This document shows positions 1 to 64,000 of a DNA stretch of 64,000 bases, piece by piece (position 1 is the stretch's first letter; each line of letters opens with the position of its first letter). Position numbers and translations under genes: made by a program. Location: contig DUPW01000044.1 of the NCBI GenBank assembly GCA_012838125.1, forward strand, positions 3,715 to 67,714. Reading direction: 5' to 3'. Under the pieces are notes generated by a model, which saw only the letters and a program-made list of their open reading frames with translations, ran no database searches and was not told the origin of the DNA. Origin of the DNA: Papillibacter sp. Its GTDB lineage: Bacteria; Bacillota; Clostridia; Oscillospirales; Oscillospiraceae.

Positions 1-1007
1 ACGTCACTTGTGAGGATGATATCCGGCATATAATGCCGCGCCATGTCGATAAGTTCGAGGTAACGGGCCTTCGTATAGTTTCGGTTCATCGCTTTTAAGA
101 TGCGGTCGCTGCCCGCCTGAAAGGGCAGATGGATATGTCGGGCGATTTTAGGGCTTTCCGCCATGACCTGAAACAGGTGCTCGGAGGCGTCCTTCGGGTG
201 GCTCGTCATAAAGCGGAGCAGGAACGAGCCGTCCAGCTCAGAAAGGCGGGAGAGAAGCTCCGGGAAATCCACGCCATAGTCTGCTCCGCGGCCGTAGGAG
301 TTTACGTTCTGGCCCAGGAGGGTAATATCTTTGTAGCCTTCTGCGATAAGCTCCCGGGCTTCTTCAATGACCTTTTCCGGGCGGCGGCTACGCTCCCGCC
401 CCCGTACGTAGGGGACGATGCAGTAGGAGCAGAAATTGTTGCAGCCCACCATGATGGACAGCCACGCTTTGATGCTGCCCTCCCGGCGGACGGGCAGTCC
501 CTCCGCGATAACGCCGGGCTCCTCCGCCGTTTCAAAGAGGCGGCCCCGCTCCGTGAGCATTTTTTCAAGCAGTTCCGGGAAACGCCAAAGGGCCTGTGGG
601 CCGAAGACGAGGTCCACATGCCGGTAGGAGCGGCGGAGGGTGTCCGTAATGTGCTCCTGCTGAACCATGCAGCCGCACACGGCGATGATTTGGCTGGGTT
701 TGGCCCGTTTTGTATGAACAAGTGCGCCGATGTTGCCGAGGACGCGGTGTTCCGCATTTTCCCGCACGGCGCAGGTGTTGATGACGATGACGTCAGCCTC
801 AGACTCCGACTGGGTAAAGCCGTAGCCCATGACCGAGAGCATGCCGCGGATTTTTTCGCTGTCGGCCTCGTTTTGCTGGCAGCCGTAGGTGTCCACAAAG
901 GCCAGAGGCTGATGCGGTATGGATTCAGAGAGGCGGCGCACCCGCTCCATGGCCGTTTTCTGGCGGGCAAGCTGCTCCTGAGAGACTTCAACAGTGGATT
1001 TTTGCAC
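1..1007 (-). CDS. miaB: tRNA-i6A37 methylthiotransferase MiaB (radical SAM); N-terminal part only, C-terminus runs off the left edge
   Basis: Not in the ORF track: GTG start (1007-1005) 5 nt after a GGAGGG RBS, and no stop in the window. My translation: VQKSTVEV..LAFVDTYGCQQNEADSE..IMVGCNNFCSYCIVPYVRGRERSR..HLPFQAGSDRILKAMNR. This gives the UPF0004 N-domain plus the CxxxCxxC radical-SAM core. Confidence 0.9.
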   Translation of the reverse strand, partial: MQKSTVEVSQEQLARQKTAMERVRRLSESIPHQPLAFVDTYGCQQNEADSEKIRGMLSVMGYGFTQSESEADVIVINTCAVRENAEHRVLGNIGALVHTKRAKPSQIIAVCGCMVQQEHITDTLRRSYRHVDLVFGPQALWRFPELLEKMLTERGRLFETAEEPGVIAEGLPVRREGSIKAWLSIMVGCNNFCSYCIVPYVRGRERSRRPEKVIEEARELIAEGYKDITLLGQNVNSYGRGADYGVDFPELLSRLSELDGSFLLRFMTSHPKDASEHLFQVMAESPKIARHIHLPFQAGSDRILKAMNRNYTKARYLELIDMARHYMPDIILTSD

Positions 1008-1167
1008 AATACCCTCCTTCAGGGGAAATGGGAGGAAATACCCTCAATTATAAGAACTATTCTAACATTTATATGTGGAATTTACAATGAAAATAATGTA
1101 TAATCAACGCAACGACAGCAAATAGCCAAAAAAAGGTGCGGCATCGAAAGAGAAAGGGAGAAAATGC

Positions 1168-2214
1168 ATGAAACACCTTGTCATCGACCGGCGGCTTGTC
1201 CGAAGCAATATCAGAGCAATTAAGGAGCGGGCCGACGGCGCCGCCATTTACGCAGACCTCAGCGCCAACGCCTTTGGCATGGGCTTTCTTGAGATGGCAA
1301 AGCTCCTGCGCAACGAGGGGATTCACACCTACGCCGTCGGCGATTCGAGGGACGCCGAAAGACTGCGCGACGCCGGATTTACAGACGAGAAAATCATGAC
1401 CCTTCGCAGCACGGCCGACCCGGAGGAGCTGGAGAAGCTTCTTGAGCTGGGCGTGATTATCTGCGTCGGCTCCTACGATGCCGCCGTCGCCATAAATGGC
1501 ATTGCCGAGGGGCGCAAAACCGTGGTGGAAGTGCAGATTAAAGTGGATACAGGCCTCGGCCGGTACGGTTTCCTCCCCGAGGAGACGGACAAAATGGCCA
1601 GCATTTTCAAATACATGCAAAACCTCGCCGTCGTCGGCATGTTCACCACATACGCCGATGCGTCGAACAAGAAGCGCACCCGGGCCCAGTACGAGCTGTT
1701 TAACGACGTGCTGGACAAGCTCACGGACATGGGCCTTGAGACGGGCATCGTCCACGCGGTGGACTCCGGCGCCCTTTTCCGCTACGATTACGGGCGAATG
1801 GACGCCGTTCGGGCCGATACGGCGCTCTCCGGCCGAATTTCCGGGAAAAACGCCCCGGGGCTTACGCCCGTGGGCCATATCGAGGCCAGCATCGAGGAGA
1901 TTGCATGGTACAAAAAGGGCCACCGCATCGGCGCCGAGCGGAGCGTGACCCTCCGGAAACCGACGAAGATTGCCGTCCTGTCCGTGGGGACGTATCACGG
2001 TGTCGGCGCGGACAGGAGCGTTATCCCGTTCTTCCCGTGGAAAAAGCGGCCCATATCCATCCGCTTCAAGGGACAGCGCCTTCGCCCCATCGGGGACATC
2101 GGGCTTTTGCACACCATCATCGACGTGACGAGCATCGACTGCGCCGTGGGTGACCGGGTGACCATCGACGTCGATCCCATATACGTCAAAGGCCTGCCCG
2201 TGACGTATATTTAA
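1168..2214 (+). CDS. alanine-racemase-fold protein (PLP-barrel N-domain plus beta C-domain) with the PLP-lysine position substituted; probable pseudo-racemase
   Basis: 348-aa ORF collinear with Alr: QIKVDTGLGRYG matches the Alr KxDTGMGRxG motif. The PLP motif reads YADLSANAFGMG where Alr has xVxKANAYGHG. Confidence 0.7.
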   Translation: MKHLVIDRRLVRSNIRAIKERADGAAIYADLSANAFGMGFLEMAKLLRNEGIHTYAVGDSRDAERLRDAGFTDEKIMTLRSTADPEELEKLLELGVIICVGSYDAAVAINGIAEGRKTVVEVQIKVDTGLGRYGFLPEETDKMASIFKYMQNLAVVGMFTTYADASNKKRTRAQYELFNDVLDKLTDMGLETGIVHAVDSGALFRYDYGRMDAVRADTALSGRISGKNAPGLTPVGHIEASIEEIAWYKKGHRIGAERSVTLRKPTKIAVLSVGTYHGVGADRSVIPFFPWKKRPISIRFKGQRLRPIGDIGLLHTIIDVTSIDCAVGDRVTIDVDPIYVKGLPVTYI

Positions 2215-2253
2215 TGATTATTTAAGCAAGTAAAGAGAGAAAGGAGTGTCGCT

Positions 2254-4269
2254 ATGGCGAAGATACGGCAGCTTGAGCCCCACGTTGCGGACCTTATCGC
2301 GGCGGGCGAAGTGGTGGAGCGGCCGGCCTCCGTTATCAAGGAGCTTGCGGAAAACGCCATCGATGCCGGCGCGACGCTCATCACCGTTGAAATCCGCGGC
2401 GGCGGGCTCACCTTCATACGTGTGACGGATAACGGCGGCGGCATCGAGCCGGCGGACGCAGAGACGGCCTTTCTGCGCCACGCCACCAGCAAATTGCGGG
2501 ACGAGCGCGGCTTGGAGGCTATTTCAACCCTCGGCTTTCGCGGTGAGGCCCTTGCGGCCATCGCGGCGGTGTCGAAAGTGCAGCTTCTCTCCCGGGTACA
2601 GGGAGCGGAGGAAGGCATACGCCTCACCCTTGAAGGCGGCGTGGTGACGGAGAAGGTGCCTGCCGGCTGCCCCGAGGGTACAACACTTATTGTGCGCGAT
2701 TTGTTTTACAATACACCGGCCCGCCTGAAGTTCATGAAAAGCGACCGGGCCGAGGCGGCGGCCATTTCCGCCCTTATGACGAGCTGCGCCCTGTCCCACC
2801 CGGAAATCTCCTTCCGCTACATACGGGACGGCAAAGAGGAGTTTCACACCCCCGGTGACGGACGGGTGGAATCCGCCATCTACACCCTCTTCGGCCGGGA
2901 CTTTGCCGCCGGTATGCTGCCGGCGTCCTCGGAGGACGAGGGGCTTACCGTCTCCGGATACGTCTGCGCGCCCCATAAAGCCCGGGGCAACCGCAGCTAC
3001 CAGTTTTTCTTCGTAAACGGCCGGGCCGTGCGCTCGAAAACCCTGCAGGCGGCGCTGGAGCAGGCCTATCGAAACAGTTTATTCACAGGCCGGTTTCCCT
3101 CCTGTGTGCTCTATCTCACCATGCGCTGGTCGGAGGTGGACGTAAACGTCCATCCCGCGAAAATCGAGGTGAAGTTTCTCAGCGAGCGGAAAGTGTTCGA
3201 CGGTGTCTATTACGCCGCCCTCTCCGCCCTCAGCATCGGCTCGCCCATCCCCAGTCCCACCCTCAACGCCCCGAAGCCGGCGCCCACGGAGAAGGCGGAT
3301 GCGCCTCTTATCAGAGCCGAAGACGCCATGACAGACGAAACCGCCGCAATTCCGACAATTTTCATCCCCACCCATCCTGAGCAAAGCCGCCCCGCGCCCA
3401 TTCGGGAGGGCAACTATAGCGGATATCGCTCCGCCCTGCCGAAGGGGAGCGGCGGCGCATCCTTCCGCGGGTACGAAAAACCTGTGGCGTGGCGCCATGA
3501 CAAGAAGCCGCTGCCGGACGCTGATGAAAAAGACAACACCCTCCGTGATTTAGATGAAGCCTTGCCCGAGGGCCTTGCGCCCCTCAGGGGAGAAGGCGTG
3601 GTGCAGATATCCTTTCCGGAGGGAGATAACAGCGCACCCTCCGGCCTTCTACCGGATGCGCCCGGGGAGACGGTGGAGACAACCGCATCGTCAGCCCAAG
3701 AGGAAAGCTCGTTTCGCTACGTCGGCGAAGCGTACGGGACATACATCATTGTGGAGCAGGGCGAGAGCCTCTGGCTCATCGACAAGCACGCCGCCCACGA
3801 GCGGATGCACTTTGACCGCCTCAAATCCCGCGACTACGAGCCCATGGCGCAGATTCTCCTCCAGCCCGTTATCTGCCGTCTCGGGCGGGAGGATACCGCC
3901 CTCCTTTTCGGCAACGGGGAGATGTTTGCCCGCCTCGGGTTTCTCATCGAACCCTTCGGGGAGGAATCTGTGGCGGTGCGCCAGATTCCCTCTGACATTT
4001 CCCAGCAGGATACGGAAGCAACCCTCGCAGAAATCCTCGACGTGCTCCGCCGCGGCGGGAAACCCGATACACAGTCGCGGCTTGACAGCATGTTCCACAC
4101 CATCGCATGCAAAGCCGCCGTAAAGGCGGGAAAAATATCAGATCCGCAAACCCTGAGCCACCTAATCGCAAACGTACTCACCGGCAAAGTGCGCTATTGC
4201 CCGCACGGCCGCCCCGTCGCCATGGAATGGACGAAATCCGCCATTGACCGCAGCTTTAAGAGAACGTAG
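2254..4269 (+). CDS. mutL: DNA mismatch repair protein MutL
   Basis: N-terminal GHKL ATPase motifs IAAGEVVERPASVIKELAENAIDAG and DNGGGI. C-terminal dimerisation/endonuclease region. 671 aa. Confidence 0.97.
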   Translation: MAKIRQLEPHVADLIAAGEVVERPASVIKELAENAIDAGATLITVEIRGGGLTFIRVTDNGGGIEPADAETAFLRHATSKLRDERGLEAISTLGFRGEALAAIAAVSKVQLLSRVQGAEEGIRLTLEGGVVTEKVPAGCPEGTTLIVRDLFYNTPARLKFMKSDRAEAAAISALMTSCALSHPEISFRYIRDGKEEFHTPGDGRVESAIYTLFGRDFAAGMLPASSEDEGLTVSGYVCAPHKARGNRSYQFFFVNGRAVRSKTLQAALEQAYRNSLFTGRFPSCVLYLTMRWSEVDVNVHPAKIEVKFLSERKVFDGVYYAALSALSIGSPIPSPTLNAPKPAPTEKADAPLIRAEDAMTDETAAIPTIFIPTHPEQSRPAPIREGNYSGYRSALPKGSGGASFRGYEKPVAWRHDKKPLPDADEKDNTLRDLDEALPEGLAPLRGEGVVQISFPEGDNSAPSGLLPDAPGETVETTASSAQEESSFRYVGEAYGTYIIVEQGESLWLIDKHAAHERMHFDRLKSRDYEPMAQILLQPVICRLGREDTALLFGNGEMFARLGFLIEPFGEESVAVRQIPSDISQQDTEATLAEILDVLRRGGKPDTQSRLDSMFHTIACKAAVKAGKISDPQTLSHLIANVLTGKVRYCPHGRPVAMEWTKSAIDRSFKRT

Positions 4270-4291
4270 ACCCAAATCAAAGGAGAAGAGT

Positions 4292-5227
4292 ATGCCACCG
4301 CAAATTGCCGTAATCACAGGGCCAACCGCCACGGGGAAAACAGCCCTCGGCATCCTTTTAGCGAAGGCTCTGAACGGCGAGGTCGTCTCTGCCGACTCCA
4401 TGCAGGTGTACCGGCACATGGACATCGGCACCGCAAAGCCCACCCCCCAGGAGATGGACGGCGTTCGGCACTGGATGCTGGACGTGGTGGAGCCGCAGGA
4501 GAGCTATTCCGTCGCCCGCTATGTGGAGGATGCCACCTCCTGCGTGGAGGACATTCTCTCCCGCGGCAAGCTCCCCATCGTCGTGGGCGGAACAGGACTG
4601 TACATCGACGCCCTCATCCGCGGCACCGCCTTTTCCCGACGGGGCGACCCGGAGGTTCGGCAGCAGCTTGCCGCCGAATACGACTCCCTGGGCGGAGAGG
4701 CGATGCTCCGGCGCCTCGGCAAAGTGGATGCCGCCGCCGCGCAGAGACTGCACCCGAACGACAAAAAACGCATCGTGCGCGCCCTCGAAATCTTCACGAC
4801 CACCGGCAAAACCATCACAGAGCACGACGAGGAGACGCAAAAGGCCCCGCCCCGTTATCGCGCCAGGAAAATTGCCCTCAGCTTCAGAGAACGGGAGGAC
4901 CTTTACGCGCGCATTAACCTTCGGGTGGAGGAGATGTTCCGCCGCGGCCTTGTGGACGAAGTCCGCCGCCTGCTTGACATGGGCGTCAGCCCCCGGCACA
5001 CCGCCATGCAGGCCATCGGATACAAGGAAATCGTGGAGGCCATCCGGCGGGGCGACGCTCCGGAGAGCGCGGCGGAGGCGATTAAGCTCTCCTCCCGCCG
5101 CTACGCCAAGCGGCAGCTTTCGTGGCTGCGGTCAGACAGCAGCGTTTCGTGGATTCTATGGGGGAATCAGCCAGACTTTGAACATGCGCTTCAAATTTCG
5201 ACAAAGTATTTGGAAGATATTGGGTAA
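4292..5227 (+). CDS. miaA: tRNA dimethylallyltransferase MiaA
   Basis: P-loop ITGPTATGKT and SADSMQVYRHMDIGTAKP. Start moved to ATG 4292 behind an AGGAG RBS; the track ORF starts upstream at 4244. Confidence 0.95.
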   Translation: MPPQIAVITGPTATGKTALGILLAKALNGEVVSADSMQVYRHMDIGTAKPTPQEMDGVRHWMLDVVEPQESYSVARYVEDATSCVEDILSRGKLPIVVGGTGLYIDALIRGTAFSRRGDPEVRQQLAAEYDSLGGEAMLRRLGKVDAAAAQRLHPNDKKRIVRALEIFTTTGKTITEHDEETQKAPPRYRARKIALSFREREDLYARINLRVEEMFRRGLVDEVRRLLDMGVSPRHTAMQAIGYKEIVEAIRRGDAPESAAEAIKLSSRRYAKRQLSWLRSDSSVSWILWGNQPDFEHALQISTKYLEDIG

Positions 5228-5246
5228 CATGAATCCGTCTAAAGAT

Positions 5247-5275
5247 TTGAAAGAGACGGTAAAATGTGCTATACT
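5247..5275 (+). promoter_or_regulatory. sigma-A type promoter upstream of hfq
   Basis: TTGAAA (5247-5252), 17-nt spacer, TGcTATACT extended -10 (TATACT at 5270-5275). Confidence 0.5.
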
Positions 5276-5358
5276 GGCGGCATTCCGGGCGATATAGGGA
5301 AAAGAATACGCTATGGCAGGCGCATTTTGCCGTCGAAAGAAAGAAAGGACGGCAAACA

Positions 5359-5604
5359 ATGGGAAAGATACAGAATTTGCAGGAGACTTTTCTCAATCAG
5401 GCGCGTTGCTCGAAACAGCAGGTACTTCTATTTCTCGTCAACGGATTTCAGCTCCGCGGCGTCGTAACGGGGTTTGACAGCTTCGTCGTGGTACTGGAGA
5501 CGGACGGCAAGCAGCAGCTCATCTACAAGCACGCGATCTCGACGATCGTGCCGTCCCGTAACATCCCTCTGAATATTCAGGAGGATGAGACGGCGAAACC
5601 GTAG
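5359..5604 (+). CDS. hfq: RNA chaperone Hfq
   Basis: Sm motif [52 protein letters not shown]. Start trimmed to MGKIQNLQ (ATG 5359). Confidence 0.9.
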
Positions 5605-5645
5605 CCTTAGTGAAGCGGCGGGCGGCGACATGAAGGGGACAGACA

Positions 5646-6824
5646 ATGCGGCGCAGTGACTTGGCAATCAAACTCATGTCGGTGGTGCTCTTTTTGGCCA
5701 TCGCCGCTTACATCGGTCTTTACATCTACAACAAAACCGAAGGCAAAGTCATCACGGCAACCGTTCAGGCCTTTTCCTCCGAGGAAACGGGTGTGGCCGA
5801 AGGCTACATTATCCGCCGGGAGCAGACGCTCCCGAAGCGAAACGGAACGGCCACGGTGGTCGCCTCCGAGGGGGAGAAGGTTGCGCGGAATCAGACGCTC
5901 ATCGTGTTTTATCAGGGCGAGGGCGCGCTGGAAAAGGCCAGCCGAATCCGGGCGCTGCAGCTGGCGGTGGAGGAAGCGGAGGCGGCAAACAGGGCCCGCT
6001 CCACGCAGCAGGACGCCGAGCGCGCCGTCTTAGCCTTAGCCACGGCGGTGGCGCAGCGGGATTTATCCGGGCTGGACGCCATTAGCCTGAGCCTTCAGCG
6101 AAACGTGCTGGCCCAGGGCGGTATGGAGGTCACCGATACGGAACTTGCCGCCCTGAAAAGTCAGCTTTCTCAGCTCATACAGGAAAATGCCGGCGCGGAT
6201 ACCTTGTCCGCGCCGGTCAGCGGCGTTTATTCAAGTCTTTCCGACGGATACGAACACGTGGGTCCGGATGTCCTTTCGGGCCTGACACCTTCTGCCCTTT
6301 CACGCCTCTTTGCCGATACCCAGCGTATCGCCAGCGAGACCCTCGGAAAAATTGTCACGGGCATCGAGTGGTACTATGCCGCCGTGATGGACAGGCAGGA
6401 CGCTGAGCGCCTCGCCGTGGAGAAAGAGGCCACCGTTCGCTTTTCAGGCGGCATCAGCGCCGTAATACCCATGAAAGTCCACTCCGTCGGCGAGACGGAG
6501 GGGGAGAGCGCCGTGGTGGTGTTTTCCGCGAAGACGAACCTTGTGGACATTCTCACTGCGCGAAAAATGGAGGCGGAGGTCCTCTTCGGGGGGTACGAGG
6601 GACTTGCCATTCCCACGGAGGCCGTCCATCGGGACGAGGAGGAGCCGTATATTTATCTGCTCACCGCCATGCGGGCGGAAAAGGTGAAAATCGAGCCGAT
6701 AAATCAGGTTGGAGATATGACGATTGTGAAAACAGGCGCCGAGACGGGGACCGCCCTGCGCGCGGGGGCACAGGTTATCGTTTCGGCGAAGGACTTATAT
6801 CATGGCAAGGTGATGGACAGGTGA
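5646..6824 (+). CDS. membrane-anchored HlyD/membrane-fusion-like protein (N-terminal TM helix, coiled coil, beta-barrel C-terminus)
   Basis: N-terminal TM helix LMSVVLFLAIAAYIGLYIY, Ala/Gln-rich coiled-coil centre, beta-rich C-terminus. Assigned by architecture only. Confidence 0.5.
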   Translation: MRRSDLAIKLMSVVLFLAIAAYIGLYIYNKTEGKVITATVQAFSSEETGVAEGYIIRREQTLPKRNGTATVVASEGEKVARNQTLIVFYQGEGALEKASRIRALQLAVEEAEAANRARSTQQDAERAVLALATAVAQRDLSGLDAISLSLQRNVLAQGGMEVTDTELAALKSQLSQLIQENAGADTLSAPVSGVYSSLSDGYEHVGPDVLSGLTPSALSRLFADTQRIASETLGKIVTGIEWYYAAVMDRQDAERLAVEKEATVRFSGGISAVIPMKVHSVGETEGESAVVVFSAKTNLVDILTARKMEAEVLFGGYEGLAIPTEAVHRDEEEPYIYLLTAMRAEKVKIEPINQVGDMTIVKTGAETGTALRAGAQVIVSAKDLYHGKVMDR

Positions 6825-7528
6825 CGATAGCCGACAACGTCAGGGCTATAAGAGATAAAATGGCTGAGGCGGCCCTCCAAAGCGGGAGAGACCCGAAGGA
6901 AATCCGCCTCGTTGCCGCGGCGAAAATGAACGACGCCGCGGCCGTTCAGGACGCCATCGCCGCCGGCGTCGATGCGGTAGGGGAAAACCGCGTGCAGGAG
7001 CTTCTAACAAAGCACGGTCAGGGGGCCTACGTCGGGGTGCCGCTGCACTTTATCGGCCACCTCCAGACGAATAAGATTCGCCAAATCGTCGGCGTGTGCG
7101 ACCTTATCGAGTCCGTCGACAGTCTCAGGCAGATAGAAATGATTGGGAAAAGGGCTGCCGCTCTGGAAATTGTGCAGGACATTCTGGTGGAAGTGAACAT
7201 CGGGCGGGAGCCGGGGAAGGCGGGGGTTTTCGCTGAAGCTCTGGACGAGCTTTTAGGGAAGGCCGGCGAAACGCCGGGCGTTCGCGTTAAGGGGCTCATG
7301 GCAATCCCGCCGTATGTGGAAAATCCTGCCGATTCACGGCCATATTTTGACGCAATGTATCAGCTTTTTGTTGACATGACTGAAAAAAAATACGATAATA
7401 TCTCTATGCATTTTTTGTCCATGGGAATGAGCGATTCATTCGCTGAAGCGATAAAGGCCGGCGCGAACATGGTGCGCATCGGCACCGCCATATTCGGCGC
7501 ACGTCGGTATCATCGCGAAATAGGATGA
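6821..7528 (+). CDS. yggS: YggS/YlmE family PLP-homeostasis protein
   Basis: AAAKMND..GENRVQE..HFIGHLQTNK..LSMGMSDSFAEAIKAGANMVRIGTAIFG. GTG start overlaps the upstream stop (GTGA). Confidence 0.9.
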   Translation: MTIADNVRAIRDKMAEAALQSGRDPKEIRLVAAAKMNDAAAVQDAIAAGVDAVGENRVQELLTKHGQGAYVGVPLHFIGHLQTNKIRQIVGVCDLIESVDSLRQIEMIGKRAAALEIVQDILVEVNIGREPGKAGVFAEALDELLGKAGETPGVRVKGLMAIPPYVENPADSRPYFDAMYQLFVDMTEKKYDNISMHFLSMGMSDSFAEAIKAGANMVRIGTAIFGARRYHREIG

Positions 7529-7580
7529 CCGGGGCGGCGGCTTAGAGCCACTGTGCCGCTGCCGACAGGAGGTACCATCG

Positions 7581-8048
7581 ATGGGACTATTAAACGAATT
7601 AAAAAAACTCATGCGTCCATATGACGATGAAGATGATGAATTTGAAGACTTTAAACCTCGGGCGCAGGAAGAGATTCCGCTGACTCCGAGGACGCCGGCA
7701 CAGGCCCGAAGCTCCTACGGCGGATTTGAAGATCGCAGAGACAGCAACAAGGTTGTGAACATCCACGCCACGGCGCAGCTTCAGGTCGTTCTCGTCAAGC
7801 CCGAGCGGTTTGAAAACGCCGCCGAGGTGGCCGACCACCTGCGGGAGAAGCGGACGGTTGTCCTCAACCTTGAGCAGACGAATAAAGACATCGCAAGGCG
7901 ACTCATAGACTTTCTCAGCGGCGTTGCTTATGCGCAGGAAGGCAAAATTAAAAAAGTTGCCGTAAACACCTATATCATTACACCCTATAATGTCGACCTT
8001 CTCGGAGATTTAATTGACGAACTGGAAAACAACGGGCTGTATTTCTGA
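7581..8048 (+). CDS. sepF: cell division protein SepF
   Basis: Acidic N-terminus and conserved C-domain VVLVKPERFENAAEVADHLREKRTVVLNLE..ARRLIDFLSGVAYA. Confidence 0.9.
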   Translation: MGLLNELKKLMRPYDDEDDEFEDFKPRAQEEIPLTPRTPAQARSSYGGFEDRRDSNKVVNIHATAQLQVVLVKPERFENAAEVADHLREKRTVVLNLEQTNKDIARRLIDFLSGVAYAQEGKIKKVAVNTYIITPYNVDLLGDLIDELENNGLYF

Positions 8049-8167
8049 TCCCTCAAGAGTGCCGGACCGTTAAGGCGCGGCGCGCGCTGTGGGGAGGAAC
8101 CGGCGGCGTGGCCGGAATATAGGGCGCATAACCCAAATTGGGGAGCGACAAGAAAGGGTTGAACTGA

Positions 8168-8914
8168 ATGCTTACACCACAGGAAGTAGCCAGCAAAGAG
8201 TTTGTGAAAGCTGTGTTTGGCGGCTACGATATGGCGGCGGTGGACGATTTCCTTGAAACGCTTACGAACGATTACACGGCGCTGTTCAAGGAAAACGCCA
8301 TTCTCAAGAGCAAAATCAAAGTCCTTGTTGAGAAGGTGGAGGAATACCGCTCAACGGACGAAGCCATGCGCATGGCGCTTCTGACCGCTCAGCGCCTCGG
8401 GGACGAAATCACGAGCGAAGCCAAAAAGAAGAGCGAAGAGCTCCTCGCCCAGACGGAGGCGGAGGTTCGCATCCGTTTAAGCGAGATGAAGAGCAAGTTC
8501 GCCGAGGAGGAAGAGCGTCTCCGCCGGGCCAAAGAGGAGACCCGGCGTTTCGTGCAGGCATCGCAGGAGATTTTACGCCAGCACGCAGCCTTCTTAGAGC
8601 GGCTTGAAGGCGTCGGCAAGGAGCCGGAAGGGGACAAGCCTGCCGAAGAGGTGGAGGAAACTGCCCCCGAAGCACAGCAGCCGGAGCCGGAGCCGGAGGC
8701 GACACCTGAGGAGCCGGTCAGTTCCGACGACCCCTTCGGTATGCACAGCGCCCCCGAGAAGGATGACCCTTTTGACCGCATCTTCCGGGACGAGGAGACC
8801 GTCCGCCTCATTCGCAACCGCATAAACGGCGGAGAAGAGGAAGATTTAGACGCCACAAAACCGCGTTTTGATTTTGGCGATTTGAAATTTGGGAAGAATT
8901 ATTCCGGAGACTAA
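8168..8914 (+). CDS. divIVA: DivIVA domain cell-division/polar-targeting protein
   Basis: N-terminal DivIVA motif LTPQEVASKEFVKAVFGGYDMAAVDDFLE followed by a coiled coil and an acidic tail. Confidence 0.85.
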   Translation: MLTPQEVASKEFVKAVFGGYDMAAVDDFLETLTNDYTALFKENAILKSKIKVLVEKVEEYRSTDEAMRMALLTAQRLGDEITSEAKKKSEELLAQTEAEVRIRLSEMKSKFAEEEERLRRAKEETRRFVQASQEILRQHAAFLERLEGVGKEPEGDKPAEEVEETAPEAQQPEPEPEATPEEPVSSDDPFGMHSAPEKDDPFDRIFRDEETVRLIRNRINGGEEEDLDATKPRFDFGDLKFGKNYSGD

Positions 8915-9047
8915 TCCACCGACGGCTCTTTGTTCGGTGTGGGACTTTTTGTACTGAAACGGGTCGGCTGTGCAAGGCGGCCCGTTTGCCCGCATTAGAG
9001 GGCTGTTTTTCCCCGTTTTTTACTTAGATTCAAGAGGAGACAAAGTT

Positions 9048-11837
9048 ATGCCTGTCGATTATAACGCCACCATCAACCTGCCGAAAACGGACTTTCCCAT
9101 GCGCGCCGGCCTGCCCAAGCGGGAGCCGGAGATGCTTCGCGCCTTTTACGAAAAGGATATTTACGGCAAACTCATGAAAAAGGGGGAAGGGAAGCCCCTT
9201 TTCATCCTGCATGACGGACCGCCCTTCTCCAACGGTGACATTCACCTGGGGCACGCCGTCAACAAAATCTTAAAGGACTACATCGTCCGCTATAAGAACA
9301 TGACAGGCTACCGCTCACCCTACATTCCCGGGTGGGATAACCACGGCATGCCCATTGAGAGCGCCATCATCAAGAAAAACAAGCTCGACCGCAAAAACAT
9401 GACCATTTCCGAGTTCCGGGATGCCTGCCGCGACTTCGCCGCTGACTTCGTATCCCGCCAGCGGGAGCAGTTTAAGCGCCTCGGCGTCATCGGTGACTGG
9501 GACAAGCCCTACCTCACTATGGACCCGAAGTTTGAAGCGGAGGAAGTGCGCGTCTTCGGGAAGATGTATGAGGCGGGGTATATCTACAAGGGCTTCAAGC
9601 CCGTGTACTGGTGCCCCTCGGACGAGACGGCTCTGGCCGAAGCGGAAATCGAGTATGCGGACGACCCCTGCACGGCTATTTACGTGAAATTCCCCGTGGA
9701 GGACGATAAGGGCTTGCTGGCCGGCATCGCCCCCGTTGACAAGACCTACTTCGTTATCTGGACCACGACCACGTGGACCCTCCCCGGTAACCTCGCCATC
9801 TCCCTCGGCCCCGATTTTGAGTACAGCGTCGTTGGCGTTGGAGACGAAAACTACATCGTAGCCACGGAGCTGGTGGAGTCCGTCATGAAGGCGGCGAAGA
9901 TTGAAAGCTGGGAGATTCGCGGAAAGCTCCGCGGCGCCGACATGGAGTACATGGTGGCCCGCCATCCCTTCTACGACCGCACCTCCCTCGTCATCGTGGG
10001 GGACCACGTCACGCTGGATATCGGCACCGGATGTGTCCACACGGCCCCCGGCTTCGGCGTGGACGACTTCAACGTCTGCCGCAAATATCCGGAGATTCCC
10101 TTCGTCGCCCCCGTAAACGACAGGGGTATCATGACGGAGGAAGCCCTGCAGTACAAAGGCCTGCACTACTCTAAGGCCAACAAGGCCATTTATGACGACT
10201 TAAAGGAAAGCGGCCTGCTCTTTGCCGCCGACGAAATCGTCCACTCCTATCCCCACTGCTGGCGCTGCAAAAACCCGATTATCTTCCGGGCGACGGAGCA
10301 GTGGTTTGCCTCCGTGGACGCCATTAAAGACAAAGCCGTCGCCTCCTGCGACGATATCCGCTGGAACCCCGAATGGGGCAAAGAGCGCATGATTGCCATG
10401 ATTCGCGAGCGAAGCGACTGGTGCATCTCCCGCCAGCGCCACTGGGGCCTGCCGATTCCCGTCTTCTACTGCGAGGAATGTGAAAAGCCCGTCTGCACGC
10501 CGGAGACCATTGACGTGGTGGCAAACCTCTTTGCCCAGCACGGCTCCAACGTGTGGTATGAAAAGGAGGCCGCGGAGATTCTCCCCGAGGGCTTTGCCTG
10601 CCCCCACTGCGGCGGCAAGACCTTTACGAAGGAGACGGACACCCTAGACGGCTGGTTCGACTCCGGCTCCACCCACGCCGCCGTTTTAGACCAGTTCGAG
10701 GGCCTGACCTCCCCGGCGGACATTTACCTCGAAGGCGGTGACCAGTACCGCGGCTGGTTCCAGTCCTCCATGCTCACAAGCATCGCCACTAAGGGCGTGG
10801 CGCCGTATCGGCAGATTATCACCCACGGCTGGACGGTGGACGGCGAGGGCAAGGCCATGCACAAGTCCGTGGGCAACGTGGTGGCGCCGAACGAGATTAT
10901 CAAAGACTACGGTGCGGACATCCTGCGCCTGTGGGTGGCCTCCACGGATTACCGCAACGATATGCGCATGTCCAAGGACATCTTAAAGCAGCTGTCCGAC
11001 ATTTACCTGAAGATTCGCAACACCGCCCGGTATATCCTCGGCAACTTAAACGGCTTTAATCCCGACGAGGTTCTGCCCTTTGAGGAGATGGAGGAGCTGG
11101 ATAAGTGGGCCGTGGCGGAGTTTAACAAGCTGGTCGCCCGCGTGCGCAGCGCCTACGACCGCTACGAATACCACGCCATTTACCACGGTGTCCACAATTT
11201 CTGTGCGGTGGAGATGTCCAGCTTCTATTTAGACGTTATCAAAGACCGCCTCTACTGCGACGGGACCGCCAGCCGCTCCCGCCGCAGCGCCCAGTCGGCC
11301 ATCTTCACGATATTAGACGGGCTCGTGCGCCTTCTGGCCCCCATCCTCGCCTTTACGGCGGAGGAGATTTGGGCGGCCATGCCCCACCGCACGGGGGACG
11401 ACACGGAAAGCGTGCTCTTTAACGACATGCCCGACTTTAACCCCGCCCTCGTCCTGGCGCCGGAGCGGGAGGCGAAATGGGAGACGCTCCTCGCCCTGCG
11501 CGCCGACGTCAACAAGGCGCTGGAACTGGCCCGGGCTGAAAAAGTCGTCGGCAAGCCCCTGGACGCGGAAGTGACGATTTACCTCGACGAGGAGGGGGCG
11601 AAGGCCTTCGAGGCCATCAAGGACGAAAACCTTAGCCAGCTGTTTATCGTGTCGAAAGTCACGGTGACACAGGGCGCCGGCACCGGATACGCCGCTCAGG
11701 AGTATAAGGGCGCCGTGATTGACGTAGCGGCGAGCTCCGCTCCCAAATGCGTCCGCTGCTGGGTGCACGACGAGCAGGTGGGCGAAAACGCCGAACACCC
11801 CGAACTGTGCCCGCGGTGCGCCAGCGCGATTTCCTAA
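9048..11837 (+). CDS. ileS: isoleucyl-tRNA synthetase
   Basis: HIGH (PPFSNGDIHLGH), KMSKS-like (KMHKSVGN) and C-terminal Zn-finger cysteines. Start set at ATG 9048 after an AGGAGA RBS. Confidence 0.97.
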   Translation: MPVDYNATINLPKTDFPMRAGLPKREPEMLRAFYEKDIYGKLMKKGEGKPLFILHDGPPFSNGDIHLGHAVNKILKDYIVRYKNMTGYRSPYIPGWDNHGMPIESAIIKKNKLDRKNMTISEFRDACRDFAADFVSRQREQFKRLGVIGDWDKPYLTMDPKFEAEEVRVFGKMYEAGYIYKGFKPVYWCPSDETALAEAEIEYADDPCTAIYVKFPVEDDKGLLAGIAPVDKTYFVIWTTTTWTLPGNLAISLGPDFEYSVVGVGDENYIVATELVESVMKAAKIESWEIRGKLRGADMEYMVARHPFYDRTSLVIVGDHVTLDIGTGCVHTAPGFGVDDFNVCRKYPEIPFVAPVNDRGIMTEEALQYKGLHYSKANKAIYDDLKESGLLFAADEIVHSYPHCWRCKNPIIFRATEQWFASVDAIKDKAVASCDDIRWNPEWGKERMIAMIRERSDWCISRQRHWGLPIPVFYCEECEKPVCTPETIDVVANLFAQHGSNVWYEKEAAEILPEGFACPHCGGKTFTKETDTLDGWFDSGSTHAAVLDQFEGLTSPADIYLEGGDQYRGWFQSSMLTSIATKGVAPYRQIITHGWTVDGEGKAMHKSVGNVVAPNEIIKDYGADILRLWVASTDYRNDMRMSKDILKQLSDIYLKIRNTARYILGNLNGFNPDEVLPFEEMEELDKWAVAEFNKLVARVRSAYDRYEYHAIYHGVHNFCAVEMSSFYLDVIKDRLYCDGTASRSRRSAQSAIFTILDGLVRLLAPILAFTAEEIWAAMPHRTGDDTESVLFNDMPDFNPALVLAPEREAKWETLLALRADVNKALELARAEKVVGKPLDAEVTIYLDEEGAKAFEAIKDENLSQLFIVSKVTVTQGAGTGYAAQEYKGAVIDVAASSAPKCVRCWVHDEQVGENAEHPELCPRCASAIS

Positions 11838-11850
11838 AGCAAAAAGCTGC

Positions 11851-11887
11851 GGGAGCCGCCCAAACCGCGGGCGGCTCCCTTTCTTTG
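11851..11887 (+). terminator. intrinsic terminator after ileS
   Basis: GGGAGCCGCC / GGCGGCTCCC 10-bp stem followed by TTTCTTTG. Confidence 0.7.
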
Positions 11888-11907
11888 ACCGGACTGGAGG
11901 ACTAAGA

Positions 11908-12624
11908 ATGCTTTACCTCATCATCGCCGCAGCCGCCATCCTGCTGGACCAGATCTCCAAGCACTATCTCACGCTCCTCGTAAAAGATGGTAGCGTCCGC
12001 CTCATTCCCGGCATCATCCGCCTTGTGTACGTTGAGAACACCGGGGCGGCCTTCAGTATGTTCTCGAGTATGCGGTGGGCTCTGGTTGCCACGTCCATCG
12101 TGGCCATCGCCGGGATACTGGCAATCCTCTTTCGCTTCAGCCGCCATTTCGGAAAGCCCGCCTGCTATGCCCTGTCCCTCGTTTTAGGCGGCGCGGTGGG
12201 AAACCTCATCGACCGGGTCCTGTTCGGGTACGTGGCGGACTTTTTCGAGTTTGAGTTCGTGCGCTTTGCGGTGTTTAACGTGGCGGACATTTTCATCACC
12301 GTGGGCGGCATCGCCTTTATCATCTTCTACCTGCTCCACCCAACGGGGGATGCGTCAAAGAAAAAGGCTACCGCCGGCGAGGCGCCTGACGCTGTGACGG
12401 TCACCGAGGGTCTGGCGCAGGAGACGATAGAGTCCCCCGAGGATGGGGCGGCTGAAAACAGGATAGCTTCTGAGAGCGGGGCACCGGAAAACATCGCGGT
12501 TTCTGAGAGCGGGGAGACGGAGAATCCTGCGCTCCCTAATAGCGATATGGCGGAAAATACCGCAGCCCCCGAACACGGGGCGCCGGATTTGCAGACGGAG
12601 CCGGATAACGATGCCGAAGATTGA
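11908..12624 (+). CDS. lspA: lipoprotein signal peptidase II with about 90-aa acidic low-complexity C-terminal tail
   Basis: VENTGAAFSMF, GGAVGNLIDR, FNVADIFITVG motifs. The tail is rich in E/S/G/A/P/N repeats. Confidence 0.9.
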   Translation: MLYLIIAAAAILLDQISKHYLTLLVKDGSVRLIPGIIRLVYVENTGAAFSMFSSMRWALVATSIVAIAGILAILFRFSRHFGKPACYALSLVLGGAVGNLIDRVLFGYVADFFEFEFVRFAVFNVADIFITVGGIAFIIFYLLHPTGDASKKKATAGEAPDAVTVTEGLAQETIESPEDGAAENRIASESGAPENIAVSESGETENPALPNSDMAENTAAPEHGAPDLQTEPDNDAED

Positions 12625-13522
12625 AGCGACGGAAACAGGCGCGCGCATCGATGTGCTTCTGGCGGCCCATCTTCCTGACATGAGCCGCAGCGCCGTTCAG
12701 CGCCTGATAGAAGGCGGGCATGTGCTGCTGGGGGGACGCCCCGTCCGGAAAAACCACAGGGTGACGGCAGGGGAAGTCTTCGACGTGACGCTGCCCGAAC
12801 CTGTCAAACTGGAGCTTTTGGCCCAGGCAATCGAGCTGGACGTGGTGTTTGAAGACACAGACGTCATCGTGGTGAACAAACCACGGGGCATGGTGGTGCA
12901 CCCTGCGCCGGGGCATCCGGACGAGACGCTGGTGAACGCCCTTCTCGCCCACTGCGGGGAGAGCCTCTCCGGCATCGGCGGGGAGATGCGCCCGGGGATT
13001 GTCCACCGCATCGACAAAGACACCTCGGGGCTTATCATCGCCGCGAAAAATGACTTTGCACACCGCAGCCTTTCCCGGCAGCTGAAAGACCGCTCCCTCT
13101 CCCGGGTGTACGAAGCCGTGGCCATCGGGCGCATCCGGGAGGATACAGGCACCATCTCCGCCCCCCTCGGCCGCCATCCCACGGACCGGAAGCGGCAGGC
13201 TGTTCTCAAACACGGCGGGCGGGAAGCGGTGACGCACTTTGAGGTCATCGCCCGCTATAACGGATACACCCACGTGCGCTGCCGCCTTGAGACGGGGCGA
13301 ACCCATCAAATCCGTGTACATCTTGCGCACATCGGCCACCCCCTGCTGGGGGACCTCGTCTACGGGCGCAAAAAGCCGGAAAAGGGCCTTGCGGGCCAAT
13401 GCCTGCACGCAAAGGAGCTTTCCTTTATCCACCCGCGGACGGAAAAAGCCATCCGCCTTGAGACGCCCCTCCCGCCTTACTTTACGGCGGTGCTGCGCAC
13501 CCTTGGAGAGCCGACAGATTAG
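12611..13522 (+). CDS. rluD: 23S rRNA pseudouridine synthase, RluA/RluD family
   Basis: S4 domain (RIDVLLA..SRSAVQRLI) plus catalytic HRIDKDTSGL and THQIRVHL. Overlaps lspA by 14 nt. Confidence 0.9.
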   Translation: MPKIEATETGARIDVLLAAHLPDMSRSAVQRLIEGGHVLLGGRPVRKNHRVTAGEVFDVTLPEPVKLELLAQAIELDVVFEDTDVIVVNKPRGMVVHPAPGHPDETLVNALLAHCGESLSGIGGEMRPGIVHRIDKDTSGLIIAAKNDFAHRSLSRQLKDRSLSRVYEAVAIGRIREDTGTISAPLGRHPTDRKRQAVLKHGGREAVTHFEVIARYNGYTHVRCRLETGRTHQIRVHLAHIGHPLLGDLVYGRKKPEKGLAGQCLHAKELSFIHPRTEKAIRLETPLPPYFTAVLRTLGEPTD

Positions 13523-13662
13523 GGGTCGGACAGGGCGCAAGTCTGCGATTTACCTGCTTGCAAAGACAGCGGGAATATCATAAAATATCTCTATTGAAAA
13601 TGGGGGGCCTTGGCCGGCCTCCTTCTTTACGAAAAGAGAGAAAACCGACTCTGGAGGGAGAT

Positions 13663-14862
13663 ATGTCAAAGCTGACGAAGAACCAGAAAGTGCTGATGTG
13701 GACCATCCTCATCGTGGCACTCGTTCAGATGCCCAATCTCGCGCTCAGCCCCGCCATCGACACGATTAAAACAACCGCCTTCCCGGACAAGGAACTTGCC
13801 GAAATCCAGACGGTTATGGCGCTGCAGAGCCTTGCGTCCCTGTCCATGTCTGTGATTGCGGCGCTTTTGATTAACAAGGGCATCATTTCAAAGAAGATTG
13901 CCGTTGCCTTCGGCCTTTTCGCCCTGTTTTTAACGGGCGTCTTCGCGGCGCTGTTTAACTCGGCCTACTGGAGCTTCGTGCTCATGAACATCCTTTTGGG
14001 CGTGGCCACAGGCTTTTACATGACGAACAACTTCGGCCTCCTCTTTGACAACTTCGACGAAGAGCCCCGTCAAGCCATTACAGGCTATCAGACGTCTTTC
14101 ATTAACGGCGGCGGCATCCTGCTGGGCATCGCCGGCGGCCTTGCCGCGGCGCGCTTCTGGTACGGCGGCTATCTCATTTTCCTCGTGGGCCTGCCGATTA
14201 TGATTTTAGTCCTCTTGACTGTTCCGGGCAAAAAGACGCCGGCCCGCAAAACGGCACCCGGGGAAAAGCGGGCGCCCATTAACCCCGGCGTGTTCTACTA
14301 CGCCGCCATCGTTCTGGTGTTCATGGCCGTCTACAACGTCTGCGGCACGAATATCTCCACCCACATCTCCACTTACCTGCAAAACAAGGGCGGATCGGCC
14401 GTTTCGGGCGTGGCCGCCGCACTGCAGATGGGCGGCGGAGCCTTCGCCGGCATCTTCTTCGGAAAACTCTCGGCGAAGCTGAAGGATAAAATCATGGTGC
14501 TGGCGTGCCTATCGATTTTCGTGGGCTTTATGCTCCTCGCCCTTTTCCCGCACTCACTGATTATGATACTTCTCGGGGCGTTCATCGCCGGCATGTCCAT
14601 GAGCATGATGCTCCCGCACTGCACCTTCCGCGTCTCCCAGCTTGTGGATGAGACCACCTCCGCCACGGGCACAGTTATCGCCACCTCCGTGGCGCCGAGC
14701 TTTGGCGTGTTCATCTCCCCCGTTATCTTTACGAACCTCACCCAGGCGATTTCCCCCGATTCGACGGTTTTCCGCTATGCGTTCGTCGGCGCACTCACCC
14801 TCGTGTTCGGCGCCGTCCTTTACGGGCTCACAGTGTACCGCGAGAAGAAAGGGCGCGCGTAA
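13663..14862 (+). CDS. MFS-type transporter (12-TM-like), paralog 1
   Basis: Hydrophobic throughout. Start trimmed to MSKLTKNQ after a GGAGGGAG RBS. Shares CGTNISTH and FTNLT..VFR(Y/F)AFVG blocks with the next gene. Confidence 0.8.
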   Translation: MSKLTKNQKVLMWTILIVALVQMPNLALSPAIDTIKTTAFPDKELAEIQTVMALQSLASLSMSVIAALLINKGIISKKIAVAFGLFALFLTGVFAALFNSAYWSFVLMNILLGVATGFYMTNNFGLLFDNFDEEPRQAITGYQTSFINGGGILLGIAGGLAAARFWYGGYLIFLVGLPIMILVLLTVPGKKTPARKTAPGEKRAPINPGVFYYAAIVLVFMAVYNVCGTNISTHISTYLQNKGGSAVSGVAAALQMGGGAFAGIFFGKLSAKLKDKIMVLACLSIFVGFMLLALFPHSLIMILLGAFIAGMSMSMMLPHCTFRVSQLVDETTSATGTVIATSVAPSFGVFISPVIFTNLTQAISPDSTVFRYAFVGALTLVFGAVLYGLTVYREKKGRA

Positions 14863-14954
14863 AGTACGCGCGCGGCGGGTAATCCGGCTTTTGCCGAGTG
14901 CAAAGGGAGTCCGCCGCCCGACTCACGCAAAGCGCAGCAACAGGAGGAACATGA

Positions 14955-16166
14955 ATGACAAAAATGTCACCGGAAAAGCGGCGGTTTTTCTTCGCCGCCA
15001 TGGTCATCTCCATGCTCCAGATGGCCATGTTCGCCCCCACGCCGGGGATCCAGAAAATCAGCACAGAGCAGTTTACCGACAGAAGCCTTGCCGATATTCA
15101 GGCGGCCATGATGCTGCCGAGTATCGTCTCACTTATTGCGTCCATCGTCTCGTCCTTTCTCATCTCCCGCCGGATTCTCTCGAAAAAGGCGTGCGTCGTC
15201 ATCGGAACGGGCCTCATTGGGCTGACGGGCGTCGTCGTCTTTTTCCTGCACGACAGTTTCTGGCAGCTCCAGCTCTTTAGCATCCTCATCGGCGCTGGCA
15301 TGGGCTTTCTGGTGGCGCCTTTGTCGAGCATTATTTTCGACCAGTTTAACGAAGAAGAGCGGCGCATGAGCATGGGCACCCAGTCAGCCTTTATTAACGG
15401 CGGCGCCATCATCCTCAGCGTCGGCGGCGGCCTGTTGGCCCAAACCGTCTGGTATGGCGGCTATATGATGATGCTTCTGGCCGTTCCCCTCGTGTTCGTG
15501 GCGCTCAAATACATCCCGCGGGACATCACGGCAGAGCCCGACCCTGCGGGTACCCCGAAGAAAAAGTGGCACATTCCGGCGGCGGTGTTCTTCTACGGCG
15601 TTGTCTCCATGCTCAACGCCCTGATTAACAACGTCTGCGGCACGAACATCTCCACCCACCTCGACAACGCCAGCCTCGGCAACACCGCCACCGCCGGCGT
15701 CGCCACCGCGATTCAGATGGCGGGGGGCGTGGTGATGGGCCTGTTCTTCAACCGCATTTCCGCGAAACTGAAAGACTTTGCCATACCTCTGGCGTTTGTG
15801 CTGTACGCCGTGGGCTTTATTCTCATCAGCGTGGGTACCTTCTCCCTCGTAGTGGTGCTCCTCGGCGTATTTTTTGCCGGCATGGCCATGAGCCTTCTCG
15901 TTCCGCAGGTGCTCTTTGGCACGTCCAACTGCGTGAGCGTGGAAAACTCCGCCGTGGCAACGGCCCTTGTCAATTCCGTCATGCCCGGCATCGGGGGGTA
16001 TCTGTCCCCCATCGTATTTACTAACCTCACCGAGGCCATCCGCCCCGGCTCCACGGTATTCCGCTTTGCCTTCGTGGGGGGCGTGGCGCTTCTTGCGGCC
16101 GCCGCGGTGGCGTTTGTCGCCTATCTCCGCTTAAAGCGGGGCCGCGCCGGGCAGGCCGGTGTTTAA
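14955..16166 (+). CDS. MFS-type transporter, paralog 2 (tandem duplicate)
   Basis: Collinear similarity to 13663-14862 along the whole length. Confidence 0.8.
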   Translation: MTKMSPEKRRFFFAAMVISMLQMAMFAPTPGIQKISTEQFTDRSLADIQAAMMLPSIVSLIASIVSSFLISRRILSKKACVVIGTGLIGLTGVVVFFLHDSFWQLQLFSILIGAGMGFLVAPLSSIIFDQFNEEERRMSMGTQSAFINGGAIILSVGGGLLAQTVWYGGYMMMLLAVPLVFVALKYIPRDITAEPDPAGTPKKKWHIPAAVFFYGVVSMLNALINNVCGTNISTHLDNASLGNTATAGVATAIQMAGGVVMGLFFNRISAKLKDFAIPLAFVLYAVGFILISVGTFSLVVVLLGVFFAGMAMSLLVPQVLFGTSNCVSVENSAVATALVNSVMPGIGGYLSPIVFTNLTEAIRPGSTVFRFAFVGGVALLAAAAVAFVAYLRLKRGRAGQAGV

Positions 16167-16197
16167 ACCTATTGTGTAACGGAGAGAGCAAAGACAA

Positions 16198-16893
16198 ATG
16201 AGAATGCGCAAAAAACGAAACCTCATCCCGCGCATGGAGCGCTGCGCCGCACTTCTCGTTAAGGAGCCAGCCCTTCATCGCAGCCGGTGGCGCAGCGATT
16301 TTCCGGGATTTCAGGAGCTGCACCTTGAAATCGGGTGCGGGCGCGGGCGCTTTACCGTTGAAATCGCAAAGCAAAATCCCCACGTTTTCTTTATAGCCAT
16401 CGAGCGGGTGGCGGACGCCATGATTATCGGCCTTGAGCGGGCCATGGAGGAGGGGCTGACGAACATCCGCTTTATCACGCAGGATGCGTCAAACCTTCTT
16501 GAATTCTTCGGCGAGGGGGAGCTGGACCGCATTTACCTCAATTTCAGCGACCCGTGGCCCGGCAAGCGGCACGCAAAGCGGCGCCTGACCTCGGAGCGGT
16601 TTCTCCCTGTCTACAAAAAAATCCTCCGCCCGGGCGGGGCCATCCACTTTAAGACGGACAATAACGAGCTGTTTGAATACTCCCTCGGGACCTTTCAGGA
16701 GGCGGGCTTTGCCCTTTCGGAAATCACCCGCAACCTGCACGAGCGAGGCCCTGTGGGCGCCATGACGGACTACGAGATGAAATTTCACGCGCAGGGTGTT
16801 TCAATTAACCGCTGCGTGGCTACATTTATAGGTGAACGGGACGAAGCGGCGCCGGATGCGGGCGCCGAACAGACAGAAAAGGTCGATGAATGA
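16198..16893 (+). CDS. trmB: tRNA (guanine-N7)-methyltransferase TrmB
   Basis: LEIGCGRGRF SAM motif and LNFSDPWPGKRHAKRRL signature. Confidence 0.9.
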   Translation: MRMRKKRNLIPRMERCAALLVKEPALHRSRWRSDFPGFQELHLEIGCGRGRFTVEIAKQNPHVFFIAIERVADAMIIGLERAMEEGLTNIRFITQDASNLLEFFGEGELDRIYLNFSDPWPGKRHAKRRLTSERFLPVYKKILRPGGAIHFKTDNNELFEYSLGTFQEAGFALSEITRNLHERGPVGAMTDYEMKFHAQGVSINRCVATFIGERDEAAPDAGAEQTEKVDE

Positions 16894-18272
16894 TGCGGAA
16901 AATCAGGTTTCTTCTTGCACTCTGGCTTGGGAAATGTGCGCGGCTGGCTCTGCGCGCTCTCAGGCGCAACGCCACCTTTTTCCCCGGCGTTGTGGCACTG
17001 AAAATCTGCCCGGATTTTCTCGGGCAGGTGGACAAGCCGGAGAACATCATCGCCGTCACCGGTACAAACGGGAAGACGACGGTGTCTAACCTCATCGCAG
17101 ACGTGTTGACGGACCGGGGCCATCGCGTCCTGAGTAACCGTCTTGGCTCAAACGTGGCCGCCGGTATCGCCACGACGCTGCTTTACGGTAGCTCTCTCTT
17201 CGGCAAAACGCGGTATGAGACGGCGGTTCTGGAAATCGACGAGCGCTCATCCAAGCGCATTTACCCGTACTTAACGCCCAAGTGGCTTGTTGTGACGAAC
17301 CTGTTTCGCGACTCCGTCATGCGCAATGCCCATCCGGAGTACATCGCAAACTTCATTTCGCAGGCCATTCCGCGAAAGACGAAGCTGGTGCTCAATGCCG
17401 ATGACCTCATCTCCTCCCGCATCGCGCCGGAAAATGACCGCGTTTACTTCGCCGTGGACAGGATGGAGACGGACGTGGTGGAGTGCATTAACCTCATAAA
17501 CGACCTGCAAATCTGCCCGACGTGCAGCGGGGAGCTGCAGTACGACTACCGCCGCTATCACCACATCGGGCGCGCCCACTGCCGTGACTGCGACTTTAAG
17601 TCCCCCGAGGCGCATTACTTCGCCACAGACGTGGACACCACAGACATGACCATGACGGTGACGGACAAGCAGGGCGGCCGCGTCGTCTATCCCCTTCTCA
17701 GCGACAGTGTGTTTAACATCTACAACGTGGTCACCGTGGCGGCGGCTATGCGGGAGTTTGGGCTGACCCACGAGGAAATTTCGGAGAGCCTTGGGAAAAC
17801 GAAAATCGTGGAAACGCGGTTTAACGCGAGGCAGGCGGGGAACGTGCGGGTCGTGATGCAGATGTCGAAAGACAAAAACGCTCTGGCCGGCTCCCGGGCC
17901 TTCGACTACGTCAGCCAGCTGCCCGGGGAGAAGGAAATCATCCTCATGATGAACTGCCTTGCCGACCAGAAAAACTGGTCGGAGAACACCACGTGGCTCT
18001 ACGACTGCGACTTTGAATTTCTCGCCCGGGAGGGCATCTCCCGCATCGTGTGCACCGGCCCACGGGCTAAGGACTATTACCTGCGGCTGCTTCTTGCGGG
18101 GGTACCGGAAGAACGGCTGCGCTGCACCCTCTCGGAGCTGGACGCACCGGAGCTTTTAGAGTATCGCCCCGGAGAGAGCGTGTGCCTGTTTTACGGGACG
18201 GACGCCTTGGACCTCGTCTATAAAGTGCAGGCGAAGATTGTGGAATGCGCGGAGGAGGCGGCGGCGAGATGA
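16890..18272 (+). CDS. murT: MurT-like Mur-ligase family protein (lipid II isoglutaminyl synthase, ligase subunit type)
   Basis: P-loop AVTGTNGKTT, Cys4 ribbon CPTCSGELQYDYRRYHHIGRAHCRDC and a DUF1727-like C-terminus (WLYDCDFEFL). Confidence 0.85.
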   Translation: MMRKIRFLLALWLGKCARLALRALRRNATFFPGVVALKICPDFLGQVDKPENIIAVTGTNGKTTVSNLIADVLTDRGHRVLSNRLGSNVAAGIATTLLYGSSLFGKTRYETAVLEIDERSSKRIYPYLTPKWLVVTNLFRDSVMRNAHPEYIANFISQAIPRKTKLVLNADDLISSRIAPENDRVYFAVDRMETDVVECINLINDLQICPTCSGELQYDYRRYHHIGRAHCRDCDFKSPEAHYFATDVDTTDMTMTVTDKQGGRVVYPLLSDSVFNIYNVVTVAAAMREFGLTHEEISESLGKTKIVETRFNARQAGNVRVVMQMSKDKNALAGSRAFDYVSQLPGEKEIILMMNCLADQKNWSENTTWLYDCDFEFLAREGISRIVCTGPRAKDYYLRLLLAGVPEERLRCTLSELDAPELLEYRPGESVCLFYGTDALDLVYKVQAKIVECAEEAAAR

Positions 18273-18982
18273 CCATTGAAATTCTCTACCCCGAAGTGTG
18301 CAACCTCTACGGGGACCTTATGAACATCGAGTACCTGCGCCGTGCCGTGCCGGAAGCGGAGGTTGTGAAAACGTCTCTCAAGACCCGCCCGGCGTTTTTA
18401 GATCGGGACGTGAGCCTCGTGTACTTAAGCTCCATGACGGAGCGGGCGCAGATACTGGTAAGGGACGCCATGACGCCCCATCTTGATGCCCTCAAACAGA
18501 AAATCGAAGAGGGCCTGCCCATCCTCGCCACCGGAAACGCCATGGAGCTATTTATCCGTGAAATTCAGGACGAAGACGGGACAAAAACACCCATGCTGGG
18601 GCTTTTTGACCTGCAGGCAAAGCGTACCATGGAGCGGCGCTATAACGCCCTGTACCTCGGCAGATTTGAGGACATGGACATCTTAGGCTTCAAGAGCCAG
18701 TTTTCCCACGCGTATGGGGGCGAAGACGTGCCGGCGCTGTTTGAAACGGTGCGGGGCGCGGGGCGAAATCCCGGGGAGACACGAGAAGGAATCCGCTATA
18801 AGAACTTTATGGCGACGTATCTGTTAGGGCCCCTTCTTGTTCTGAACCCACCCTTTACGCGCCTTATGCTCCGGCTCATCGGTGCGGGGGACCGCCCCGT
18901 CCCCTTTGAGAAGGCCGCTATGGACGCATACACCCTGCGCCTTGACGAATTTAAGGACCCCAAACGCGGGTTTACCTACTGA
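18269..18982 (+). CDS. GatD/CobQ-type glutamine amidotransferase-like protein, apparently lacking the catalytic Cys and His
   Basis: ATGA overlap with murT. Collinear with GatD, but the elbow reads LPILATGNAMELF and the C-terminal motif reads ATYLLGPLL. The only Cys in the protein is residue 11. Confidence 0.75.
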   Translation: MTIEILYPEVCNLYGDLMNIEYLRRAVPEAEVVKTSLKTRPAFLDRDVSLVYLSSMTERAQILVRDAMTPHLDALKQKIEEGLPILATGNAMELFIREIQDEDGTKTPMLGLFDLQAKRTMERRYNALYLGRFEDMDILGFKSQFSHAYGGEDVPALFETVRGAGRNPGETREGIRYKNFMATYLLGPLLVLNPPFTRLMLRLIGAGDRPVPFEKAAMDAYTLRLDEFKDPKRGFTY

Positions 18983-18986
18983 TAAC

Positions 18987-19841
18987 ATGGAGATTATCTT
19001 TCACGAAACGGAAACAGAAATCCGCCACGCGGCGGATTTTGACCTTGAAAAGACATTTAACTGCGGCCAGTGCTTCCGCTGGCACCGACAGGAGGGTGAC
19101 CCCTCCGAGGACGCCTTTATCGGCGTGGCGTACGGCCGCGCCGCCCGTGTACGGCAGACGGGTGAGGGCATTTTTATCAGCGGCGGCAGAGAGGATTTTG
19201 AATTTCTCTGGCGGGACTACTTTGACATCGAGCGGGACTACGACGCCATCCGCAAAATGCTCGCCGTGGACCCCTACATGACCCGGGCGGCGGAGTACGG
19301 GGCGGGCATTCGCATCCTGCGGCAGGAGCCATGGGAGGCGCTGTGTACGTTTATCGTCTCCCAGTGCAACAACATCCCCCGTATTACGCAGATTGTGGAG
19401 AACCTCTGCCATCTTTTCGGCGAGCCGGTGGCGTTTGAGAGAGAGACCCTCTACGCCTTTCCCGCGCCGGAGATTGTGGCGTCCCTATCTGAAGAAGACT
19501 TAGCGCCGCTTCGGAGCGGATACCGGGCCAGGTACATCCTCGGCGCGGCGCGGGCCGTGGCAGAGGGGCGCCTTGACCTTGAGGCACTCAAGAAGGCGCC
19601 GGAGCGGAAGGCCATCGAGGCCTTAAAAACCCTCGATGGGGTGGGGGAAAAAGTCGCCCAGTGCGCCGCCCTCTTCGGGCTGGGGAAGCTCAACGCCTTC
19701 CCCGTGGACACATGGATGAAGAAGGCCCTCTCTGCCGAATACGGCGGCGGCGTGGACCTGGCCCGCTTTGCGCCTTACGCCGGCATCGCTCAGCAGTACA
19801 TCTTCCATTACGCCCGCAGCAGCGCGCGCTCATCTTCATAA
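18987..19841 (+). CDS. ogg: HhH-GPD DNA glycosylase, 8-oxoguanine glycosylase (OGG)/AlkA-like
   Basis: N-terminal OGG_N-like FNCGQCFRW. HhH-GPD LDGVGEKVAQCAALFGLG..FPVDTW with Lys and Asp present. Start trimmed to MEIIFHE (ATG 18987). Confidence 0.8.
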   Translation: MEIIFHETETEIRHAADFDLEKTFNCGQCFRWHRQEGDPSEDAFIGVAYGRAARVRQTGEGIFISGGREDFEFLWRDYFDIERDYDAIRKMLAVDPYMTRAAEYGAGIRILRQEPWEALCTFIVSQCNNIPRITQIVENLCHLFGEPVAFERETLYAFPAPEIVASLSEEDLAPLRSGYRARYILGAARAVAEGRLDLEALKKAPERKAIEALKTLDGVGEKVAQCAALFGLGKLNAFPVDTWMKKALSAEYGGGVDLARFAPYAGIAQQYIFHYARSSARSSS

Positions 19842-19849
19842 GAAACAGC

Positions 19850-19885
19850 AAACGCCGAACGGAGGGGAGGTTCCGTTCGGCGTTT
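19850..19885. terminator. bidirectional intrinsic terminator hairpin after ogg
   Basis: Perfect 13-bp stem AAACGCCGAACGG / CCGTTCGGCGTTT with a 10-nt loop. Confidence 0.8.
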
Positions 19886-19960
19886 GCCCTGTAGAGGAAG
19901 AAACAATCACAATTTATGGAGAAAACCATAAAGGCGGGAGGAATCAGAAGGTAAGGCAGA

Positions 19961-19997
19961 AAACAAAAAGCTGCATCAACAGTAAAGTTGATGCAGC
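19961..19997 (-). terminator. intrinsic terminator (expression platform) of the cobalamin riboswitch
   Basis: Minus strand: GCTGCATCAAC-TTTACT-GTTGATGCAGC followed by TTTTTGTTTT. Confidence 0.75.
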
Positions 19998-20055
19998 CGT
20001 TTTTCCGCATACAGTATAAGCCGCCTGTGAGCCGAACGCGGGCTCAAGCGGCACA

Positions 20056-20247
20056 CTCCAAGCAGGTCTTCTGACTGGCGCATCCGGCAGATATCTGCCT
20101 GCGGGTCTGCTCGGCCTTCCCAGTTTCCCAGTGACCGACTTTCGTCTAAAGCAAACCCTCCGCGCTTACAGCGGCGGTTCCGTTCGGGATTTGCACCCGA
20201 TTTCCTATTCTCCCCCGAAAGCCCTACGCTCAAGGGGGCACTTGAAG
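20056..20247 (-). promoter_or_regulatory. cobalamin (AdoCbl/B12) riboswitch aptamer
   Basis: The minus-strand RNA contains AAUAGGAAAUCGGGUGCAAAUCCCGAACGGAACCGCCGCUGUAAGC, GUCACUGGGAAACUGGGAAGGC and the B12 box GCCAGUCAGAAGACCUGC. It is closed by P1 CUUCAAG/CUUGGAG. Confidence 0.85.
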
Positions 20248-20268
20248 AATCCTTATCTAATTGAAACA

Positions 20269-20297
20269 ATTTTACCCTACAAGGCGGGATTTGTCAA
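20269..20297 (-). promoter_or_regulatory. sigma-A consensus promoter driving the riboswitch RNA
   Basis: Minus strand: TTGACA (20297-20292), 17-nt spacer, TAAAAT (20274-20269). Confidence 0.6.
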
Positions 20298-20482
20298 CAA
20301 AATCCGCCTTTTTCCGCCTCGGGAGGAAAGTTTTCGCCACGATGAGAGCGCCTATCGGGCGGATGCGCGAATCGTCTAGAGCGGCCGCCCTGTTGTGCTA
20401 GGTGCGCAAAACCGCCCGTGCCGCCCCTTTACGCCATCGCGCAAAACCTCACGCTTTGGGGGGCATACTGTGTGGATGCCTG

Positions 20483-21313
20483 TTATAGGGGTGCGCTCAC
20501 AAACCCCTTCGGCGTGAGCACCTTCGCGTAACGAAATCCCACGCTGCGGGCCAGCTCCGCCGTGTCGTCGTATCGGTATCCCATGGAGGCGGCGTCGTGA
20601 CTGTCACTGGTGAGGAGAATCTCGCCGCCCCGGGCACGGATTTCCCGCAGGATAAAGGGGGCGGGGTAGGGCACTTTTCGCCCCACGCGGTACATCCCGC
20701 CGGTGTTGATCTCAAAGACCTGCACCCTCTCCATAACGGCGGCGAGGGCATCGAGGGCGGCGGCGCGATAGCGGGGGTCCTCCTCGTCGAAGAAAAGGCC
20801 TTCCCCGTTGTATTTTGTCACAAGATCAAAATGGGCGACGAAATCGGGGGTAAACGTGCGGCCGATGGTGGCGACGGATTCGTAATACGCCCGCACAAAG
20901 GCGTAATAGTCCCCGCCGAAAAAGCGGGTCACGCCCTCTTTAAGGCCCTCGGCGCTGGCGTCAGCGTAGACGAGGGCGCCCTCTTTCTCCACCGCATGGC
21001 AGGCGCCGATGATGTAGTCAAACGTCCCTTCGGGCAGGGGCGCGAGAACATCCTGCTCGATGCCGCAGTAGACGGCGATGCAATCGGCGTACTTGTCCTT
21101 AAGCCGCGCCATCTCCTCCATGAACTGAAACGTGCCGACGGGGGTCATACACCACTCGGTGGGGTGGCCCATGTACACGTGGCCGGAGATGCCAATGACG
21201 TCAAATCGGGCCTTGATGGCGGCGCGCACCATCTCCTGCGGGGTAAGGGAGCCGTCGTCAAATGTGGAGTGGGCGTGCAGATTGCTCCGCAAGGGAGCAG
21301 GAAGGGTGGTCAT
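20483..21313 (-). CDS. hisJ: histidinol-phosphatase, PHP (HisJ/HisK) family
   Basis: PHP motifs [10 protein letters not shown] and [10 protein letters not shown]. Last gene of the his operon. Confidence 0.85.
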
Positions 21314-21954
21314 GTCATTTTCTCCTGCTTGACTTTTTCATCAATGACGTGGCGGGACTTTAGCTCCTCCCGCACATCCTCAAGGGAGATGCCCGCCTGC
21401 GCCATGAGCACGAGAACATGATACACAAGGTCAGCGATTTCGTAAACCGTTTCCCGCTTATCTTCCGCCTTCGCGGCGATGATAACCTCCGTGGACTCCT
21501 CGCCCACCTTTTTGAGGATTTTGTCCAGCCCCTTTTCAAAGAGGTAAGTGGTGTAGGAGCCTTCTTTTTTCTCCGTTTTTCGCCCCTCTATAAGCCGCAG
21601 GAGGGCATCCATCGAAAAACCTGGAGCCTCCTGCCCGTCAAACACGGGACGGGTAAAGCAGGAGTCCGTTCCCAAGTGGCAGGCGGGTCCCGATTTGCGC
21701 ACAAAGACGCACAGTGCGTCCCCGTCGCAGTCGGCGGTGATGCGCACGATGCGCTGCACGTTGCCGGACGTCTCTCCCTTGCGCCATAGCTCCCCCCGGG
21801 AGCGGGACCAGAAGCAGGTGCGTCCCTCTTTCATGGAAATCTCAAGACTCTCGCGATTCATGTACGCAAGGGTGAGCACCGCGCCGGAGTCTTCGTCCAC
21901 CACGATGGCTGGAATGAGGCCCTTTTCGTCAAATTTCAGCATTTCAATATCCAT
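21310..21954 (-). CDS. hisIE: bifunctional phosphoribosyl-AMP cyclohydrolase / phosphoribosyl-ATP pyrophosphatase
   Basis: HisI block [34 protein letters not shown] plus HisE block [16 protein letters not shown]. Confidence 0.95.
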
Positions 21955-21956
21955 TA

Positions 21957-22715
21957 TTAAATCCTCGCCGGTATGCCTTCACGGGCAAGAAGTTGTTTGA
22001 GCGCAGGGATTTCCACCTCGCCGAAGTGGAAGATGGAGGCGGCAAGACCTGCGTCCACCTTCGGAATCGTCTTAAACAGCTGCACGAAATCCTCCGAAGA
22101 GCCGGCGCCGCCGGAGGCGATGACGGGGATGCTCACGGCGTCGCATACCGCCTGAAGCATCTCAAGGTCAAACCCGCCTTTCACCCCGTCAGTATCGATG
22201 CTGTTCACCACAATCTCGCCGGCGCCCAGGGACTCGCCCTGCCGCACCCACTCGATGGCGTCAAGCCCCGTATCCTCACGCCCGCCCCGGGCAAAGACGC
22301 GAAACTGCCCGTCCACGCGCTTTATATCCACCGACAGCACCACGCACTGATTTCCGTATCTGCGCGCCGCATCCCGGATAAGGTCCGGATTTCTCAGGGC
22401 GCCGGAGTTGACGCTCACTTTATCCGCGCCGCATTTAAGGACCCGGTCGAAATCCTCCAGGGAGTTGATGCCTCCCCCCACGGTGAGGGGGATGAAGATG
22501 CAAGAGGCCACCTCCCGCAAGATGTCCGTAAACAGACGCCGCTCCTCCACGGAGGCGGTGATGTCGTAAAACACAAGCTCATCGGCCCCCGAGTCGCTAT
22601 AGTGCTTTGCGAGGGTGACGGGGGAGCTAACGTCCCCCAGCTGCTGAAATTTTACGCCCTTAACGACCCGTCCGTCCTTCACGTCAAGGCACGGGATAAT
22701 GCGTTTTGTAATCAT
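21957..22715 (-). CDS. hisF: imidazole glycerol phosphate synthase cyclase subunit HisF
   Basis: [42 protein letters not shown]. Confidence 0.97.
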
Positions 22716-23446
22716 GTTGTCGTCCCCTCCAGACTCTGCACGAGAGCGAGGGCCTTGGCCAGGTCAATGCTTCCCGTGTAGAGGGATTTTCCAAGAATGG
22801 TGCCATAAAGGCCGAGCTTTGTGAGGACGGCAATGTCCTCCAGCGTCGCCACGCCGCCTGAAGCGATGATGTCAAGGGGCAGTGTTTCAGAAAGCTCACG
22901 GTACAGCCCGTGATTTGCCCCGCCCAGAACGCCGTCTTTAGAGATATCGGTGCAGATAACGGTTTTAATGCCGAGGGAGACGAGCCGTTGCATAAAGTCA
23001 AGGCACTTCGTCTCCGTAACCTCCGTCCATCCCCGAATGGCCACGAAACCGTCCAGAATATCAACGCCCACGGCGATTTTATCCCCGTACCGGGCGGCGG
23101 CGCCGGCGAGAAAATCGGGGTCGGTAAGGGCTGCTGTGCCGAGGATGACCCGGGCGATGCCGGCATCAAGGTACTTTTCAATCACCTCGAGGGAGCGAAT
23201 CCCGCCCCCTACCTGAATGGGCAGGCCGCTTTCCCGAACGATACGCACAATGGTATCAAAATTCGGCGTGGTGCCGTCCCGCGCCCCTTCTAAATCCACC
23301 ACGTGGAGGTACGAAGCCCCTGCGTCCCGAAAAATGCAGGCCTGCCGGGCGGGGCTATCGTTGTAGACCGTCATTTGATTGTAGTCGCCCTTGTAAAGGC
23401 GCACGGCGCGCCCTTCGAAGACGTCTATCGCCGGTAGTAGAATCAT
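22712..23446 (-). CDS. hisA: ProFAR isomerase HisA
   Basis: ILLPAIDVFEGRAVRLYKGDY..LHVVDLEGA..QVGGGIRS. Confidence 0.95.
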   Translation of the reverse strand: MILLPAIDVFEGRAVRLYKGDYNQMTVYNDSPARQACIFRDAGASYLHVVDLEGARDGTTPNFDTIVRIVRESGLPIQVGGGIRSLEVIEKYLDAGIARVILGTAALTDPDFLAGAAARYGDKIAVGVDILDGFVAIRGWTEVTETKCLDFMQRLVSLGIKTVICTDISKDGVLGGANHGLYRELSETLPLDIIASGGVATLEDIAVLTKLGLYGTILGKSLYTGSIDLAKALALVQSLEGTTT

Positions 23447-23458
23447 AGTAAAAACCTC

Positions 23459-24076
23459 CTAAACAGAGCAGAAAGCCCGCAGGATATTTAGGCCCGTCTC
23501 GCCGCTTTTTTCCGGATGAAACTGCGTGCCGAACACGTTCTCCCGCTCCACCGCGGCGGTGACGGGCACGGCATATTCCGCCGTGGCGATGACGGCATCG
23601 CCGCATTCCGTGGCGCAGTAGGAGTGGACGAAATAGACGTGCCCTCCCTCGTTTACAAACTGAAACAGGCGGCTTTTCGGCCGGTCTTTCGGGAAATTGA
23701 GGGCGTTCCAGCCGATGTGGGGCACTTTCAGCTCCGGCGGCAGCAAAGGCGCCAGAGGGACGACGCGCCCGGGAGTAAGCCCTAAGCCTTCATGCTCGCC
23801 GTATTCAAGACTTCTGTCAAAGAGCAGCTGCATGCCGAGGCAGATACCGAGTAAAGGCTTGCCGCGCCCCGCTTCGCTCCGCACCACGTCGTCAAGCCCC
23901 GACCTTCGGAGCTTATCTGCCGCGTCTTGAAAGGCGCCCACGCCGGGGAGGACGATGCGGTCGCACCGGGCGATTTCGTGAGCGTCCCCCGTTACGACGG
24001 CGTCCGCCCCGATATATTCAAAGGAGCTGCGCAGGGAAAAGAGGTTCCCCACGCCGTAGTCGATGATGGCAATCAT
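23459..24076 (-). CDS. hisH: imidazole glycerol phosphate synthase glutaminase subunit HisH
   Basis: MIAIIDYGVGNLFS..PLLGICLGMQLLF..HVYFVHSY. Start trimmed to ATG 24076 after a GAGGAG RBS. Confidence 0.95.
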   Translation of the reverse strand: MIAIIDYGVGNLFSLRSSFEYIGADAVVTGDAHEIARCDRIVLPGVGAFQDAADKLRRSGLDDVVRSEAGRGKPLLGICLGMQLLFDRSLEYGEHEGLGLTPGRVVPLAPLLPPELKVPHIGWNALNFPKDRPKSRLFQFVNEGGHVYFVHSYCATECGDAVIATAEYAVPVTAAVERENVFGTQFHPEKSGETGLNILRAFCSV

Positions 24077-24095
24077 ACAGTCTCCTCGTTTAAGT

Positions 24096-24683
24096 CTATA
24101 AAACGCCCTTCGTAGACGGAATTTCGCCGGCGAAGTTCGGGTCGATGGCCACGGCCGCCCGCAGGGCACGGGCGAGGGCCTTAAAGCACCCCTCCACGAT
24201 GTGGTGGGCGTTCTTCCCCGCCAGCTGGCGGACGTGTAGCGTCAATCCTGCCCGGCGTGTAAAGGCCAGCAGAAACTCCTCCACGAGAGACGCATCCATC
24301 GTCCCTAAGAAGGGGACGTCGAGCAAGAGCCCGTAGGCAAGGTGGCTGCGCCCCGAGACGTCCACGACGCACTGGATAAGCGCTTCGTCCATGGGAACGG
24401 TGGCCTCGCCGTACCGCGTGATGCCGCGCCGCTCCCCAAGGGCGTTGTCAAAGGCCATGCCGAGGCAAAGCCCCACGTCCTCCACCGTGTGATGGGCGTC
24501 CACGTGCAGGTCCCCCTTGCAGGTGACCGACAGGGCAAAGCGCCCGTGGCGGGAGAAGAGGGTGAGCATATGGTCAAGAAACCCGATGCCGGTGTCAATG
24601 GCGCCCCCTTCGCCCCCGTCGAGGCAGAGGGAGAGGGTGATGTCCGTCTCAAGGGTCTTTCGCGTGATGGTGCTTTTCCGCAT
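24096..24683 (-). CDS. hisB: imidazoleglycerol-phosphate dehydratase HisB
   Basis: TLETDITLSL..GIGFLDHML..DAHHTVEDVG..NAHHIVEGCFKA. Confidence 0.97.
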   Translation of the reverse strand: MRKSTITRKTLETDITLSLCLDGGEGGAIDTGIGFLDHMLTLFSRHGRFALSVTCKGDLHVDAHHTVEDVGLCLGMAFDNALGERRGITRYGEATVPMDEALIQCVVDVSGRSHLAYGLLLDVPFLGTMDASLVEEFLLAFTRRAGLTLHVRQLAGKNAHHIVEGCFKALARALRAAVAIDPNFAGEIPSTKGVL

Positions 24684-24685
24684 GG

Positions 24686-25753
24686 CTAAGGCTCCTCTCG
24701 TTCGATGATAGACTGGACTTCTTTTAGGAAAGTGTTCATCTGCTCCGCTGTGCCGATGGTGATGCGCAGGTACTCCGAAATGCGCGGCCGATTAAACCAG
24801 CGCACGAGAATCCCCCGCCCCCGAAGGCCAGAATACAAATCGCGGCCGGAGTGCTTCGGGTGGCGGGCAAAGAGGAAATTGGCCCGGGAGTCTGTGAGAA
24901 CGAAGCCGAGCTTTTTAAGTCTCTCTGCCGTCTTTTCCCGCACGCGGACAATTTCTAGGCAGTTGTTTGTGTAATACGCCTGCTCGATAAGCGCCGCTTC
25001 CCCGGCGGCCATGGACATGCGGGAGAGATTGTACGGGTTAAAGGAGTTTCGGATGGTGTCCAGGTCTTGAATGAGGGGCGGGGAGGCCACGGCGTAGCCG
25101 ATGCGGGCGCCCGCCAGCGACCGGGACTTGGAAAAGGTACCCACAACGAGGAGGTTTTCATAGCGGTTTATGAGGGGTACGGCGCTTTCACCCCCGAAAT
25201 CGATATACGCCTCGTCGATGAGGACGATATGGTCGGGATTTGAGGCGGCGATGCGCTCAATATCGGAGACGGGGAGAAAAAGCCCCGTGGGGGCGTTGGG
25301 GTTTGCGAGGATGATGGGCCGCCCTGCGGCGATGTAATCATCTACGCAGACGGTGAAATCCTCCCTCAGGGGCCGGATATCCGCGGTGACGCCGCAGAGG
25401 CTGCAGTAGACGGGGTAGAACCCGTAGGTGATATCGGGGAAACGGACGGGGGTCTCTTCGTCGAAAAATGCCAGAAAGGCAAAGGCGAGGGCCTCGTCCG
25501 ACCCGTTTGTGACGAGGACGTTCTCCGGCGTCACGCCGAGGTGCGCCGCGAGTTTTTCCCGCAGTCTTCGGGCATCTGGGTCCGGATAGAGCCGAAGGGC
25601 GGCCGCCTCCTCCCGCACCCGCTCCAGCACAAGAGGGGACGGAGGGAAAGGCGACTCGTTTGTGTTGAGCTTGATAAACGAACCCTCCCGGGGCTGCTCC
25701 CCGGGGACGTAGGGCACGAGATTTTTATGGCGGCGGGATAAAAACCGGCTCAT
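24686..25753 (-). CDS. hisC: histidinol-phosphate aminotransferase HisC
   Basis: Class-II aminotransferase. LNTNESPFPP..NPNAPTG..TFSKSRSLAG (PLP lysine). Confidence 0.95.
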   Translation of the reverse strand: MSRFLSRRHKNLVPYVPGEQPREGSFIKLNTNESPFPPSPLVLERVREEAAALRLYPDPDARRLREKLAAHLGVTPENVLVTNGSDEALAFAFLAFFDEETPVRFPDITYGFYPVYCSLCGVTADIRPLREDFTVCVDDYIAAGRPIILANPNAPTGLFLPVSDIERIAASNPDHIVLIDEAYIDFGGESAVPLINRYENLLVVGTFSKSRSLAGARIGYAVASPPLIQDLDTIRNSFNPYNLSRMSMAAGEAALIEQAYYTNNCLEIVRVREKTAERLKKLGFVLTDSRANFLFARHPKHSGRDLYSGLRGRGILVRWFNRPRISEYLRITIGTAEQMNTFLKEVQSIIEREEP

Positions 25754-27030
25754 TTCGTCACCTCCGGCTCAAATCGAATGGTGACGGAACGAGCGTGGGC
25801 CGTAAGCCCTTCCCGCTCGGCAAAGGCGGCCACATCGTCCTTCACGCGATGGAGAGCCTCCTTCGTGTAATAGGTGTAAGAAAATTTCTTAATGAAATCG
25901 TCTACTGAGAGGGGGCTTGAAAAACGGGCCGTTCCCAAGGTGGGCAGGGTGTGGTTGGGGCCGGCGTAATAGTCTCCCAGAGCCTCGGGGCAGTATTTTC
26001 CGAGGAAGACGGAGCCGGCATTTCGCACCTTCTCCAGAAGGGGGAAGGGGTCATCCACGCACAGCTCAAGGTGCTCGGGGGCGAGGGTGTTAGACAGCTC
26101 CACCGCCTCCTCGAGACAATCCACAAGGATAATCTTCCCGCCCGACTCGATGGAGGCCCGGGCAATCGCCTCCCGAGGGAGTTCGTTAAGCTGCACCTCG
26201 ATTTCCGCCGCCACCTGATGCGCCAGCGTCTCACTTGGGGTGACGAGGACGGCCCGGGCCCGCACGTCATGCTCCGCTTGGGAGAGCAAATCGGCGGCGA
26301 TGTGGCGGGGCTGAGCCGCCTCGTCTGCGATGACGAGGATTTCACTGGGGCCGGCGATCATGTCGATGGCGACGCGGCCGAAAACCTGCCGTTTCGCCTC
26401 CGCCACGTATGCGTTTCCGGGACCTACGATTTTGTCCACCGCCGGAATAGACTCCGTCCCGTACGCCAGGGCGGCGATGGCCTGTGCGCCGCCGCATTTG
26501 AAAATGCGGTTTGCGCCTGCAATGCGGGCCGCCGCCACGACTTCGGGGCGAACCGTCCCGTCAGCTCGCGGGGGCGTTACGAGAACAATCTCCCGTACGC
26601 CGGCAAGCCTCGCCGGAATGCAGCTCATGAGCACCGTGGAGGGGTAGGCGGCCGTTCCGCCGGGGATGTACACCCCCACCCGACTCAGGGGCAGAACCTT
26701 CTGTCCGAGAATTTCCCCGTTTTCGCCGGTAAACTCAAACCCTTCCCGTATCTGGCGGCGGTGAAAGGCCTCGATATTCTTCGCCGCCCGCAGGAGGATT
26801 TCCACAAACTCCCCATCCACTTGCTTAAGCGCGGCGGACACTTCTTCGGAGGTCAGCTCCAGAGCGTCAAGGCGGGCTCCGTCAAACTTTTCGCAGTAGC
26901 GGAGTACGGCGGCGTCCCCCTCCTGCCGCACATCGTCGATAATGGCGGCCACTGCGGCGGCAATGTCCGCCTCGTCTTCCTGCCGGACGAATATATCACG
27001 GGCCTTTATGGCCTTTATAATGTCAATCAT
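25750..27030 (-). CDS. hisD: histidinol dehydrogenase HisD
   Basis: GVYIPGGTAAYPSTVLM..IAGPSEILVIAD..SQAEHD..HLEL. Confidence 0.97.
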   Translation of the reverse strand: MIDIIKAIKARDIFVRQEDEADIAAAVAAIIDDVRQEGDAAVLRYCEKFDGARLDALELTSEEVSAALKQVDGEFVEILLRAAKNIEAFHRRQIREGFEFTGENGEILGQKVLPLSRVGVYIPGGTAAYPSTVLMSCIPARLAGVREIVLVTPPRADGTVRPEVVAAARIAGANRIFKCGGAQAIAALAYGTESIPAVDKIVGPGNAYVAEAKRQVFGRVAIDMIAGPSEILVIADEAAQPRHIAADLLSQAEHDVRARAVLVTPSETLAHQVAAEIEVQLNELPREAIARASIESGGKIILVDCLEEAVELSNTLAPEHLELCVDDPFPLLEKVRNAGSVFLGKYCPEALGDYYAGPNHTLPTLGTARFSSPLSVDDFIKKFSYTYYTKEALHRVKDDVAAFAEREGLTAHARSVTIRFEPEVTK

Positions 27031-27655
27031 CGCTCAGGCTCCCTTCCTCCGCAATTTTGCGGCAGAGCGTCGAGATAGCATCGTGCCGGAATTTGTAGCT
27101 GGCTTTATTGGCAATGAGCCGGGCGCTGATGGGGCAAATCGTCTCAATAACCTCAAGGTTATTTTCCCGCAGTGTCGTCCCCGTCTCCACGATGTCCACG
27201 ATAACGTCGGAAAGACCCAGTATGGGGGCCAGCTCGATGGAGCCGTTGAGGCCAATCACGTCAATTTCCCGGCTGCGTTCGAGGTAATGGGTTCTGGCGA
27301 TGCGGGAAAACTTCGTAGCCACCCGCAGGGTTCTGTCCGTATCGTCACGAAAACCCTTCGGCGCCGCCACGCACATCCGGCATTTGCCCACGCCCAGGTC
27401 GAGCAATTCATACACGTCCGGCTGATACTCCAGCAGGATATCCTTCCCCGCCACGCCGATATCCGCCGCGCCCCGCTCCACGTAAATGGCCACATCCGAG
27501 GGCTTCACCCAAAAGAAGCGGACGCCGTTTTCTTCGTTCTCAAAAACGAGCTTCCGGCCCCCTTCCCGGATGGCAGGGCACCCGAAGCCGACGGACTCGA
27601 AAATATCGTAGACCCTGTCGCCGAGGCGTCCCTTGGGGAGAGCAATATTAAGCAT
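27023..27655 (-). CDS. hisG: ATP phosphoribosyltransferase, short form (HisZ-dependent)
   Basis: LNIALPKGRL..DIGVAGKDILLE..SDVIVDIVETGTTLREN. 210 aa with no C-terminal regulatory domain. Confidence 0.95.
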   Translation of the reverse strand: MLNIALPKGRLGDRVYDIFESVGFGCPAIREGGRKLVFENEENGVRFFWVKPSDVAIYVERGAADIGVAGKDILLEYQPDVYELLDLGVGKCRMCVAAPKGFRDDTDRTLRVATKFSRIARTHYLERSREIDVIGLNGSIELAPILGLSDVIVDIVETGTTLRENNLEVIETICPISARLIANKASYKFRHDAISTLCRKIAEEGSLSDD

Positions 27656-28766
27656 CGTCAGCCTCCTTTACGCGCCCGCCTTCAAGGCTAAGCAGGCGCC
27701 GGTATTTCACGTTCTCCTCCGGCTCCCGCGTAGCGCGCACGCTTTCTCCCGCCGCCGTTATGCGCCGGACGTGGCCTGCGAGGACAGCCGGCTCCGTGGC
27801 ATCATCATAGCGGATGAGAACGTCCACATCGTAGTCCCGCTCCGGCGTATGGAAGCGCTCTAACAGGTCGAGGTACACGGCAAAGCCGATGGCGCCACCC
27901 TCCCGCCCGAACTGCTTTAGGAGCGGGTCATACTGCCCGCCGGAGAGGATGCAGGTGGGCAGCCCGTCTACGTATCCTTGAAAAACGATGCCGTTGTAGT
28001 ATTTCATGTCGTTGACCGTTGAAAAATCGAGGTAGAGGGCGTCCGTTCCGCCCAGAGCCCGGACGGTTTTAAGAATCGCCTCCAGCTCCGCCACGGCACT
28101 GCGCATTTTCTCCCCGACGCACAGGGAGAGCATCGTCTCCCGCACGTCCTCCCATTTCCCATAGAGGGAGGCGAGGGTCATCAGCCTTTCGCAGTTTTCC
28201 CGTGACACGCCGAGGGATGCGCAGAGCTTTTCAATCTCCGGCGCGTTTTTTTCACTGATGCAGCGGAGCATCTTCCCCTGCGCCTCGCCGTCTAATCCGA
28301 GGGACTCCAGCAGACCGCTGACAAACCCGAGGTGGGACACATCCAGCAGATACCTGTCGCTGATGGTTTCAAGGCTCTTTAAAGCAAGGAAGATGACCTC
28401 GCCCATGGCGAACACATCCAGCTCCCCGATATATTCAAGTCCCGCCTGCATCCGCTCCTTCAGCTCCTGCCTGTGGGCGGAGAGGCGGTAGACGTTTTCG
28501 TTGTAAAAGTACTTGCAGGTGCCGGCACTGCCCCGGGTGTTGCGCACGATGGAGAGGGTGACGTCGGGCTTGAGGGCCATAAGGCGTCCCCCCGGCTCGT
28601 TGAACGTGGCAATATACTCGCTGGAGAGGAAGTTCTTGTTGCGGGCGTATAAATCGTACTCCTCAAACTTGCTCATCTTATACTGCGCGTAGCCGTACCG
28701 GCGGTAGAGCGCCCGAAGGCGCAGCATCGCCTGCTCCTCGTTTTTGAGAACTTCCTGCATCATCAT
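27648..28766 (-). CDS. hisZ: ATP phosphoribosyltransferase regulatory subunit HisZ (HisRS paralog)
   Basis: Class-II aaRS-like core (YRRYGYAQYKMSKFEEYDLY..KYFYNENVYR). Start uncertain: I chose ATG 28766 behind a GGGAG RBS; the track ORF begins at 28823. Confidence 0.8.
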   Translation of the reverse strand: MMMQEVLKNEEQAMLRLRALYRRYGYAQYKMSKFEEYDLYARNKNFLSSEYIATFNEPGGRLMALKPDVTLSIVRNTRGSAGTCKYFYNENVYRLSAHRQELKERMQAGLEYIGELDVFAMGEVIFLALKSLETISDRYLLDVSHLGFVSGLLESLGLDGEAQGKMLRCISEKNAPEIEKLCASLGVSRENCERLMTLASLYGKWEDVRETMLSLCVGEKMRSAVAELEAILKTVRALGGTDALYLDFSTVNDMKYYNGIVFQGYVDGLPTCILSGGQYDPLLKQFGREGGAIGFAVYLDLLERFHTPERDYDVDVLIRYDDATEPAVLAGHVRRITAAGESVRATREPEENVKYRRLLSLEGGRVKEADDA

Positions 28767-28994
28767 CCGCTCACGCTCCCTTTCCGCAGATTCTTCATGA
28801 TACAGTATAGCATACTTTAGCATGGTAATCTAGTAATACGGTAACACGATAATACACAAATTTCAGGCCAGTTTCCTGTATGTCTTTTTCCTTTTATTCC
28901 AAAATCGGGCGAAATGGGGCTTGTTTCAGGTGACGCGTGGTGTTACGATAGAGAAAAACGGGGCGCGTTTTGCGCGGCCGGAGGAGAGTGGGCT

Positions 28995-29276
28995 ATGCCG
29001 TTTATTGTTCACAAAAACAAAATCGTGTATGAGGAGGAGGGCGTCATGCTGGCGGAGGTGGACTTTCCGCCCATAGACGAAGAAACAGTTGATATCTGCC
29101 ACACCTTCGTAGACTCATCCCTGCGGGGAAAGGGCATTGCCGGCCAGCTGATGGAGCGGGCGGTGGCGTCGCTGCGGGAGACGGGGCGGAAGGCATATCC
29201 CACGTGCTCTTACGCTGTTTACTGGTTTGACGAGCACCCGGAGCACGATGATATTTTGTCTGATAACGCTGGTTAG
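28995..29276 (+). CDS. small GNAT-fold N-acetyltransferase (YjdJ/PF14542-like)
   Basis: 93 aa. FVDSSLRGKGIAGQLMERAV..AYPTCSYAVYWF. Start trimmed to ATG 28995 after a GGAGGAGAG RBS. Confidence 0.7.
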   Translation: MPFIVHKNKIVYEEEGVMLAEVDFPPIDEETVDICHTFVDSSLRGKGIAGQLMERAVASLRETGRKAYPTCSYAVYWFDEHPEHDDILSDNAG

Positions 29277-29302
29277 CTCGCGCTTTCACAATTTAATTTA
29301 AA

Positions 29303-29337
29303 GAAAAGCCGAAGCACAAGCTGCTTCGGCATTTTTT
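29303..29337. terminator. bidirectional terminator between the GNAT gene and acpP
   Basis: GCCGAAGCA / TGCTTCGGC stem flanked by AAAGAAAA and ATTTTTT. Confidence 0.75.
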
Positions 29338-29344
29338 ATGTAGT

Positions 29345-29569
29345 TTAAGCCATGGCCCCGAGCGTTTGCTCGATAAAGCCCGTTATCTCGGCGACTGTTT
29401 TATAATTGTAGACCGATTCGTCGGTAATAACGAGACCGAATTCCTCTTCGAGCAGTGTAATGAGCTCAACGAGGTCAAGCGAATCAGCGCCGAGATCCTT
29501 CACCAGATCAGTTTCCATCGTAATGCTGCTGGCATCAACGGCAAACTGAGAGGCGAGAAGCTCCTTCAC
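29345..29569 (-). CDS. acpP: acyl carrier protein
   Basis: 74 aa with the DLGADSLDLVELI phosphopantetheine-attachment motif. Confidence 0.9.
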   Translation of the reverse strand: MKELLASQFAVDASSITMETDLVKDLGADSLDLVELITLLEEEFGLVITDESVYNYKTVAEITGFIEQTLGAMA

Positions 29570-29617
29570 TTTTTCAACAACGATGGTAATCCCCCTCTTT
29601 CAACAAAAAGCTAAAGT

Positions 29618-30289
29618 TTATCGCCACTCGCGGATATTCTGGGCGGAGTTATGCCCGCTTTTGTGTTCGTACGCCACAACAATACGACGGTTCGGTTCGG
29701 AACCGACGGAGTACGTTGTAACATTCGGAAAGCCCTGCAGCGCCGTGTGGATAACGTGGCGTTCGTAGGAATTCATGGGTTCGAGGGTCATATTGCGACG
29801 ATATTTGACGACTTTCGCCGCGACTTTGGCGGCCAGCTTCTCCAGTGCCTCGTTGCGGCGGGCGCGGTAGTTTTCCGCGTCGATGTTCACCCGCACCCGG
29901 CTGGTGGCCTTTTTGTTGACGATATAGTTCGTCAGGTGTTGAATCGCGTCGAGGGTTTCGCCACGGCGGCCGATGAGGGCGCCCGGGTCGTCCCCCGTGA
30001 GGATGACGGAGATGACGCCGTCCTCCTCTTCAGTGATATGGGGCGTGGCGCGTACGCCCATGCGCTCAAAGAGCCCCGTTAGAAACTGCTCCACCCGCTC
30101 GCTCTGGGTGTCAGGGCGCTCGTAAGACACGCGCACAACGGCGGGACTGCTTTTTAAACCGAGAAAGCCCGACTTGGCTCGCTCGATGATTTCAACGGTC
30201 ACATCGTCGCGCTGCAGGCCAAGCTGACTGAGCGCGTTCTGAATAGCTTCTTCTTCGGTTTTCCCGGATACTTCGATCGAAACGAACAT
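29618..30289 (-). CDS. khpB: Jag/KhpB RNA-binding protein (Jag_N, KH, R3H)
   Basis: GKTEEEAIQNALSQLG (Jag_N). IGRRGETLDAIQHL (KH). ERHVIHTAL (R3H). Start chosen at ATG 30289, 9 nt after AAGGAG. Confidence 0.85.
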   Translation of the reverse strand: MFVSIEVSGKTEEEAIQNALSQLGLQRDDVTVEIIERAKSGFLGLKSSPAVVRVSYERPDTQSERVEQFLTGLFERMGVRATPHITEEEDGVISVILTGDDPGALIGRRGETLDAIQHLTNYIVNKKATSRVRVNIDAENYRARRNEALEKLAAKVAAKVVKYRRNMTLEPMNSYERHVIHTALQGFPNVTTYSVGSEPNRRIVVAYEHKSGHNSAQNIREWR

Positions 30290-30370
30290 TTCGGTCATCT
30301 CCTTAAGGCCCCGCTGCGGTGGGCGGCGCATGATTCTCTGCCGAAAGACTCCGGCGTTTGTTCCTGAAGG

Positions 30371-31789
30371 CTATTGTACGTCATCCGGCTGTGTGTATTC
30401 CGGAGTCGAAAGTGTGCCCTCCGTCAGGTCTCCCGCGTCCTCGGCGGCTGCGTCTTCCCCGGCTACGCGCGGCTGCGCTTCGGAAGAGTCAGACGCTTCT
30501 TCAGCATCGGAAACAGGCTCGTTTTGCACCGTCTCAGGTGCGGGTTCGTGGAGGGGGGCTGTTTTTTCCACAATAGCTGTGGACTCCGCCTCCTCGTTTT
30601 CTTCCGGCTCCTCGGCGGCGGGCTGATTCTGGAAGTTCTTATCGAAACGGTGCGGGTCGTAAGCGCGGCCCCGGGCATAACGGCGGTTGCCGACGCGGCT
30701 GGGCTCGGCGTCCTCGTCAGACTCGGAGGGGGGCGCGTGTTTCTTCGCCCACTCTGCTGCCCGCTCCTGTTTGATGCGGCGTTCTTCTTTCAGCTGTTTT
30801 TTCTTAGAGGTGTTGGGGTTGCGCTCCACTGCGTTGGCTTCCCGCAGGCGCTCCGTTTCGAGGCGCTTGGCCTCAAGCTCGGCCTCTCGCTTGCGCTGGG
30901 CTTCGTACCGCTCGGCATCCTCTATGTCGAGGGTTTTCGTGTAGTACTTCGTGAGGATAACATCCTGAATGAAGGCGAACAGGGAGCTGAAGATGATATA
31001 CACACCGATAGCACCCGGCATGATAAAGGCAAAGTAGACGGAAATGAGGGGCATAAACAGGAGCATAGAGGAGCTCTGCTGCTGCACCTGGCTGTTTGAC
31101 GCGTTCATTTTCATGCTCACCCGGGCCGACAGAAAAGCAAGAAGGCCGGAGATAAAGGGGAGCAGAAACAGGCCGAGTCCCGGCAGCCATACGGAGGGGT
31201 TCGACCAATCCGTGGTCCACAGGAAGTTCCACTGGGGCCGCTGGCCGAGGTTCATCCCGATAAAATTATAGTCGATAGCGCGCAGTTTATCACTGAGGGG
31301 CGCAAAGGAACTAAAGTGCTGGGAGATAAACTGGGCCTGATCAATTTCCAGATAGTTGGCGCTCATGGTCGGCGAAAAGTTAAGACTACTGAGCTTTTCG
31401 AAAATGGAGCCGCCTTCCACCAGCATTTCCTTGGGGATGGCCATCATCGTAGTGAGGGGACGGCTGATGGCGGAAAACAGGGCGATGATAATCGGGAAGG
31501 GAATAAGGGACCACAGGCAGCCCGACATGGGATTGACGCCCTCTTCCCGATAGAGCTTCTGCAATTCCTCGTTGAACTTTTGCTTGTTGGCGCCGTGGCG
31601 CTTTTCAAGCTCCTTGATTTTCGGCTGCAGGCGCGACTGTTTCATCATGCCGCGCTTCGATTTCATCTGAAACGGCAGGAGTATGACTTTGACGATGAGG
31701 GCAAAGAGAATGACGGCCAGGCCATAGTTGCCCACGAATTCGTACAGCCGAATTAGAAGCCAGCCGAACGGTTTAGCAATGGTGTTCAA
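30371..31789 (-). CDS. yidC: YidC/Oxa1 membrane protein insertase with about 190-aa charged C-terminal extension
   Basis: GLAVILFALIVKVILLPF..MMKQSRLQPKIKELEKRH..LYREEGVNPMSGCLW core. Residues from about 283 to 472 form a K/R/E-rich then acidic tail. Confidence 0.9.
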   Translation of the reverse strand: MNTIAKPFGWLLIRLYEFVGNYGLAVILFALIVKVILLPFQMKSKRGMMKQSRLQPKIKELEKRHGANKQKFNEELQKLYREEGVNPMSGCLWSLIPFPIIIALFSAISRPLTTMMAIPKEMLVEGGSIFEKLSSLNFSPTMSANYLEIDQAQFISQHFSSFAPLSDKLRAIDYNFIGMNLGQRPQWNFLWTTDWSNPSVWLPGLGLFLLPFISGLLAFLSARVSMKMNASNSQVQQQSSSMLLFMPLISVYFAFIMPGAIGVYIIFSSLFAFIQDVILTKYYTKTLDIEDAERYEAQRKREAELEAKRLETERLREANAVERNPNTSKKKQLKEERRIKQERAAEWAKKHAPPSESDEDAEPSRVGNRRYARGRAYDPHRFDKNFQNQPAAEEPEENEEAESTAIVEKTAPLHEPAPETVQNEPVSDAEEASDSSEAQPRVAGEDAAAEDAGDLTEGTLSTPEYTQPDDVQ

Positions 31790-31815
31790 TCCTTAATTCT
31801 CCAATCTGTATAACG

Positions 31816-32025
31816 TCATGGGACGGGGTCGTATCCGCCCTTATGAAACGGGTGGCACTTGCCAATGCGTTTAATGGAGAGCCAGAGGCCCTTCGCCGCA
31901 CCGTATTTCGTAATCGCCTCCAGAGCATAAGCCGAGCAGGTGGGCGTAAAGCGGCAGGAGGGCGGCCGAAGGGGCGAGATGCGGCGTCTGTAAAACGTCA
32001 CACAGGCAATGAGCAGTTTTTTCAT
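31816..32025 (-). CDS. yidD: membrane protein insertion efficiency factor YidD
   Basis: [47 protein letters not shown] overlap with the rnpA stop. Confidence 0.9.
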
Positions 32026-32357
32026 TTCACTAACCCTAATTTTAGACAAAGGGAGAGAAAATCAGTCTCCAAATTGCGAAACTGTGCCGTTTTGCCGCGT
32101 CCGCGTGCCACTATAACGATGTCATAGCCGGGGGAGAGTTTGTCCTCGTTGAGACGGTAAACCTCCCGGAGGCGGCGCCGCAGCCGGTTGCGCACAACGG
32201 CCTTGCCCAGCTTGGCACTCACCGTTATACCAACGCGATTCATTTTCAGGCGATTGGGCCGGCAGTACAGAACCATGCAAGGGGACGCAGCGGACTTGCC
32301 CTTAGCGTAAAGCCGGCGGAAATCGTGATTATTTTTAAGTGAGACGGAAAACTTCAC
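32022..32357 (-). CDS. rnpA: RNase P protein component
   Basis: Basic 111-aa protein. [34 protein letters not shown]. Confidence 0.9.
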
Positions 32358-32436
32358 CCGGCCAGCGCTCCTCGATAAACAGGCTTAGGGCGGGTAAAAC
32401 CGCCCTGAAAATTCTTGTTCCTGTTGCCCGCTTCAT

Positions 32437-32571
32437 TTAAGCGGAAAGCTTCGCTCTGCCCTTTCTGCGACGACGGGCGAGAACCTTTCTGCCGTTTCGT
32501 GTCGACATTCTCTTGCGGAAGCCGTGCTCCTTGGCGCGCTGACGCTTTTTGGGCTGGTATGTTCTTAACAT
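32437..32571 (-). CDS. rpmH: 50S ribosomal protein L34
   Basis: Not in the ORF track (44 aa). My translation: [54 protein letters not shown] upstream. Confidence 0.95.
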
Positions 32572-32674
32572 GCTGGCACCTCCTTATCCACCCTTGCGGG
32601 ATACCCGACACGGGCTTATCATCAGGCTGCATTGCCCACTGCCGTGCAGCGAACAAGTCGCCGTGCGGAAGATA

Positions 32675-32703
32675 ATTATATAATACCTAAAATGGTGTGT
32701 CAA
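32675..32703 (-). promoter_or_regulatory. perfect-consensus sigma-A promoter of the rpmH operon
   Basis: Minus strand: TTGACA (32703-32698), 17-nt spacer, TATAAT (32680-32675). Confidence 0.7.
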
Positions 32704-32734
32704 TAACTAATAACCCAGTTAAAATCCGTCAATA

Positions 32735-33970
32735 TCAGCGGATTTCGCCACCGGAGCGCGGTTTTCGCAGGATTGAAAGGTGCGGAGCCTGCTGGGGAAG
32801 GGTGAGACGAAAGCGCATCATGGGGTGGGGCGTCGCCTCAATGGGCTCACCGGCCTCGTCCGTTAAATCCTCCGCCGTAAAGCTGACGGGGGGAGAGCCG
32901 GGGCGAAGCAGCTCCAGTGTATCGCCGCGGTTAAATTTGTTACGCTGGGTCAGCTTCGCGCGCCCGTCTGCATCGCAATCGTCCACAATGGCCACCACGT
33001 CCGCATCGGAAACGTACAGTGCGTCCAGCGTGTACTGCCCGCCTTCGTCCCGACCGAAGAAGAAGCCGGTGCTGTAGGGCCGGTGGCTGACCTTGTCGGC
33101 TTCCCGCAGCCACACCGGGTCGAGGGGCCGGCCTTCAAGGGCCGCATCGATGGCGTGGCGGTAGGCGTTGGTGATGACGGCGGCGTAATAGGTCGACTTC
33201 ATGCGCCCTTCAATTTTCAGGCTCGTGGCGCCTGCCGCCAGTACTTCGGGAATATGCCCCAGCATACACAGGTCCCGGGCGTTTAAGATATACGTTCCGT
33301 TGTGGTCTTCCGTGATTTCATAATACTCCCCGGGGCGCTTCGCTTCCGTGAGGAAGTACCGCCACCGGCAAGGCTGGGCGCACGCGCCGCGGTTTGCGTC
33401 CCGTCCGGCGAGAAAGTTAGACAGAAGGCACCGGCCGGAAAAAGAGACGCACATGGCCCCGTGGACGAAGACCTCGATTTCAAGCTCCCGTGGCGTCTTG
33501 GCGCGAATTTCAGAAATTTCCGTGAGCGTCAGCTCTCGGGCGAGGATGACGCGGGAGGCGCCCAGTTCGTGTAGCATCCGCGCCGTCTCGAAACTGGCCA
33601 CGCCCGCTTGCGTGCTGATGTGACAGGCAAGACCAGGTGCGTATTTTTTCGCCATGGAGAAGGCCCCTAAGTCGGAGAGAATCACTGCATCGGCGCCAGC
33701 GTCCTGCACCATTTCAAAGTAGGCGGGCAGGGCGTCAATGTCCTCGTTTCGCATGACGGCGTTGCAGGTAACGTACACCTTAACGCCGCGGCCGTGGCAA
33801 TAAGCCACGGCCTTTTTCAGCGCGTTCGGACTAAAGTTTCCCGCGGCGGCCCGCAGGCCGAACCGCTCGCCGGCGAGGTAGACGGCGTCCGCCCCGTAGG
33901 CTACGGCCATCTCCAGCCGGTCAAAGTCTCCCGCCGGGGCGAGAAGCTCCGGTTTACCCGCCATACTCAT
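32735..33970 (-). CDS. peptidase U32 family protein (YrrO/TrhP-like)
   Basis: PELLAPAGDFDRLEMAVAYGADAVY and Cys-rich CAQPCRW motif. Lies downstream of mltG, as yrrL-yrrNO does in Bacillus. Start (33970 or 33964) overlaps the mltG stop. Confidence 0.85.
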   Translation of the reverse strand: MSMAGKPELLAPAGDFDRLEMAVAYGADAVYLAGERFGLRAAAGNFSPNALKKAVAYCHGRGVKVYVTCNAVMRNEDIDALPAYFEMVQDAGADAVILSDLGAFSMAKKYAPGLACHISTQAGVASFETARMLHELGASRVILARELTLTEISEIRAKTPRELEIEVFVHGAMCVSFSGRCLLSNFLAGRDANRGACAQPCRWRYFLTEAKRPGEYYEITEDHNGTYILNARDLCMLGHIPEVLAAGATSLKIEGRMKSTYYAAVITNAYRHAIDAALEGRPLDPVWLREADKVSHRPYSTGFFFGRDEGGQYTLDALYVSDADVVAIVDDCDADGRAKLTQRNKFNRGDTLELLRPGSPPVSFTAEDLTDEAGEPIEATPHPMMRFRLTLPQQAPHLSILRKPRSGGEIR

Positions 33971-35522
33971 CACTCTGGACGAAGGCGGAGTGGGAGGCGA
34001 AGTCGCGGAAGAAGTTGTGGGTGCCCTGTTTGTTGAGGGCGTAGTAGTAGTAATTCGTGGACTCGGGGTTAAGGGCCGCTTTGATGGAAGCAAGGCCGGG
34101 GTTTGCGATGGGTCCCGGCGGCAGGCCCGGGTTCAGGTAGGTGTTGTAGGGACTGTCCACAGTGGTGGAAAAGGACTCGCCGGTGCGGGATATGGCGTAG
34201 TGGATGGATGCGTCAATCTGAAGCAGCTGCAGGTTCTGGCTCTTTAAGCGGTTGTGGATAACGGAGGAAATGCGGGGCCGCTCCTCGTCGTTACCCGCCT
34301 CTTTTTCGATGAGGGAGGCGATGATAACAATCTCCCGCTGGGTAAAGCCCATCTCGGCAGCCCGGGATGCAAATTCATCGGTGTATTTCGCGTTAAAGGT
34401 GCTGAGCATCTTATTGATGGCCCGGGAGGGGGAGTCGCCCACGTAGAAACGGTAAGTGTCCGGGAAGAGGTAGCCTTCCAGACGGTATTTGTCCCCGAGG
34501 GTGGACTCATCTAAGAAGCTGAAGTTGAAATCGTAGTTGGCGGCGGCGTCCCAAAGTTCGGCTTCAGTGGCCACGCGGTTAGCGTCAAGGAGCTGGAAAA
34601 TCTGCTTGAGGGTATAGCCCTCCGGAATGGTGACTTCAATTTCCACTTTCTTGCCGCCCCGCAGGGTCATGCCGTTGACGAGGGCGCGGTAGTCGTAGTT
34701 TTTATTGAGGGCGTAGGTGCCGGCCACGATTTTTTCGTCAGCATCGGAGAAGCGGGCGTAGAGATTAAAGAGGGATTTGTACTTGATAAGCCCCGACTCG
34801 TGCAGGATATCCGCCACGTCGCCCATCTTGTAGTCTTTCGGGATGGTCACATGCACCACCTCGTCCTCGTTGCCGAAACCGAGTATGTCCGTTGCGGCAA
34901 GCCAGCCGAGGGAGGCGATGAGCAGGCTTATGCATATAATGAAGGCGGCGTAGAGAATACCGCCGAGGCAGCCAGAGCGTTTTTCTCTGTTCGGGCGGAT
35001 GGGGCTATTCATGGGCACGTCGCTGTACTCCTCGTCAAAATCAAATTCCACGTTAAAATCGTCCTCCGCCTCCACCGGCGGCTTGGGCTTTGTCTCCCGA
35101 TGGAACTTTGCATCGGGCGCCGGGGGCACCTGGCGGGCAGGCTTCGCCTCCCGCGGCGGCTTTGCGCTGCGGGTGGGTCTTAAACCCTCTTCGGGAGGAG
35201 ATTTTCGGCGAGGCTTTTGCTCCCGGTTAGGCTGAAAATCCTGCTCCGGTTTTGCGCTGCGGGCCGGCCGCCGCGGCTTTTGCGGGGGAACTTCGCTCTG
35301 TGGCTCCGGCTTGGGCGTATTCACTTCGGGCGGTGCAGGGTCGGAGGGCGCTTCTCTGCGCTCGGCCGGTTTCCGCTGCGGCGTCGGCGGGGGCGCGTCT
35401 TTTATTTCGGGCAAATCGGGCGTATCATCGCCCCCCATGTCTTCAGCGTGGAGCAGCTCCATGATTTCATCGTTATATCCATCGCCCAAAAGCTCTTTCC
35501 AGTAGTCCGCGTTGTCTTTCAT
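33954..35522 (-). CDS. mltG: endolytic murein transglycosylase MltG (YceG-like) with about 180-aa Pro/Lys/Glu-rich cytoplasmic N-terminal extension
   Basis: TM helix CLGGILYAAFIICISLLIASLGW. YceG motifs EGYLFPDTY, ASLIEKEA, SVIHNRL, SPYNTYLNPGLPPGPIANPG. Confidence 0.9.
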   Translation of the reverse strand: MKDNADYWKELLGDGYNDEIMELLHAEDMGGDDTPDLPEIKDAPPPTPQRKPAERREAPSDPAPPEVNTPKPEPQSEVPPQKPRRPARSAKPEQDFQPNREQKPRRKSPPEEGLRPTRSAKPPREAKPARQVPPAPDAKFHRETKPKPPVEAEDDFNVEFDFDEEYSDVPMNSPIRPNREKRSGCLGGILYAAFIICISLLIASLGWLAATDILGFGNEDEVVHVTIPKDYKMGDVADILHESGLIKYKSLFNLYARFSDADEKIVAGTYALNKNYDYRALVNGMTLRGGKKVEIEVTIPEGYTLKQIFQLLDANRVATEAELWDAAANYDFNFSFLDESTLGDKYRLEGYLFPDTYRFYVGDSPSRAINKMLSTFNAKYTDEFASRAAEMGFTQREIVIIASLIEKEAGNDEERPRISSVIHNRLKSQNLQLLQIDASIHYAISRTGESFSTTVDSPYNTYLNPGLPPGPIANPGLASIKAALNPESTNYYYYALNKQGTHNFFRDFASHSAFVQSDEYGG

Positions 35523-35727
35523 AAGACGCCTCCTGAATATCGAAACAAAACGCTTTGGGTGCAGTCACCCTCATGCCGGAGTATGCATAGAATATCGCAG
35601 ACGGCAAGTCAAAGAGAAAAAGCCGCCTACAGGGAAAACTCTTATCAAATAACTTGCGCGTGATAAGAGGCACGACGAAACATAATGACCAATAAGCCGA
35701 CGCGCAACGGCAGAATGGAGTTTGAGT

Positions 35728-35844
35728 ATGTGCTTTAATGGTTTTGGAAACAATTCTTGTCTCTGGATCATCATTATCCTAATTATTCTTTGCTGCTGCT
35801 GCGGCGGATTTGGTGGGTTCAGCGACAACTGCAATCGCTGCTGA
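35728..35844 (+). CDS. 38-aa Cys/Gly-rich single-TM peptide (tiny-TM, YjcZ-like class typical of spore formers)
   Basis: Not in the ORF track. GGAG RBS 7 nt upstream of the ATG. My translation: MCFNGFGNNSCLWIIIILIILCCCCGGFGGFSDNCNRC. Confidence 0.55.
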   Translation: MCFNGFGNNSCLWIIIILIILCCCCGGFGGFSDNCNRC

Positions 35845-35915
35845 ACAGGCGCCTACATACGATAAGAACCCGGGATAAAAACCATGGACGGCAACGCCGC
35901 CCGGGCAAAGCACAC

Positions 35916-36491
35916 TTAGCGGGGCTCCCCAAGGAGTCTCGCTTTTTTTTCTGTTACGATACAGTTTACGGGGATATCGTGGTCTTCCCGGGGAACGGAA
36001 TCCATCATCAGTTTTTCCCGGGTGATGCCCACGGTGTAAGCCCGTGTACGGCTTAAAAACCGGTCGTAATACCCGCCGCCGTAGCCCACGCGGTAGCCCG
36101 TTTTGTCATACGCCAAGGCGGGGACGACGATGAAATCAAGCTCCTCCGGCGGGACCACGTGGGTGGAATCGAGGGGCTCCATCAGCCCCATCATCTGAGA
36201 CTCACGCAGCTCGCCCACGTCTTTTATCGCCCGGGCCTCCATGATGCCGCCCTTAAAGCAGACAGGCAGCGTCACCGTTTTACCCATCTCCAGCGCGCGC
36301 TGGATAATGCGGTGGGTATCCGGCTCCCGGCCGATGCTGTAGAAGGTAAAAACCGTCTTTGCCTGAATAAATTCCGAAAGGGCGCAGACCCGCTCGGCGA
36401 TGGCCGCGTCGCTTTCCTCGATATATTCCGCGGGAAACCCGTTGATTTTCTCGCGGATTTCTTTGCGTAGAAGTTTTTTCGTTTCTCTCAT
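35916..36491 (-). CDS. 5-formyltetrahydrofolate cyclo-ligase
   Basis: FYSIGREPDT..VVPALAYDKTGYRVGYGGGYYDRFL. ATGA overlap with the tmk stop. Confidence 0.85.
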   Translation of the reverse strand: MRETKKLLRKEIREKINGFPAEYIEESDAAIAERVCALSEFIQAKTVFTFYSIGREPDTHRIIQRALEMGKTVTLPVCFKGGIMEARAIKDVGELRESQMMGLMEPLDSTHVVPPEELDFIVVPALAYDKTGYRVGYGGGYYDRFLSRTRAYTVGITREKLMMDSVPREDHDIPVNCIVTEKKARLLGEPR

Positions 36492-37168
36492 ATCTTTAAA
36501 AGCTCCGATTCCTTCAGTATGGATAGGATTTCCTCGCAAATTGCCCCCTCCGGACGGGCCTCGTCCCCTTCAAAACAGGGCACCGCCCGCCAGCCGAAAA
36601 AGGCGGCCGCCTCCGCGCCGCATTCGGCGCAAAGGCGCAGGTACGTATCGTTTCCCTCGTGAATGTCCGGCGCCGCGTCCTCGCCATTCTTTATCCGCCG
36701 CACGGCGATACGCCGGAGGGCCGCGTCTGCGGGAATGTCCAGATATATGACGAGATCGGGCCGCGGGAGTTCCAGAAGGCGAAACTCAAAGTCATACAGC
36801 CACGAAAAAAAGTCCCGGCGCTGGTCCTTCTGAAGTTTCGCTCCCTGATGGATGGCGTTGCTGGTGGTGTACCGGTCCGTCACCAGAAGGCCGCCGGCCT
36901 CGTAATACCCACGCCAGTCTTTATAATAGGAGGCGACCCGGTCCACCGCAAAGAAGGTGGAGGCGGCGTAGGCGTTTACATCCCCTGCGTCGCTGCCGAA
37001 CTGGCCCTGCAGGTACATCTCAAGAAGGGCGGCGGAGGGCTTTCCGTACTGGGGAAAGGAGAGACGGCGAAAATCCGCGCCCGCTTTTTCAAGATGCCCA
37101 CACAGGAGCTGATACTGCGTAGACTTTCCGCTCCCGTCTATGCCTTCCAACACTATTAGTTTGCCCAT
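36488..37168 (-). CDS. tmk: thymidylate (dTMP) kinase family protein
   Basis: P-loop LEGIDGSGKSTQ, DRYTTSN and the lid region. Confidence 0.85.
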   Translation of the reverse strand: MGKLIVLEGIDGSGKSTQYQLLCGHLEKAGADFRRLSFPQYGKPSAALLEMYLQGQFGSDAGDVNAYAASTFFAVDRVASYYKDWRGYYEAGGLLVTDRYTTSNAIHQGAKLQKDQRRDFFSWLYDFEFRLLELPRPDLVIYLDIPADAALRRIAVRRIKNGEDAAPDIHEGNDTYLRLCAECGAEAAAFFGWRAVPCFEGDEARPEGAICEEILSILKESELLKI

Positions 37169-37184
37169 AAACGCGCCTCCGGCA

Positions 37185-37925
37185 TCATTTTTTAACTATC
37201 CGCCGCCAAAGGACGGCAAGGAGAAACAGCGGCAGACGCATCATGCGCCCGATGCGGCTGGGCTGCTTTAAAAGGCGGTAAAGCCACTCGAGATTGGCCC
37301 GCCGCCAGCCTTCAGGCGCCCGCTGCACCGTGCCGGAGAGCACGTCCAGCGAGCCGCCGAGGCCAATCATCAGCCCCACATTAAGGCGGGCCGCGTTTTT
37401 CTCCATGAAAAGCTCCTGTTTCGGCGCACCAAGGCAGACAAGGAGCAGGTCAGGCGCCGCCACGTTTATCTTTTCCAGAACGGGCTCGTCCTCCTGAAAA
37501 TATCCATCCTGCGTTCCGGCGATTACAAGGCCCGGATGGGTAGAGAGAAGCTTCTCCGCCGCCATTTCCGCCACGCCGGGCTTTGCCCCCAGCAGGAACA
37601 CGCTTTTGCCCCGGGCGGCAAGGCGGGCGAGAAGGCCCATGGCAAAATCAAACCCCGCCACACGTTCGGGCAAGGGCGTTTTCAGAATCTTCGCGCCGTA
37701 GATAATGCCGATGCCGTCAGGCAGTGTCAGCGCCGCGGCGGAGACGGCCCGGGCCAAATCGGGATTTTTCCGACAGAGCCAGACGATTTCGGGGTTTGGC
37801 GTAACGATGTATGGAGCGGGCGCCCCCTCTTCCCGCTCACTGCGGTCCATGAGGGCTTCGGCCCGTTCGAGGGCCTCATGCATCGTTAGCCCGTCAAATT
37901 TTACGTCCAGCACATCCGTTTTCAT
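37185..37925 (-). CDS. tagA: WecB/TagA/CpsF family glycosyltransferase
   Basis: IVTPNPEIV..LPDGIGIIYGAK..FLLGAKPGVAE..LLVCLGAPKQELFM. Confidence 0.85.
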   Translation of the reverse strand: MKTDVLDVKFDGLTMHEALERAEALMDRSEREEGAPAPYIVTPNPEIVWLCRKNPDLARAVSAAALTLPDGIGIIYGAKILKTPLPERVAGFDFAMGLLARLAARGKSVFLLGAKPGVAEMAAEKLLSTHPGLVIAGTQDGYFQEDEPVLEKINVAAPDLLLVCLGAPKQELFMEKNAARLNVGLMIGLGGSLDVLSGTVQRAPEGWRRANLEWLYRLLKQPSRIGRMMRLPLFLLAVLWRRIVKK

Positions 37926-38023
37926 GGGGCGCGGCTCCTTTGATTTCGCTTAAAAACTTCTTGCGCCATTGTATCATACCGCCGAACCAATGTCTATAAT
38001 TTGGGCGGCGGGTGGAACGGGTG

Positions 38024-38080
38024 CAAAAAATAAAAAAAGCCTTGAGACCACAGGATGAACCCTTCCTGCTGGCCTCAAGG
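38024..38080 (-). terminator. intrinsic terminator after the GNAT-udg operon
   Basis: Minus strand: long imperfect stem CCTTGAGGCCAGCAGG../..CCTGTGGTCTCAAGG followed by CTTTTTTTATTTTTT. Confidence 0.7.
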
Positions 38081-38247
38081 TAAAAGAGGATAATAAATGA
38101 AAAAAAGATTATCGATGGAATTGGCAACCCTACGACCTTAAGGCTACAGGAAAGGTATTAAGAAAAAAACAGAGAATTGTTTCATAATTGTTAAATCGTG
38201 CTGGTTTTGGGTCTGAAATTTTAGGCATTATTCTTATATTTACAGTA

Positions 38248-39096
38248 CTAATCAAAGGCGGGGCCGTACCATTTCACGGCGTTTCGAGGGATATCAAGGG
38301 GCGTAAAGCTGCGCAGCATCCCAAAGGGCAGGGAGCTCCCAAGCCCACTCGGCACAGCCCACTCCGGCGCCCGGACAACTATCGTTTTGGCAGAGGAAAA
38401 GGCGCGGTTAAGGGTGGCGGAGACGGTGCCGAAGTTCTCTTTGTGGCAGAGAAGTTCCCTGACGGATATACCCGCCCCGTCCCCTTCGATGATGGCACAG
38501 CCAATCGGCACGCCGCCCTGCTCCGCCGCAAAGAGGCCCCCTGCGTCGCCGCAGAGCATCTCCTGATAGGCAAGGGCGTGGGGCGTGAAGTCAATGTAGA
38601 CGGAGCCTTGAAGAAAGGCGCGGCGCAGCTGTACGTATTCTTTTGCGGGGACGCGGCGAAGGGATACTTCGCCCGAAGTGGCGGGGCTTTGGCGATTGAG
38701 CGGTACGGTGCAGGATGAAAAAAACGGTGTAAAGCCGAGGGATTCGTAAAAAGAAAACAGCGGCGGGCTTGCCGGGTGTAGCACCACGGCGTCGTATCCC
38801 AGAGCCTGCGCCCTGAGACAGGCCTGCTCCGTCACACAGCGTCCGTACCCGCGCCCCCGCAGGGCAGGGTCGGAGGCGACGGCGTACACCATTGCGCAGC
38901 TGTGCTCCCGCTCCCCCAGAAGGAGGTTTCCCACGGGCAGAAGGTGCGCCATGGCGGCGAGACTCCCGCCATCCGTCAGGGCGACGGTACGCTCCGGCGC
39001 ATAAAAATGGGCAAAGAAGCGGTCAATCTCCTGGGCGGAGTCGAGAAACACCGCCTGCCAGAGTTCTTTGAGCGCGTTTACGTCGAACGGGCTCAT
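38248..39096 (-). CDS. GNAT family N-acetyltransferase (two-domain, about 280 aa)
   Basis: AcCoA-binding block VASDPALRGRGYGRCVTEQA..YESLGF. Overlaps the udg stop by 4 nt. Confidence 0.7.
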   Translation of the reverse strand: MSPFDVNALKELWQAVFLDSAQEIDRFFAHFYAPERTVALTDGGSLAAMAHLLPVGNLLLGEREHSCAMVYAVASDPALRGRGYGRCVTEQACLRAQALGYDAVVLHPASPPLFSFYESLGFTPFFSSCTVPLNRQSPATSGEVSLRRVPAKEYVQLRRAFLQGSVYIDFTPHALAYQEMLCGDAGGLFAAEQGGVPIGCAIIEGDGAGISVRELLCHKENFGTVSATLNRAFSSAKTIVVRAPEWAVPSGLGSSLPFGMLRSFTPLDIPRNAVKWYGPAFD

Positions 39097-39674
39097 GGCT
39101 CGTAAACCTCCGGGCAGATTTCGCGGATTTTCGCTTCAATGGCTTTGAGGTCCTCAAAGGTTTCGGGGCGGCGGCGGGGGTCCCGCAGCAGGGCGGCGGG
39201 GTGGTAGAGGGCGGTGATAAGGATACCGTCCCGCTCGTACCACTTTCCGTGGTCCCGCGTGATTTTGAAATCGGGCCCGATGATGCGCCCGGCGGCGATG
39301 CGCCCGAGGCAGACGACGATAGCAGGCCGGATGAGCTTAAACTGCTCCCGCAGATAGCCGATGCAGGCGTCCTGCTCCGTGTTGAGGGGGTCACGGTTTT
39401 TCGGGGGGCGGCATTTGACGATGTTGGCGATGTAGATATTCTCCTTGCGGGACAGGCCGATGATTTCGAGCATCGTGTCCAGCAGCTTGCCGGCCCGGCC
39501 GACGAAGGGCTCTGCCTTAAGGTCCTCCTGCTCGCCGGGGCCTTCGCCCACGAACAGGATGCGGGCCGCCCGGTTTCCCACGCCGAACACCACGTTCGTC
39601 CGCGTCTCCCACAGGGCGCATTTCTGGCAGGACCTGCAGGACGACTCCAGCTCTTCCCATGTCATGGCAAACAC
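39093..39674 (-). CDS. udg: uracil-DNA glycosylase, family 4 (Fe-S)
   Basis: CRSCQKCAL..VFGVGN..ILFVGEGPGEQED..PFVGRAGKLL..NIVKCRPP. Confidence 0.9.
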   Translation of the reverse strand: MFAMTWEELESSCRSCQKCALWETRTNVVFGVGNRAARILFVGEGPGEQEDLKAEPFVGRAGKLLDTMLEIIGLSRKENIYIANIVKCRPPKNRDPLNTEQDACIGYLREQFKLIRPAIVVCLGRIAAGRIIGPDFKITRDHGKWYERDGILITALYHPAALLRDPRRRPETFEDLKAIEAKIREICPEVYEP

Positions 39675-39800
39675 TCCTTTATCTGTGTAAAAAAAGTATA
39701 CATGATGGGCAGGGCCTTGTCCACGCGGGAAGAGCCGCTTGACAAAAGTTTTTGCCCGGTAATAGAATGGGGAGGACTGAAACAGTCAGGAGGAGCGAGT

Positions 39801-40328
39801 ATGGCACAAGGTCTTGTTCATGTGTACTACGGATACGGAAAAGGGAAGACGACGGCCGCTCTGGGTCTGTGCCTTCGGGCCTGCGGGAGCGGGAAAAAGG
39901 CCGTCATCGTGCAGTTTTTAAAAGATACCCCCAGCGGGGAGATTAAGTCTCTCAGCTGCCTTGAAAACGTCACCCTCCTGCGGGGCAAGGCGGGGGGAAT
40001 GTTCGTCTCCGATATGACGGAGGAGCAAAAGGAAGAGACCCGCCGGATTCACAACGAAAATCTGCAAAAGGCGCTGGACCTTGTGACGCAGGGCGAGTGC
40101 TGTCTTCTCGTCCTCGACGAAGCCATGGACGCTCTGCAGCTGGATGTGCTGGACGCCGCCCTTGTGCGGAACCTGCTTGAAAACAAGCCGCCGGAGCTGG
40201 AAGTGGTCATCACAGGCCACAAGCCCATCCACTGGGTGATGGACAAGGCCGATTACATCACGGAGATGGTGAAAGTCCGCCACCCCTTCGACAAAGGGAT
40301 TCCCGCCCGAAAAGGGATTGAGTTTTAG
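39801..40328 (+). CDS. cobO: cob(I)yrinic acid a,c-diamide / cob(I)alamin adenosyltransferase, CobA/CobO/BtuR type
   Basis: GLVHVYYGYGKGKTTAALGL..VIVQFLK..LLVLDE..ADYITEM..HPF. Only the C-terminal 175 codons of the track ORF 39201-40328 are real (AGGAGG RBS before ATG 39801). Confidence 0.85.
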   Translation: MAQGLVHVYYGYGKGKTTAALGLCLRACGSGKKAVIVQFLKDTPSGEIKSLSCLENVTLLRGKAGGMFVSDMTEEQKEETRRIHNENLQKALDLVTQGECCLLVLDEAMDALQLDVLDAALVRNLLENKPPELEVVITGHKPIHWVMDKADYITEMVKVRHPFDKGIPARKGIEF

Positions 40329-40435
40329 TTTTAACGGAAAATCCCGCTTTTAAGAAACGCATGGAAAATTACTTTTCCCGACCCATGCGCTTTCTACTGC
40401 AGGCGAAGTGAAGCGCCCTGAGTGTATGCAATAAA

Positions 40436-40469
40436 CCCCCGATGAGCCAAAAAGCTCATCGGGGGTTTT
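40436..40469. terminator. bidirectional terminator (cobO on plus, deoC-cdd on minus)
   Basis: CCCCCGATGAGC / GCTCATCGGGGG 12-bp stem flanked by A- and T-runs. Confidence 0.8.
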
Positions 40470-40620
40470 GTCTAATAGTTGAGGGTGCCCCACGGCGAAA
40501 AACGCCGAGCGCAGGGGAAAGGCCCCAAAATACCCGCCATTTGGATGGGAGCGGGAAGGGCGCACGCTCTGCCGTGGGGATAGGCTGGGGCTTTTTAGCC
40601 TGCATGTTTTGCGGAAAAGC

Positions 40621-41037
40621 TTAGGGATGTAAATTCTTTGGGCCGAAGCCAAGGGGGAGAAGCTCTGCGAGGGTGTGGACGGCGTAGTCCTCCGGCCCGC
40701 TGCCGAGGACAATTTCAAAATCGGGCGCCACGCAAAACTCCGCCATCACCTGACGGCACACGCCGCAGGGGGCAGTGTCCGATGCGCTGGGGGAGCCGGC
40801 AGGCCCGCCTGTTACGGCGATGGCGGAAAAATCCCGCCGCCCGTCTGATACGGCCTTAAAAAAGGCCACCCGTTCGGCGCAGACCGTAGGCGTAAAGGCG
40901 GCGTTTTCGATGTTGCAGCCGGTGTAGACCGTCCCGTCCTTGCACAAAAGAGCCGCACCCACGGCAAACTGCGAGTAGGGCATGTACGCCCCCTCACGGG
41001 CTTTGACGGCCTGTGCCATCAGCTGGGCATAGGTCAT
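40621..41037 (-). CDS. cdd: cytidine deaminase
   Basis: Zn motifs CAERVAF and PCGVCRQVMAEF. 138 aa. Confidence 0.93.
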   Translation of the reverse strand: MTYAQLMAQAVKAREGAYMPYSQFAVGAALLCKDGTVYTGCNIENAAFTPTVCAERVAFFKAVSDGRRDFSAIAVTGGPAGSPSASDTAPCGVCRQVMAEFCVAPDFEIVLGSGPEDYAVHTLAELLPLGFGPKNLHP

Positions 41038-41699
41038 ACCGCATCTCCTTTCCCGGCTTTGGCGATGGCAACGAGCCGGCTCGTCCCCAGTCGGGCGCAG
41101 CCGAGCCGGATAAACTCCGCGGCATCTTCAAACGACGAGATGCCGCCGGAGGCCTTTATCTTTACATTCGGGCCGATGTGTTCCTTAAAGAGGCGGATAT
41201 CCTCAAAGGTGGCGCCGCCGCCGTTAAAGCCTGTGGATGTTTTAATGTAATCGGCGCCCGTCTCCGTCACCACGCGGCAGAGGGCGATTTTCTCCTCCGT
41301 TGTCAGCAGCGCCGTCTCCACAATGACTTTCAGAATCCGTCCGCCGCAGGCGTCTTTCACGGCGAGGATGTCCTCCGCCACCGCATCATACCGCCCCTCT
41401 TTCACGGCGCCGATGTGGATAACCATGTCAATCTCGTCGGCGCCATGGGCGATGGCGTCTTTCGTCTGAAAAACCTTCGACGCCGTGGTGTCATACCCGT
41501 TGGGGAAACCGATCACCGTGCAGACGGGAAGGCGTCCGCCCAGAAACTCCGCCGCCGCGGGAACATAGACGGAGGGGAGACAGACGCTGGCCGTTTGAAA
41601 TTCCAGTGCCTCCCGGCAGAGCGTTTCAATCTCCGCGCCGGTGCACGCGGGTTTGAGCAAGGTGTGGTCGACCTTCGACAAAATTTCTTTAATATCCAT
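41034..41699 (-). CDS. deoC: deoxyribose-phosphate aldolase
   Basis: VDHTLLKP..ASVCLPS..DMVI..IKTSTGF..KIKASGGI. Start trimmed to MDIKEIL (ATG 41699, GGAGG RBS). Confidence 0.92.
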   Translation of the reverse strand: MDIKEILSKVDHTLLKPACTGAEIETLCREALEFQTASVCLPSVYVPAAAEFLGGRLPVCTVIGFPNGYDTTASKVFQTKDAIAHGADEIDMVIHIGAVKEGRYDAVAEDILAVKDACGGRILKVIVETALLTTEEKIALCRVVTETGADYIKTSTGFNGGGATFEDIRLFKEHIGPNVKIKASGGISSFEDAAEFIRLGCARLGTSRLVAIAKAGKGDAV

Positions 41700-41900
41700 G
41701 CGGCCTCCCCTCGTTTTTGCCTTTCGGCAGGGTACGCTTAGTATACCATCCCATCCGGCAAAAAGGAACGTGCTTGAAGAGGATTTTAGCTCTGGGGTCG
41801 GACAGTAACAAGAGGCTTTTACAGAGCACCTACAGGGAATTGCCATGAATATGCCCGAATCCCTTGCGGTTTTTATGCAAAGAAAGCCCAATACGCACGC

Positions 41901-41930
41901 GAAAAAGGCGGGACGCTACGTCCCGCCTTT
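41901..41930 (-). terminator. intrinsic terminator after apbE
   Basis: Minus strand: GGCGGGACG-TAG-CGTCCCGCC followed by TTTTTCG. Confidence 0.7.
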
Positions 41931-41942
41931 ATCAAAGTCTTT

Positions 41943-42992
41943 TTATACCGCCGCGCCCGTTTCCACGGCGAAAAAGCCCGCCGTGGTGCGTATATTACCA
42001 TCGGGAAAAACCCACAAAACCTCAACCTCCGGCATTTTAGCAGAGAGGGCGCAGCCTGCCTCCCAGGGCAGATTAAACAGCGCCGTTGAGAGGGCGTCCG
42101 CCAGACCTGAGTCGCGGCAGCGGACAGTGACGCCGAGAAAATGGCGGGAGGGCATGAGGGTTTCGGGGCTGATGATGTGGTGGTACTCCTCCCCGGCCAC
42201 GGTGAAGCGCCGGATGTATCCGCCGCTTGTGACAACGGAGCTTGAGAAAACGTTCACAGTGCAAAGATCCTCTGTGCCGTTGGGGTTTCGCACCGAGACG
42301 GCCCAGGGGATCTCCCTCGCCCCGTCCGGCTTTCCGCCGATGGCGCGGACGTTCCCGCCCACGCTGATGAGAAGGTTTTTAACCCCCGCCTCCTCAAGGC
42401 GGCGCGCCACCTGCTCCACGGCGAATCCCTTTGCCACCGCCCCCACGTCGAGCCTGAGATACGGGTCGGCGAAGTAGACGGTGGACTGCTCCCGGTCGAC
42501 GATTACGTCGTCAAGATTCGTATGCTCCGCCGCCCGGCGCAGTACGTCCATATCGGGAACGGCGGCGCCCGCTGGGTTGTCCACACCGCGCAGGCGCGCC
42601 TCGTGCCAGATACGCAGCACCGCCCCCATGGCGATGTTCACGGCGCTGCCCGTCTCCTCATAAAGCGCCCGGGAAAACTCGATGAGGTCAATGATGCGCG
42701 GGTCTACCTGCACCGGGGCGCGGGCGGCTGTGTCGTTTACGGTTTTGAGGTTTGCAACGCCGTGGTACGTATTGAAAATGTCGTACAACTCGTGGTACTC
42801 CCGCAAGAGGTCCTGCGTCTTTTGGGCGAGGGCTGTAAAACTCGCCCGGTCGGGGGCGTATCCCACCAGCGTCGTGACGGTATCAAACAGGCCGAAAAAC
42901 TCAGCCTGATAGCGTTTCGGCGCGGGCGAAAAGCCGCTCAAACACAGCACCAGAGCGAGACACAAAACGGCCGCCGCCGCGCGCCGAATCAT
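41943..42992 (-). CDS. apbE: FAD:protein FMN transferase ApbE/Ftp, exported
   Basis: Signal peptide AAAVLCLALVLCLSG, then F(G)LFDTVTT..GAVAKGFA..SVVTSGGY. Confidence 0.88.
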   Translation of the reverse strand: MIRRAAAAVLCLALVLCLSGFSPAPKRYQAEFFGLFDTVTTLVGYAPDRASFTALAQKTQDLLREYHELYDIFNTYHGVANLKTVNDTAARAPVQVDPRIIDLIEFSRALYEETGSAVNIAMGAVLRIWHEARLRGVDNPAGAAVPDMDVLRRAAEHTNLDDVIVDREQSTVYFADPYLRLDVGAVAKGFAVEQVARRLEEAGVKNLLISVGGNVRAIGGKPDGAREIPWAVSVRNPNGTEDLCTVNVFSSSVVTSGGYIRRFTVAGEEYHHIISPETLMPSRHFLGVTVRCRDSGLADALSTALFNLPWEAGCALSAKMPEVEVLWVFPDGNIRTTAGFFAVETGAAV

Positions 42993-42995
42993 GCG

Positions 42996-44081
42996 TTAAC
43001 CTCCCACGGCGGATTTTTCAATGGCCTTAATGAAATCACCGATGGAAATGGTGACTTCAGATTTTAAGTCCTCCGACTGGGGCGTGCCGCCTTCGCTGAC
43101 GGAGATACCCTTCACTTCCGATAAGGTCTTGCCCACCACATATTCCGAGAAGGCCTTGGCCTGCTCGTTCCACTCCTTGCCGATGGCGGAGGCCTTCTTC
43201 ATGCCGTAGCCCTCGCCCATCTCGTTTTTCGATTTAAACTCTGTGGAGAGGTCCGTGGTAATGGTGCCGGACTTCGTGAAGGCGACGGTGGTGATGCAGC
43301 TGTCGATGATATTGCCGGTGATGACGCCGCCGCTGTTTTGCGTCGTGGCCGCCACGGTGACGGTGAGCTGCGCCGTCCCGTCTTTCTCGGCGGTGGCGGA
43401 AGCGGATTTGCTCATATCCGTCACGATGCCAAGCCGCAGAGCGTCCCCTTCAGAAAGGCCTTCCGGAGCGTCCTGTGCGGAGGAGGCGGCCTTCTCAATA
43501 GCCTGCATAAAGGCGCCCACGGACACGGTGACGGAGGATTTCAGGTCCGCCCCCGTGGGGTAGTTCTGCTCGTCCACTTTAATGTCTTTCACTTCAGCTA
43601 TGGTCTTGCCCTCCACGTAGCTTGCGAAGGCCTGAGCCTGTTCGTACCATTCCTTGCCGATGGAGGAGGCCTTTTTCATGCCGTACTCGTCCGCCAGCTC
43701 GTCTTTGGATTTAAACTCAGTGCTCGGGGGCGTCACCAACTCGCCGTTTTTATTAAAGGCGATGGCGGCGGACACGGCGTCAATAACGCATTTGACGATT
43801 TTTCCGTCCTTATCCAGCACCACGGCGGCGATGGTCATATCCGTCTGGGCGGCGCCGTCCGCCTCGCCGGCGTTTTTCGACTTGGCCACGGAGGCCACGA
43901 TGCCAAGGCCCATCTTCATCTCGCCGCCTTCTCCTCCGCCCGAGGGGGCCGAGGGAGAGGGGGAGGGGGATGCGCCGCCGGTGGGCGACGGTGAGGGCGA
44001 AGGCGTCGGCTCCTTGCGGCAGGCCGATAAAGGTGCGATGAGCAAAAGGGCAACAAGGAAAAACAAAAGGATTTTTTTCAT
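42996..44081 (-). CDS. lipoprotein made of two tandem about 145-aa repeats, remote FMN_bind-like; candidate ApbE substrate
   Basis: Lipobox LSAC and a PSPSPS linker. The repeats share TEFKSK(D/N)E..YGMKKAS(S/A)IGKEW(Y/N)EQA(Q/K)AF..GKT..EVK..DLKS(S/E)VT(V/I)S(V/I)G.F..AIEK. Confidence 0.6.
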   Translation of the reverse strand: MKKILLFFLVALLLIAPLSACRKEPTPSPSPSPTGGASPSPSPSAPSGGGEGGEMKMGLGIVASVAKSKNAGEADGAAQTDMTIAAVVLDKDGKIVKCVIDAVSAAIAFNKNGELVTPPSTEFKSKDELADEYGMKKASSIGKEWYEQAQAFASYVEGKTIAEVKDIKVDEQNYPTGADLKSSVTVSVGAFMQAIEKAASSAQDAPEGLSEGDALRLGIVTDMSKSASATAEKDGTAQLTVTVAATTQNSGGVITGNIIDSCITTVAFTKSGTITTDLSTEFKSKNEMGEGYGMKKASAIGKEWNEQAKAFSEYVVGKTLSEVKGISVSEGGTPQSEDLKSEVTISIGDFIKAIEKSAVGG

Positions 44082-44169
44082 TTGTGAAACCACCTTTCAA
44101 CGTGCGACTTAAGGTCAAGGGTTATTTGTGCCATAAAATTAGGATTGCACAATTTAGGAGTATTTATAA

Positions 44170-45297
<1,128 letters not shown>

Positions 45298-45301
45298 GCA
45301 A

Positions 45302-45544
45302 TCAGGAAGAAGCCGCGCCGGCTTCTCCTTTTTGCTTTTCGAGGATTTCGATGGCCTCCGAGAGGCTCAGCCCCGTCTCCTTGAGAATCTGCTGCAGGTA
45401 CTTCAGCTGTGCCGCCTCTCGCTCTTCCTCGAGAGACGCCAGCTGCCCCTTGAGCTTTTTAAGGCGCGCTTCCTGCTTTTCAATCTGCTTGACGACGGTT
45501 GCGATTTCTTCGTCAATATTCCGGGCTTTTTTCGGTCGTGCCAT
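45302..45544 (-). CDS. small coiled-coil protein (DUF4315-like architecture)
   Basis: 80 aa. Heptad-rich IEKQEARLKKLKGQLASLEEE followed by a short helical tail. AAGGAGGGG RBS. Confidence 0.4.
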   Translation of the reverse strand: MARPKKARNIDEEIATVVKQIEKQEARLKKLKGQLASLEEEREAAQLKYLQQILKETGLSLSEAIEILEKQKGEAGAASS

Positions 45545-45613
45545 TATAACCCCTCCTTATGTTTTCCAAAAGTATAAAGAGTATAAAGGATACTCCGGTG
45601 GAAAACTGTCGAA

Positions 45614-46270
45614 TCAGGGGATGCTGAAAGGTTGGCCTTGAAAATAGCGGACGAGGGCGTCTTCCTCAAGGCGCAGGATGTTTCGCTCCTCAAGGGGCGC
45701 CGCTCCGCAGACGGAGACGATAAAATCCCCCTCCTGCAGGGTGGTGAAGAGGCCGAAATCGTCAGAGAACGTGTCAACAGAGTGAAGATTTATGGAAAGT
45801 CCGCGGCCGTCCCGCTTGACGGCGGCTTCTTTACGGGTCCAGACTTCAAAAAAGCGGGCCTCCTGCCCCTCCGGACGGGACAAAACATACGCCTGCTCAC
45901 GGGGGCTGAGTACGCGACGGAGCACTCGCTGCCGCACCGGGCCTATGCGCTCTGCGTCCACGCCCACGGGGGCGCTAGAGATGCACACCGCCGCGGCGCC
46001 GTTGGTGTGGGACAGGCTCCACTGGATGCCCAGATTCGGGGAGTAGGGCTTGCCCGTCGGCCCCCGCTCGATGACAATCTCCCCGGGATGGCGGCCGCTT
46101 GCTTCGCTTAAAGCAAAGCGCACGAGAAGATGCCCCATAGCGGCGGCTTTTGCCTGAGTTATCCGCCTTATGGACGCACAGCGCCGCCGAACATCCTCCG
46201 GAAGGTGGGAGAAGAGGGCCTCGTGAAGGGGCCCGTCGGGGCGGAAGATGAGGAAAAAGAGTTTTGGCAT
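45614..46270 (-). CDS. 4'-phosphopantetheinyl transferase, Sfp type
   Basis: GKPY..WSLSHTNGAAAV..VGVDAERI..FFEVWTRKEAAVK. Confidence 0.85.
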   Translation of the reverse strand: MPKLFFLIFRPDGPLHEALFSHLPEDVRRRCASIRRITQAKAAAMGHLLVRFALSEASGRHPGEIVIERGPTGKPYSPNLGIQWSLSHTNGAAAVCISSAPVGVDAERIGPVRQRVLRRVLSPREQAYVLSRPEGQEARFFEVWTRKEAAVKRDGRGLSINLHSVDTFSDDFGLFTTLQEGDFIVSVCGAAPLEERNILRLEEDALVRYFQGQPFSIP

Positions 46271-46381
46271 GGCAAAATCCTTAAACGTCGAGATAATATT
46301 GCATCATTTTCCGCTGTCTTTATGCGGAATTTCCCGCGTCATGGCAAAGGGCACAAACCCAAAGAAAGCGCTCTTTTATCC

Positions 46382-46642
46382 TTATTGCAGTGCCAGCTCA
46401 AAGACATGCCGCACGCCCTCAAGGCTTGGCACGCCTTCGTGGACCTTTTTGCCGTCGACATAAAAGGTCGGCACGCGGTAATAATCAAATTGATCTGCAA
46501 AGGCCTTCTCCTTTTCCTCATCGATGATGCGGAGAGGGATGTCCTTGTACGCAGGCTTCTCTTCAAACAGCTGATCGATGTAAACGCGCGCTTTTCTGCA
46601 GTGTGGGCACCAGCTGGTAATAAACAGCATTACGTCTTTCAT
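46382..46642 (-). CDS. glutaredoxin/thioredoxin-fold protein (CPHC)
   Basis: MLFITSWCPHCRKAR..VPTFYVDGKKV. Start trimmed to ATG 46642 after a GGGAGGG RBS. Confidence 0.75.
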   Translation of the reverse strand: MKDVMLFITSWCPHCRKARVYIDQLFEEKPAYKDIPLRIIDEEKEKAFADQFDYYRVPTFYVDGKKVHEGVPSLEGVRHVFELALQ

Positions 46643-46785
46643 ACAATAGCCCTCCCGTTTTATCATGCCTCGTTTTCGCCGAAAGCGGCGCGTTTGGGGG
46701 CGGTGATTTTTAGAAAATTATAACACTTCTTGTTATTGTTTGTAAAGCGGTGTCGCTAAGAAAGAGGGGCCGGTTTAAGACAAAA

Positions 46786-46814
46786 TTGAAATATCGGAAG
46801 GCCTGTGGTATGAT
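46786..46814 (+). promoter_or_regulatory. sigma-A promoter upstream of mntR
   Basis: TTGAAA (46786-46791), 17-nt spacer, TGgTATGAT extended -10 (TATGAT at 46809-46814). Confidence 0.5.
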
Positions 46815-46859
46815 AAAACTAACTAACGGAGGATGTGGCATGAGAGGGAGTTTGAGCGC

Positions 46860-47243
46860 ATGAAGATTTATGAATCCGCCGAAAATTATCTGGAGACGAT
46901 TTTTATATTAAGTATGCGCAACGCCGTTGTCCGCTCGGTTGATATCGCTTCCGAGCTAGATTTTACGCGCCCGAGCGTGAGCATCGCCATGAAGAACCTG
47001 CGTGAGAAGGGCCTGATTGAGATGGACTCAAACGGCCACATCACCCTCACGGATTCCGGCCTTGCCATCGCCGAGGAGATGTATGAGCGCCATACCGTCC
47101 TGTCCCAGTGGCTCATGTCCCTCGGTGTGGACGAGAAAAACGCCCTCGAAGACGCCTGCCGCATTGAACATATCATCAGTCACGAGAGTTTTGAGGCCAT
47201 TAAGCGGCATTACGAGGAAGGGAAAAGCCTTCAGTCAGAATAA
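46860..47243 (+). CDS. mntR: DtxR/MntR family metal-dependent transcriptional repressor
   Basis: ENYLETIFIL..VRSVDIASELDFTRPSVSIAMKNLREKGLI..ACRIEHIISHES. Confidence 0.88.
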   Translation: MKIYESAENYLETIFILSMRNAVVRSVDIASELDFTRPSVSIAMKNLREKGLIEMDSNGHITLTDSGLAIAEEMYERHTVLSQWLMSLGVDEKNALEDACRIEHIISHESFEAIKRHYEEGKSLQSE

Positions 47244-47268
47244 GTCGAAAGTCTGTCGAATAAGGTTG

Positions 47269-47300
47269 ACGCGCATCGAAAGGATGCGCGTTTTCGTTTT
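47269..47300 (+). terminator. intrinsic terminator after mntR
   Basis: ACGCGCATC-GAAAG-GATGCGCGT followed by TTTCGTTTT. Confidence 0.8.
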
Positions 47301-47477
47301 ATAGGCGTGTTTCGTTACGGAAATGTTTCATTCTTTGCACCAACCTAAAAGAACGCATACAACAAAACCAAATGAGGAAAACTTCGGGTGAGACGAAAAT
47401 ACCTTAAGCAGAACGCGGCATGCCTCAGCGGACTGGATAGTAAGCGGAAATGTTAAATTCAGTCAGCCAATTCAAGG

Positions 47478-47507
47478 TGAATAGTTACCCGTCTGCTGAG
47501 GATACTA
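47478..47507 (+). promoter_or_regulatory. forespore-type (sigma-G/sigma-F-like) promoter upstream of spoVT
   Basis: TGAATA (47478-47483), 17-nt spacer, GATACTA (47501-47507). Compare the B. subtilis sigma-G consensus GHATR-N17/18-CATxHTA. spoVT is sigma-G dependent in Bacillus. Confidence 0.5.
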
Positions 47508-47535
47508 CTAATGTGTAAATAAGGGAGGGTCTAAA

Positions 47536-48075
47536 ATGAAAGCAACCGGAATTGTCCGCAGAATTGACGACCTGGGACGTGTTGTTATACCCAAGGAAAT
47601 TCGCCGGACAATGAGAATCCGCGAAGGAGATCCGCTGGAGATATACACCGAAAAAGACGGCGAAGTGATTTTCAAAAAATACTCTCCGATGGGGGAATGG
47701 AGCGAAAGCGCCAACCAAATCTGTGAAACGCTCTATAAAACGGCAGGCTGCTGCACCGCCGTGGCCGACCGGGATACGTATATTTCCGTATTCGGCGTCC
47801 CCAAACGGGAACTGACGGATAAGCACATCAGCCCGGAACTGGAACAGCTCATGGAAGCGCGCCGGATGTATCAGCGCAAGAGCGGCGAAAAGGGGCTGCC
47901 GATGCTCGACGGCAACGAGAAGTATATCATCGAGACAGCCGCCCCGATTATTTCCGAAGGGGATGTGATGGGCTGCGTCGTCTTCTTCTCGGAGGGCGAG
48001 AAAACCCTCGGCGAAGTGGAATACAAGCTTGCTCAAACCGTAGCCGGCTTTCTTGGGAAACAGTTGGAAGCATAG
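47536..48075 (+). CDS. spoVT: stage V sporulation protein T (AbrB-type N-domain plus GAF-like C-domain)
   Basis: MKATGIVRRIDDLGRVVIPKEIRRTMRIREGDPLEIY is nearly identical to the Bacillus SpoVT N-terminus. 179 aa. Confidence 0.95.
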   Translation: MKATGIVRRIDDLGRVVIPKEIRRTMRIREGDPLEIYTEKDGEVIFKKYSPMGEWSESANQICETLYKTAGCCTAVADRDTYISVFGVPKRELTDKHISPELEQLMEARRMYQRKSGEKGLPMLDGNEKYIIETAAPIISEGDVMGCVVFFSEGEKTLGEVEYKLAQTVAGFLGKQLEA

Positions 48076-48084
48076 TACGTTTTG

Positions 48085-48121
48085 GCGCCGTTTTGTAGTC
48101 TGGCAAAACGGCGCATTTTTT
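48085..48121 (+). terminator. intrinsic terminator after spoVT
   Basis: GCGCCGTTTTG / CAAAACGGCGC stem followed by ATTTTTTAT. Confidence 0.8.
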
Positions 48122-48257
48122 ATGCGCGTCACGCCACGCTGACAAGGAAACGGGAGAGGGACATCATACCGCGCGCTGCAAAACCGATATGACAGGACGG
48201 TAAAAAGGCGGTTTGCCCATTGCGCCGAGGGCGGCGACGCCTTCGTGGGCGCAGTAT

Positions 48258-48300
48258 GAAAAATCGACATAGCGGGGCAGGCCCGCTATGTCGATTTTTT
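48258..48300. terminator. bidirectional hairpin terminator downstream of hpf
   Basis: 18-bp stem AAAAATCGACATAGCGGG / CCCGCTATGTCGATTTTT. Confidence 0.75.
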
Positions 48301-48342
48301 AAGCAATCAGGCTATTTTCGCGCCATGGACAGGCGCATTTTT

Positions 48343-48882
48343 CTATTCCCCTTCAATCAGGCCGTAGCCGCCGTCCTTACGGGCGTAGACAACGGAGAAG
48401 GCGTCGTCCTTTTCGGAGTTGCGGAACACGAAGAAGGTGTGCTCTAGAAGGTTCATCTGCAAAATGGCCTCTTCGGGGGTCATGGGTTTAATGGCGAACC
48501 GTTTGGTACGAACGATACGGAATTCGCTCTCGCTCTCCTCAGCGCCGCCGTCTAAGGTGAAGGCGCGGGTGTCAACATCCGTAGAGCCTTCGCGCAGGCG
48601 CTTTACCAGGCGGGTTTTGTGTTTGCGGATCTGGCTTTCAATTTTCGCCACCGCCGAATCGATGGAGGCGAATATATCGCTTGTGGCTTCCGTGACGCGG
48701 TAGAACATGCCGTTGTTGTTGATGGTGACTTCGACCTTATGCCGGCCGCGCTCGTATGCGAAGGTGACATACGCTTCCGATTCGATTTTAAAGAAACGTT
48801 CGAGCTTCCCAATTTTCTTTTCAGCGTAATCGCGCAGCTCATCAGAAACCTTGTTTTTCTTCTCTGTAAACGTAAACTTCAT
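48343..48882 (-). CDS. hpf: ribosome hibernation promoting factor, long form
   Basis: S30AE N-domain (KFTFTEKKNKVSDELRDYAEKKIGKLERFF) plus C-terminal dimerisation domain (KRFAIKPMTPEEAILQMNLLEHTFFVF). Start at ATG 48882, 9 nt after AAGGAG. TGgTATAAT -10 upstream. Confidence 0.9.
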   Translation of the reverse strand: MKFTFTEKKNKVSDELRDYAEKKIGKLERFFKIESEAYVTFAYERGRHKVEVTINNNGMFYRVTEATSDIFASIDSAVAKIESQIRKHKTRLVKRLREGSTDVDTRAFTLDGGAEESESEFRIVRTKRFAIKPMTPEEAILQMNLLEHTFFVFRNSEKDDAFSVVYARKDGGYGLIEGE

Positions 48883-48983
48883 GCGAGCCATCTCCTTTAC
48901 TGGTTGTATCCGACCGTTCGGGGGACCCACTTCCATTATACCACCGGGTCGGCTCCAATAAAAGACAGTTCGCAAAGATTTCC

Positions 48984-49826
48984 TCAGAGAACGCAGGATG
49001 CGTGCCGCGTGGCGTGGCAGCCCATGTTCACAACGCAGGGCAGCCCCGCGATGTGGGTGGGATACGTCTCGATGCTCACTTTGACCGCCGTGTACCGTCC
49101 GCCGAAGCCCTGGGGGCCGATGCCGAGGCGGTTGATTTTATCGAGCAGGCGCTGTTCCATCTCGGCGTAAAAGGAGTCGGGGTGCGCCATGTGCCCCTCC
49201 CGCAACAGGGCGCGCTTGGCGAGAAGGGCGCACTGTTCCACCGTTCCGCCCAGTCCCACGCCCACCACCACGGGGGGGCAGGGGTTGGAGCCGGCGGAGG
49301 AGACGGTATCCACAATGAAACTCTCAATCGTCTCAAGGCTGTCCGACGGGAGGAATAGGCGCATGGCGCTCATGTTCTCGCTGCCGAACCCCTTCGGGGC
49401 GACGGTGAGACGGAGACTGTCTCCTTCCACAATGCGGAAATGCACAACGGCGGGTGTGTTGTCCCCGGTGTTTTCCCGCCGGATAGGGTCTTTCACCACG
49501 CTTTTGCGCAGATAGCCCTTTTCGTACCCACGGCGCACGCCTTCGTTCACGGCATCTTCAAACAGGCCGCCCGTAATGTGGACATCCTGCCCAATGTCCG
49601 CAAAGACTACCGCCATACCCGTGTCCTGACAAATCGGCAGGCCGCTTGCGGCGGCAAGGCGGAAGTTTTTCACAATGTCCTCAAGGGCCGCCTTTCCGGT
49701 GGGGGAGATTTCCTTTTGGGCCGCGTCCTCAAGTAGACGGCACAAATCAGGGGGCAAAGCCGTGGCCGCTTCGATGCAAAGGCGTTCCACGGCCTCCGTT
49801 ATGGCGGCACTTGGGATAGTCTTCAT
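48984..49826 (-). CDS. class I (Fe-S) fumarate hydratase / L-tartrate dehydratase, alpha subunit only
   Basis: ICQDTGMAVVF..GFGSENMS..NPCPPVVVGVGLGGT..HIAGLPCVVNMGCHATRH. Confidence 0.88.
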   Translation of the reverse strand: MKTIPSAAITEAVERLCIEAATALPPDLCRLLEDAAQKEISPTGKAALEDIVKNFRLAAASGLPICQDTGMAVVFADIGQDVHITGGLFEDAVNEGVRRGYEKGYLRKSVVKDPIRRENTGDNTPAVVHFRIVEGDSLRLTVAPKGFGSENMSAMRLFLPSDSLETIESFIVDTVSSAGSNPCPPVVVGVGLGGTVEQCALLAKRALLREGHMAHPDSFYAEMEQRLLDKINRLGIGPQGFGGRYTAVKVSIETYPTHIAGLPCVVNMGCHATRHASCVL

Positions 49827-49928
49827 ATTAGGAAACCTCCGTAAATCAGTCTCTCATTATTTTAGCACCGGCTGGGCAAATGTACAATGACATTGCCAAA
49901 AAGCCGTGTTACAATAGAGGGAGAAAGG

Positions 49929-50774
49929 ATGATGACCATGCTTAAAATCGGCTGCCACCTCTCCTCCTCCGGCGGATACCTCGCTATGGGGAAAACGGCC
50001 GTATCCATAGACGCAAACGTCTTTCAGTTTTTCACCCGCAACCCTCGGGGCGGTGCGGTGAAGCCCCTCAACTTAGAGGACATCAAGGCGTACAACGCCT
50101 TTGCCGAGGAAAACGGCATCGCGGAAGTCCTCGCCCACGCCCCCTACACCCTCAACGCCTGCTCGGACAAGGCCCACCTGAGGAGATTCGCCCGGGACAC
50201 CATGGCCGACGATATCAGCCGGCTTGAGAATGTGAGAAGCGCCATGTACAACTTCCACCCCGGAAGCCACGTGGGGCAGGGCGTGGAGGCGGGCATCGAC
50301 ATGATTGCCGCCATGCTCAACGACGTGCTCTTTCCGGAGCAGAAAACCCTTATCCTTTTGGAGACGATGGCGGGGAAGGGCTCGGAAGTGGGCGGCCGGT
50401 TTGAGGAGCTGCGGGCCATTATCGACAAAGTCATGCTGCAGGACAAGATAGGAGTCTGCCTTGACACCTGCCACGTCTACGACGCGGGATACGATATAGC
50501 AGGCGACTTAGACGGGGTGCTGGCGGAGTTTGACCGGATCGTTGGCTTAGAGCGCCTGCACGCCATCCACATTAACGACAGCAAAAACCCCTTCGGCAGC
50601 CGCAAGGATCGCCACGAGACCATCGGCAACGGCTCGCTGGGCCTTGAGGCGCTGAAAACCGTCATCAACCACCCGCGACTGAGGCACCTACCCTTTTACC
50701 TTGAAACGCCCAACGAGCTGGAGGGCTACAAGCAGGAGATTGCCCTCCTGCGCAGCATATACGAAGCGGAATAA
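49929..50774 (+). CDS. nfo: deoxyribonuclease IV (endonuclease IV)
   Basis: [63 protein letters not shown]. Start among the clustered ATGs at 49929-49938. Confidence 0.92.
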
Positions 50775-50827
50775 GGGCGGCGCAAGACTGCGTGAGCGGG
50801 CAAACGCTAGGGACATAAAAACCGAAA

Positions 50828-50863
50828 ACCGGCGAAGGGGTTCCCCTTCGCCGGTCTGTTTTT
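50828..50863. terminator. bidirectional terminator between convergent nfo and proS
   Basis: ACCGGCGAAGGGG / CCCCTTCGCCGGT 13-bp stem followed by CTGTTTTT. Confidence 0.8.
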
Positions 50864-50940
50864 CTTTAATGCAGATGTGCGCTGGTTTAAGACGGATGTG
50901 CGCCGGTTTTATGCCTTCAATCAAGTCCCCATGGCGCGGA

Positions 50941-52377
50941 TTAGTACGCCACACCCCAGACGACCATTTTATCCGCAGGCTTGCCGCAGCAGACGCAGGT
51001 GTCCGCAATGTGTTCCTGCTCGAAGGGGATGCACCGGGAGGAGACGCCCACTTCTTCCTTCATCGCCGTCTCGCAGGCAAGGTCGCCGCACCACATCGCC
51101 TTGATAAAGCCGCCGTGCTCGGCCATAACGGCCTTGGCTTCCTCCATGGACTTAACAGGGCGGGTGTTTTCCGTGAGGTTCTTTTTTGCCTTTTCGTACA
51201 GACCCTTTTCCACGGCATCCAGCAGTTCGGGGATGCGCGTTTCAAGCTCGGTGAGCGGGACGGGGATTTTCTCGCCGTTATCCCGACGGACGGCGATGCA
51301 CTGGCCCTTCTCGATGTCCTTGGGGCCGATTTCGATGCGCAGGGGCACGCCCTTCATCTCGTACTCGGCAAACTTCCAGCCGGGGCTCTGGTCAGACAGG
51401 TCGCTTTTCACCCGCAGGCCGGCCTTCTTCAGCCGCTCCACAAGCTCCGTCGCCTTTTCGGCAACGCCGCCCTTGTGCATGGCGATGGGGATGACCATCA
51501 CCTGAATGGGGGCGATTTTCGGGGGCAGGACAAGGCCGTTATTGTCCCCGTGGGTCATGATGATGCCGCCGATGATGCGGGTGGACACACCCCAGCTCGT
51601 CTGATGGGGATAGGCGAGGGTGTTGTTTTTATCGGTAAACTGGATATCGAAGGCCCGGGCGAAGCCGTCTCCGAAGTAGTGGGAGGTGCCCCCCTGAAGG
51701 GCCTTTTTGTCGTGCATCATGCACTCGATGGTGTACGTGGCCACGGCGCCGGCGAATTTCTCCTTTTCCGTCTTGCGGCCCTTGATGACGGGCATGGCCA
51801 GGTAGTTTTCGCACAGTTCGGCGTAGACGTTCAGCATCTGCTGCGTTTCAGCCTCCGCTTCCTCCGCCGTTGCGTGGAGTGTGTGGCCCTCCTGCCAGAG
51901 GAACTCGCGGCCGCGCAGGAAGGGGCGCGTCGTCTTTTCCCACCGGACGACACTGCACCACTGGTTATAGAGCATGGGCAGGTCCCGCCAGGAGTGGAGG
52001 ACGTGGCTCCAGTGCTCGCAGAAGAGGGTTTCCGATGTGGGGCGGACGCAGAGCCGCTCCGTCAGTTCTTCGCTGCCGCCGTGGGTGACCCAGGCCACTT
52101 CCGGGGCGAAGCCCTCCACGTGGTCTTTCTCCTTCTGCAGGAGGCTTTCCGGGATGAGAACGGGCATGGAGACGTTTTCGTGCCCGAGTTCTTTAAAACG
52201 TTTATCGAGGATGGCTTGGATGTTCTCCCAAATCGCAAAGGCGTACGGTCGCAGAATGAAAAAGCCCTTGACGCCGGAGTAATCAATCAGCTCCGCTTTC
52301 GTGACCACATCCGTAAACCACTGGGCAAAATCGGTTTCCATAGCCGTGATTTGTTCAACACGCTTTTCCTTTGCCAT
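50941..52377 (-). CDS. proS: prolyl-tRNA synthetase, archaeal/eukaryote-like (no editing insertion, C-terminal Zn domain ending in Tyr)
   Basis: [35 protein letters not shown]. Class II motifs. C-terminus [16 protein letters not shown]. Start trimmed to MAKEKRVEQ (ATG 52377, AAGGAG RBS). Confidence 0.93.
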
Positions 52378-52515
52378 TCCGCTTCGACTCCTTATATAAA
52401 ATACGAGATTTGTTAACCTTGCCAGTCTATAGAATATTCCCGTCATTGTCAAGCACGGAGGGCTTGGCCGGCTAATACAATGGGGCAGATACTCAAGTAA
52501 GGAGGTATACGTGCA

Positions 52516-52821
52516 TTGAGCTCTTCGGCAAAATTCTACTTTAAACCCGCAGAAGGGGAGTACATAGAGACGAATGTGCGGCTGGAACCTGAAAAAACGG
52601 CGGCAATCTGCGGAACGGTGCGGGATAAGAGCGGCCAGCCGCAAACAGGCGCCCTTGTTCTGCTTTTTCGCTCCGGTCAGGAGAATGTGCTTATTGATCG
52701 TCACATTACCGACGAAGACGGACAGTTTTCGTTCGGCCCCCTTGAGCCGGACGTTCTTTATCTCATAAAGGTCTATAAGAACAATATTAAAATCAGGGAA
52801 CTGGAAATTGTTGCCGAATGA
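52516..52821 (+). CDS. small carboxypeptidase-regulatory-like (CarboxypepD_reg) beta-sandwich domain protein
   Basis: [47 protein letters not shown] start 10 nt after AAGGAGG. Confidence 0.55.
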
Positions 52822-52964
52822 TAGGGGAAAATTTCAAATTGCCGCCGGAAGATTGTGGAAGTCTTTGCGGCGGCAATTGACTTTAGAGCCAGCACAGAAT
52901 AAAATAATCGGAGACTGCCGCCTTATAAAAAGCGGCAGAAAACCTTTATGGGAGACAAAAACCC

Positions 52965-53933
52965 GTGCAAATAGGACAAGTTCCCGTTTCGTCCCGTTTA
53001 GCCCTCGCGCCCATGGCGGGCGTGTGCGACAGAGCCTTTCGCGCGATATGCCGCGAAAAGGGCGCGGGACTGACGTATACAGAAATGGTCAGCGCCAAGG
53101 CGCTTGTTTATCAGGATTCAAAGACCCGCGGCCTTTTGCGCCTGAGCGATGGGGAGCACCTCGCTGCCGCGCAGATTTTCGGCAGCGACCCGGCGTGCAT
53201 GGGCGAGGCCGCCGCCCTTGCGCTGGAGATTTCCGGCGCAGACTTCATCGACATCAACATGGGATGCCCCGTGGGCAAAATCGTGAAAAGCGGAGACGGC
53301 AGCGCCCTCATGCGGGACCCCGACAAGGCCCAGCGCGTGATTGAAAGCGTCGTAAAAAGCGTCCCTTGCCCCGTCACGGTGAAAATCCGCAAAGGGTGGG
53401 ACAGCGGCAGCATTAACGCCGTGGAGTTTGCCAGAATGGCGGAGGAAGCGGGCGCCGCGGCCATTGCCGTTCACGGACGGACACGGGTGCAGATGTATTC
53501 CGGCAGAGCCGACTGGGACATTATCCGCGCCGTCAAGGAGGCGGTGCGCGTGCCCGTTATTGCAAACGGCGATGTATTCGCTCCGGAGGACGCCGTGCGC
53601 ATCTTAAAGGTCACCGACTGCGATATGGTGATGATTGGCCGAGGGGCCTTCGGCAACCCGTGGCTCTTCCAGCAGGCAAATGCGGCGCTGGAGGGGTTAC
53701 CCATCCCGCCCCTGCCGCCGATACCGGAGCGCATTGACACGGCCCTGCGCCAGCTTGAACTGGCTACTGAGGATAAGGGCGAGCGTGTTGCGTGTCTTGA
53801 GGGGCGGCGCCATTTCGCGTGGTACCTCAAGGGCGTGCGCGGCGCGAGCTTTTTCCGCGAAAAAATTATGAAAGTGGAGACGGTGGAGGAGTTTCGCCGC
53901 CTGGCGGACGTGATGAAACGAGAATTGAGGTGA
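52965..53933 (+). CDS. dusB: tRNA-dihydrouridine synthase
   Basis: LAPMAGVCDRAFR..IDINMGCPV.KIVKSG.GSALM..VTVKIR.GW..AIAVHGRTR. Confidence 0.92.
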   Translation: MQIGQVPVSSRLALAPMAGVCDRAFRAICREKGAGLTYTEMVSAKALVYQDSKTRGLLRLSDGEHLAAAQIFGSDPACMGEAAALALEISGADFIDINMGCPVGKIVKSGDGSALMRDPDKAQRVIESVVKSVPCPVTVKIRKGWDSGSINAVEFARMAEEAGAAAIAVHGRTRVQMYSGRADWDIIRAVKEAVRVPVIANGDVFAPEDAVRILKVTDCDMVMIGRGAFGNPWLFQQANAALEGLPIPPLPPIPERIDTALRQLELATEDKGERVACLEGRRHFAWYLKGVRGASFFREKIMKVETVEEFRRLADVMKRELR

Positions 53934-53937
53934 GGCA

Positions 53938-54582
53938 ATGACGGCTACGGAAGAACGTGACATCATCCGGCGTGTTCTCGAGGGGGACACGCAGGCGTTT
54001 GAGCAGCTCGTTGCCGAAAACGAGAGGAAGGTCTATGCCCTGGCGTTGAAGATGGTGGGCAACGAGGAAGACGCACTGGATATGGCGCAGGAGAGTTTCA
54101 TCAAGGCCTTCTCGGGCCTCAAAGGCTTTCGGGGAGAAAGCCGCTTTTCCGTCTGGCTGTACCGCCTTACATATAATATCTGCATCGACTTTATCAGAAA
54201 ACGCAAGCGCACCCAGACCTACGCGCTGGCCTATACGGACGAGGACGGGGAGACGACGGAGCTGGAGATTGCAGACGAGAGCACCGACCCTGTCGCCATC
54301 ATGGAGACGAACCAGCTTCGCCGGGTGCTGGCTGAATGTGTGGACGCCCTGCCGCCGCATCATAAAGAGATTATCGTCATGCGGGAGATGACGGGCCTGA
54401 GCTATCAGGACATCGCCCGCACTTTGAATATCAGCGAAGGGACGGTCAAATCCCGCCTGGCCCGGGCCCGCAGGAAACTGGCGGAACTGCTGAGAAGAAA
54501 TCCCGGGTTTGACGAGGGAACTTTTATTCAGGAAGACCGTCATACAGGTGAAAGGGAGGTGGAGACGCATGACTTCTTGTGA
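53938..54582 (+). CDS. ECF-type RNA polymerase sigma factor
   Basis: Region 2 (FEQLVAENERKVYALALKMVGNEEDALDMAQESFIKAF..WLYRLTYNICIDFIRK) and region 4 (REMTGLSYQDIARTLNISEGTVKSRLARAR). Confidence 0.9.
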   Translation: MTATEERDIIRRVLEGDTQAFEQLVAENERKVYALALKMVGNEEDALDMAQESFIKAFSGLKGFRGESRFSVWLYRLTYNICIDFIRKRKRTQTYALAYTDEDGETTELEIADESTDPVAIMETNQLRRVLAECVDALPPHHKEIIVMREMTGLSYQDIARTLNISEGTVKSRLARARRKLAELLRRNPGFDEGTFIQEDRHTGEREVETHDFL

Positions 54583-55462
54583 AGAATTTGAGGAGCTTTT
54601 AAGCGCCTTAATCGACGGCGAACTGACGCCGGAAGAACACGAAAAAATTGACGAACACATAACTAAATGCAAGGCGTGCGCGTCTCTGCTGAAGCTGTAT
54701 AAGGCCATGTCAAAGGAGCTTTCGGCGGTGCCGAAGCCGCCGGAGGATTTCCGGAAACGTGTGATGGACCGAATCGCCTCGTTGCCCGGGGAGCCGGGCA
54801 AAAAGCGCGGGAAATTGATATTCATAAAGCCATGGATGACGACGGTTGCGGCCGCGGTCTGTTTAGCGCTGATTCTGCTTGTCTCGCCCCTGCGGGGCGC
54901 CCTGCAGCCGAAAAAGGAGACGGAGGAATCTGCCCAGCTTATGCTCGCCGCCGCCCCGAGCGCCTTCCCGCAGGAGGCGGAAGGGGTCGGAACCTGCGAC
55001 GTGGTGGAGGACGGAGACGAATCAAACGTCTGGTTCAGCGCCTCTGAGGCAACGGACGATTCCGCCTCGCCGGATGAGCCCGTTTCAGGGAAAACGGATA
55101 GTGCGCCGCCGGCGGCGGGGATGGAAAAAGAAGCGCAAGCCCGCGGAAATGACGTCATCGGCGGTATCCAGACGGCGGAACGCCCCACAATGCAGGGCAT
55201 TTTAGGCTATGCGCCCCCGGGGGTATCCTCCATGCCGGAACCCACCATGGAAATGGCGGAAGCGGCGGTGTACTACGCCGTCATCACCGTGCACGGGGAG
55301 ATGCCTGAAGAGCTCACGGACATCGAATTCATGGCGCAGCCGGATGGGTACGAGACGGCGGAGATTCCCGTTGAAACGGCAAGGGCCCTCATTGACGCCG
55401 GATTTGAGGTCGTATACGGCGGCGAAGAGTGCCGAAAAGCCCTCGTGGTCTATTATCCGTAA
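54569..55462 (+). CDS. anti-sigma factor, zf-HC2 N-domain, single TM, extracytoplasmic C-domain of unknown type
   Basis: CEEFEELLSALIDGELTPEEHEKIDEHITKCKAC and TM helix TTVAAAVCLALILLVSPL. Overlaps the sigma gene by 14 nt. Confidence 0.8.
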   Translation: MTSCEEFEELLSALIDGELTPEEHEKIDEHITKCKACASLLKLYKAMSKELSAVPKPPEDFRKRVMDRIASLPGEPGKKRGKLIFIKPWMTTVAAAVCLALILLVSPLRGALQPKKETEESAQLMLAAAPSAFPQEAEGVGTCDVVEDGDESNVWFSASEATDDSASPDEPVSGKTDSAPPAAGMEKEAQARGNDVIGGIQTAERPTMQGILGYAPPGVSSMPEPTMEMAEAAVYYAVITVHGEMPEELTDIEFMAQPDGYETAEIPVETARALIDAGFEVVYGGEECRKALVVYYP

Positions 55463-55523
55463 AGAAAAACGAAAAAACCGCCTGTTTCCGGTAAGGAGAC
55501 AGGCGGTCATTTTTTTAGACAGG

Positions 55524-55895
55524 TTAATCTTTGTTTGGCGAGACGAACTCCACCGCTTCGTCCACATTGCCGGCGAGGATTTTATCCAGCGCGGCGGTGT
55601 AGATTTCCTTTGGCTGAACGCCCACGTAACGGGAGATTTCCTCGCCGTCTTTTAGAAGGAGTACCGTGGGGATGCTCATGATGGCGTACTCCCCCGCCAG
55701 CTCGATTTCCGCGTCAATATCCACCTTTGCAACGGTGACGCCACGGGGGGCATACTCCGCTGCGATGCCGTCAATAATGGGGGCGAGCATTTTACAGGGC
55801 ATACACCAGCCGGCCCAGAAATCCACAAGGGCGATGCCCATCCCTGTTTTCTCGTTAAAATCGTCTTTCGTCAGGTGGAGGACGGTCTCTTCCAT
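55524..55895 (-). CDS. trxA: thioredoxin (active site WCMPC)
   Basis: ALVDFWAGWCMPCKMLAPI..MSIPTVLLLKDGE. Confidence 0.9.
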   Translation of the reverse strand: MEETVLHLTKDDFNEKTGMGIALVDFWAGWCMPCKMLAPIIDGIAAEYAPRGVTVAKVDIDAEIELAGEYAIMSIPTVLLLKDGEEISRYVGVQPKEIYTAALDKILAGNVDEAVEFVSPNKD

Positions 55896-55916
55896 AGCGA
55901 CACAGCCTTTCCTCTG

Positions 55917-56720
55917 TTATTTGCTGCCAGCAAGATACTCAACGGCCGAGAGGACGGCCACAAGCCCTTCTCCCACGGCTTTTGCCACCTGATAGGGCGC
56001 GCCCGTGCAGTCTCCCGCGGCGAAAACGCCGGGGATATTCGTGCGCATCTTCGGGTCCACCTGAATGTGCCCGTCCGCCATCAAAAGCCCCGGCACCAAC
56101 ATGGCCGGCGCGATGGACGGGCGTAGGATAAACACGCCTTCACAGGGAATCTCCTCCCCGTCAGCCGTTACGGATGTAACCTTATGTTCCCCGTTTATGA
56201 CGATTTTTTTCGTTGTGAGGCGCACAACTTCACAGCCAATGGACTCGAGAAACGCCGCCTCCTCCTCTGCTTCCGGCGTCAGGCTGACGACGCAGACCTT
56301 TTTGCCCCGGTAGAGCATCCCATCGCAGGTGGCGCAGTAGGAGACGCCGCTTCCCAGAAGGGCCTCCTCTCCGGGAAACACCGAGGACTGGACAACGCCG
56401 GTGGCGATGACGAGGGCCTTGGCGGACACCATCTCCGCCCCGTAGGAGACGCCGAACTGATTACCCATGGGGAGGACAGAGGTGACGCGCCCACGAATCA
56501 TCTCCGCGCCGATGCCGGCGGCGTGCATGGAGAATTTATTGAGGAGCTCCGCGCCGGAGACGGCGGGGAAACCGGGGTAGTTATCGACCTTTGCGGCTTT
56601 ATACAGGCCGCTGTCCGTTCTGTTGTTGGAGACGACGGCCACGCTTTTGTTGCGCATTTTTGCGGTGATGGCGGCAGAGAGACCGGCCGGACCGCTGCCT
56701 ATGACGACGATATCGTACAT
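55917..56720 (-). CDS. thioredoxin-reductase-like flavoprotein lacking NADPH-binding motifs (ferredoxin/other-donor-dependent TrxR class)
   Basis: FAD motif VVIGSGPAGLSAA, redox CATCDG, GVFAAGDC. The region where TrxB has GGGNSA and HRRDxFR reads VVSLTPEAEEEA and VVRLTTKK. Confidence 0.8.
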   Translation of the reverse strand: MYDIVVIGSGPAGLSAAITAKMRNKSVAVVSNNRTDSGLYKAAKVDNYPGFPAVSGAELLNKFSMHAAGIGAEMIRGRVTSVLPMGNQFGVSYGAEMVSAKALVIATGVVQSSVFPGEEALLGSGVSYCATCDGMLYRGKKVCVVSLTPEAEEEAAFLESIGCEVVRLTTKKIVINGEHKVTSVTADGEEIPCEGVFILRPSIAPAMLVPGLLMADGHIQVDPKMRTNIPGVFAAGDCTGAPYQVAKAVGEGLVAVLSAVEYLAGSK

Positions 56721-56778
56721 AGAGGGCCTCCTTTCGTACGCCTTTCCGGTAAGATGTGCTTATTTTACCATAGCCGCA

Positions 56779-56807
56779 TTGTAAAAGACAATGAAATCGT
56801 TTATAAT
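56779..56807 (+). promoter_or_regulatory. sigma-A promoter upstream of glnS
   Basis: TTGTAA (56779-56784), 17-nt spacer, TATAAT (56802-56807). Confidence 0.55.
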
Positions 56808-56842
56808 AAGTCTCTATAACACACTGGGAGATGATGTGAGAT

Positions 56843-58537
56843 ATGAACGATGGACCGAAGAATTTTATAGAGACCTTTGTGGAAGAAGACTTAGCCCCCG
56901 GCGGGCGCTTTCACGGCCAAACCGTTCATACCCGTTTTCCTCCCGAGCCGAACGGCTATCTCCATATCGGGCACTGCAAGGCACTGGCCATTGACTTCGG
57001 CATCGCCGAAAAATACGGTGGCCTGTGCAACCTGCGTATGGACGATACAAACCCCTTAAAGGAAGACGAAGAATACGTGGAAGCCATCAAGGAAGATATC
57101 CACTGGCTGGGCTACGACTGGGGCGACCGCTTCTATTACGGCAGCGACTATTTTGAAAAAACATACGAGCTGGCGGTGGGCCTTATAAAAAAAGGCCTTG
57201 CCTACGTCTGCCAGCTGTCGCCGGAGGAGATGCGCGCGCGCCGGGGGGATATCGGCGTTCCCGCCACGAGTCCCTACCGGGACCGGCCTATTGAGGAGAG
57301 CCTTGACCTGTTTCAGCGCATGCGCAACGGGGAATTTCCCGAAGGGAGCATGACGCTGCGGGCGAAGATTGACCTCGCCAGCGGCAACTTCAATATGCGC
57401 GACCCGGTTATCTACCGCATCCGCTTCGCCCACCACCACCGGCAGGGGGACAAGTGGTGCATCTACCCGATGTACGACTTTGCCCATCCCATTCAGGACG
57501 CTCTGGAGGGTGTGACCCACTCCCTCTGCTCTCTTGAATACGAAGACCACCGCCCCCTCTACGAGTGGGTGATTGAAAACACGGACGTGCCGTGCAAGCC
57601 GCGCCAAATTGAGTTTGCCCGCCTTGATATGAACTATACCGTCATGTCCAAAAGAAAGCTCCGCCGTCTCGTGGAGGAGAAACTCGTGGACGGCTGGGAC
57701 GACCCCCGCATGCCCACCCTCTGCGGCCTGCGCCGCCGGGGCTACACGCCCCAGTCCATCCGCAACTTCGTGGAGCGCATCGGCGTGGCGAAAACGCCCA
57801 GCACCGTAGACTACTCCTTCTTAGAGTTCTGCCTGCGGGAGGATCTCAATAAAGTAGCCCAGCGGGCGATGGTGGTCCTGCGACCTCTGAAACTCACCAT
57901 CACCAACTACCCCGAGGGGAAGACGGAACTGTTCGACGTGGAGAACAACCCCGAGGATGAAAGCGCCGGCGCACGTCAGGTGTCCTTCTCCCGCAACCTC
58001 TGGGTTGATGCGGAGGACTTTATGATTGACCCGCCGAAGAAGTATAACCGCCTCTTCGTGGGCAACGAGGTGCGCCTGAAATCAGCGTATATCGTCCGCT
58101 GCACGGGTTACCGGCAGGACGAGGAGGGCAATGTGGTGGAAGTCTTCGCCGAGTACGACGAGGCCACCCGCGGCGGCACCACGCCGGACGGACGCAAAGT
58201 CCGGGGCACCATCCACTGGGTGGACGCGGAATCGGCCGTGGACGTGGAGGTGCGCCTGTACGACAACCTCTTCTCCGACCCCGACCCGGAGAGCGGGGAG
58301 GACTTCATGGACTGCCTCAACCCCAACTCCCTTGAGGTGCTCGCCGACTGCAAAGCGGAGAAGATGCTCCGTGACGTAAAAATCGGCGATGCGTTCCAGT
58401 TTTTGCGTCTGGGCTACTTCACCCCCGACAGCCGGGACTTTACACCGGAAAAACCCGTCTTTAACCGCTCCGTGGCCCTGAAAGACAGCTTCCGCCCCGC
58501 AGGAAAATCGGAGACAAAACCCGGCGGCCGAAAATAA
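56843..58537 (+). CDS. glnS: glutaminyl-tRNA synthetase
   Basis: FPPEPNGYLHIGH (HIGH), VMSKRKL (KMSKS), and a GlnRS-type anticodon-binding C-terminus. 564 aa. Confidence 0.93.
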   Translation: MNDGPKNFIETFVEEDLAPGGRFHGQTVHTRFPPEPNGYLHIGHCKALAIDFGIAEKYGGLCNLRMDDTNPLKEDEEYVEAIKEDIHWLGYDWGDRFYYGSDYFEKTYELAVGLIKKGLAYVCQLSPEEMRARRGDIGVPATSPYRDRPIEESLDLFQRMRNGEFPEGSMTLRAKIDLASGNFNMRDPVIYRIRFAHHHRQGDKWCIYPMYDFAHPIQDALEGVTHSLCSLEYEDHRPLYEWVIENTDVPCKPRQIEFARLDMNYTVMSKRKLRRLVEEKLVDGWDDPRMPTLCGLRRRGYTPQSIRNFVERIGVAKTPSTVDYSFLEFCLREDLNKVAQRAMVVLRPLKLTITNYPEGKTELFDVENNPEDESAGARQVSFSRNLWVDAEDFMIDPPKKYNRLFVGNEVRLKSAYIVRCTGYRQDEEGNVVEVFAEYDEATRGGTTPDGRKVRGTIHWVDAESAVDVEVRLYDNLFSDPDPESGEDFMDCLNPNSLEVLADCKAEKMLRDVKIGDAFQFLRLGYFTPDSRDFTPEKPVFNRSVALKDSFRPAGKSETKPGGRK

Positions 58538-58582
58538 GACAACCCGCAGGGAAAATACAGAATTTTATCCTAAAATTGGTAT

Positions 58583-58629
58583 AAACAGCGTGTATGCCGT
58601 CAAAAATATCGGCATACACGCTGTTTTTG
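58583..58629 (+). terminator. intrinsic terminator after glnS
   Basis: CAGCGTGTATGCCG / CGGCATACACGCTG stem followed by TTTTTGC. Confidence 0.8.
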
Positions 58630-58681
58630 CTTACAAAACGCGGGAAGGTAGGCAACAACACACAATTTAGGAGGTTCTGCT

Positions 58682-59503
58682 GTGAACAAAAAGAAGAGTT
58701 TTAGCCGCATAGTCGGGGATTTCTTCGCCGGCAAGGGGTTTTACGTCGTCCTGTTTCTGTGTGTGGCCGTCATCGGCATCTCGGCGTGGATTCTTCTGTC
58801 CACACCGGCGCGGGTGAAGACGCCGGATATCCATTTAGACGCCACCTACACACCGAGTTTACCGGCGCAGGAAGCGTCCGCCCCGCAGGATGAGACCCTC
58901 ACGGAGCTGCCGGACATTGACGAGCTGGCGGAGCAGCCGGTGGTGCGGCCGCGGGACGAGGGTGTAGCCGAACAGCCGAAGGCGAGCCCCGAGGCCAAGG
59001 ACAATCAGGGAGAAGCCGAAAATCAGCCGAACAAGAGTACATCGCCTGAAGACAACGCCGAAGACGAGCGCAAGAAGTCCTCATCCACCAGCCTCACCTT
59101 CGTCTGGCCCGTCCTCGGAGACATTCAGGGCGTTTACGCCGTGAGCGAGCTGGTGTATAACAAGACCCTCGGCGACTGGCGCGCCCACCCGGGCATCGAC
59201 ATCGCCGCTCCCTTAGGCGCAAAGGTCTACGCCGCGGCGGACGGCACCGTGACGGACATCTCAGTACACGACCTGTTGGGCACCGTGGTGACCATCGAGC
59301 ACGCGGGGGGCCTGGTGAGCAAATACGCAAACCTCGCCTCGGTACCCGTAGTGAAGGTGGGGGATCAGGTGGCGCAAAACGCCGTCATCGGCTCCGTGGG
59401 CGACACAGCCTTAGGCGAGTCCAGCGAGGCCAGCCACCTGCACTTTGAAATGTGGAAAGACGGCGAGCCGGTAAGTCCCACAGAATATCTGCCCAACCGG
59501 TAA
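58682..59503 (+). CDS. membrane-anchored M23 (LytM) family metallopeptidase
   Basis: N-terminal TM helix FYVVLFLCVAVIGISAWILL and an acidic linker. HPGIDIAAPLGAKVYAAADGTV..SHLHFEM. GTG start. Confidence 0.85.
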   Translation: MNKKKSFSRIVGDFFAGKGFYVVLFLCVAVIGISAWILLSTPARVKTPDIHLDATYTPSLPAQEASAPQDETLTELPDIDELAEQPVVRPRDEGVAEQPKASPEAKDNQGEAENQPNKSTSPEDNAEDERKKSSSTSLTFVWPVLGDIQGVYAVSELVYNKTLGDWRAHPGIDIAAPLGAKVYAAADGTVTDISVHDLLGTVVTIEHAGGLVSKYANLASVPVVKVGDQVAQNAVIGSVGDTALGESSEASHLHFEMWKDGEPVSPTEYLPNR

Positions 59504-59507
59504 AACA

Positions 59508-59546
59508 AAAAATCCCGATTCTTCCGAAAGGGGAATCGGGATTTTT
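59508..59546. terminator. bidirectional terminator between the M23 peptidase and MATE genes
   Basis: AAAATCCCGATTC / GAATCGGGATTTT stem. Confidence 0.8.
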
Positions 59547-59557
59547 ATAAGTACACG

Positions 59558-61018
59558 TTATTCCGCATCCGTGGCGGCTTCGGGAATTGCGGCGGCTATG
59601 GGGCTGACGGCGTCCGTGGCGGCTTCAGAAATTGCAGCAGCCACGCCGGCCTCCTCCGGAACAGGGAGGGTGGCGTTGGTCTTAAAAGTGCCCTTTCTGC
59701 CGAGGTAGATGAAGTAGCCGATGCACAGAAGGAGGGAGCCAAAGGTGGACAGGGGCGCAGCCAGACCGATGGTGGCCAGGGACGCGCCGGCTTTGGCCGC
59801 GAAGTACACGAAGGGGACGCGGATGCAAATCGTCGTCAGAATGGAGTGCACCATGGAGAAGATGGAGCGGTTGCAGCTTGAGAAGAAGCTGTTAAAATTG
59901 AAGACGAAGGCCACCACAAGGCAGTCTAAGGAGTAGCTCCTTAAGAAGAGCACGGCCTGCTCGATAACGGCCATATCGTCCCTTTTGAAGATTCTGATAA
60001 GCAGGTCCCCGCGAATCCAGACGAAGGTGACGATAACAACGGCGAAGCCCAAGGCGATGGAGATGGCGGTGCGCAGCACCTGCATGGCGCGCTTGTAGAG
60101 CCCTGCGCCGACGCAGTGGGCCGACATCGTTGCCACCGAGACGGAGATGGCGATGGAGGGCATCATGAGGAAGCTGGTGAGCTTTTCCACGATGCCGGCG
60201 GCGGTGGACTGCGTCAGTCCCATGCTGTTGATGACGGACGTGATAAACAGGAAGGAAAGGCTCACGAGGGCGTCCTGCATGCACAGCGGGACGCCGATAA
60301 GCAGGATTCTCTTAAACTGCGCCAGAGAGAAGCGGATGTCCTTCAGCGTAATTTTCACACCGATGCCGCGATGGGCAAGGCGAAACGCCGATAAGCCAAG
60401 GCTCACGCCCTGGGCGATAACGGTGGCCAGCGCGGCGCCGGCGGCGTCCATTTTGAGCACGGCGACGAAAAGAAGGTCTAAAATGATGTTCGTCGTACAG
60501 GCGGTGGCGATAAAGAGAAACGGGGACTTCGAGTCACCCGAGCCGCGGAAGATGCTGCCGAGGACGCTAAAGCCCATGATAAAGGGGGTGCCGAAGGCCG
60601 TGATGGTGAGGTAGCTCACGGCGTGGTGTACAGCTTCGGGCGGTGTATTCAGGATACTTATGAGGGAATCACGGAAGATAAGCAGTGCGGACATCACCAC
60701 GAGGGCGAGGGCGGCAAAGAGCGTGATGGCGGTGCCGACCGTCTTTTTAATGTCGGCTTCGTTCTTCGCGCCGGCGTACTGGCCGAGCAGAACCGTGACG
60801 CCTGTTGTGAGACCTGAGAGAATCATGGCCACCGTCGTCATGAGCTGGCCGCTGACGGACACGCCCGAGATGGCGGCGGTCTCCGCAAAATGGCCGATGA
60901 CGATGAGGTCCACAGCCGAATAGAGCACCTGGAAAATGCTCGAGAGTATCACAGGGATGCTAAAACGCAAAAGCGCCCGGGGCACACTCTCGGTAGTGAG
61001 ATAATCGCTACGCTGCAT
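59558..61018 (-). CDS. MATE family efflux transporter
   Basis: 12-TM profile with a typical MATE N-terminus (ALLRFSIPVILSSIFQVLYSAVDLIVIGHF). Short repeated PEAATDA-type tail. Confidence 0.85.
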   Translation of the reverse strand: MQRSDYLTTESVPRALLRFSIPVILSSIFQVLYSAVDLIVIGHFAETAAISGVSVSGQLMTTVAMILSGLTTGVTVLLGQYAGAKNEADIKKTVGTAITLFAALALVVMSALLIFRDSLISILNTPPEAVHHAVSYLTITAFGTPFIMGFSVLGSIFRGSGDSKSPFLFIATACTTNIILDLLFVAVLKMDAAGAALATVIAQGVSLGLSAFRLAHRGIGVKITLKDIRFSLAQFKRILLIGVPLCMQDALVSLSFLFITSVINSMGLTQSTAAGIVEKLTSFLMMPSIAISVSVATMSAHCVGAGLYKRAMQVLRTAISIALGFAVVIVTFVWIRGDLLIRIFKRDDMAVIEQAVLFLRSYSLDCLVVAFVFNFNSFFSSCNRSIFSMVHSILTTICIRVPFVYFAAKAGASLATIGLAAPLSTFGSLLLCIGYFIYLGRKGTFKTNATLPVPEEAGVAAAISEAATDAVSPIAAAIPEAATDAE

Positions 61019-61245
61019 GGTAAAAAAACCTCCGATTTAAATGGGAAATCTATGTAAGAGCAGAAACTATTTTTTTACAAACAAAAAAGAACCGTTTCAC
61101 TATGCTAACAAGCGGCGCGGGCATTGTCAAGAACGAGACAGGGGATAGACAAAAAGTTCTACATAGCGGAAGAATTTCTCCCGCCCTCTTCCAATTCAGG
61201 CTAAAATATATTAAAATAAGCCGAATAAGCTTCTCGGAGGTATGT

Positions 61246-61965
61246 ATGGAGGAGAAAAAACCAGTATTCAAGCGTGTATTACTCAAAATCAGCGGCGAAG
61301 CGCTGGCCGGGAAAAAACACTTCGGCCTTGACTTTGACGTCATCCGAAGCGTTTGCGCCGTTATTAAAAAATGTGTGGATCTTGGCGTTGAGATTGGCCT
61401 TGTGGTGGGCGGCGGGAACTTCTGGCGCGGCCTCAAGGACGGGGAAGGGAAAATCGAGCGCACCCGGGCTGACCACATGGGCATGATGGCCACGGTGATG
61501 AACTGCCTTGCCGTGGCGGACGTCCTCGAGCAGATGGACGTGCCCGTTCGGGTTCAGACGGCGCTGGAGATTCGGGCCGTTGCCGAACCGTACATCCGCC
61601 TGAAGGCGGACAAGCACCTGCGCAACGGGCGGGTGGTGATTTTCGGATGCGGCACAGGCTGCCCCTACTTCTCCACCGATACGGCCGCCGTATTGAGGGC
61701 GGCGGAGATTGGGGCGGACGTCATCCTGCTTGCCAAAAACATAGACGGCGTCTACAGCGCCGACCCGAAGGTGGACCCCAACGCCGTCAAATTTGACAGC
61801 ATTTCCTACGACGAGGTCTTAGCCCGGAAGCTGGCCGTCATGGACTCCACGGCTACGAGCCTTTCCATGGATAACCACATCCCCGTTATCCTTTTCGCGC
61901 TGGAAGACCCCGAGAACATCCTGCGTGTCATTCTCGGCGAAAAAATCGGAACCATTGTTGGTTAA
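61246..61965 (+). CDS. pyrH: UMP kinase
   Basis: [45 protein letters not shown]. Start trimmed to MEEKKPVF (ATG 61246). Confidence 0.95.
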
Positions 61966-62007
61966 CACGAAACACCCTATCACATTACTTCAGGAGGTAG
62001 AAGCATA

Positions 62008-62565
62008 ATGGCTGACGATCTGTTTACCGAATACGAGAAAAAGATGAAGAAGACTGTTGAAGTGCTGCAGTCGCAATTTGCCTCTGTGCGCGCCGGGCGC
62101 GCCAACGCGGCGGTGCTGGATCCCATCAAAGTGGAATACTACGGCGTTCCAACGCCCATTTCCCAGATTGGATCGGTCACTTCCCCCGACCCGAGAACCA
62201 TCGTGATTCAGCCCTGGGATGCGTCCACGCTCAAAGACATCGAGCGGGCCATTCAGGCGTCTGACCTCGGCATCAACCCCACCAATGACGGCCGCGTCAT
62301 CCGCCTTGTGTTCCCGCAGCTGACGGAAGAGCGCCGCAAGGAGTTGGTGAAGCTCATCTCCAAATACGCCGAGGATGCGAAGGTGGCCGTGCGCAACGTG
62401 CGCCGTGACGCCCTCGACTTCTTCAAGGGACAGAAGAAGAAGTCCGAGATTACGGAAGATGACTTAAAGTCCATCGAGAAGAGCCTTCAGAAGCTGACGG
62501 ACGATTACATCAAGGAAATCGATAAAGTTGCCGAGAAGAAAGAGAAGGAGCTTTACGAGATATAA
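62008..62565 (+). CDS. frr: ribosome recycling factor
   Basis: VRAGRANAAVLDPIKVEYYG..IQPWD..INPTNDG..IRL.FP.LTEERRKELVK. Confidence 0.96.
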   Translation: MADDLFTEYEKKMKKTVEVLQSQFASVRAGRANAAVLDPIKVEYYGVPTPISQIGSVTSPDPRTIVIQPWDASTLKDIERAIQASDLGINPTNDGRVIRLVFPQLTEERRKELVKLISKYAEDAKVAVRNVRRDALDFFKGQKKKSEITEDDLKSIEKSLQKLTDDYIKEIDKVAEKKEKELYEI

Positions 62566-62642
62566 GCACTGGACGCCACGCTCGAGGCGGGCGGACGCTT
62601 TTGCCGCCGCAGCGAGACGACGGTGAGGACGTGACGCAAATC

Positions 62643-63386
62643 ATGAAACTATTCGGCAAAAAAGACGGCAAGGCGGGGAAGCTCGACATGACGAGGCTGC
62701 CCCGCCACATTGCCTTGATTATGGACGGGAACGGACGCTGGGCGAAAAAGCGCGGCATGCCCCGTTCCCTCGGCCACGCCGCGGGAGCGGAAACTTTCCG
62801 CCGTATTGCAACATACTGCAAAAACATCGGCATAGAATATTTAACGGTCTATGCCTTTTCAACGGAAAACTGGAAGCGCCCGGCCGACGAAGTGCAGGCG
62901 ATTATGGACATTTTTGAAAAATACCTTTACGAGGCCCTCGAGACGATGGAGAAAGACCGCGTAAAACTGAAGGTATTTGGGGATATTTCCGTCCTTTCGC
63001 CGAAACTGCGCCGGCTTATTCTTGAAACGGAGCGAATCTCCGCCCGATACGAGGGCGTGCAGGTGAACCTCTGCGTCAATTACGGCGGGCGGGACGAAAT
63101 CATCCGGGCGGCCCGGGCCTACGCCGAGCATTTCAGGAAAACGGGCGAAGAGTTGACGGAAGAGAAGTTTTCCGCCTACCTCTACTCCGCAGGGATTGGC
63201 GACCCGGACCTTATCATCCGTCCCAGCGGGGAAATGCGCCTGTCCAACTTCCTTCTCTGGCAGGCGGCTTACGCAGAGCTGTATTTTACCGATGTGCTCT
63301 GGCCGGACTTTACGGAGAAGGAGCTTGACCGCGCCATCCTCGCCTATCAAAAGCGTGACAGGCGGTTTGGCGGAGTGAAAGGATAA
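62643..63386 (+). CDS. uppS: di-trans,poly-cis-undecaprenyl-diphosphate synthase
   Basis: PRHIALIMDGNGRWAKKRG..LTVYAFSTENWKRP..IRPSGEMRLSNFLLWQAAYAELYF..RRFGG. Start uncertain (ATG 62643 or upstream TTG 62601). Confidence 0.9.
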   Translation: MKLFGKKDGKAGKLDMTRLPRHIALIMDGNGRWAKKRGMPRSLGHAAGAETFRRIATYCKNIGIEYLTVYAFSTENWKRPADEVQAIMDIFEKYLYEALETMEKDRVKLKVFGDISVLSPKLRRLILETERISARYEGVQVNLCVNYGGRDEIIRAARAYAEHFRKTGEELTEEKFSAYLYSAGIGDPDLIIRPSGEMRLSNFLLWQAAYAELYFTDVLWPDFTEKELDRAILAYQKRDRRFGGVKG

Positions 63387-63390
63387 ATCT

Positions 63391-64000
63391 ATGCGAGCGA
63401 GAATTCTTGTGGCGGTCATTTTTGTGCCGCTGCTGTTTGTTATCCTCTATTTTCTGCCCCCCGTGGCCACGGCCCTTTTCGTGGCAGCTCTCTGCGCCCT
63501 GGGAGCGTGGGAGATGCTCCGGACGGTGGGGGCAGGAGCCCTCAGGCGCCTTGTGGCCTATTCCTGCATCGCCGGCGCCGCAATTCCCCTGGGCGTTTTC
63601 TGGCTGCCGGAGATTCTTGTGGTGCGGGCTGTTTTGATTGTGTTCCTCTGCGCCATTTTTGCCGAAGGCGTCGCCGCAGCCGTTCGTGAAAAGGCCTTCC
63701 CCGTGCTCTACCTTTTCGCGGCTGTTTTCGCCGGCATTATCATCCCCACGCTGTTTTCGTCTCTGGTAAAACTGCGGCAGCTTGATAACGGGCAGCTGTA
63801 TGTGCTCATCCCCTTCATCGTGGCGTTTATCACGGACGGCGGGGCGTACTTTGTGGGTGTATTCTTCGGAAAGCGGCACATTTTCCCTCACGTGAGCCCC
63901 AAAAAATCGCTGGAAGGGTGCATCGGCGGGATTGCCACAGTCGTCGCCGCCTCGGCCCTCTTTGGCGTGATTCTCAAATACGCCGCGGGCCTTTCCCCCG
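63391..64000 (+). CDS. cdsA: phosphatidate cytidylyltransferase; N-terminal part only, runs off the right edge
   Basis: Not in the ORF track (no stop in the window). My translation: MRARILVAVIFVPLLFVILYF...ITDGGAYFVGVFFGKRHIFPHVSPKKSLEGCIGG. Confidence 0.88.
   Translation, partial: MRARILVAVIFVPLLFVILYFLPPVATALFVAALCALGAWEMLRTVGAGALRRLVAYSCIAGAAIPLGVFWLPEILVVRAVLIVFLCAIFAEGVAAAVREKAFPVLYLFAAVFAGIIIPTLFSSLVKLRQLDNGQLYVLIPFIVAFITDGGAYFVGVFFGKRHIFPHVSPKKSLEGCIGGIATVVAASALFGVILKYAAGLSP

Follow-up and report, generated by a model that had tools for sequence, protein, structure and literature searches.

To our knowledge, only a few riboswitch-gated regulatory RNAs have been described so far, and those responding to B12 all reside at the eut/pdu loci of Listeria and Enterococcus. 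In EutX and Rli55, both located in eut loci, the 3' part of the transcript folds into two hairpins that act as a decoy for EutV, an ANTAR regulator, while the terminated SAM riboswitches SreA and SreB of Listeria act in trans. The full-length RNAs of EutX (Enterococcus faecalis) and Rli55 (Listeria monocytogenes) are made only without B12 and carry their regulatory module in a 3' extension (PMC8237595). The eut riboswitches belong to the class IIb aptamers, and an orphan c-di-GMP riboswitch of C. difficile is given with no known function (PMC11477304).

The element described here was found in a 64 kb window (the whole stretch of DNA that was analyzed). It shares with EutX and Rli55 a promoter of its own, a 5' B12 riboswitch (an AdoCbl riboswitch in EutX/Rli55) and a terminator (ligand-induced in EutX/Rli55) that is not followed by an ORF; its RNA isoforms would likewise depend on B12. 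The two differ in aptamer class (class IIb vs. a full-length RF00174 aptamer with a peripheral extension here), in the output part (a dual-hairpin hexaloop platform vs. a predicted unstructured tail with CUCCCG and AUUGUGAUUGU, lacking paired hexaloops) and in genomic context (the eut locus with eutVW vs. a his operon and murT-gatD-ogg). By analogy, the element would appear to follow the EutX/Rli55 logic with a different output module. A likeness is also evident to AspocR (Listeria monocytogenes), where a cobalamin riboswitch controls non-coding read-through towards an oppositely oriented gene; however, AspocR runs through the pocR coding region, whereas here transcription would stop beside the ogg stop codon, at a strong second terminator (T2), leaving an overlap with the 3' UTR at most, and ogg has no known link to B12. 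SreA/SreB and the C. difficile orphan are comparable as riboswitch transcripts that lack a downstream ORF or do not depend on one, but they have other ligands; the SreA/SreB riboswitch still heads an mRNA, and the C. difficile orphan is not known to possess a conserved tail module. In the literature covered, neither this element nor any B12 orphan outside eut/pdu loci is reported.

Locus and layout of the element

The element occupies the minus strand between the stop codons of a PHP-type histidinol phosphatase gene (hisJ, minus strand, stop at 20483) and of ogg (plus strand, stop at 19841), in a neighborhood composed of a his operon and a convergently arranged murT-gatD-ogg. A first-pass annotation of the same DNA had placed a cobalamin riboswitch at this position, on this strand, and both assignments are borne out: an Rfam cmscan of the 64 kb window yielded RF00174 (Cobalamin) as its sole match, at 20044-20260 (-), with 91.2 bits (gathering score, 31.5) and an E-value of 2.8e-21 over model positions 1-189 of 189. 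The segments AGUCAGAAGACCUGC, GGUGCAAAUCC and GUCACUGGGAAACUGGGAAGGC match the RF00174 consensus in the alignment (B12 box and conserved core), and the orthologous aptamers of two other lineages score equally well (91.6 bits for L001 and 92.4 bits for L081). Based on this match, the element is classified as a cobalamin riboswitch of RF00174 (clan CL00101), class-I-like, with a predicted capacity for corrinoid binding. The promoter and the intrinsic terminator proposed earlier were likewise recovered, the promoter hexamers fitting the consensus at 11 of 12 positions. The parts of the unit, in the direction of transcription, are as follows:

20269..20297, minus strand: sigma-A type promoter (-35 TTGACA at 20292-20297, 17-nt spacer, -10 TAAAAT at 20269-20274)
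20044..20260, minus strand: cobalamin riboswitch aptamer with a peripheral P6-type extension (RF00174, full model)
20241-20247 with 20055-20061, minus strand: aptamer helix P1 (CUUCAAG pairing with CUUGGAG)
within the aptamer, minus strand: B12 box, AGUCAGAAGACCUGC
20020..20052, minus strand: hairpin separating P1 from the terminator (GCCGC-UUGAGCC-CGCGUUC-GGCUCA-CAG-GCGGC)
19991..20010, minus strand: antiterminator helix (AUGCGG at 20005-20010 pairing with CUGCAU at 19991-19996, loop AAAAACGG)
19960..19998, minus strand: T1, putative riboswitch-controlled intrinsic terminator (hairpin 19969-19998 with the stem GGCUGCAUCAAC / GUUGAUGCAGC(U), then UUUUUGUUUU)
19889..19959, minus strand: non-coding read-through tail of 71 nt from T1 to T2, predicted mostly single-stranded
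19935..19940, minus strand: C-rich motif CUCCCG, within CCUCCCGC in the window and L001
19903..19913, minus strand: motif AUUGUGAUUGU, the best-conserved motif of the tail
19837..19888, minus strand: T2, second, strand-specific intrinsic terminator (16-17 bp GC-rich stem at 19847-19888, then GUUUCUUAU), ending at the ogg stop codon

Transcription would be expected to start at about 20260-20262. The usual context of such a riboswitch, the 5' leader of a B12-related mRNA, is absent, as no Shine-Dalgarno (SD) sequence, start codon or conserved ORF extends from T1 to ogg in any of the orphan lineages (i.e., those with this gene-less arrangement). The earlier statement that the tail has neither SD nor start codon needs a partial correction: the absence of an SD stands, and an AUG does exist in the window at ~19926-19928 (-), its frame not being conserved. 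The small ORF that it would open (MVFSINCDCFF) was rejected, having no SD, a frame broken by a 1-nt indel in L001 and no in-frame AUG in L081. A plus-strand small ORF in the tail (MEKTIKAGGIRR) was also rejected, since it gives a different peptide in L001 and has no ATG in L081. Direct reading of the orphan sequences thus revealed no conserved ORF behind the riboswitch on either strand. Together with the recurrence of this arrangement across lineages, this supports the original proposal of a stand-alone transcription unit whose riboswitch gates no ORF.

Expression platform, tail and second terminator

The expression platform was analyzed by comparison of eight distinct family members. The pairing of the antiterminator is retained in 97.9% of cells (vs. 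25-54% in slid controls), with compensatory changes in four of its six pairs, and that of T1 in 98.9% of cells, with compensatory changes in 8 of 11 pairs. These two helices are mutually exclusive, and the covariation of both argues that T1 is a genuine B12-controlled terminator and that the platform is intact in the orphans. T1 also obtained a terminator score on the plus strand, where its hairpin is followed by CGUUUUUC; the A-rich stretch 5' of T1 is a feature of the platform family-wide, including the loci without a convergent gene. The hairpin at 20020..20052, found at this position in every family member with differing sequences, is a candidate P13 regulatory hairpin, the loop of which could form a kissing interaction with L5. 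The P13-like loops repeatedly contain, or lie close to, triplets of the CGG type, but covariation was not established for this L5-L13 pairing.

Conventional cis-acting riboswitches of cob, cbi and B12-uptake operons (e.g., L092 ahead of cbiA; L088, L091 and L098 ahead of DUF4430-type genes) were compared with the element. They have in common with the orphans the aptamer subfamily, including an exact core match of 30 nt, and the P13-like hairpin; the terminator, its U tract and an AAA(A/U)(A/U)CGG loop in the antiterminator are shared as well. The promoter spacing also corresponds in six of the eight cis-acting loci, where -35 (TTGAC-type) and -10 (TAnAAT) hexamers occur at the equivalent position. 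In these riboswitches, the AGGAGG-ATG of a DUF4430 or cbiA-type gene lies ~10-25 nt past the homologous terminator. Unlike them, the orphan clade carries a non-coding tail at that position, with CCUCCC (anti-SD-like) taking the place of GGAGG, and then a second terminator. As SD and ATG directly follow the homologous terminator elsewhere in the subfamily, T1 would here gate a non-coding 3' extension.

The length of this extension varies about two-fold (71 nt in the window, 60 nt in L001 and 36 nt in L081) and its sequence outside the motifs is poorly conserved (identity 0.27-0.52). Two short motifs, predicted unpaired between the two hairpins, are retained. CUCCCG is kept in the window/L086, L001, L081 and L085; the predicted folds leave it unpaired in L001 and L081 and pair its last G in the window. 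The motif AUUGUGAUUGU is identical in the window, L001 and L081 (with a partial duplication in L081), matches at 10 of 11 positions in L085 and occurs once in the window. The conservation of this 6-nt and 11-nt pair carries a modest statistical weight (p estimated at ~0.01-0.05), because only four related lineages contribute, two of them sisters (ogg 87% identical). Among the three seed motifs suggested in the first-pass annotation, only the CUCCCG core of the first one survived this comparison, UUCUUCCUC being absent from the L081/L085 branch and AACCUCCCCU, in the T2 loop, not being conserved. The motif AUUGUGAUUGU was absent from that set.

No Rfam family was found for the tail (sub-threshold noise alone up to E 10). 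A decoy for ANTAR/EutV was considered and rejected, as neither the sequences nor the predicted folds contain paired hexaloop hairpins: the T1 loops (4-6 nt) have no conserved sequence, and the T2 loops (3-8 nt in the folds) are not conserved.

T2 had been described as a bidirectional hairpin of 13 bp (19850-19885), a view that had to be revised. The stem comprises 16-17 bp, its U-rich tract is present on the minus strand only, and the minus-strand folds are better than the plus-strand ones by 7.6 kcal/mol in L001 (-33.6 vs. -26.0) and by 10.3 kcal/mol in L081 (-38.5 vs. -28.2). The T2 stem is maintained via compensatory and G-U changes.

Conservation across lineages

The hisJ-ogg element is conserved without an ORF, as one of the outcomes envisaged in the first-pass annotation would have it. 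The complete promoter-aptamer-T1-tail-T2 unit between hisJ and ogg was found in three lineages (the window, L001 and L081-84), and in a fourth one (L085) the tail and T2 alone are visible, at a contig end. The synteny of ogg and the riboswitch is retained in all orphan lineages. The sequences TTGACAAA and TA(A/G)AAT of the promoter are kept in all three full-length lineages, as is P1, and compensatory changes are observed at six aptamer pairs counting these three lineages only. Within the unit, conservation is highest in the aptamer and the platform, with aptamer identities of 0.74-0.89 among the orphan lineages. The ogg proteins of the three lineages are 73-79% identical, the four-fold degenerate sites 0.41-0.65 identical, and the intergenic DNA upstream of the promoter is unalignable. 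The retention of an aptamer with compensated stems, at a distance where neutral sites approach saturation and the upstream DNA cannot be aligned, was taken as an argument for a functional unit.

The distribution of the element is narrow. In a survey of 80 species-level Oscillospiraceae loci (using Rfam on 13 loci and, on all 80, a B12-box regular expression of limited sensitivity), a riboswitch at the ogg locus was detected in L001 only. No riboswitch is present in relatives at 55-62% amino acid identity, where ogg is followed by MatE (L100 and L102) or hisJ by unrelated genes (L104 and L105), and none of these four has an orthologous locus with a riboswitch ahead of a gene. Overall, sequence comparison supports the view that the lack of a gene is conserved throughout a small clade and does not reflect a one-off deletion. 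With respect to the possibility, raised earlier, of a recent relic left by deletion of a B12-related ORF, the lack of an orthologous riboswitch-plus-gene locus in those relatives speaks against it, and a recent local deletion was neither confirmed nor fully excluded.

Proposed function and competing explanations

In our estimate, the chances that the element is a self-contained B12-gated non-coding RNA gene are about even. Judging by the behavior of known cobalamin off-switches, B12 binding would end transcription at T1, giving an RNA of ~300 nt, and in the absence of B12 the antiterminator (20005-20010 with 19991-19996) would form and allow read-through to T2. Read-through would add the 36-71 nt unstructured tail, yielding a long RNA of ~420 nt, and this long isoform may be the active species, acting in trans under B12 scarcity. 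The C-rich motif could base-pair with SD-like GGGAG sequences, as the C-rich seed of a Firmicute base-pairing sRNA would; pairing through the UG-rich motif, or titration of an RNA-binding protein, may also be envisioned. The presence of hfq in the window was counted in favor of an sRNA, and the location of the tail inside a possible ogg 3' UTR of the other strand was counted against it.

We suggest more tentatively, and with rather less than even confidence, that the long isoform is a genuine regulator in trans, with its synthesis induced by B12 scarcity. This RNA would then be the first to be gated by a B12 riboswitch outside eut/pdu, with a new output module (the single-stranded motifs CUCCCG and AUUGUGAUUGU) replacing the ANTAR decoy, and may act post-transcriptionally on genes of the B12 economy, or on others, in uncultured Clostridia of anaerobic digesters. 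If so, riboswitch-plus-sRNA fusions arose more than once, here via co-option of an ordinary cob-type riboswitch. The conserved gene-less unit, with its other aptamer class, tail and context, suggests that an ordinary cis-acting cob riboswitch can be converted to a metabolite-gated non-coding RNA and that such a conversion occurred independently. At ~420 nt, with defined 3' ends at two positions and a pair of short conserved motifs, the element offers a compact, testable system and opens the question of how B12 status reaches other genes in corrinoid-exchanging members of anaerobic communities.

Some features of the locus would also fit a role directed at the opposite strand. The convergent layout, with T2 abutting the ogg stop codon, raises the possibility that the convergent murT-gatD-ogg transcript is regulated in cis, through antisense pairing or 3' overlap: should the ogg mRNA end at T1, the RNA read through at low B12 would perfectly complement ~110-150 nt of the ogg 3' UTR, and the duplex could cause RNase III-type processing or transcriptional interference (cf. 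AspocR on pocR). The lack of a plus-strand U tract at T2, the plus-strand terminator score of T1 with CGUUUUUC and the synteny of ogg and the riboswitch in all orphan lineages are consistent with this explanation, which we nevertheless consider unlikely. Indeed, the strong minus-strand T2 halts the RNA ahead of the ogg coding region, perfect pairing requires no conserved motifs and yet two are conserved, the A-rich stretch behind the plus-strand U tract of T1 is found family-wide, also without a convergent gene, and no obvious physiological tie connects B12 with 8-oxoguanine repair or lipid II amidation. The tail motifs themselves might serve the plus strand, either as an ogg 3'-UTR element or in a small RNA running from a weak promoter-like site (TTGCCC-18-CACAAT) to T1. 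The overlap of ACAAUCACAAU with the -10-like CACAAT/TACAAT, the SD-like CGGGAG and, again, the plus-strand score of T1 could be read in this way. With the -35-like TTGCCC missing in L081 and L085, the promoter-like site under the threshold of the promoter scan, no conserved plus-strand ORF and T2 selected on the minus strand, such a role seems quite improbable.

The closest relative of the aptamer, L092 (identity 0.68-0.71), precedes cbiA in a cob cluster, which would agree with descent of the element from a cob-/btu-type riboswitch whose downstream gene was lost in the ancestor of the clade, leaving a functionless relic with T2 kept only to shield ogg from antisense transcription. The poor conservation and variable length of most of the tail, and the restriction of the element to a narrow clade, with its absence from relatives at 55-62% amino acid identity, point in the same direction. 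However, a 300-nt element that is transcribed from an active promoter but not under selection would be expected to decay over such a distance. Instead, the hexamers of the promoter, the core of the aptamer and the compensated stems are intact, as are the terminator and the antiterminator, at a four-fold site identity of 41-65% and between unalignable flanks; no orthologous locus with a riboswitch and then a gene was found either. We therefore regard a relic as improbable; an inert element would, in its own right, exemplify riboswitch persistence after gene loss. Finally, the short B12-bound terminated RNA could be the active species, the tail being incidental, and act in trans like SreA/SreB of Listeria or buffer free cobalamin. 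The strong consensus promoter, the concentration of conservation in the aptamer and platform and the documented trans action of terminated SAM riboswitches speak for this scenario; it leaves the conserved tail motifs and the strand-specific T2 unexplained, and, on quantitative grounds, an RNA is an implausible stoichiometric sponge for B12, so that we assign this scenario a low probability.

Returning to a trans-acting long isoform, a search for complementary sites yielded no convincing candidate for the tail within the 64 kb window. RNAduplex runs against the start regions of the window returned unrealistic energies dominated by spurious ORFs. The longest exact complement of the tail in the window is a 12-mer (~41921-41932; ~0.5 expected by chance) inside a terminator-like palindrome, and it involves a non-conserved part of the tail. 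In all three lineages, pairing is possible between the start of hisF (AUGAUUACAA) and UUGUGAUUGU; it takes three G-U pairs, at a site conserved for coding anyway and at a frequency of ~1 such match per kb, and was judged not significant. Targets of the GGGAG type are so frequent in this genome as to be uninformative, and the complementarity of the cobO 5' end (GGGGAGGAC) to CCUCCC was dismissed as involving a generic SD-like sequence.

Other statements of the first-pass annotation on the surroundings hold as well. Pfam scans of 57 window ORFs detected no eut, pdu or ANTAR domains, in line with the reported lack of an eut/pdu locus, and both hfq (5266-5604) and the cobO gene mentioned there are present in the window. 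The latter, a cobO/CobA-like ORF at ~39801-40328, was assigned solely from its GYGKGKTTAA P-loop motif, without a family search. No riboswitch accompanies it in the Rfam scan of the window, and it has a promoter-like site and an SD of its own.

The riboswitch unit and its surroundings

Scanning the whole window against Rfam (cmscan) yielded a single match, to the cobalamin riboswitch family RF00174 (91.2 bits vs. a gathering score of 31.5, E = 2.8e-21, model positions 1-189 of 189), which was recovered again on the sub-region. Together with the promoter, a riboswitch-controlled terminator (T1), a read-through tail and a second terminator (T2), it forms an orphan unit flanked by hisJ and the oppositely oriented, convergent ogg.

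end 20483, minus strand: PHP-family histidinol phosphatase (hisJ), last gene of the his operon
20297..20269, minus strand: promoter TTGACA-17-TAAAAT (pattern scan, 11/12 matches)
20044-20260, minus strand: cobalamin riboswitch (RF00174)
19998-19969, minus strand: T1, terminator-like hairpin followed by UUUUUGUUUU (pattern scan)
19888-19847, minus strand: T2, terminator-like hairpin of 17 pairs followed by GUUUCUUAU (pattern scan)
end 19841, plus strand: ogg (OGG_N and HhH-GPD domains)
16890-18982, plus strand: murT (Mur_ligase_M and MurT_C) and a gatD-like CobB/CobQ-type amidotransferase gene, directly upstream of ogg

The minus-strand aptamer, the sigma-A-like promoter and T1 had all been proposed in a first-pass annotation, and each was recovered here. 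Predicted folding of the 427-nt RNA is much more stable than that of shuffled sequences (z = -7.2). Judged by sequence, structure and platform, the element belongs squarely to the cobalamin riboswitches, placed outside their usual cis context.

The gap separating the hisJ stop codon from the riboswitch promoter (20300-20482, minus strand) has no canonical intrinsic terminator, so that his operon transcripts may run on into the unit; T1 and T2 might double as his operon terminators. The sole notable hairpin in this gap (GGCGGAUUU...AAAUCCCGCC, ~20280-20310) holds the -35 box within its loop. On the other side, murT, the gatD-like gene and ogg seem to form a single operon; despite the "Cob" in the domain name of the amidotransferase, its gene, as that of a MurT partner, is presumably not a B12 gene. 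Elsewhere in the window, long ORFs at 129-1103 (+), 42996-44093 (-), 47485-48270 (-), 53866-55200 (-) and 52808-53344 (+) had no Pfam match at E 0.001 or better, nor had 46130-46723 (+), searched at E 1e-5 only; some of these may be spurious frames in GC-rich DNA.

Conservation in relatives and cis-acting kin

The closest species-level genome (locus L001, a Clostridiales MAG of anaerobic-digester origin; amino acid identity of ogg 79%) carries the orphan unit between hisJ and convergent ogg, its aptamer scoring 91.6 bits. The unit is also present in a third lineage (L081-84, with L094 and L097 as further recoveries; Logan and JGI samples; 92.4 bits, ogg 73% identical to that of the window). 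In L085, a sister of L081 (ogg 87% identical), the contig ends inside the tail, and the tail motifs and T2 are visible; L086 is a strain 99% identical to the window. The unit is conserved without an ORF in these orphan lineages, and on this comparative evidence the gene-less state is not an accident of the window genome.

When the three main lineages are compared, ogg and hisJ are only 0.41-0.65 identical at 4-fold degenerate sites, and the DNA from hisJ to the -35 box is unalignable between orphan lineages. By contrast, aptamer identity is 0.74-0.89, the -35 and -10 hexamers are retained, and compensatory double changes occur at six aptamer base pairs (three sequences compared), a pattern indicative of purifying selection on RNA structure rather than of a remnant newly left behind. 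Within the loci surveyed, the element is confined to one small clade: no cobalamin riboswitch was seen at the other 79 of the best 80 species-level ogg loci (Rfam on 13; B12-box regex on all 80), and in relatives at 55-62% amino acid identity MatE comes after ogg, or unrelated genes come after hisJ, and there is no riboswitch.

A scan of metagenome contigs with a 30-nt aptamer core pattern yielded 13 loci. The same aptamer subfamily occurs at eight non-orphan loci (L087, L088, L090, L091, L092, L093, L098, L099), which share with the orphans a platform consisting of a hairpin after P1 (the helix closing the aptamer), a short helix with loop AAA(A/U)(A/U)CGG, and a terminator followed by a U tract. 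In all seven loci reaching past the terminator, AGGAGG and ATG lie within ~10-25 nt downstream of the U tract (L087 stops short of the terminator). The genes that follow encode DUF4430-type proteins (29 bits in L098 and 20 bits in L088, against a cutoff of 23.8 bits), a homolog of these with no Pfam match (L091), a cbiA/cobB-like protein within a cob cluster (L092) and an HNH-repeat protein (L090, L099).

Alignment of eight distinct platforms revealed a terminator helix 98.9% paired (compensatory changes at 8/11 pairs) and a mutually exclusive helix 97.9% paired (4/6 pairs), vs. 25-56% for slid controls of both helices. The latter corresponds in the window to:

20005-20010 with 19991-19996 (terminator 5' arm), minus strand: antiterminator helix (covariation)

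Since both exclusive helices covary, T1 is evidently a real terminator, opposed by an antiterminator and under ligand control; the two helices stay intact in the orphan lineages. Measured from the window, the closest cis-acting aptamer, that of L092 (0.68-0.71 identity), is about as near as that of L081 (0.72), which suggests that the orphan descended from a cob-type riboswitch.

The 2.1-kb L092 contig has two divergent cobalamin riboswitches (576-1953; 83.4 and 79.7 bits) heading cbiL-like and cbiA-like genes, with a long ORF between them that is CbiK-like by eye only; the cbiA riboswitch (1741-1953) is this nearest kin. Paired same-strand cobalamin riboswitches ~1.3 kb apart (105-111 and 77-80 bits) were observed at L090 (10284-11926, minus strand) and L099 (877-2521, plus strand), the second preceding a 115-aa protein with the homing-endonuclease-associated HNH_repeat (PF18780, E 4.8e-16), an unusual first gene behind a B12 riboswitch.

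The tail, a proposed mechanism and its alternatives

In the orphans, the place of the GGAGG-ATG of relatives is taken by the tail (71 nt in the window, 60 nt in L001, 36 nt in L081), poorly conserved overall (0.27-0.52 identity). Nevertheless, CUCCCG (19935-19940) is kept in four of four lineages, CCUCCCGC in the window and L001, and AUUGUGAUUGU (19903-19913) in four lineages (the window, L001 and L081 share it exactly; 10/11 positions in L085); by our estimate, neutral divergence would leave runs of this kind in common with a probability of ~0.01-0.05, which is suggestive but falls short of proof. Predicted folds from T1 to T2 consist, in 3/3 lineages, of two strong hairpins joined by a mostly unpaired, motif-bearing linker. 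No conserved ORF was found on either strand in frames read across the orphan lineages, and no Rfam family matches the tail. On the plus strand (19889-19925), the conserved motif overlaps a weak promoter-like TTGCCC-18-CACAAT (8/12 matches, below the scan threshold; spacer 17 nt in L001); L081 has a TACAAT -10-like box and no -35.

The T2 stem is maintained via compensatory and G-U changes. Because it is more stable on the minus than on the plus strand (L001, -33.6 vs. -26.0 kcal/mol; L081, -38.5 vs. -28.2 kcal/mol) and has a U tract on the minus strand only, T2 is assigned to the riboswitch transcript. Described in the first-pass annotation as a 13-bp bidirectional hairpin, it actually has 16-17 bp and acts as a minus-strand terminator. 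That annotation was right about the lack of a Shine-Dalgarno sequence in the tail and wrong about the start codon (an AUG exists, with no SD ahead of it); of its three proposed seeds the CUCCCG core of the first held up, while L081 and L085 lack UUCUUCCUC and each lineage has a T2 loop of its own. Its interpretation is partly supported: the stand-alone, gene-less unit is conserved, the seeds were mostly wrong and an sRNA function is putative.

Based on established cobalamin off-switch behaviour, bound B12 would favour T1 and give an RNA of ~300 nt, and B12 scarcity would favour the antiterminator and read-through to T2, giving ~420 nt. The T2-ended isoform would be the putative active regulator, acting by base pairing or by titration of an RNA-binding protein. 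That the unit is functional, B12-responsive, stand-alone and non-coding we consider quite probable; for the full statement, with the long isoform as effector, the balance is even.

Several alternatives were weighed. The tail could be antisense to a possible ogg 3' UTR, ogg being convergent with the unit, although T2 halts the RNA ahead of the ogg coding region; this appears rather unlikely. A relic is equally improbable, being at odds with the signs of purifying selection. We give somewhat less credence still to the short, T1-ended isoform as effector, which would draw on the conserved aptamer and T1 and leave aside the tail motifs kept in four lineages. A plus-strand function of those motifs, compatible with the main explanation, is just as doubtful. 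A small plus-strand RNA ending at T1 is possible.

The regulatory logic proposed for the unit follows that of Enterococcus EutX and Listeria Rli55, riboswitch-containing sRNAs reaching full length only without B12 and bearing their regulatory module in the 3' part (summarized in PMC8237595). In contrast to these, the orphan unit is without the dual-hairpin ANTAR platform, has no eut context within the window, and has an aptamer of the full RF00174 type rather than class IIb (class from PMC11477304); unlike Listeria AspocR, its RNA is halted by T2 ahead of the opposite coding region. Literature searches turned up no account of this unit, nor of any B12 orphan away from eut/pdu loci; in C. difficile, a c-di-GMP riboswitch is recorded as an orphan with no known function (PMC11477304). 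Overall, the element makes a clearly delimited candidate, conserved and amenable to experiment, its weight limited by an already known principle, a narrow clade and the lack of a target in hand.

Candidate partners in the window

5266-5604: hfq, as named in the first-pass annotation
29618-31789, minus strand: KhpB/Jag RNA-binding protein gene (Jag_N, KH, R3H), beside yidC
22706-22715, minus strand (L001 9627-9636, L081 7574-7583): hisF start pairing site AUGAUUACAA (GUGAUUACAA in L081)
39720-39803, plus strand: cobO promoter-like site TTGACA-17-TAGAAT and AGGAGG SD

The first two are candidate RNA chaperone genes. The C-rich tail motif is complementary to SD-like GGGAG. In three of three lineages the hisF start region can form 10 bp, 3 of them G-U, with UUGUGAUUGU of the tail; we judged this site not significant as a target, the site being conserved as coding sequence (MITK) and similar matches occurring ~1 per kb. 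The cobO reported earlier corresponds to a cobO/CobA-like ORF (~39801-40328) identified solely by its GYGKGKTTAA P-loop motif. There is no riboswitch at cobO; GGGGAGGAC, where its leader is predicted to start, is complementary to CCUCCC of the tail, but is a generic SD-like sequence.
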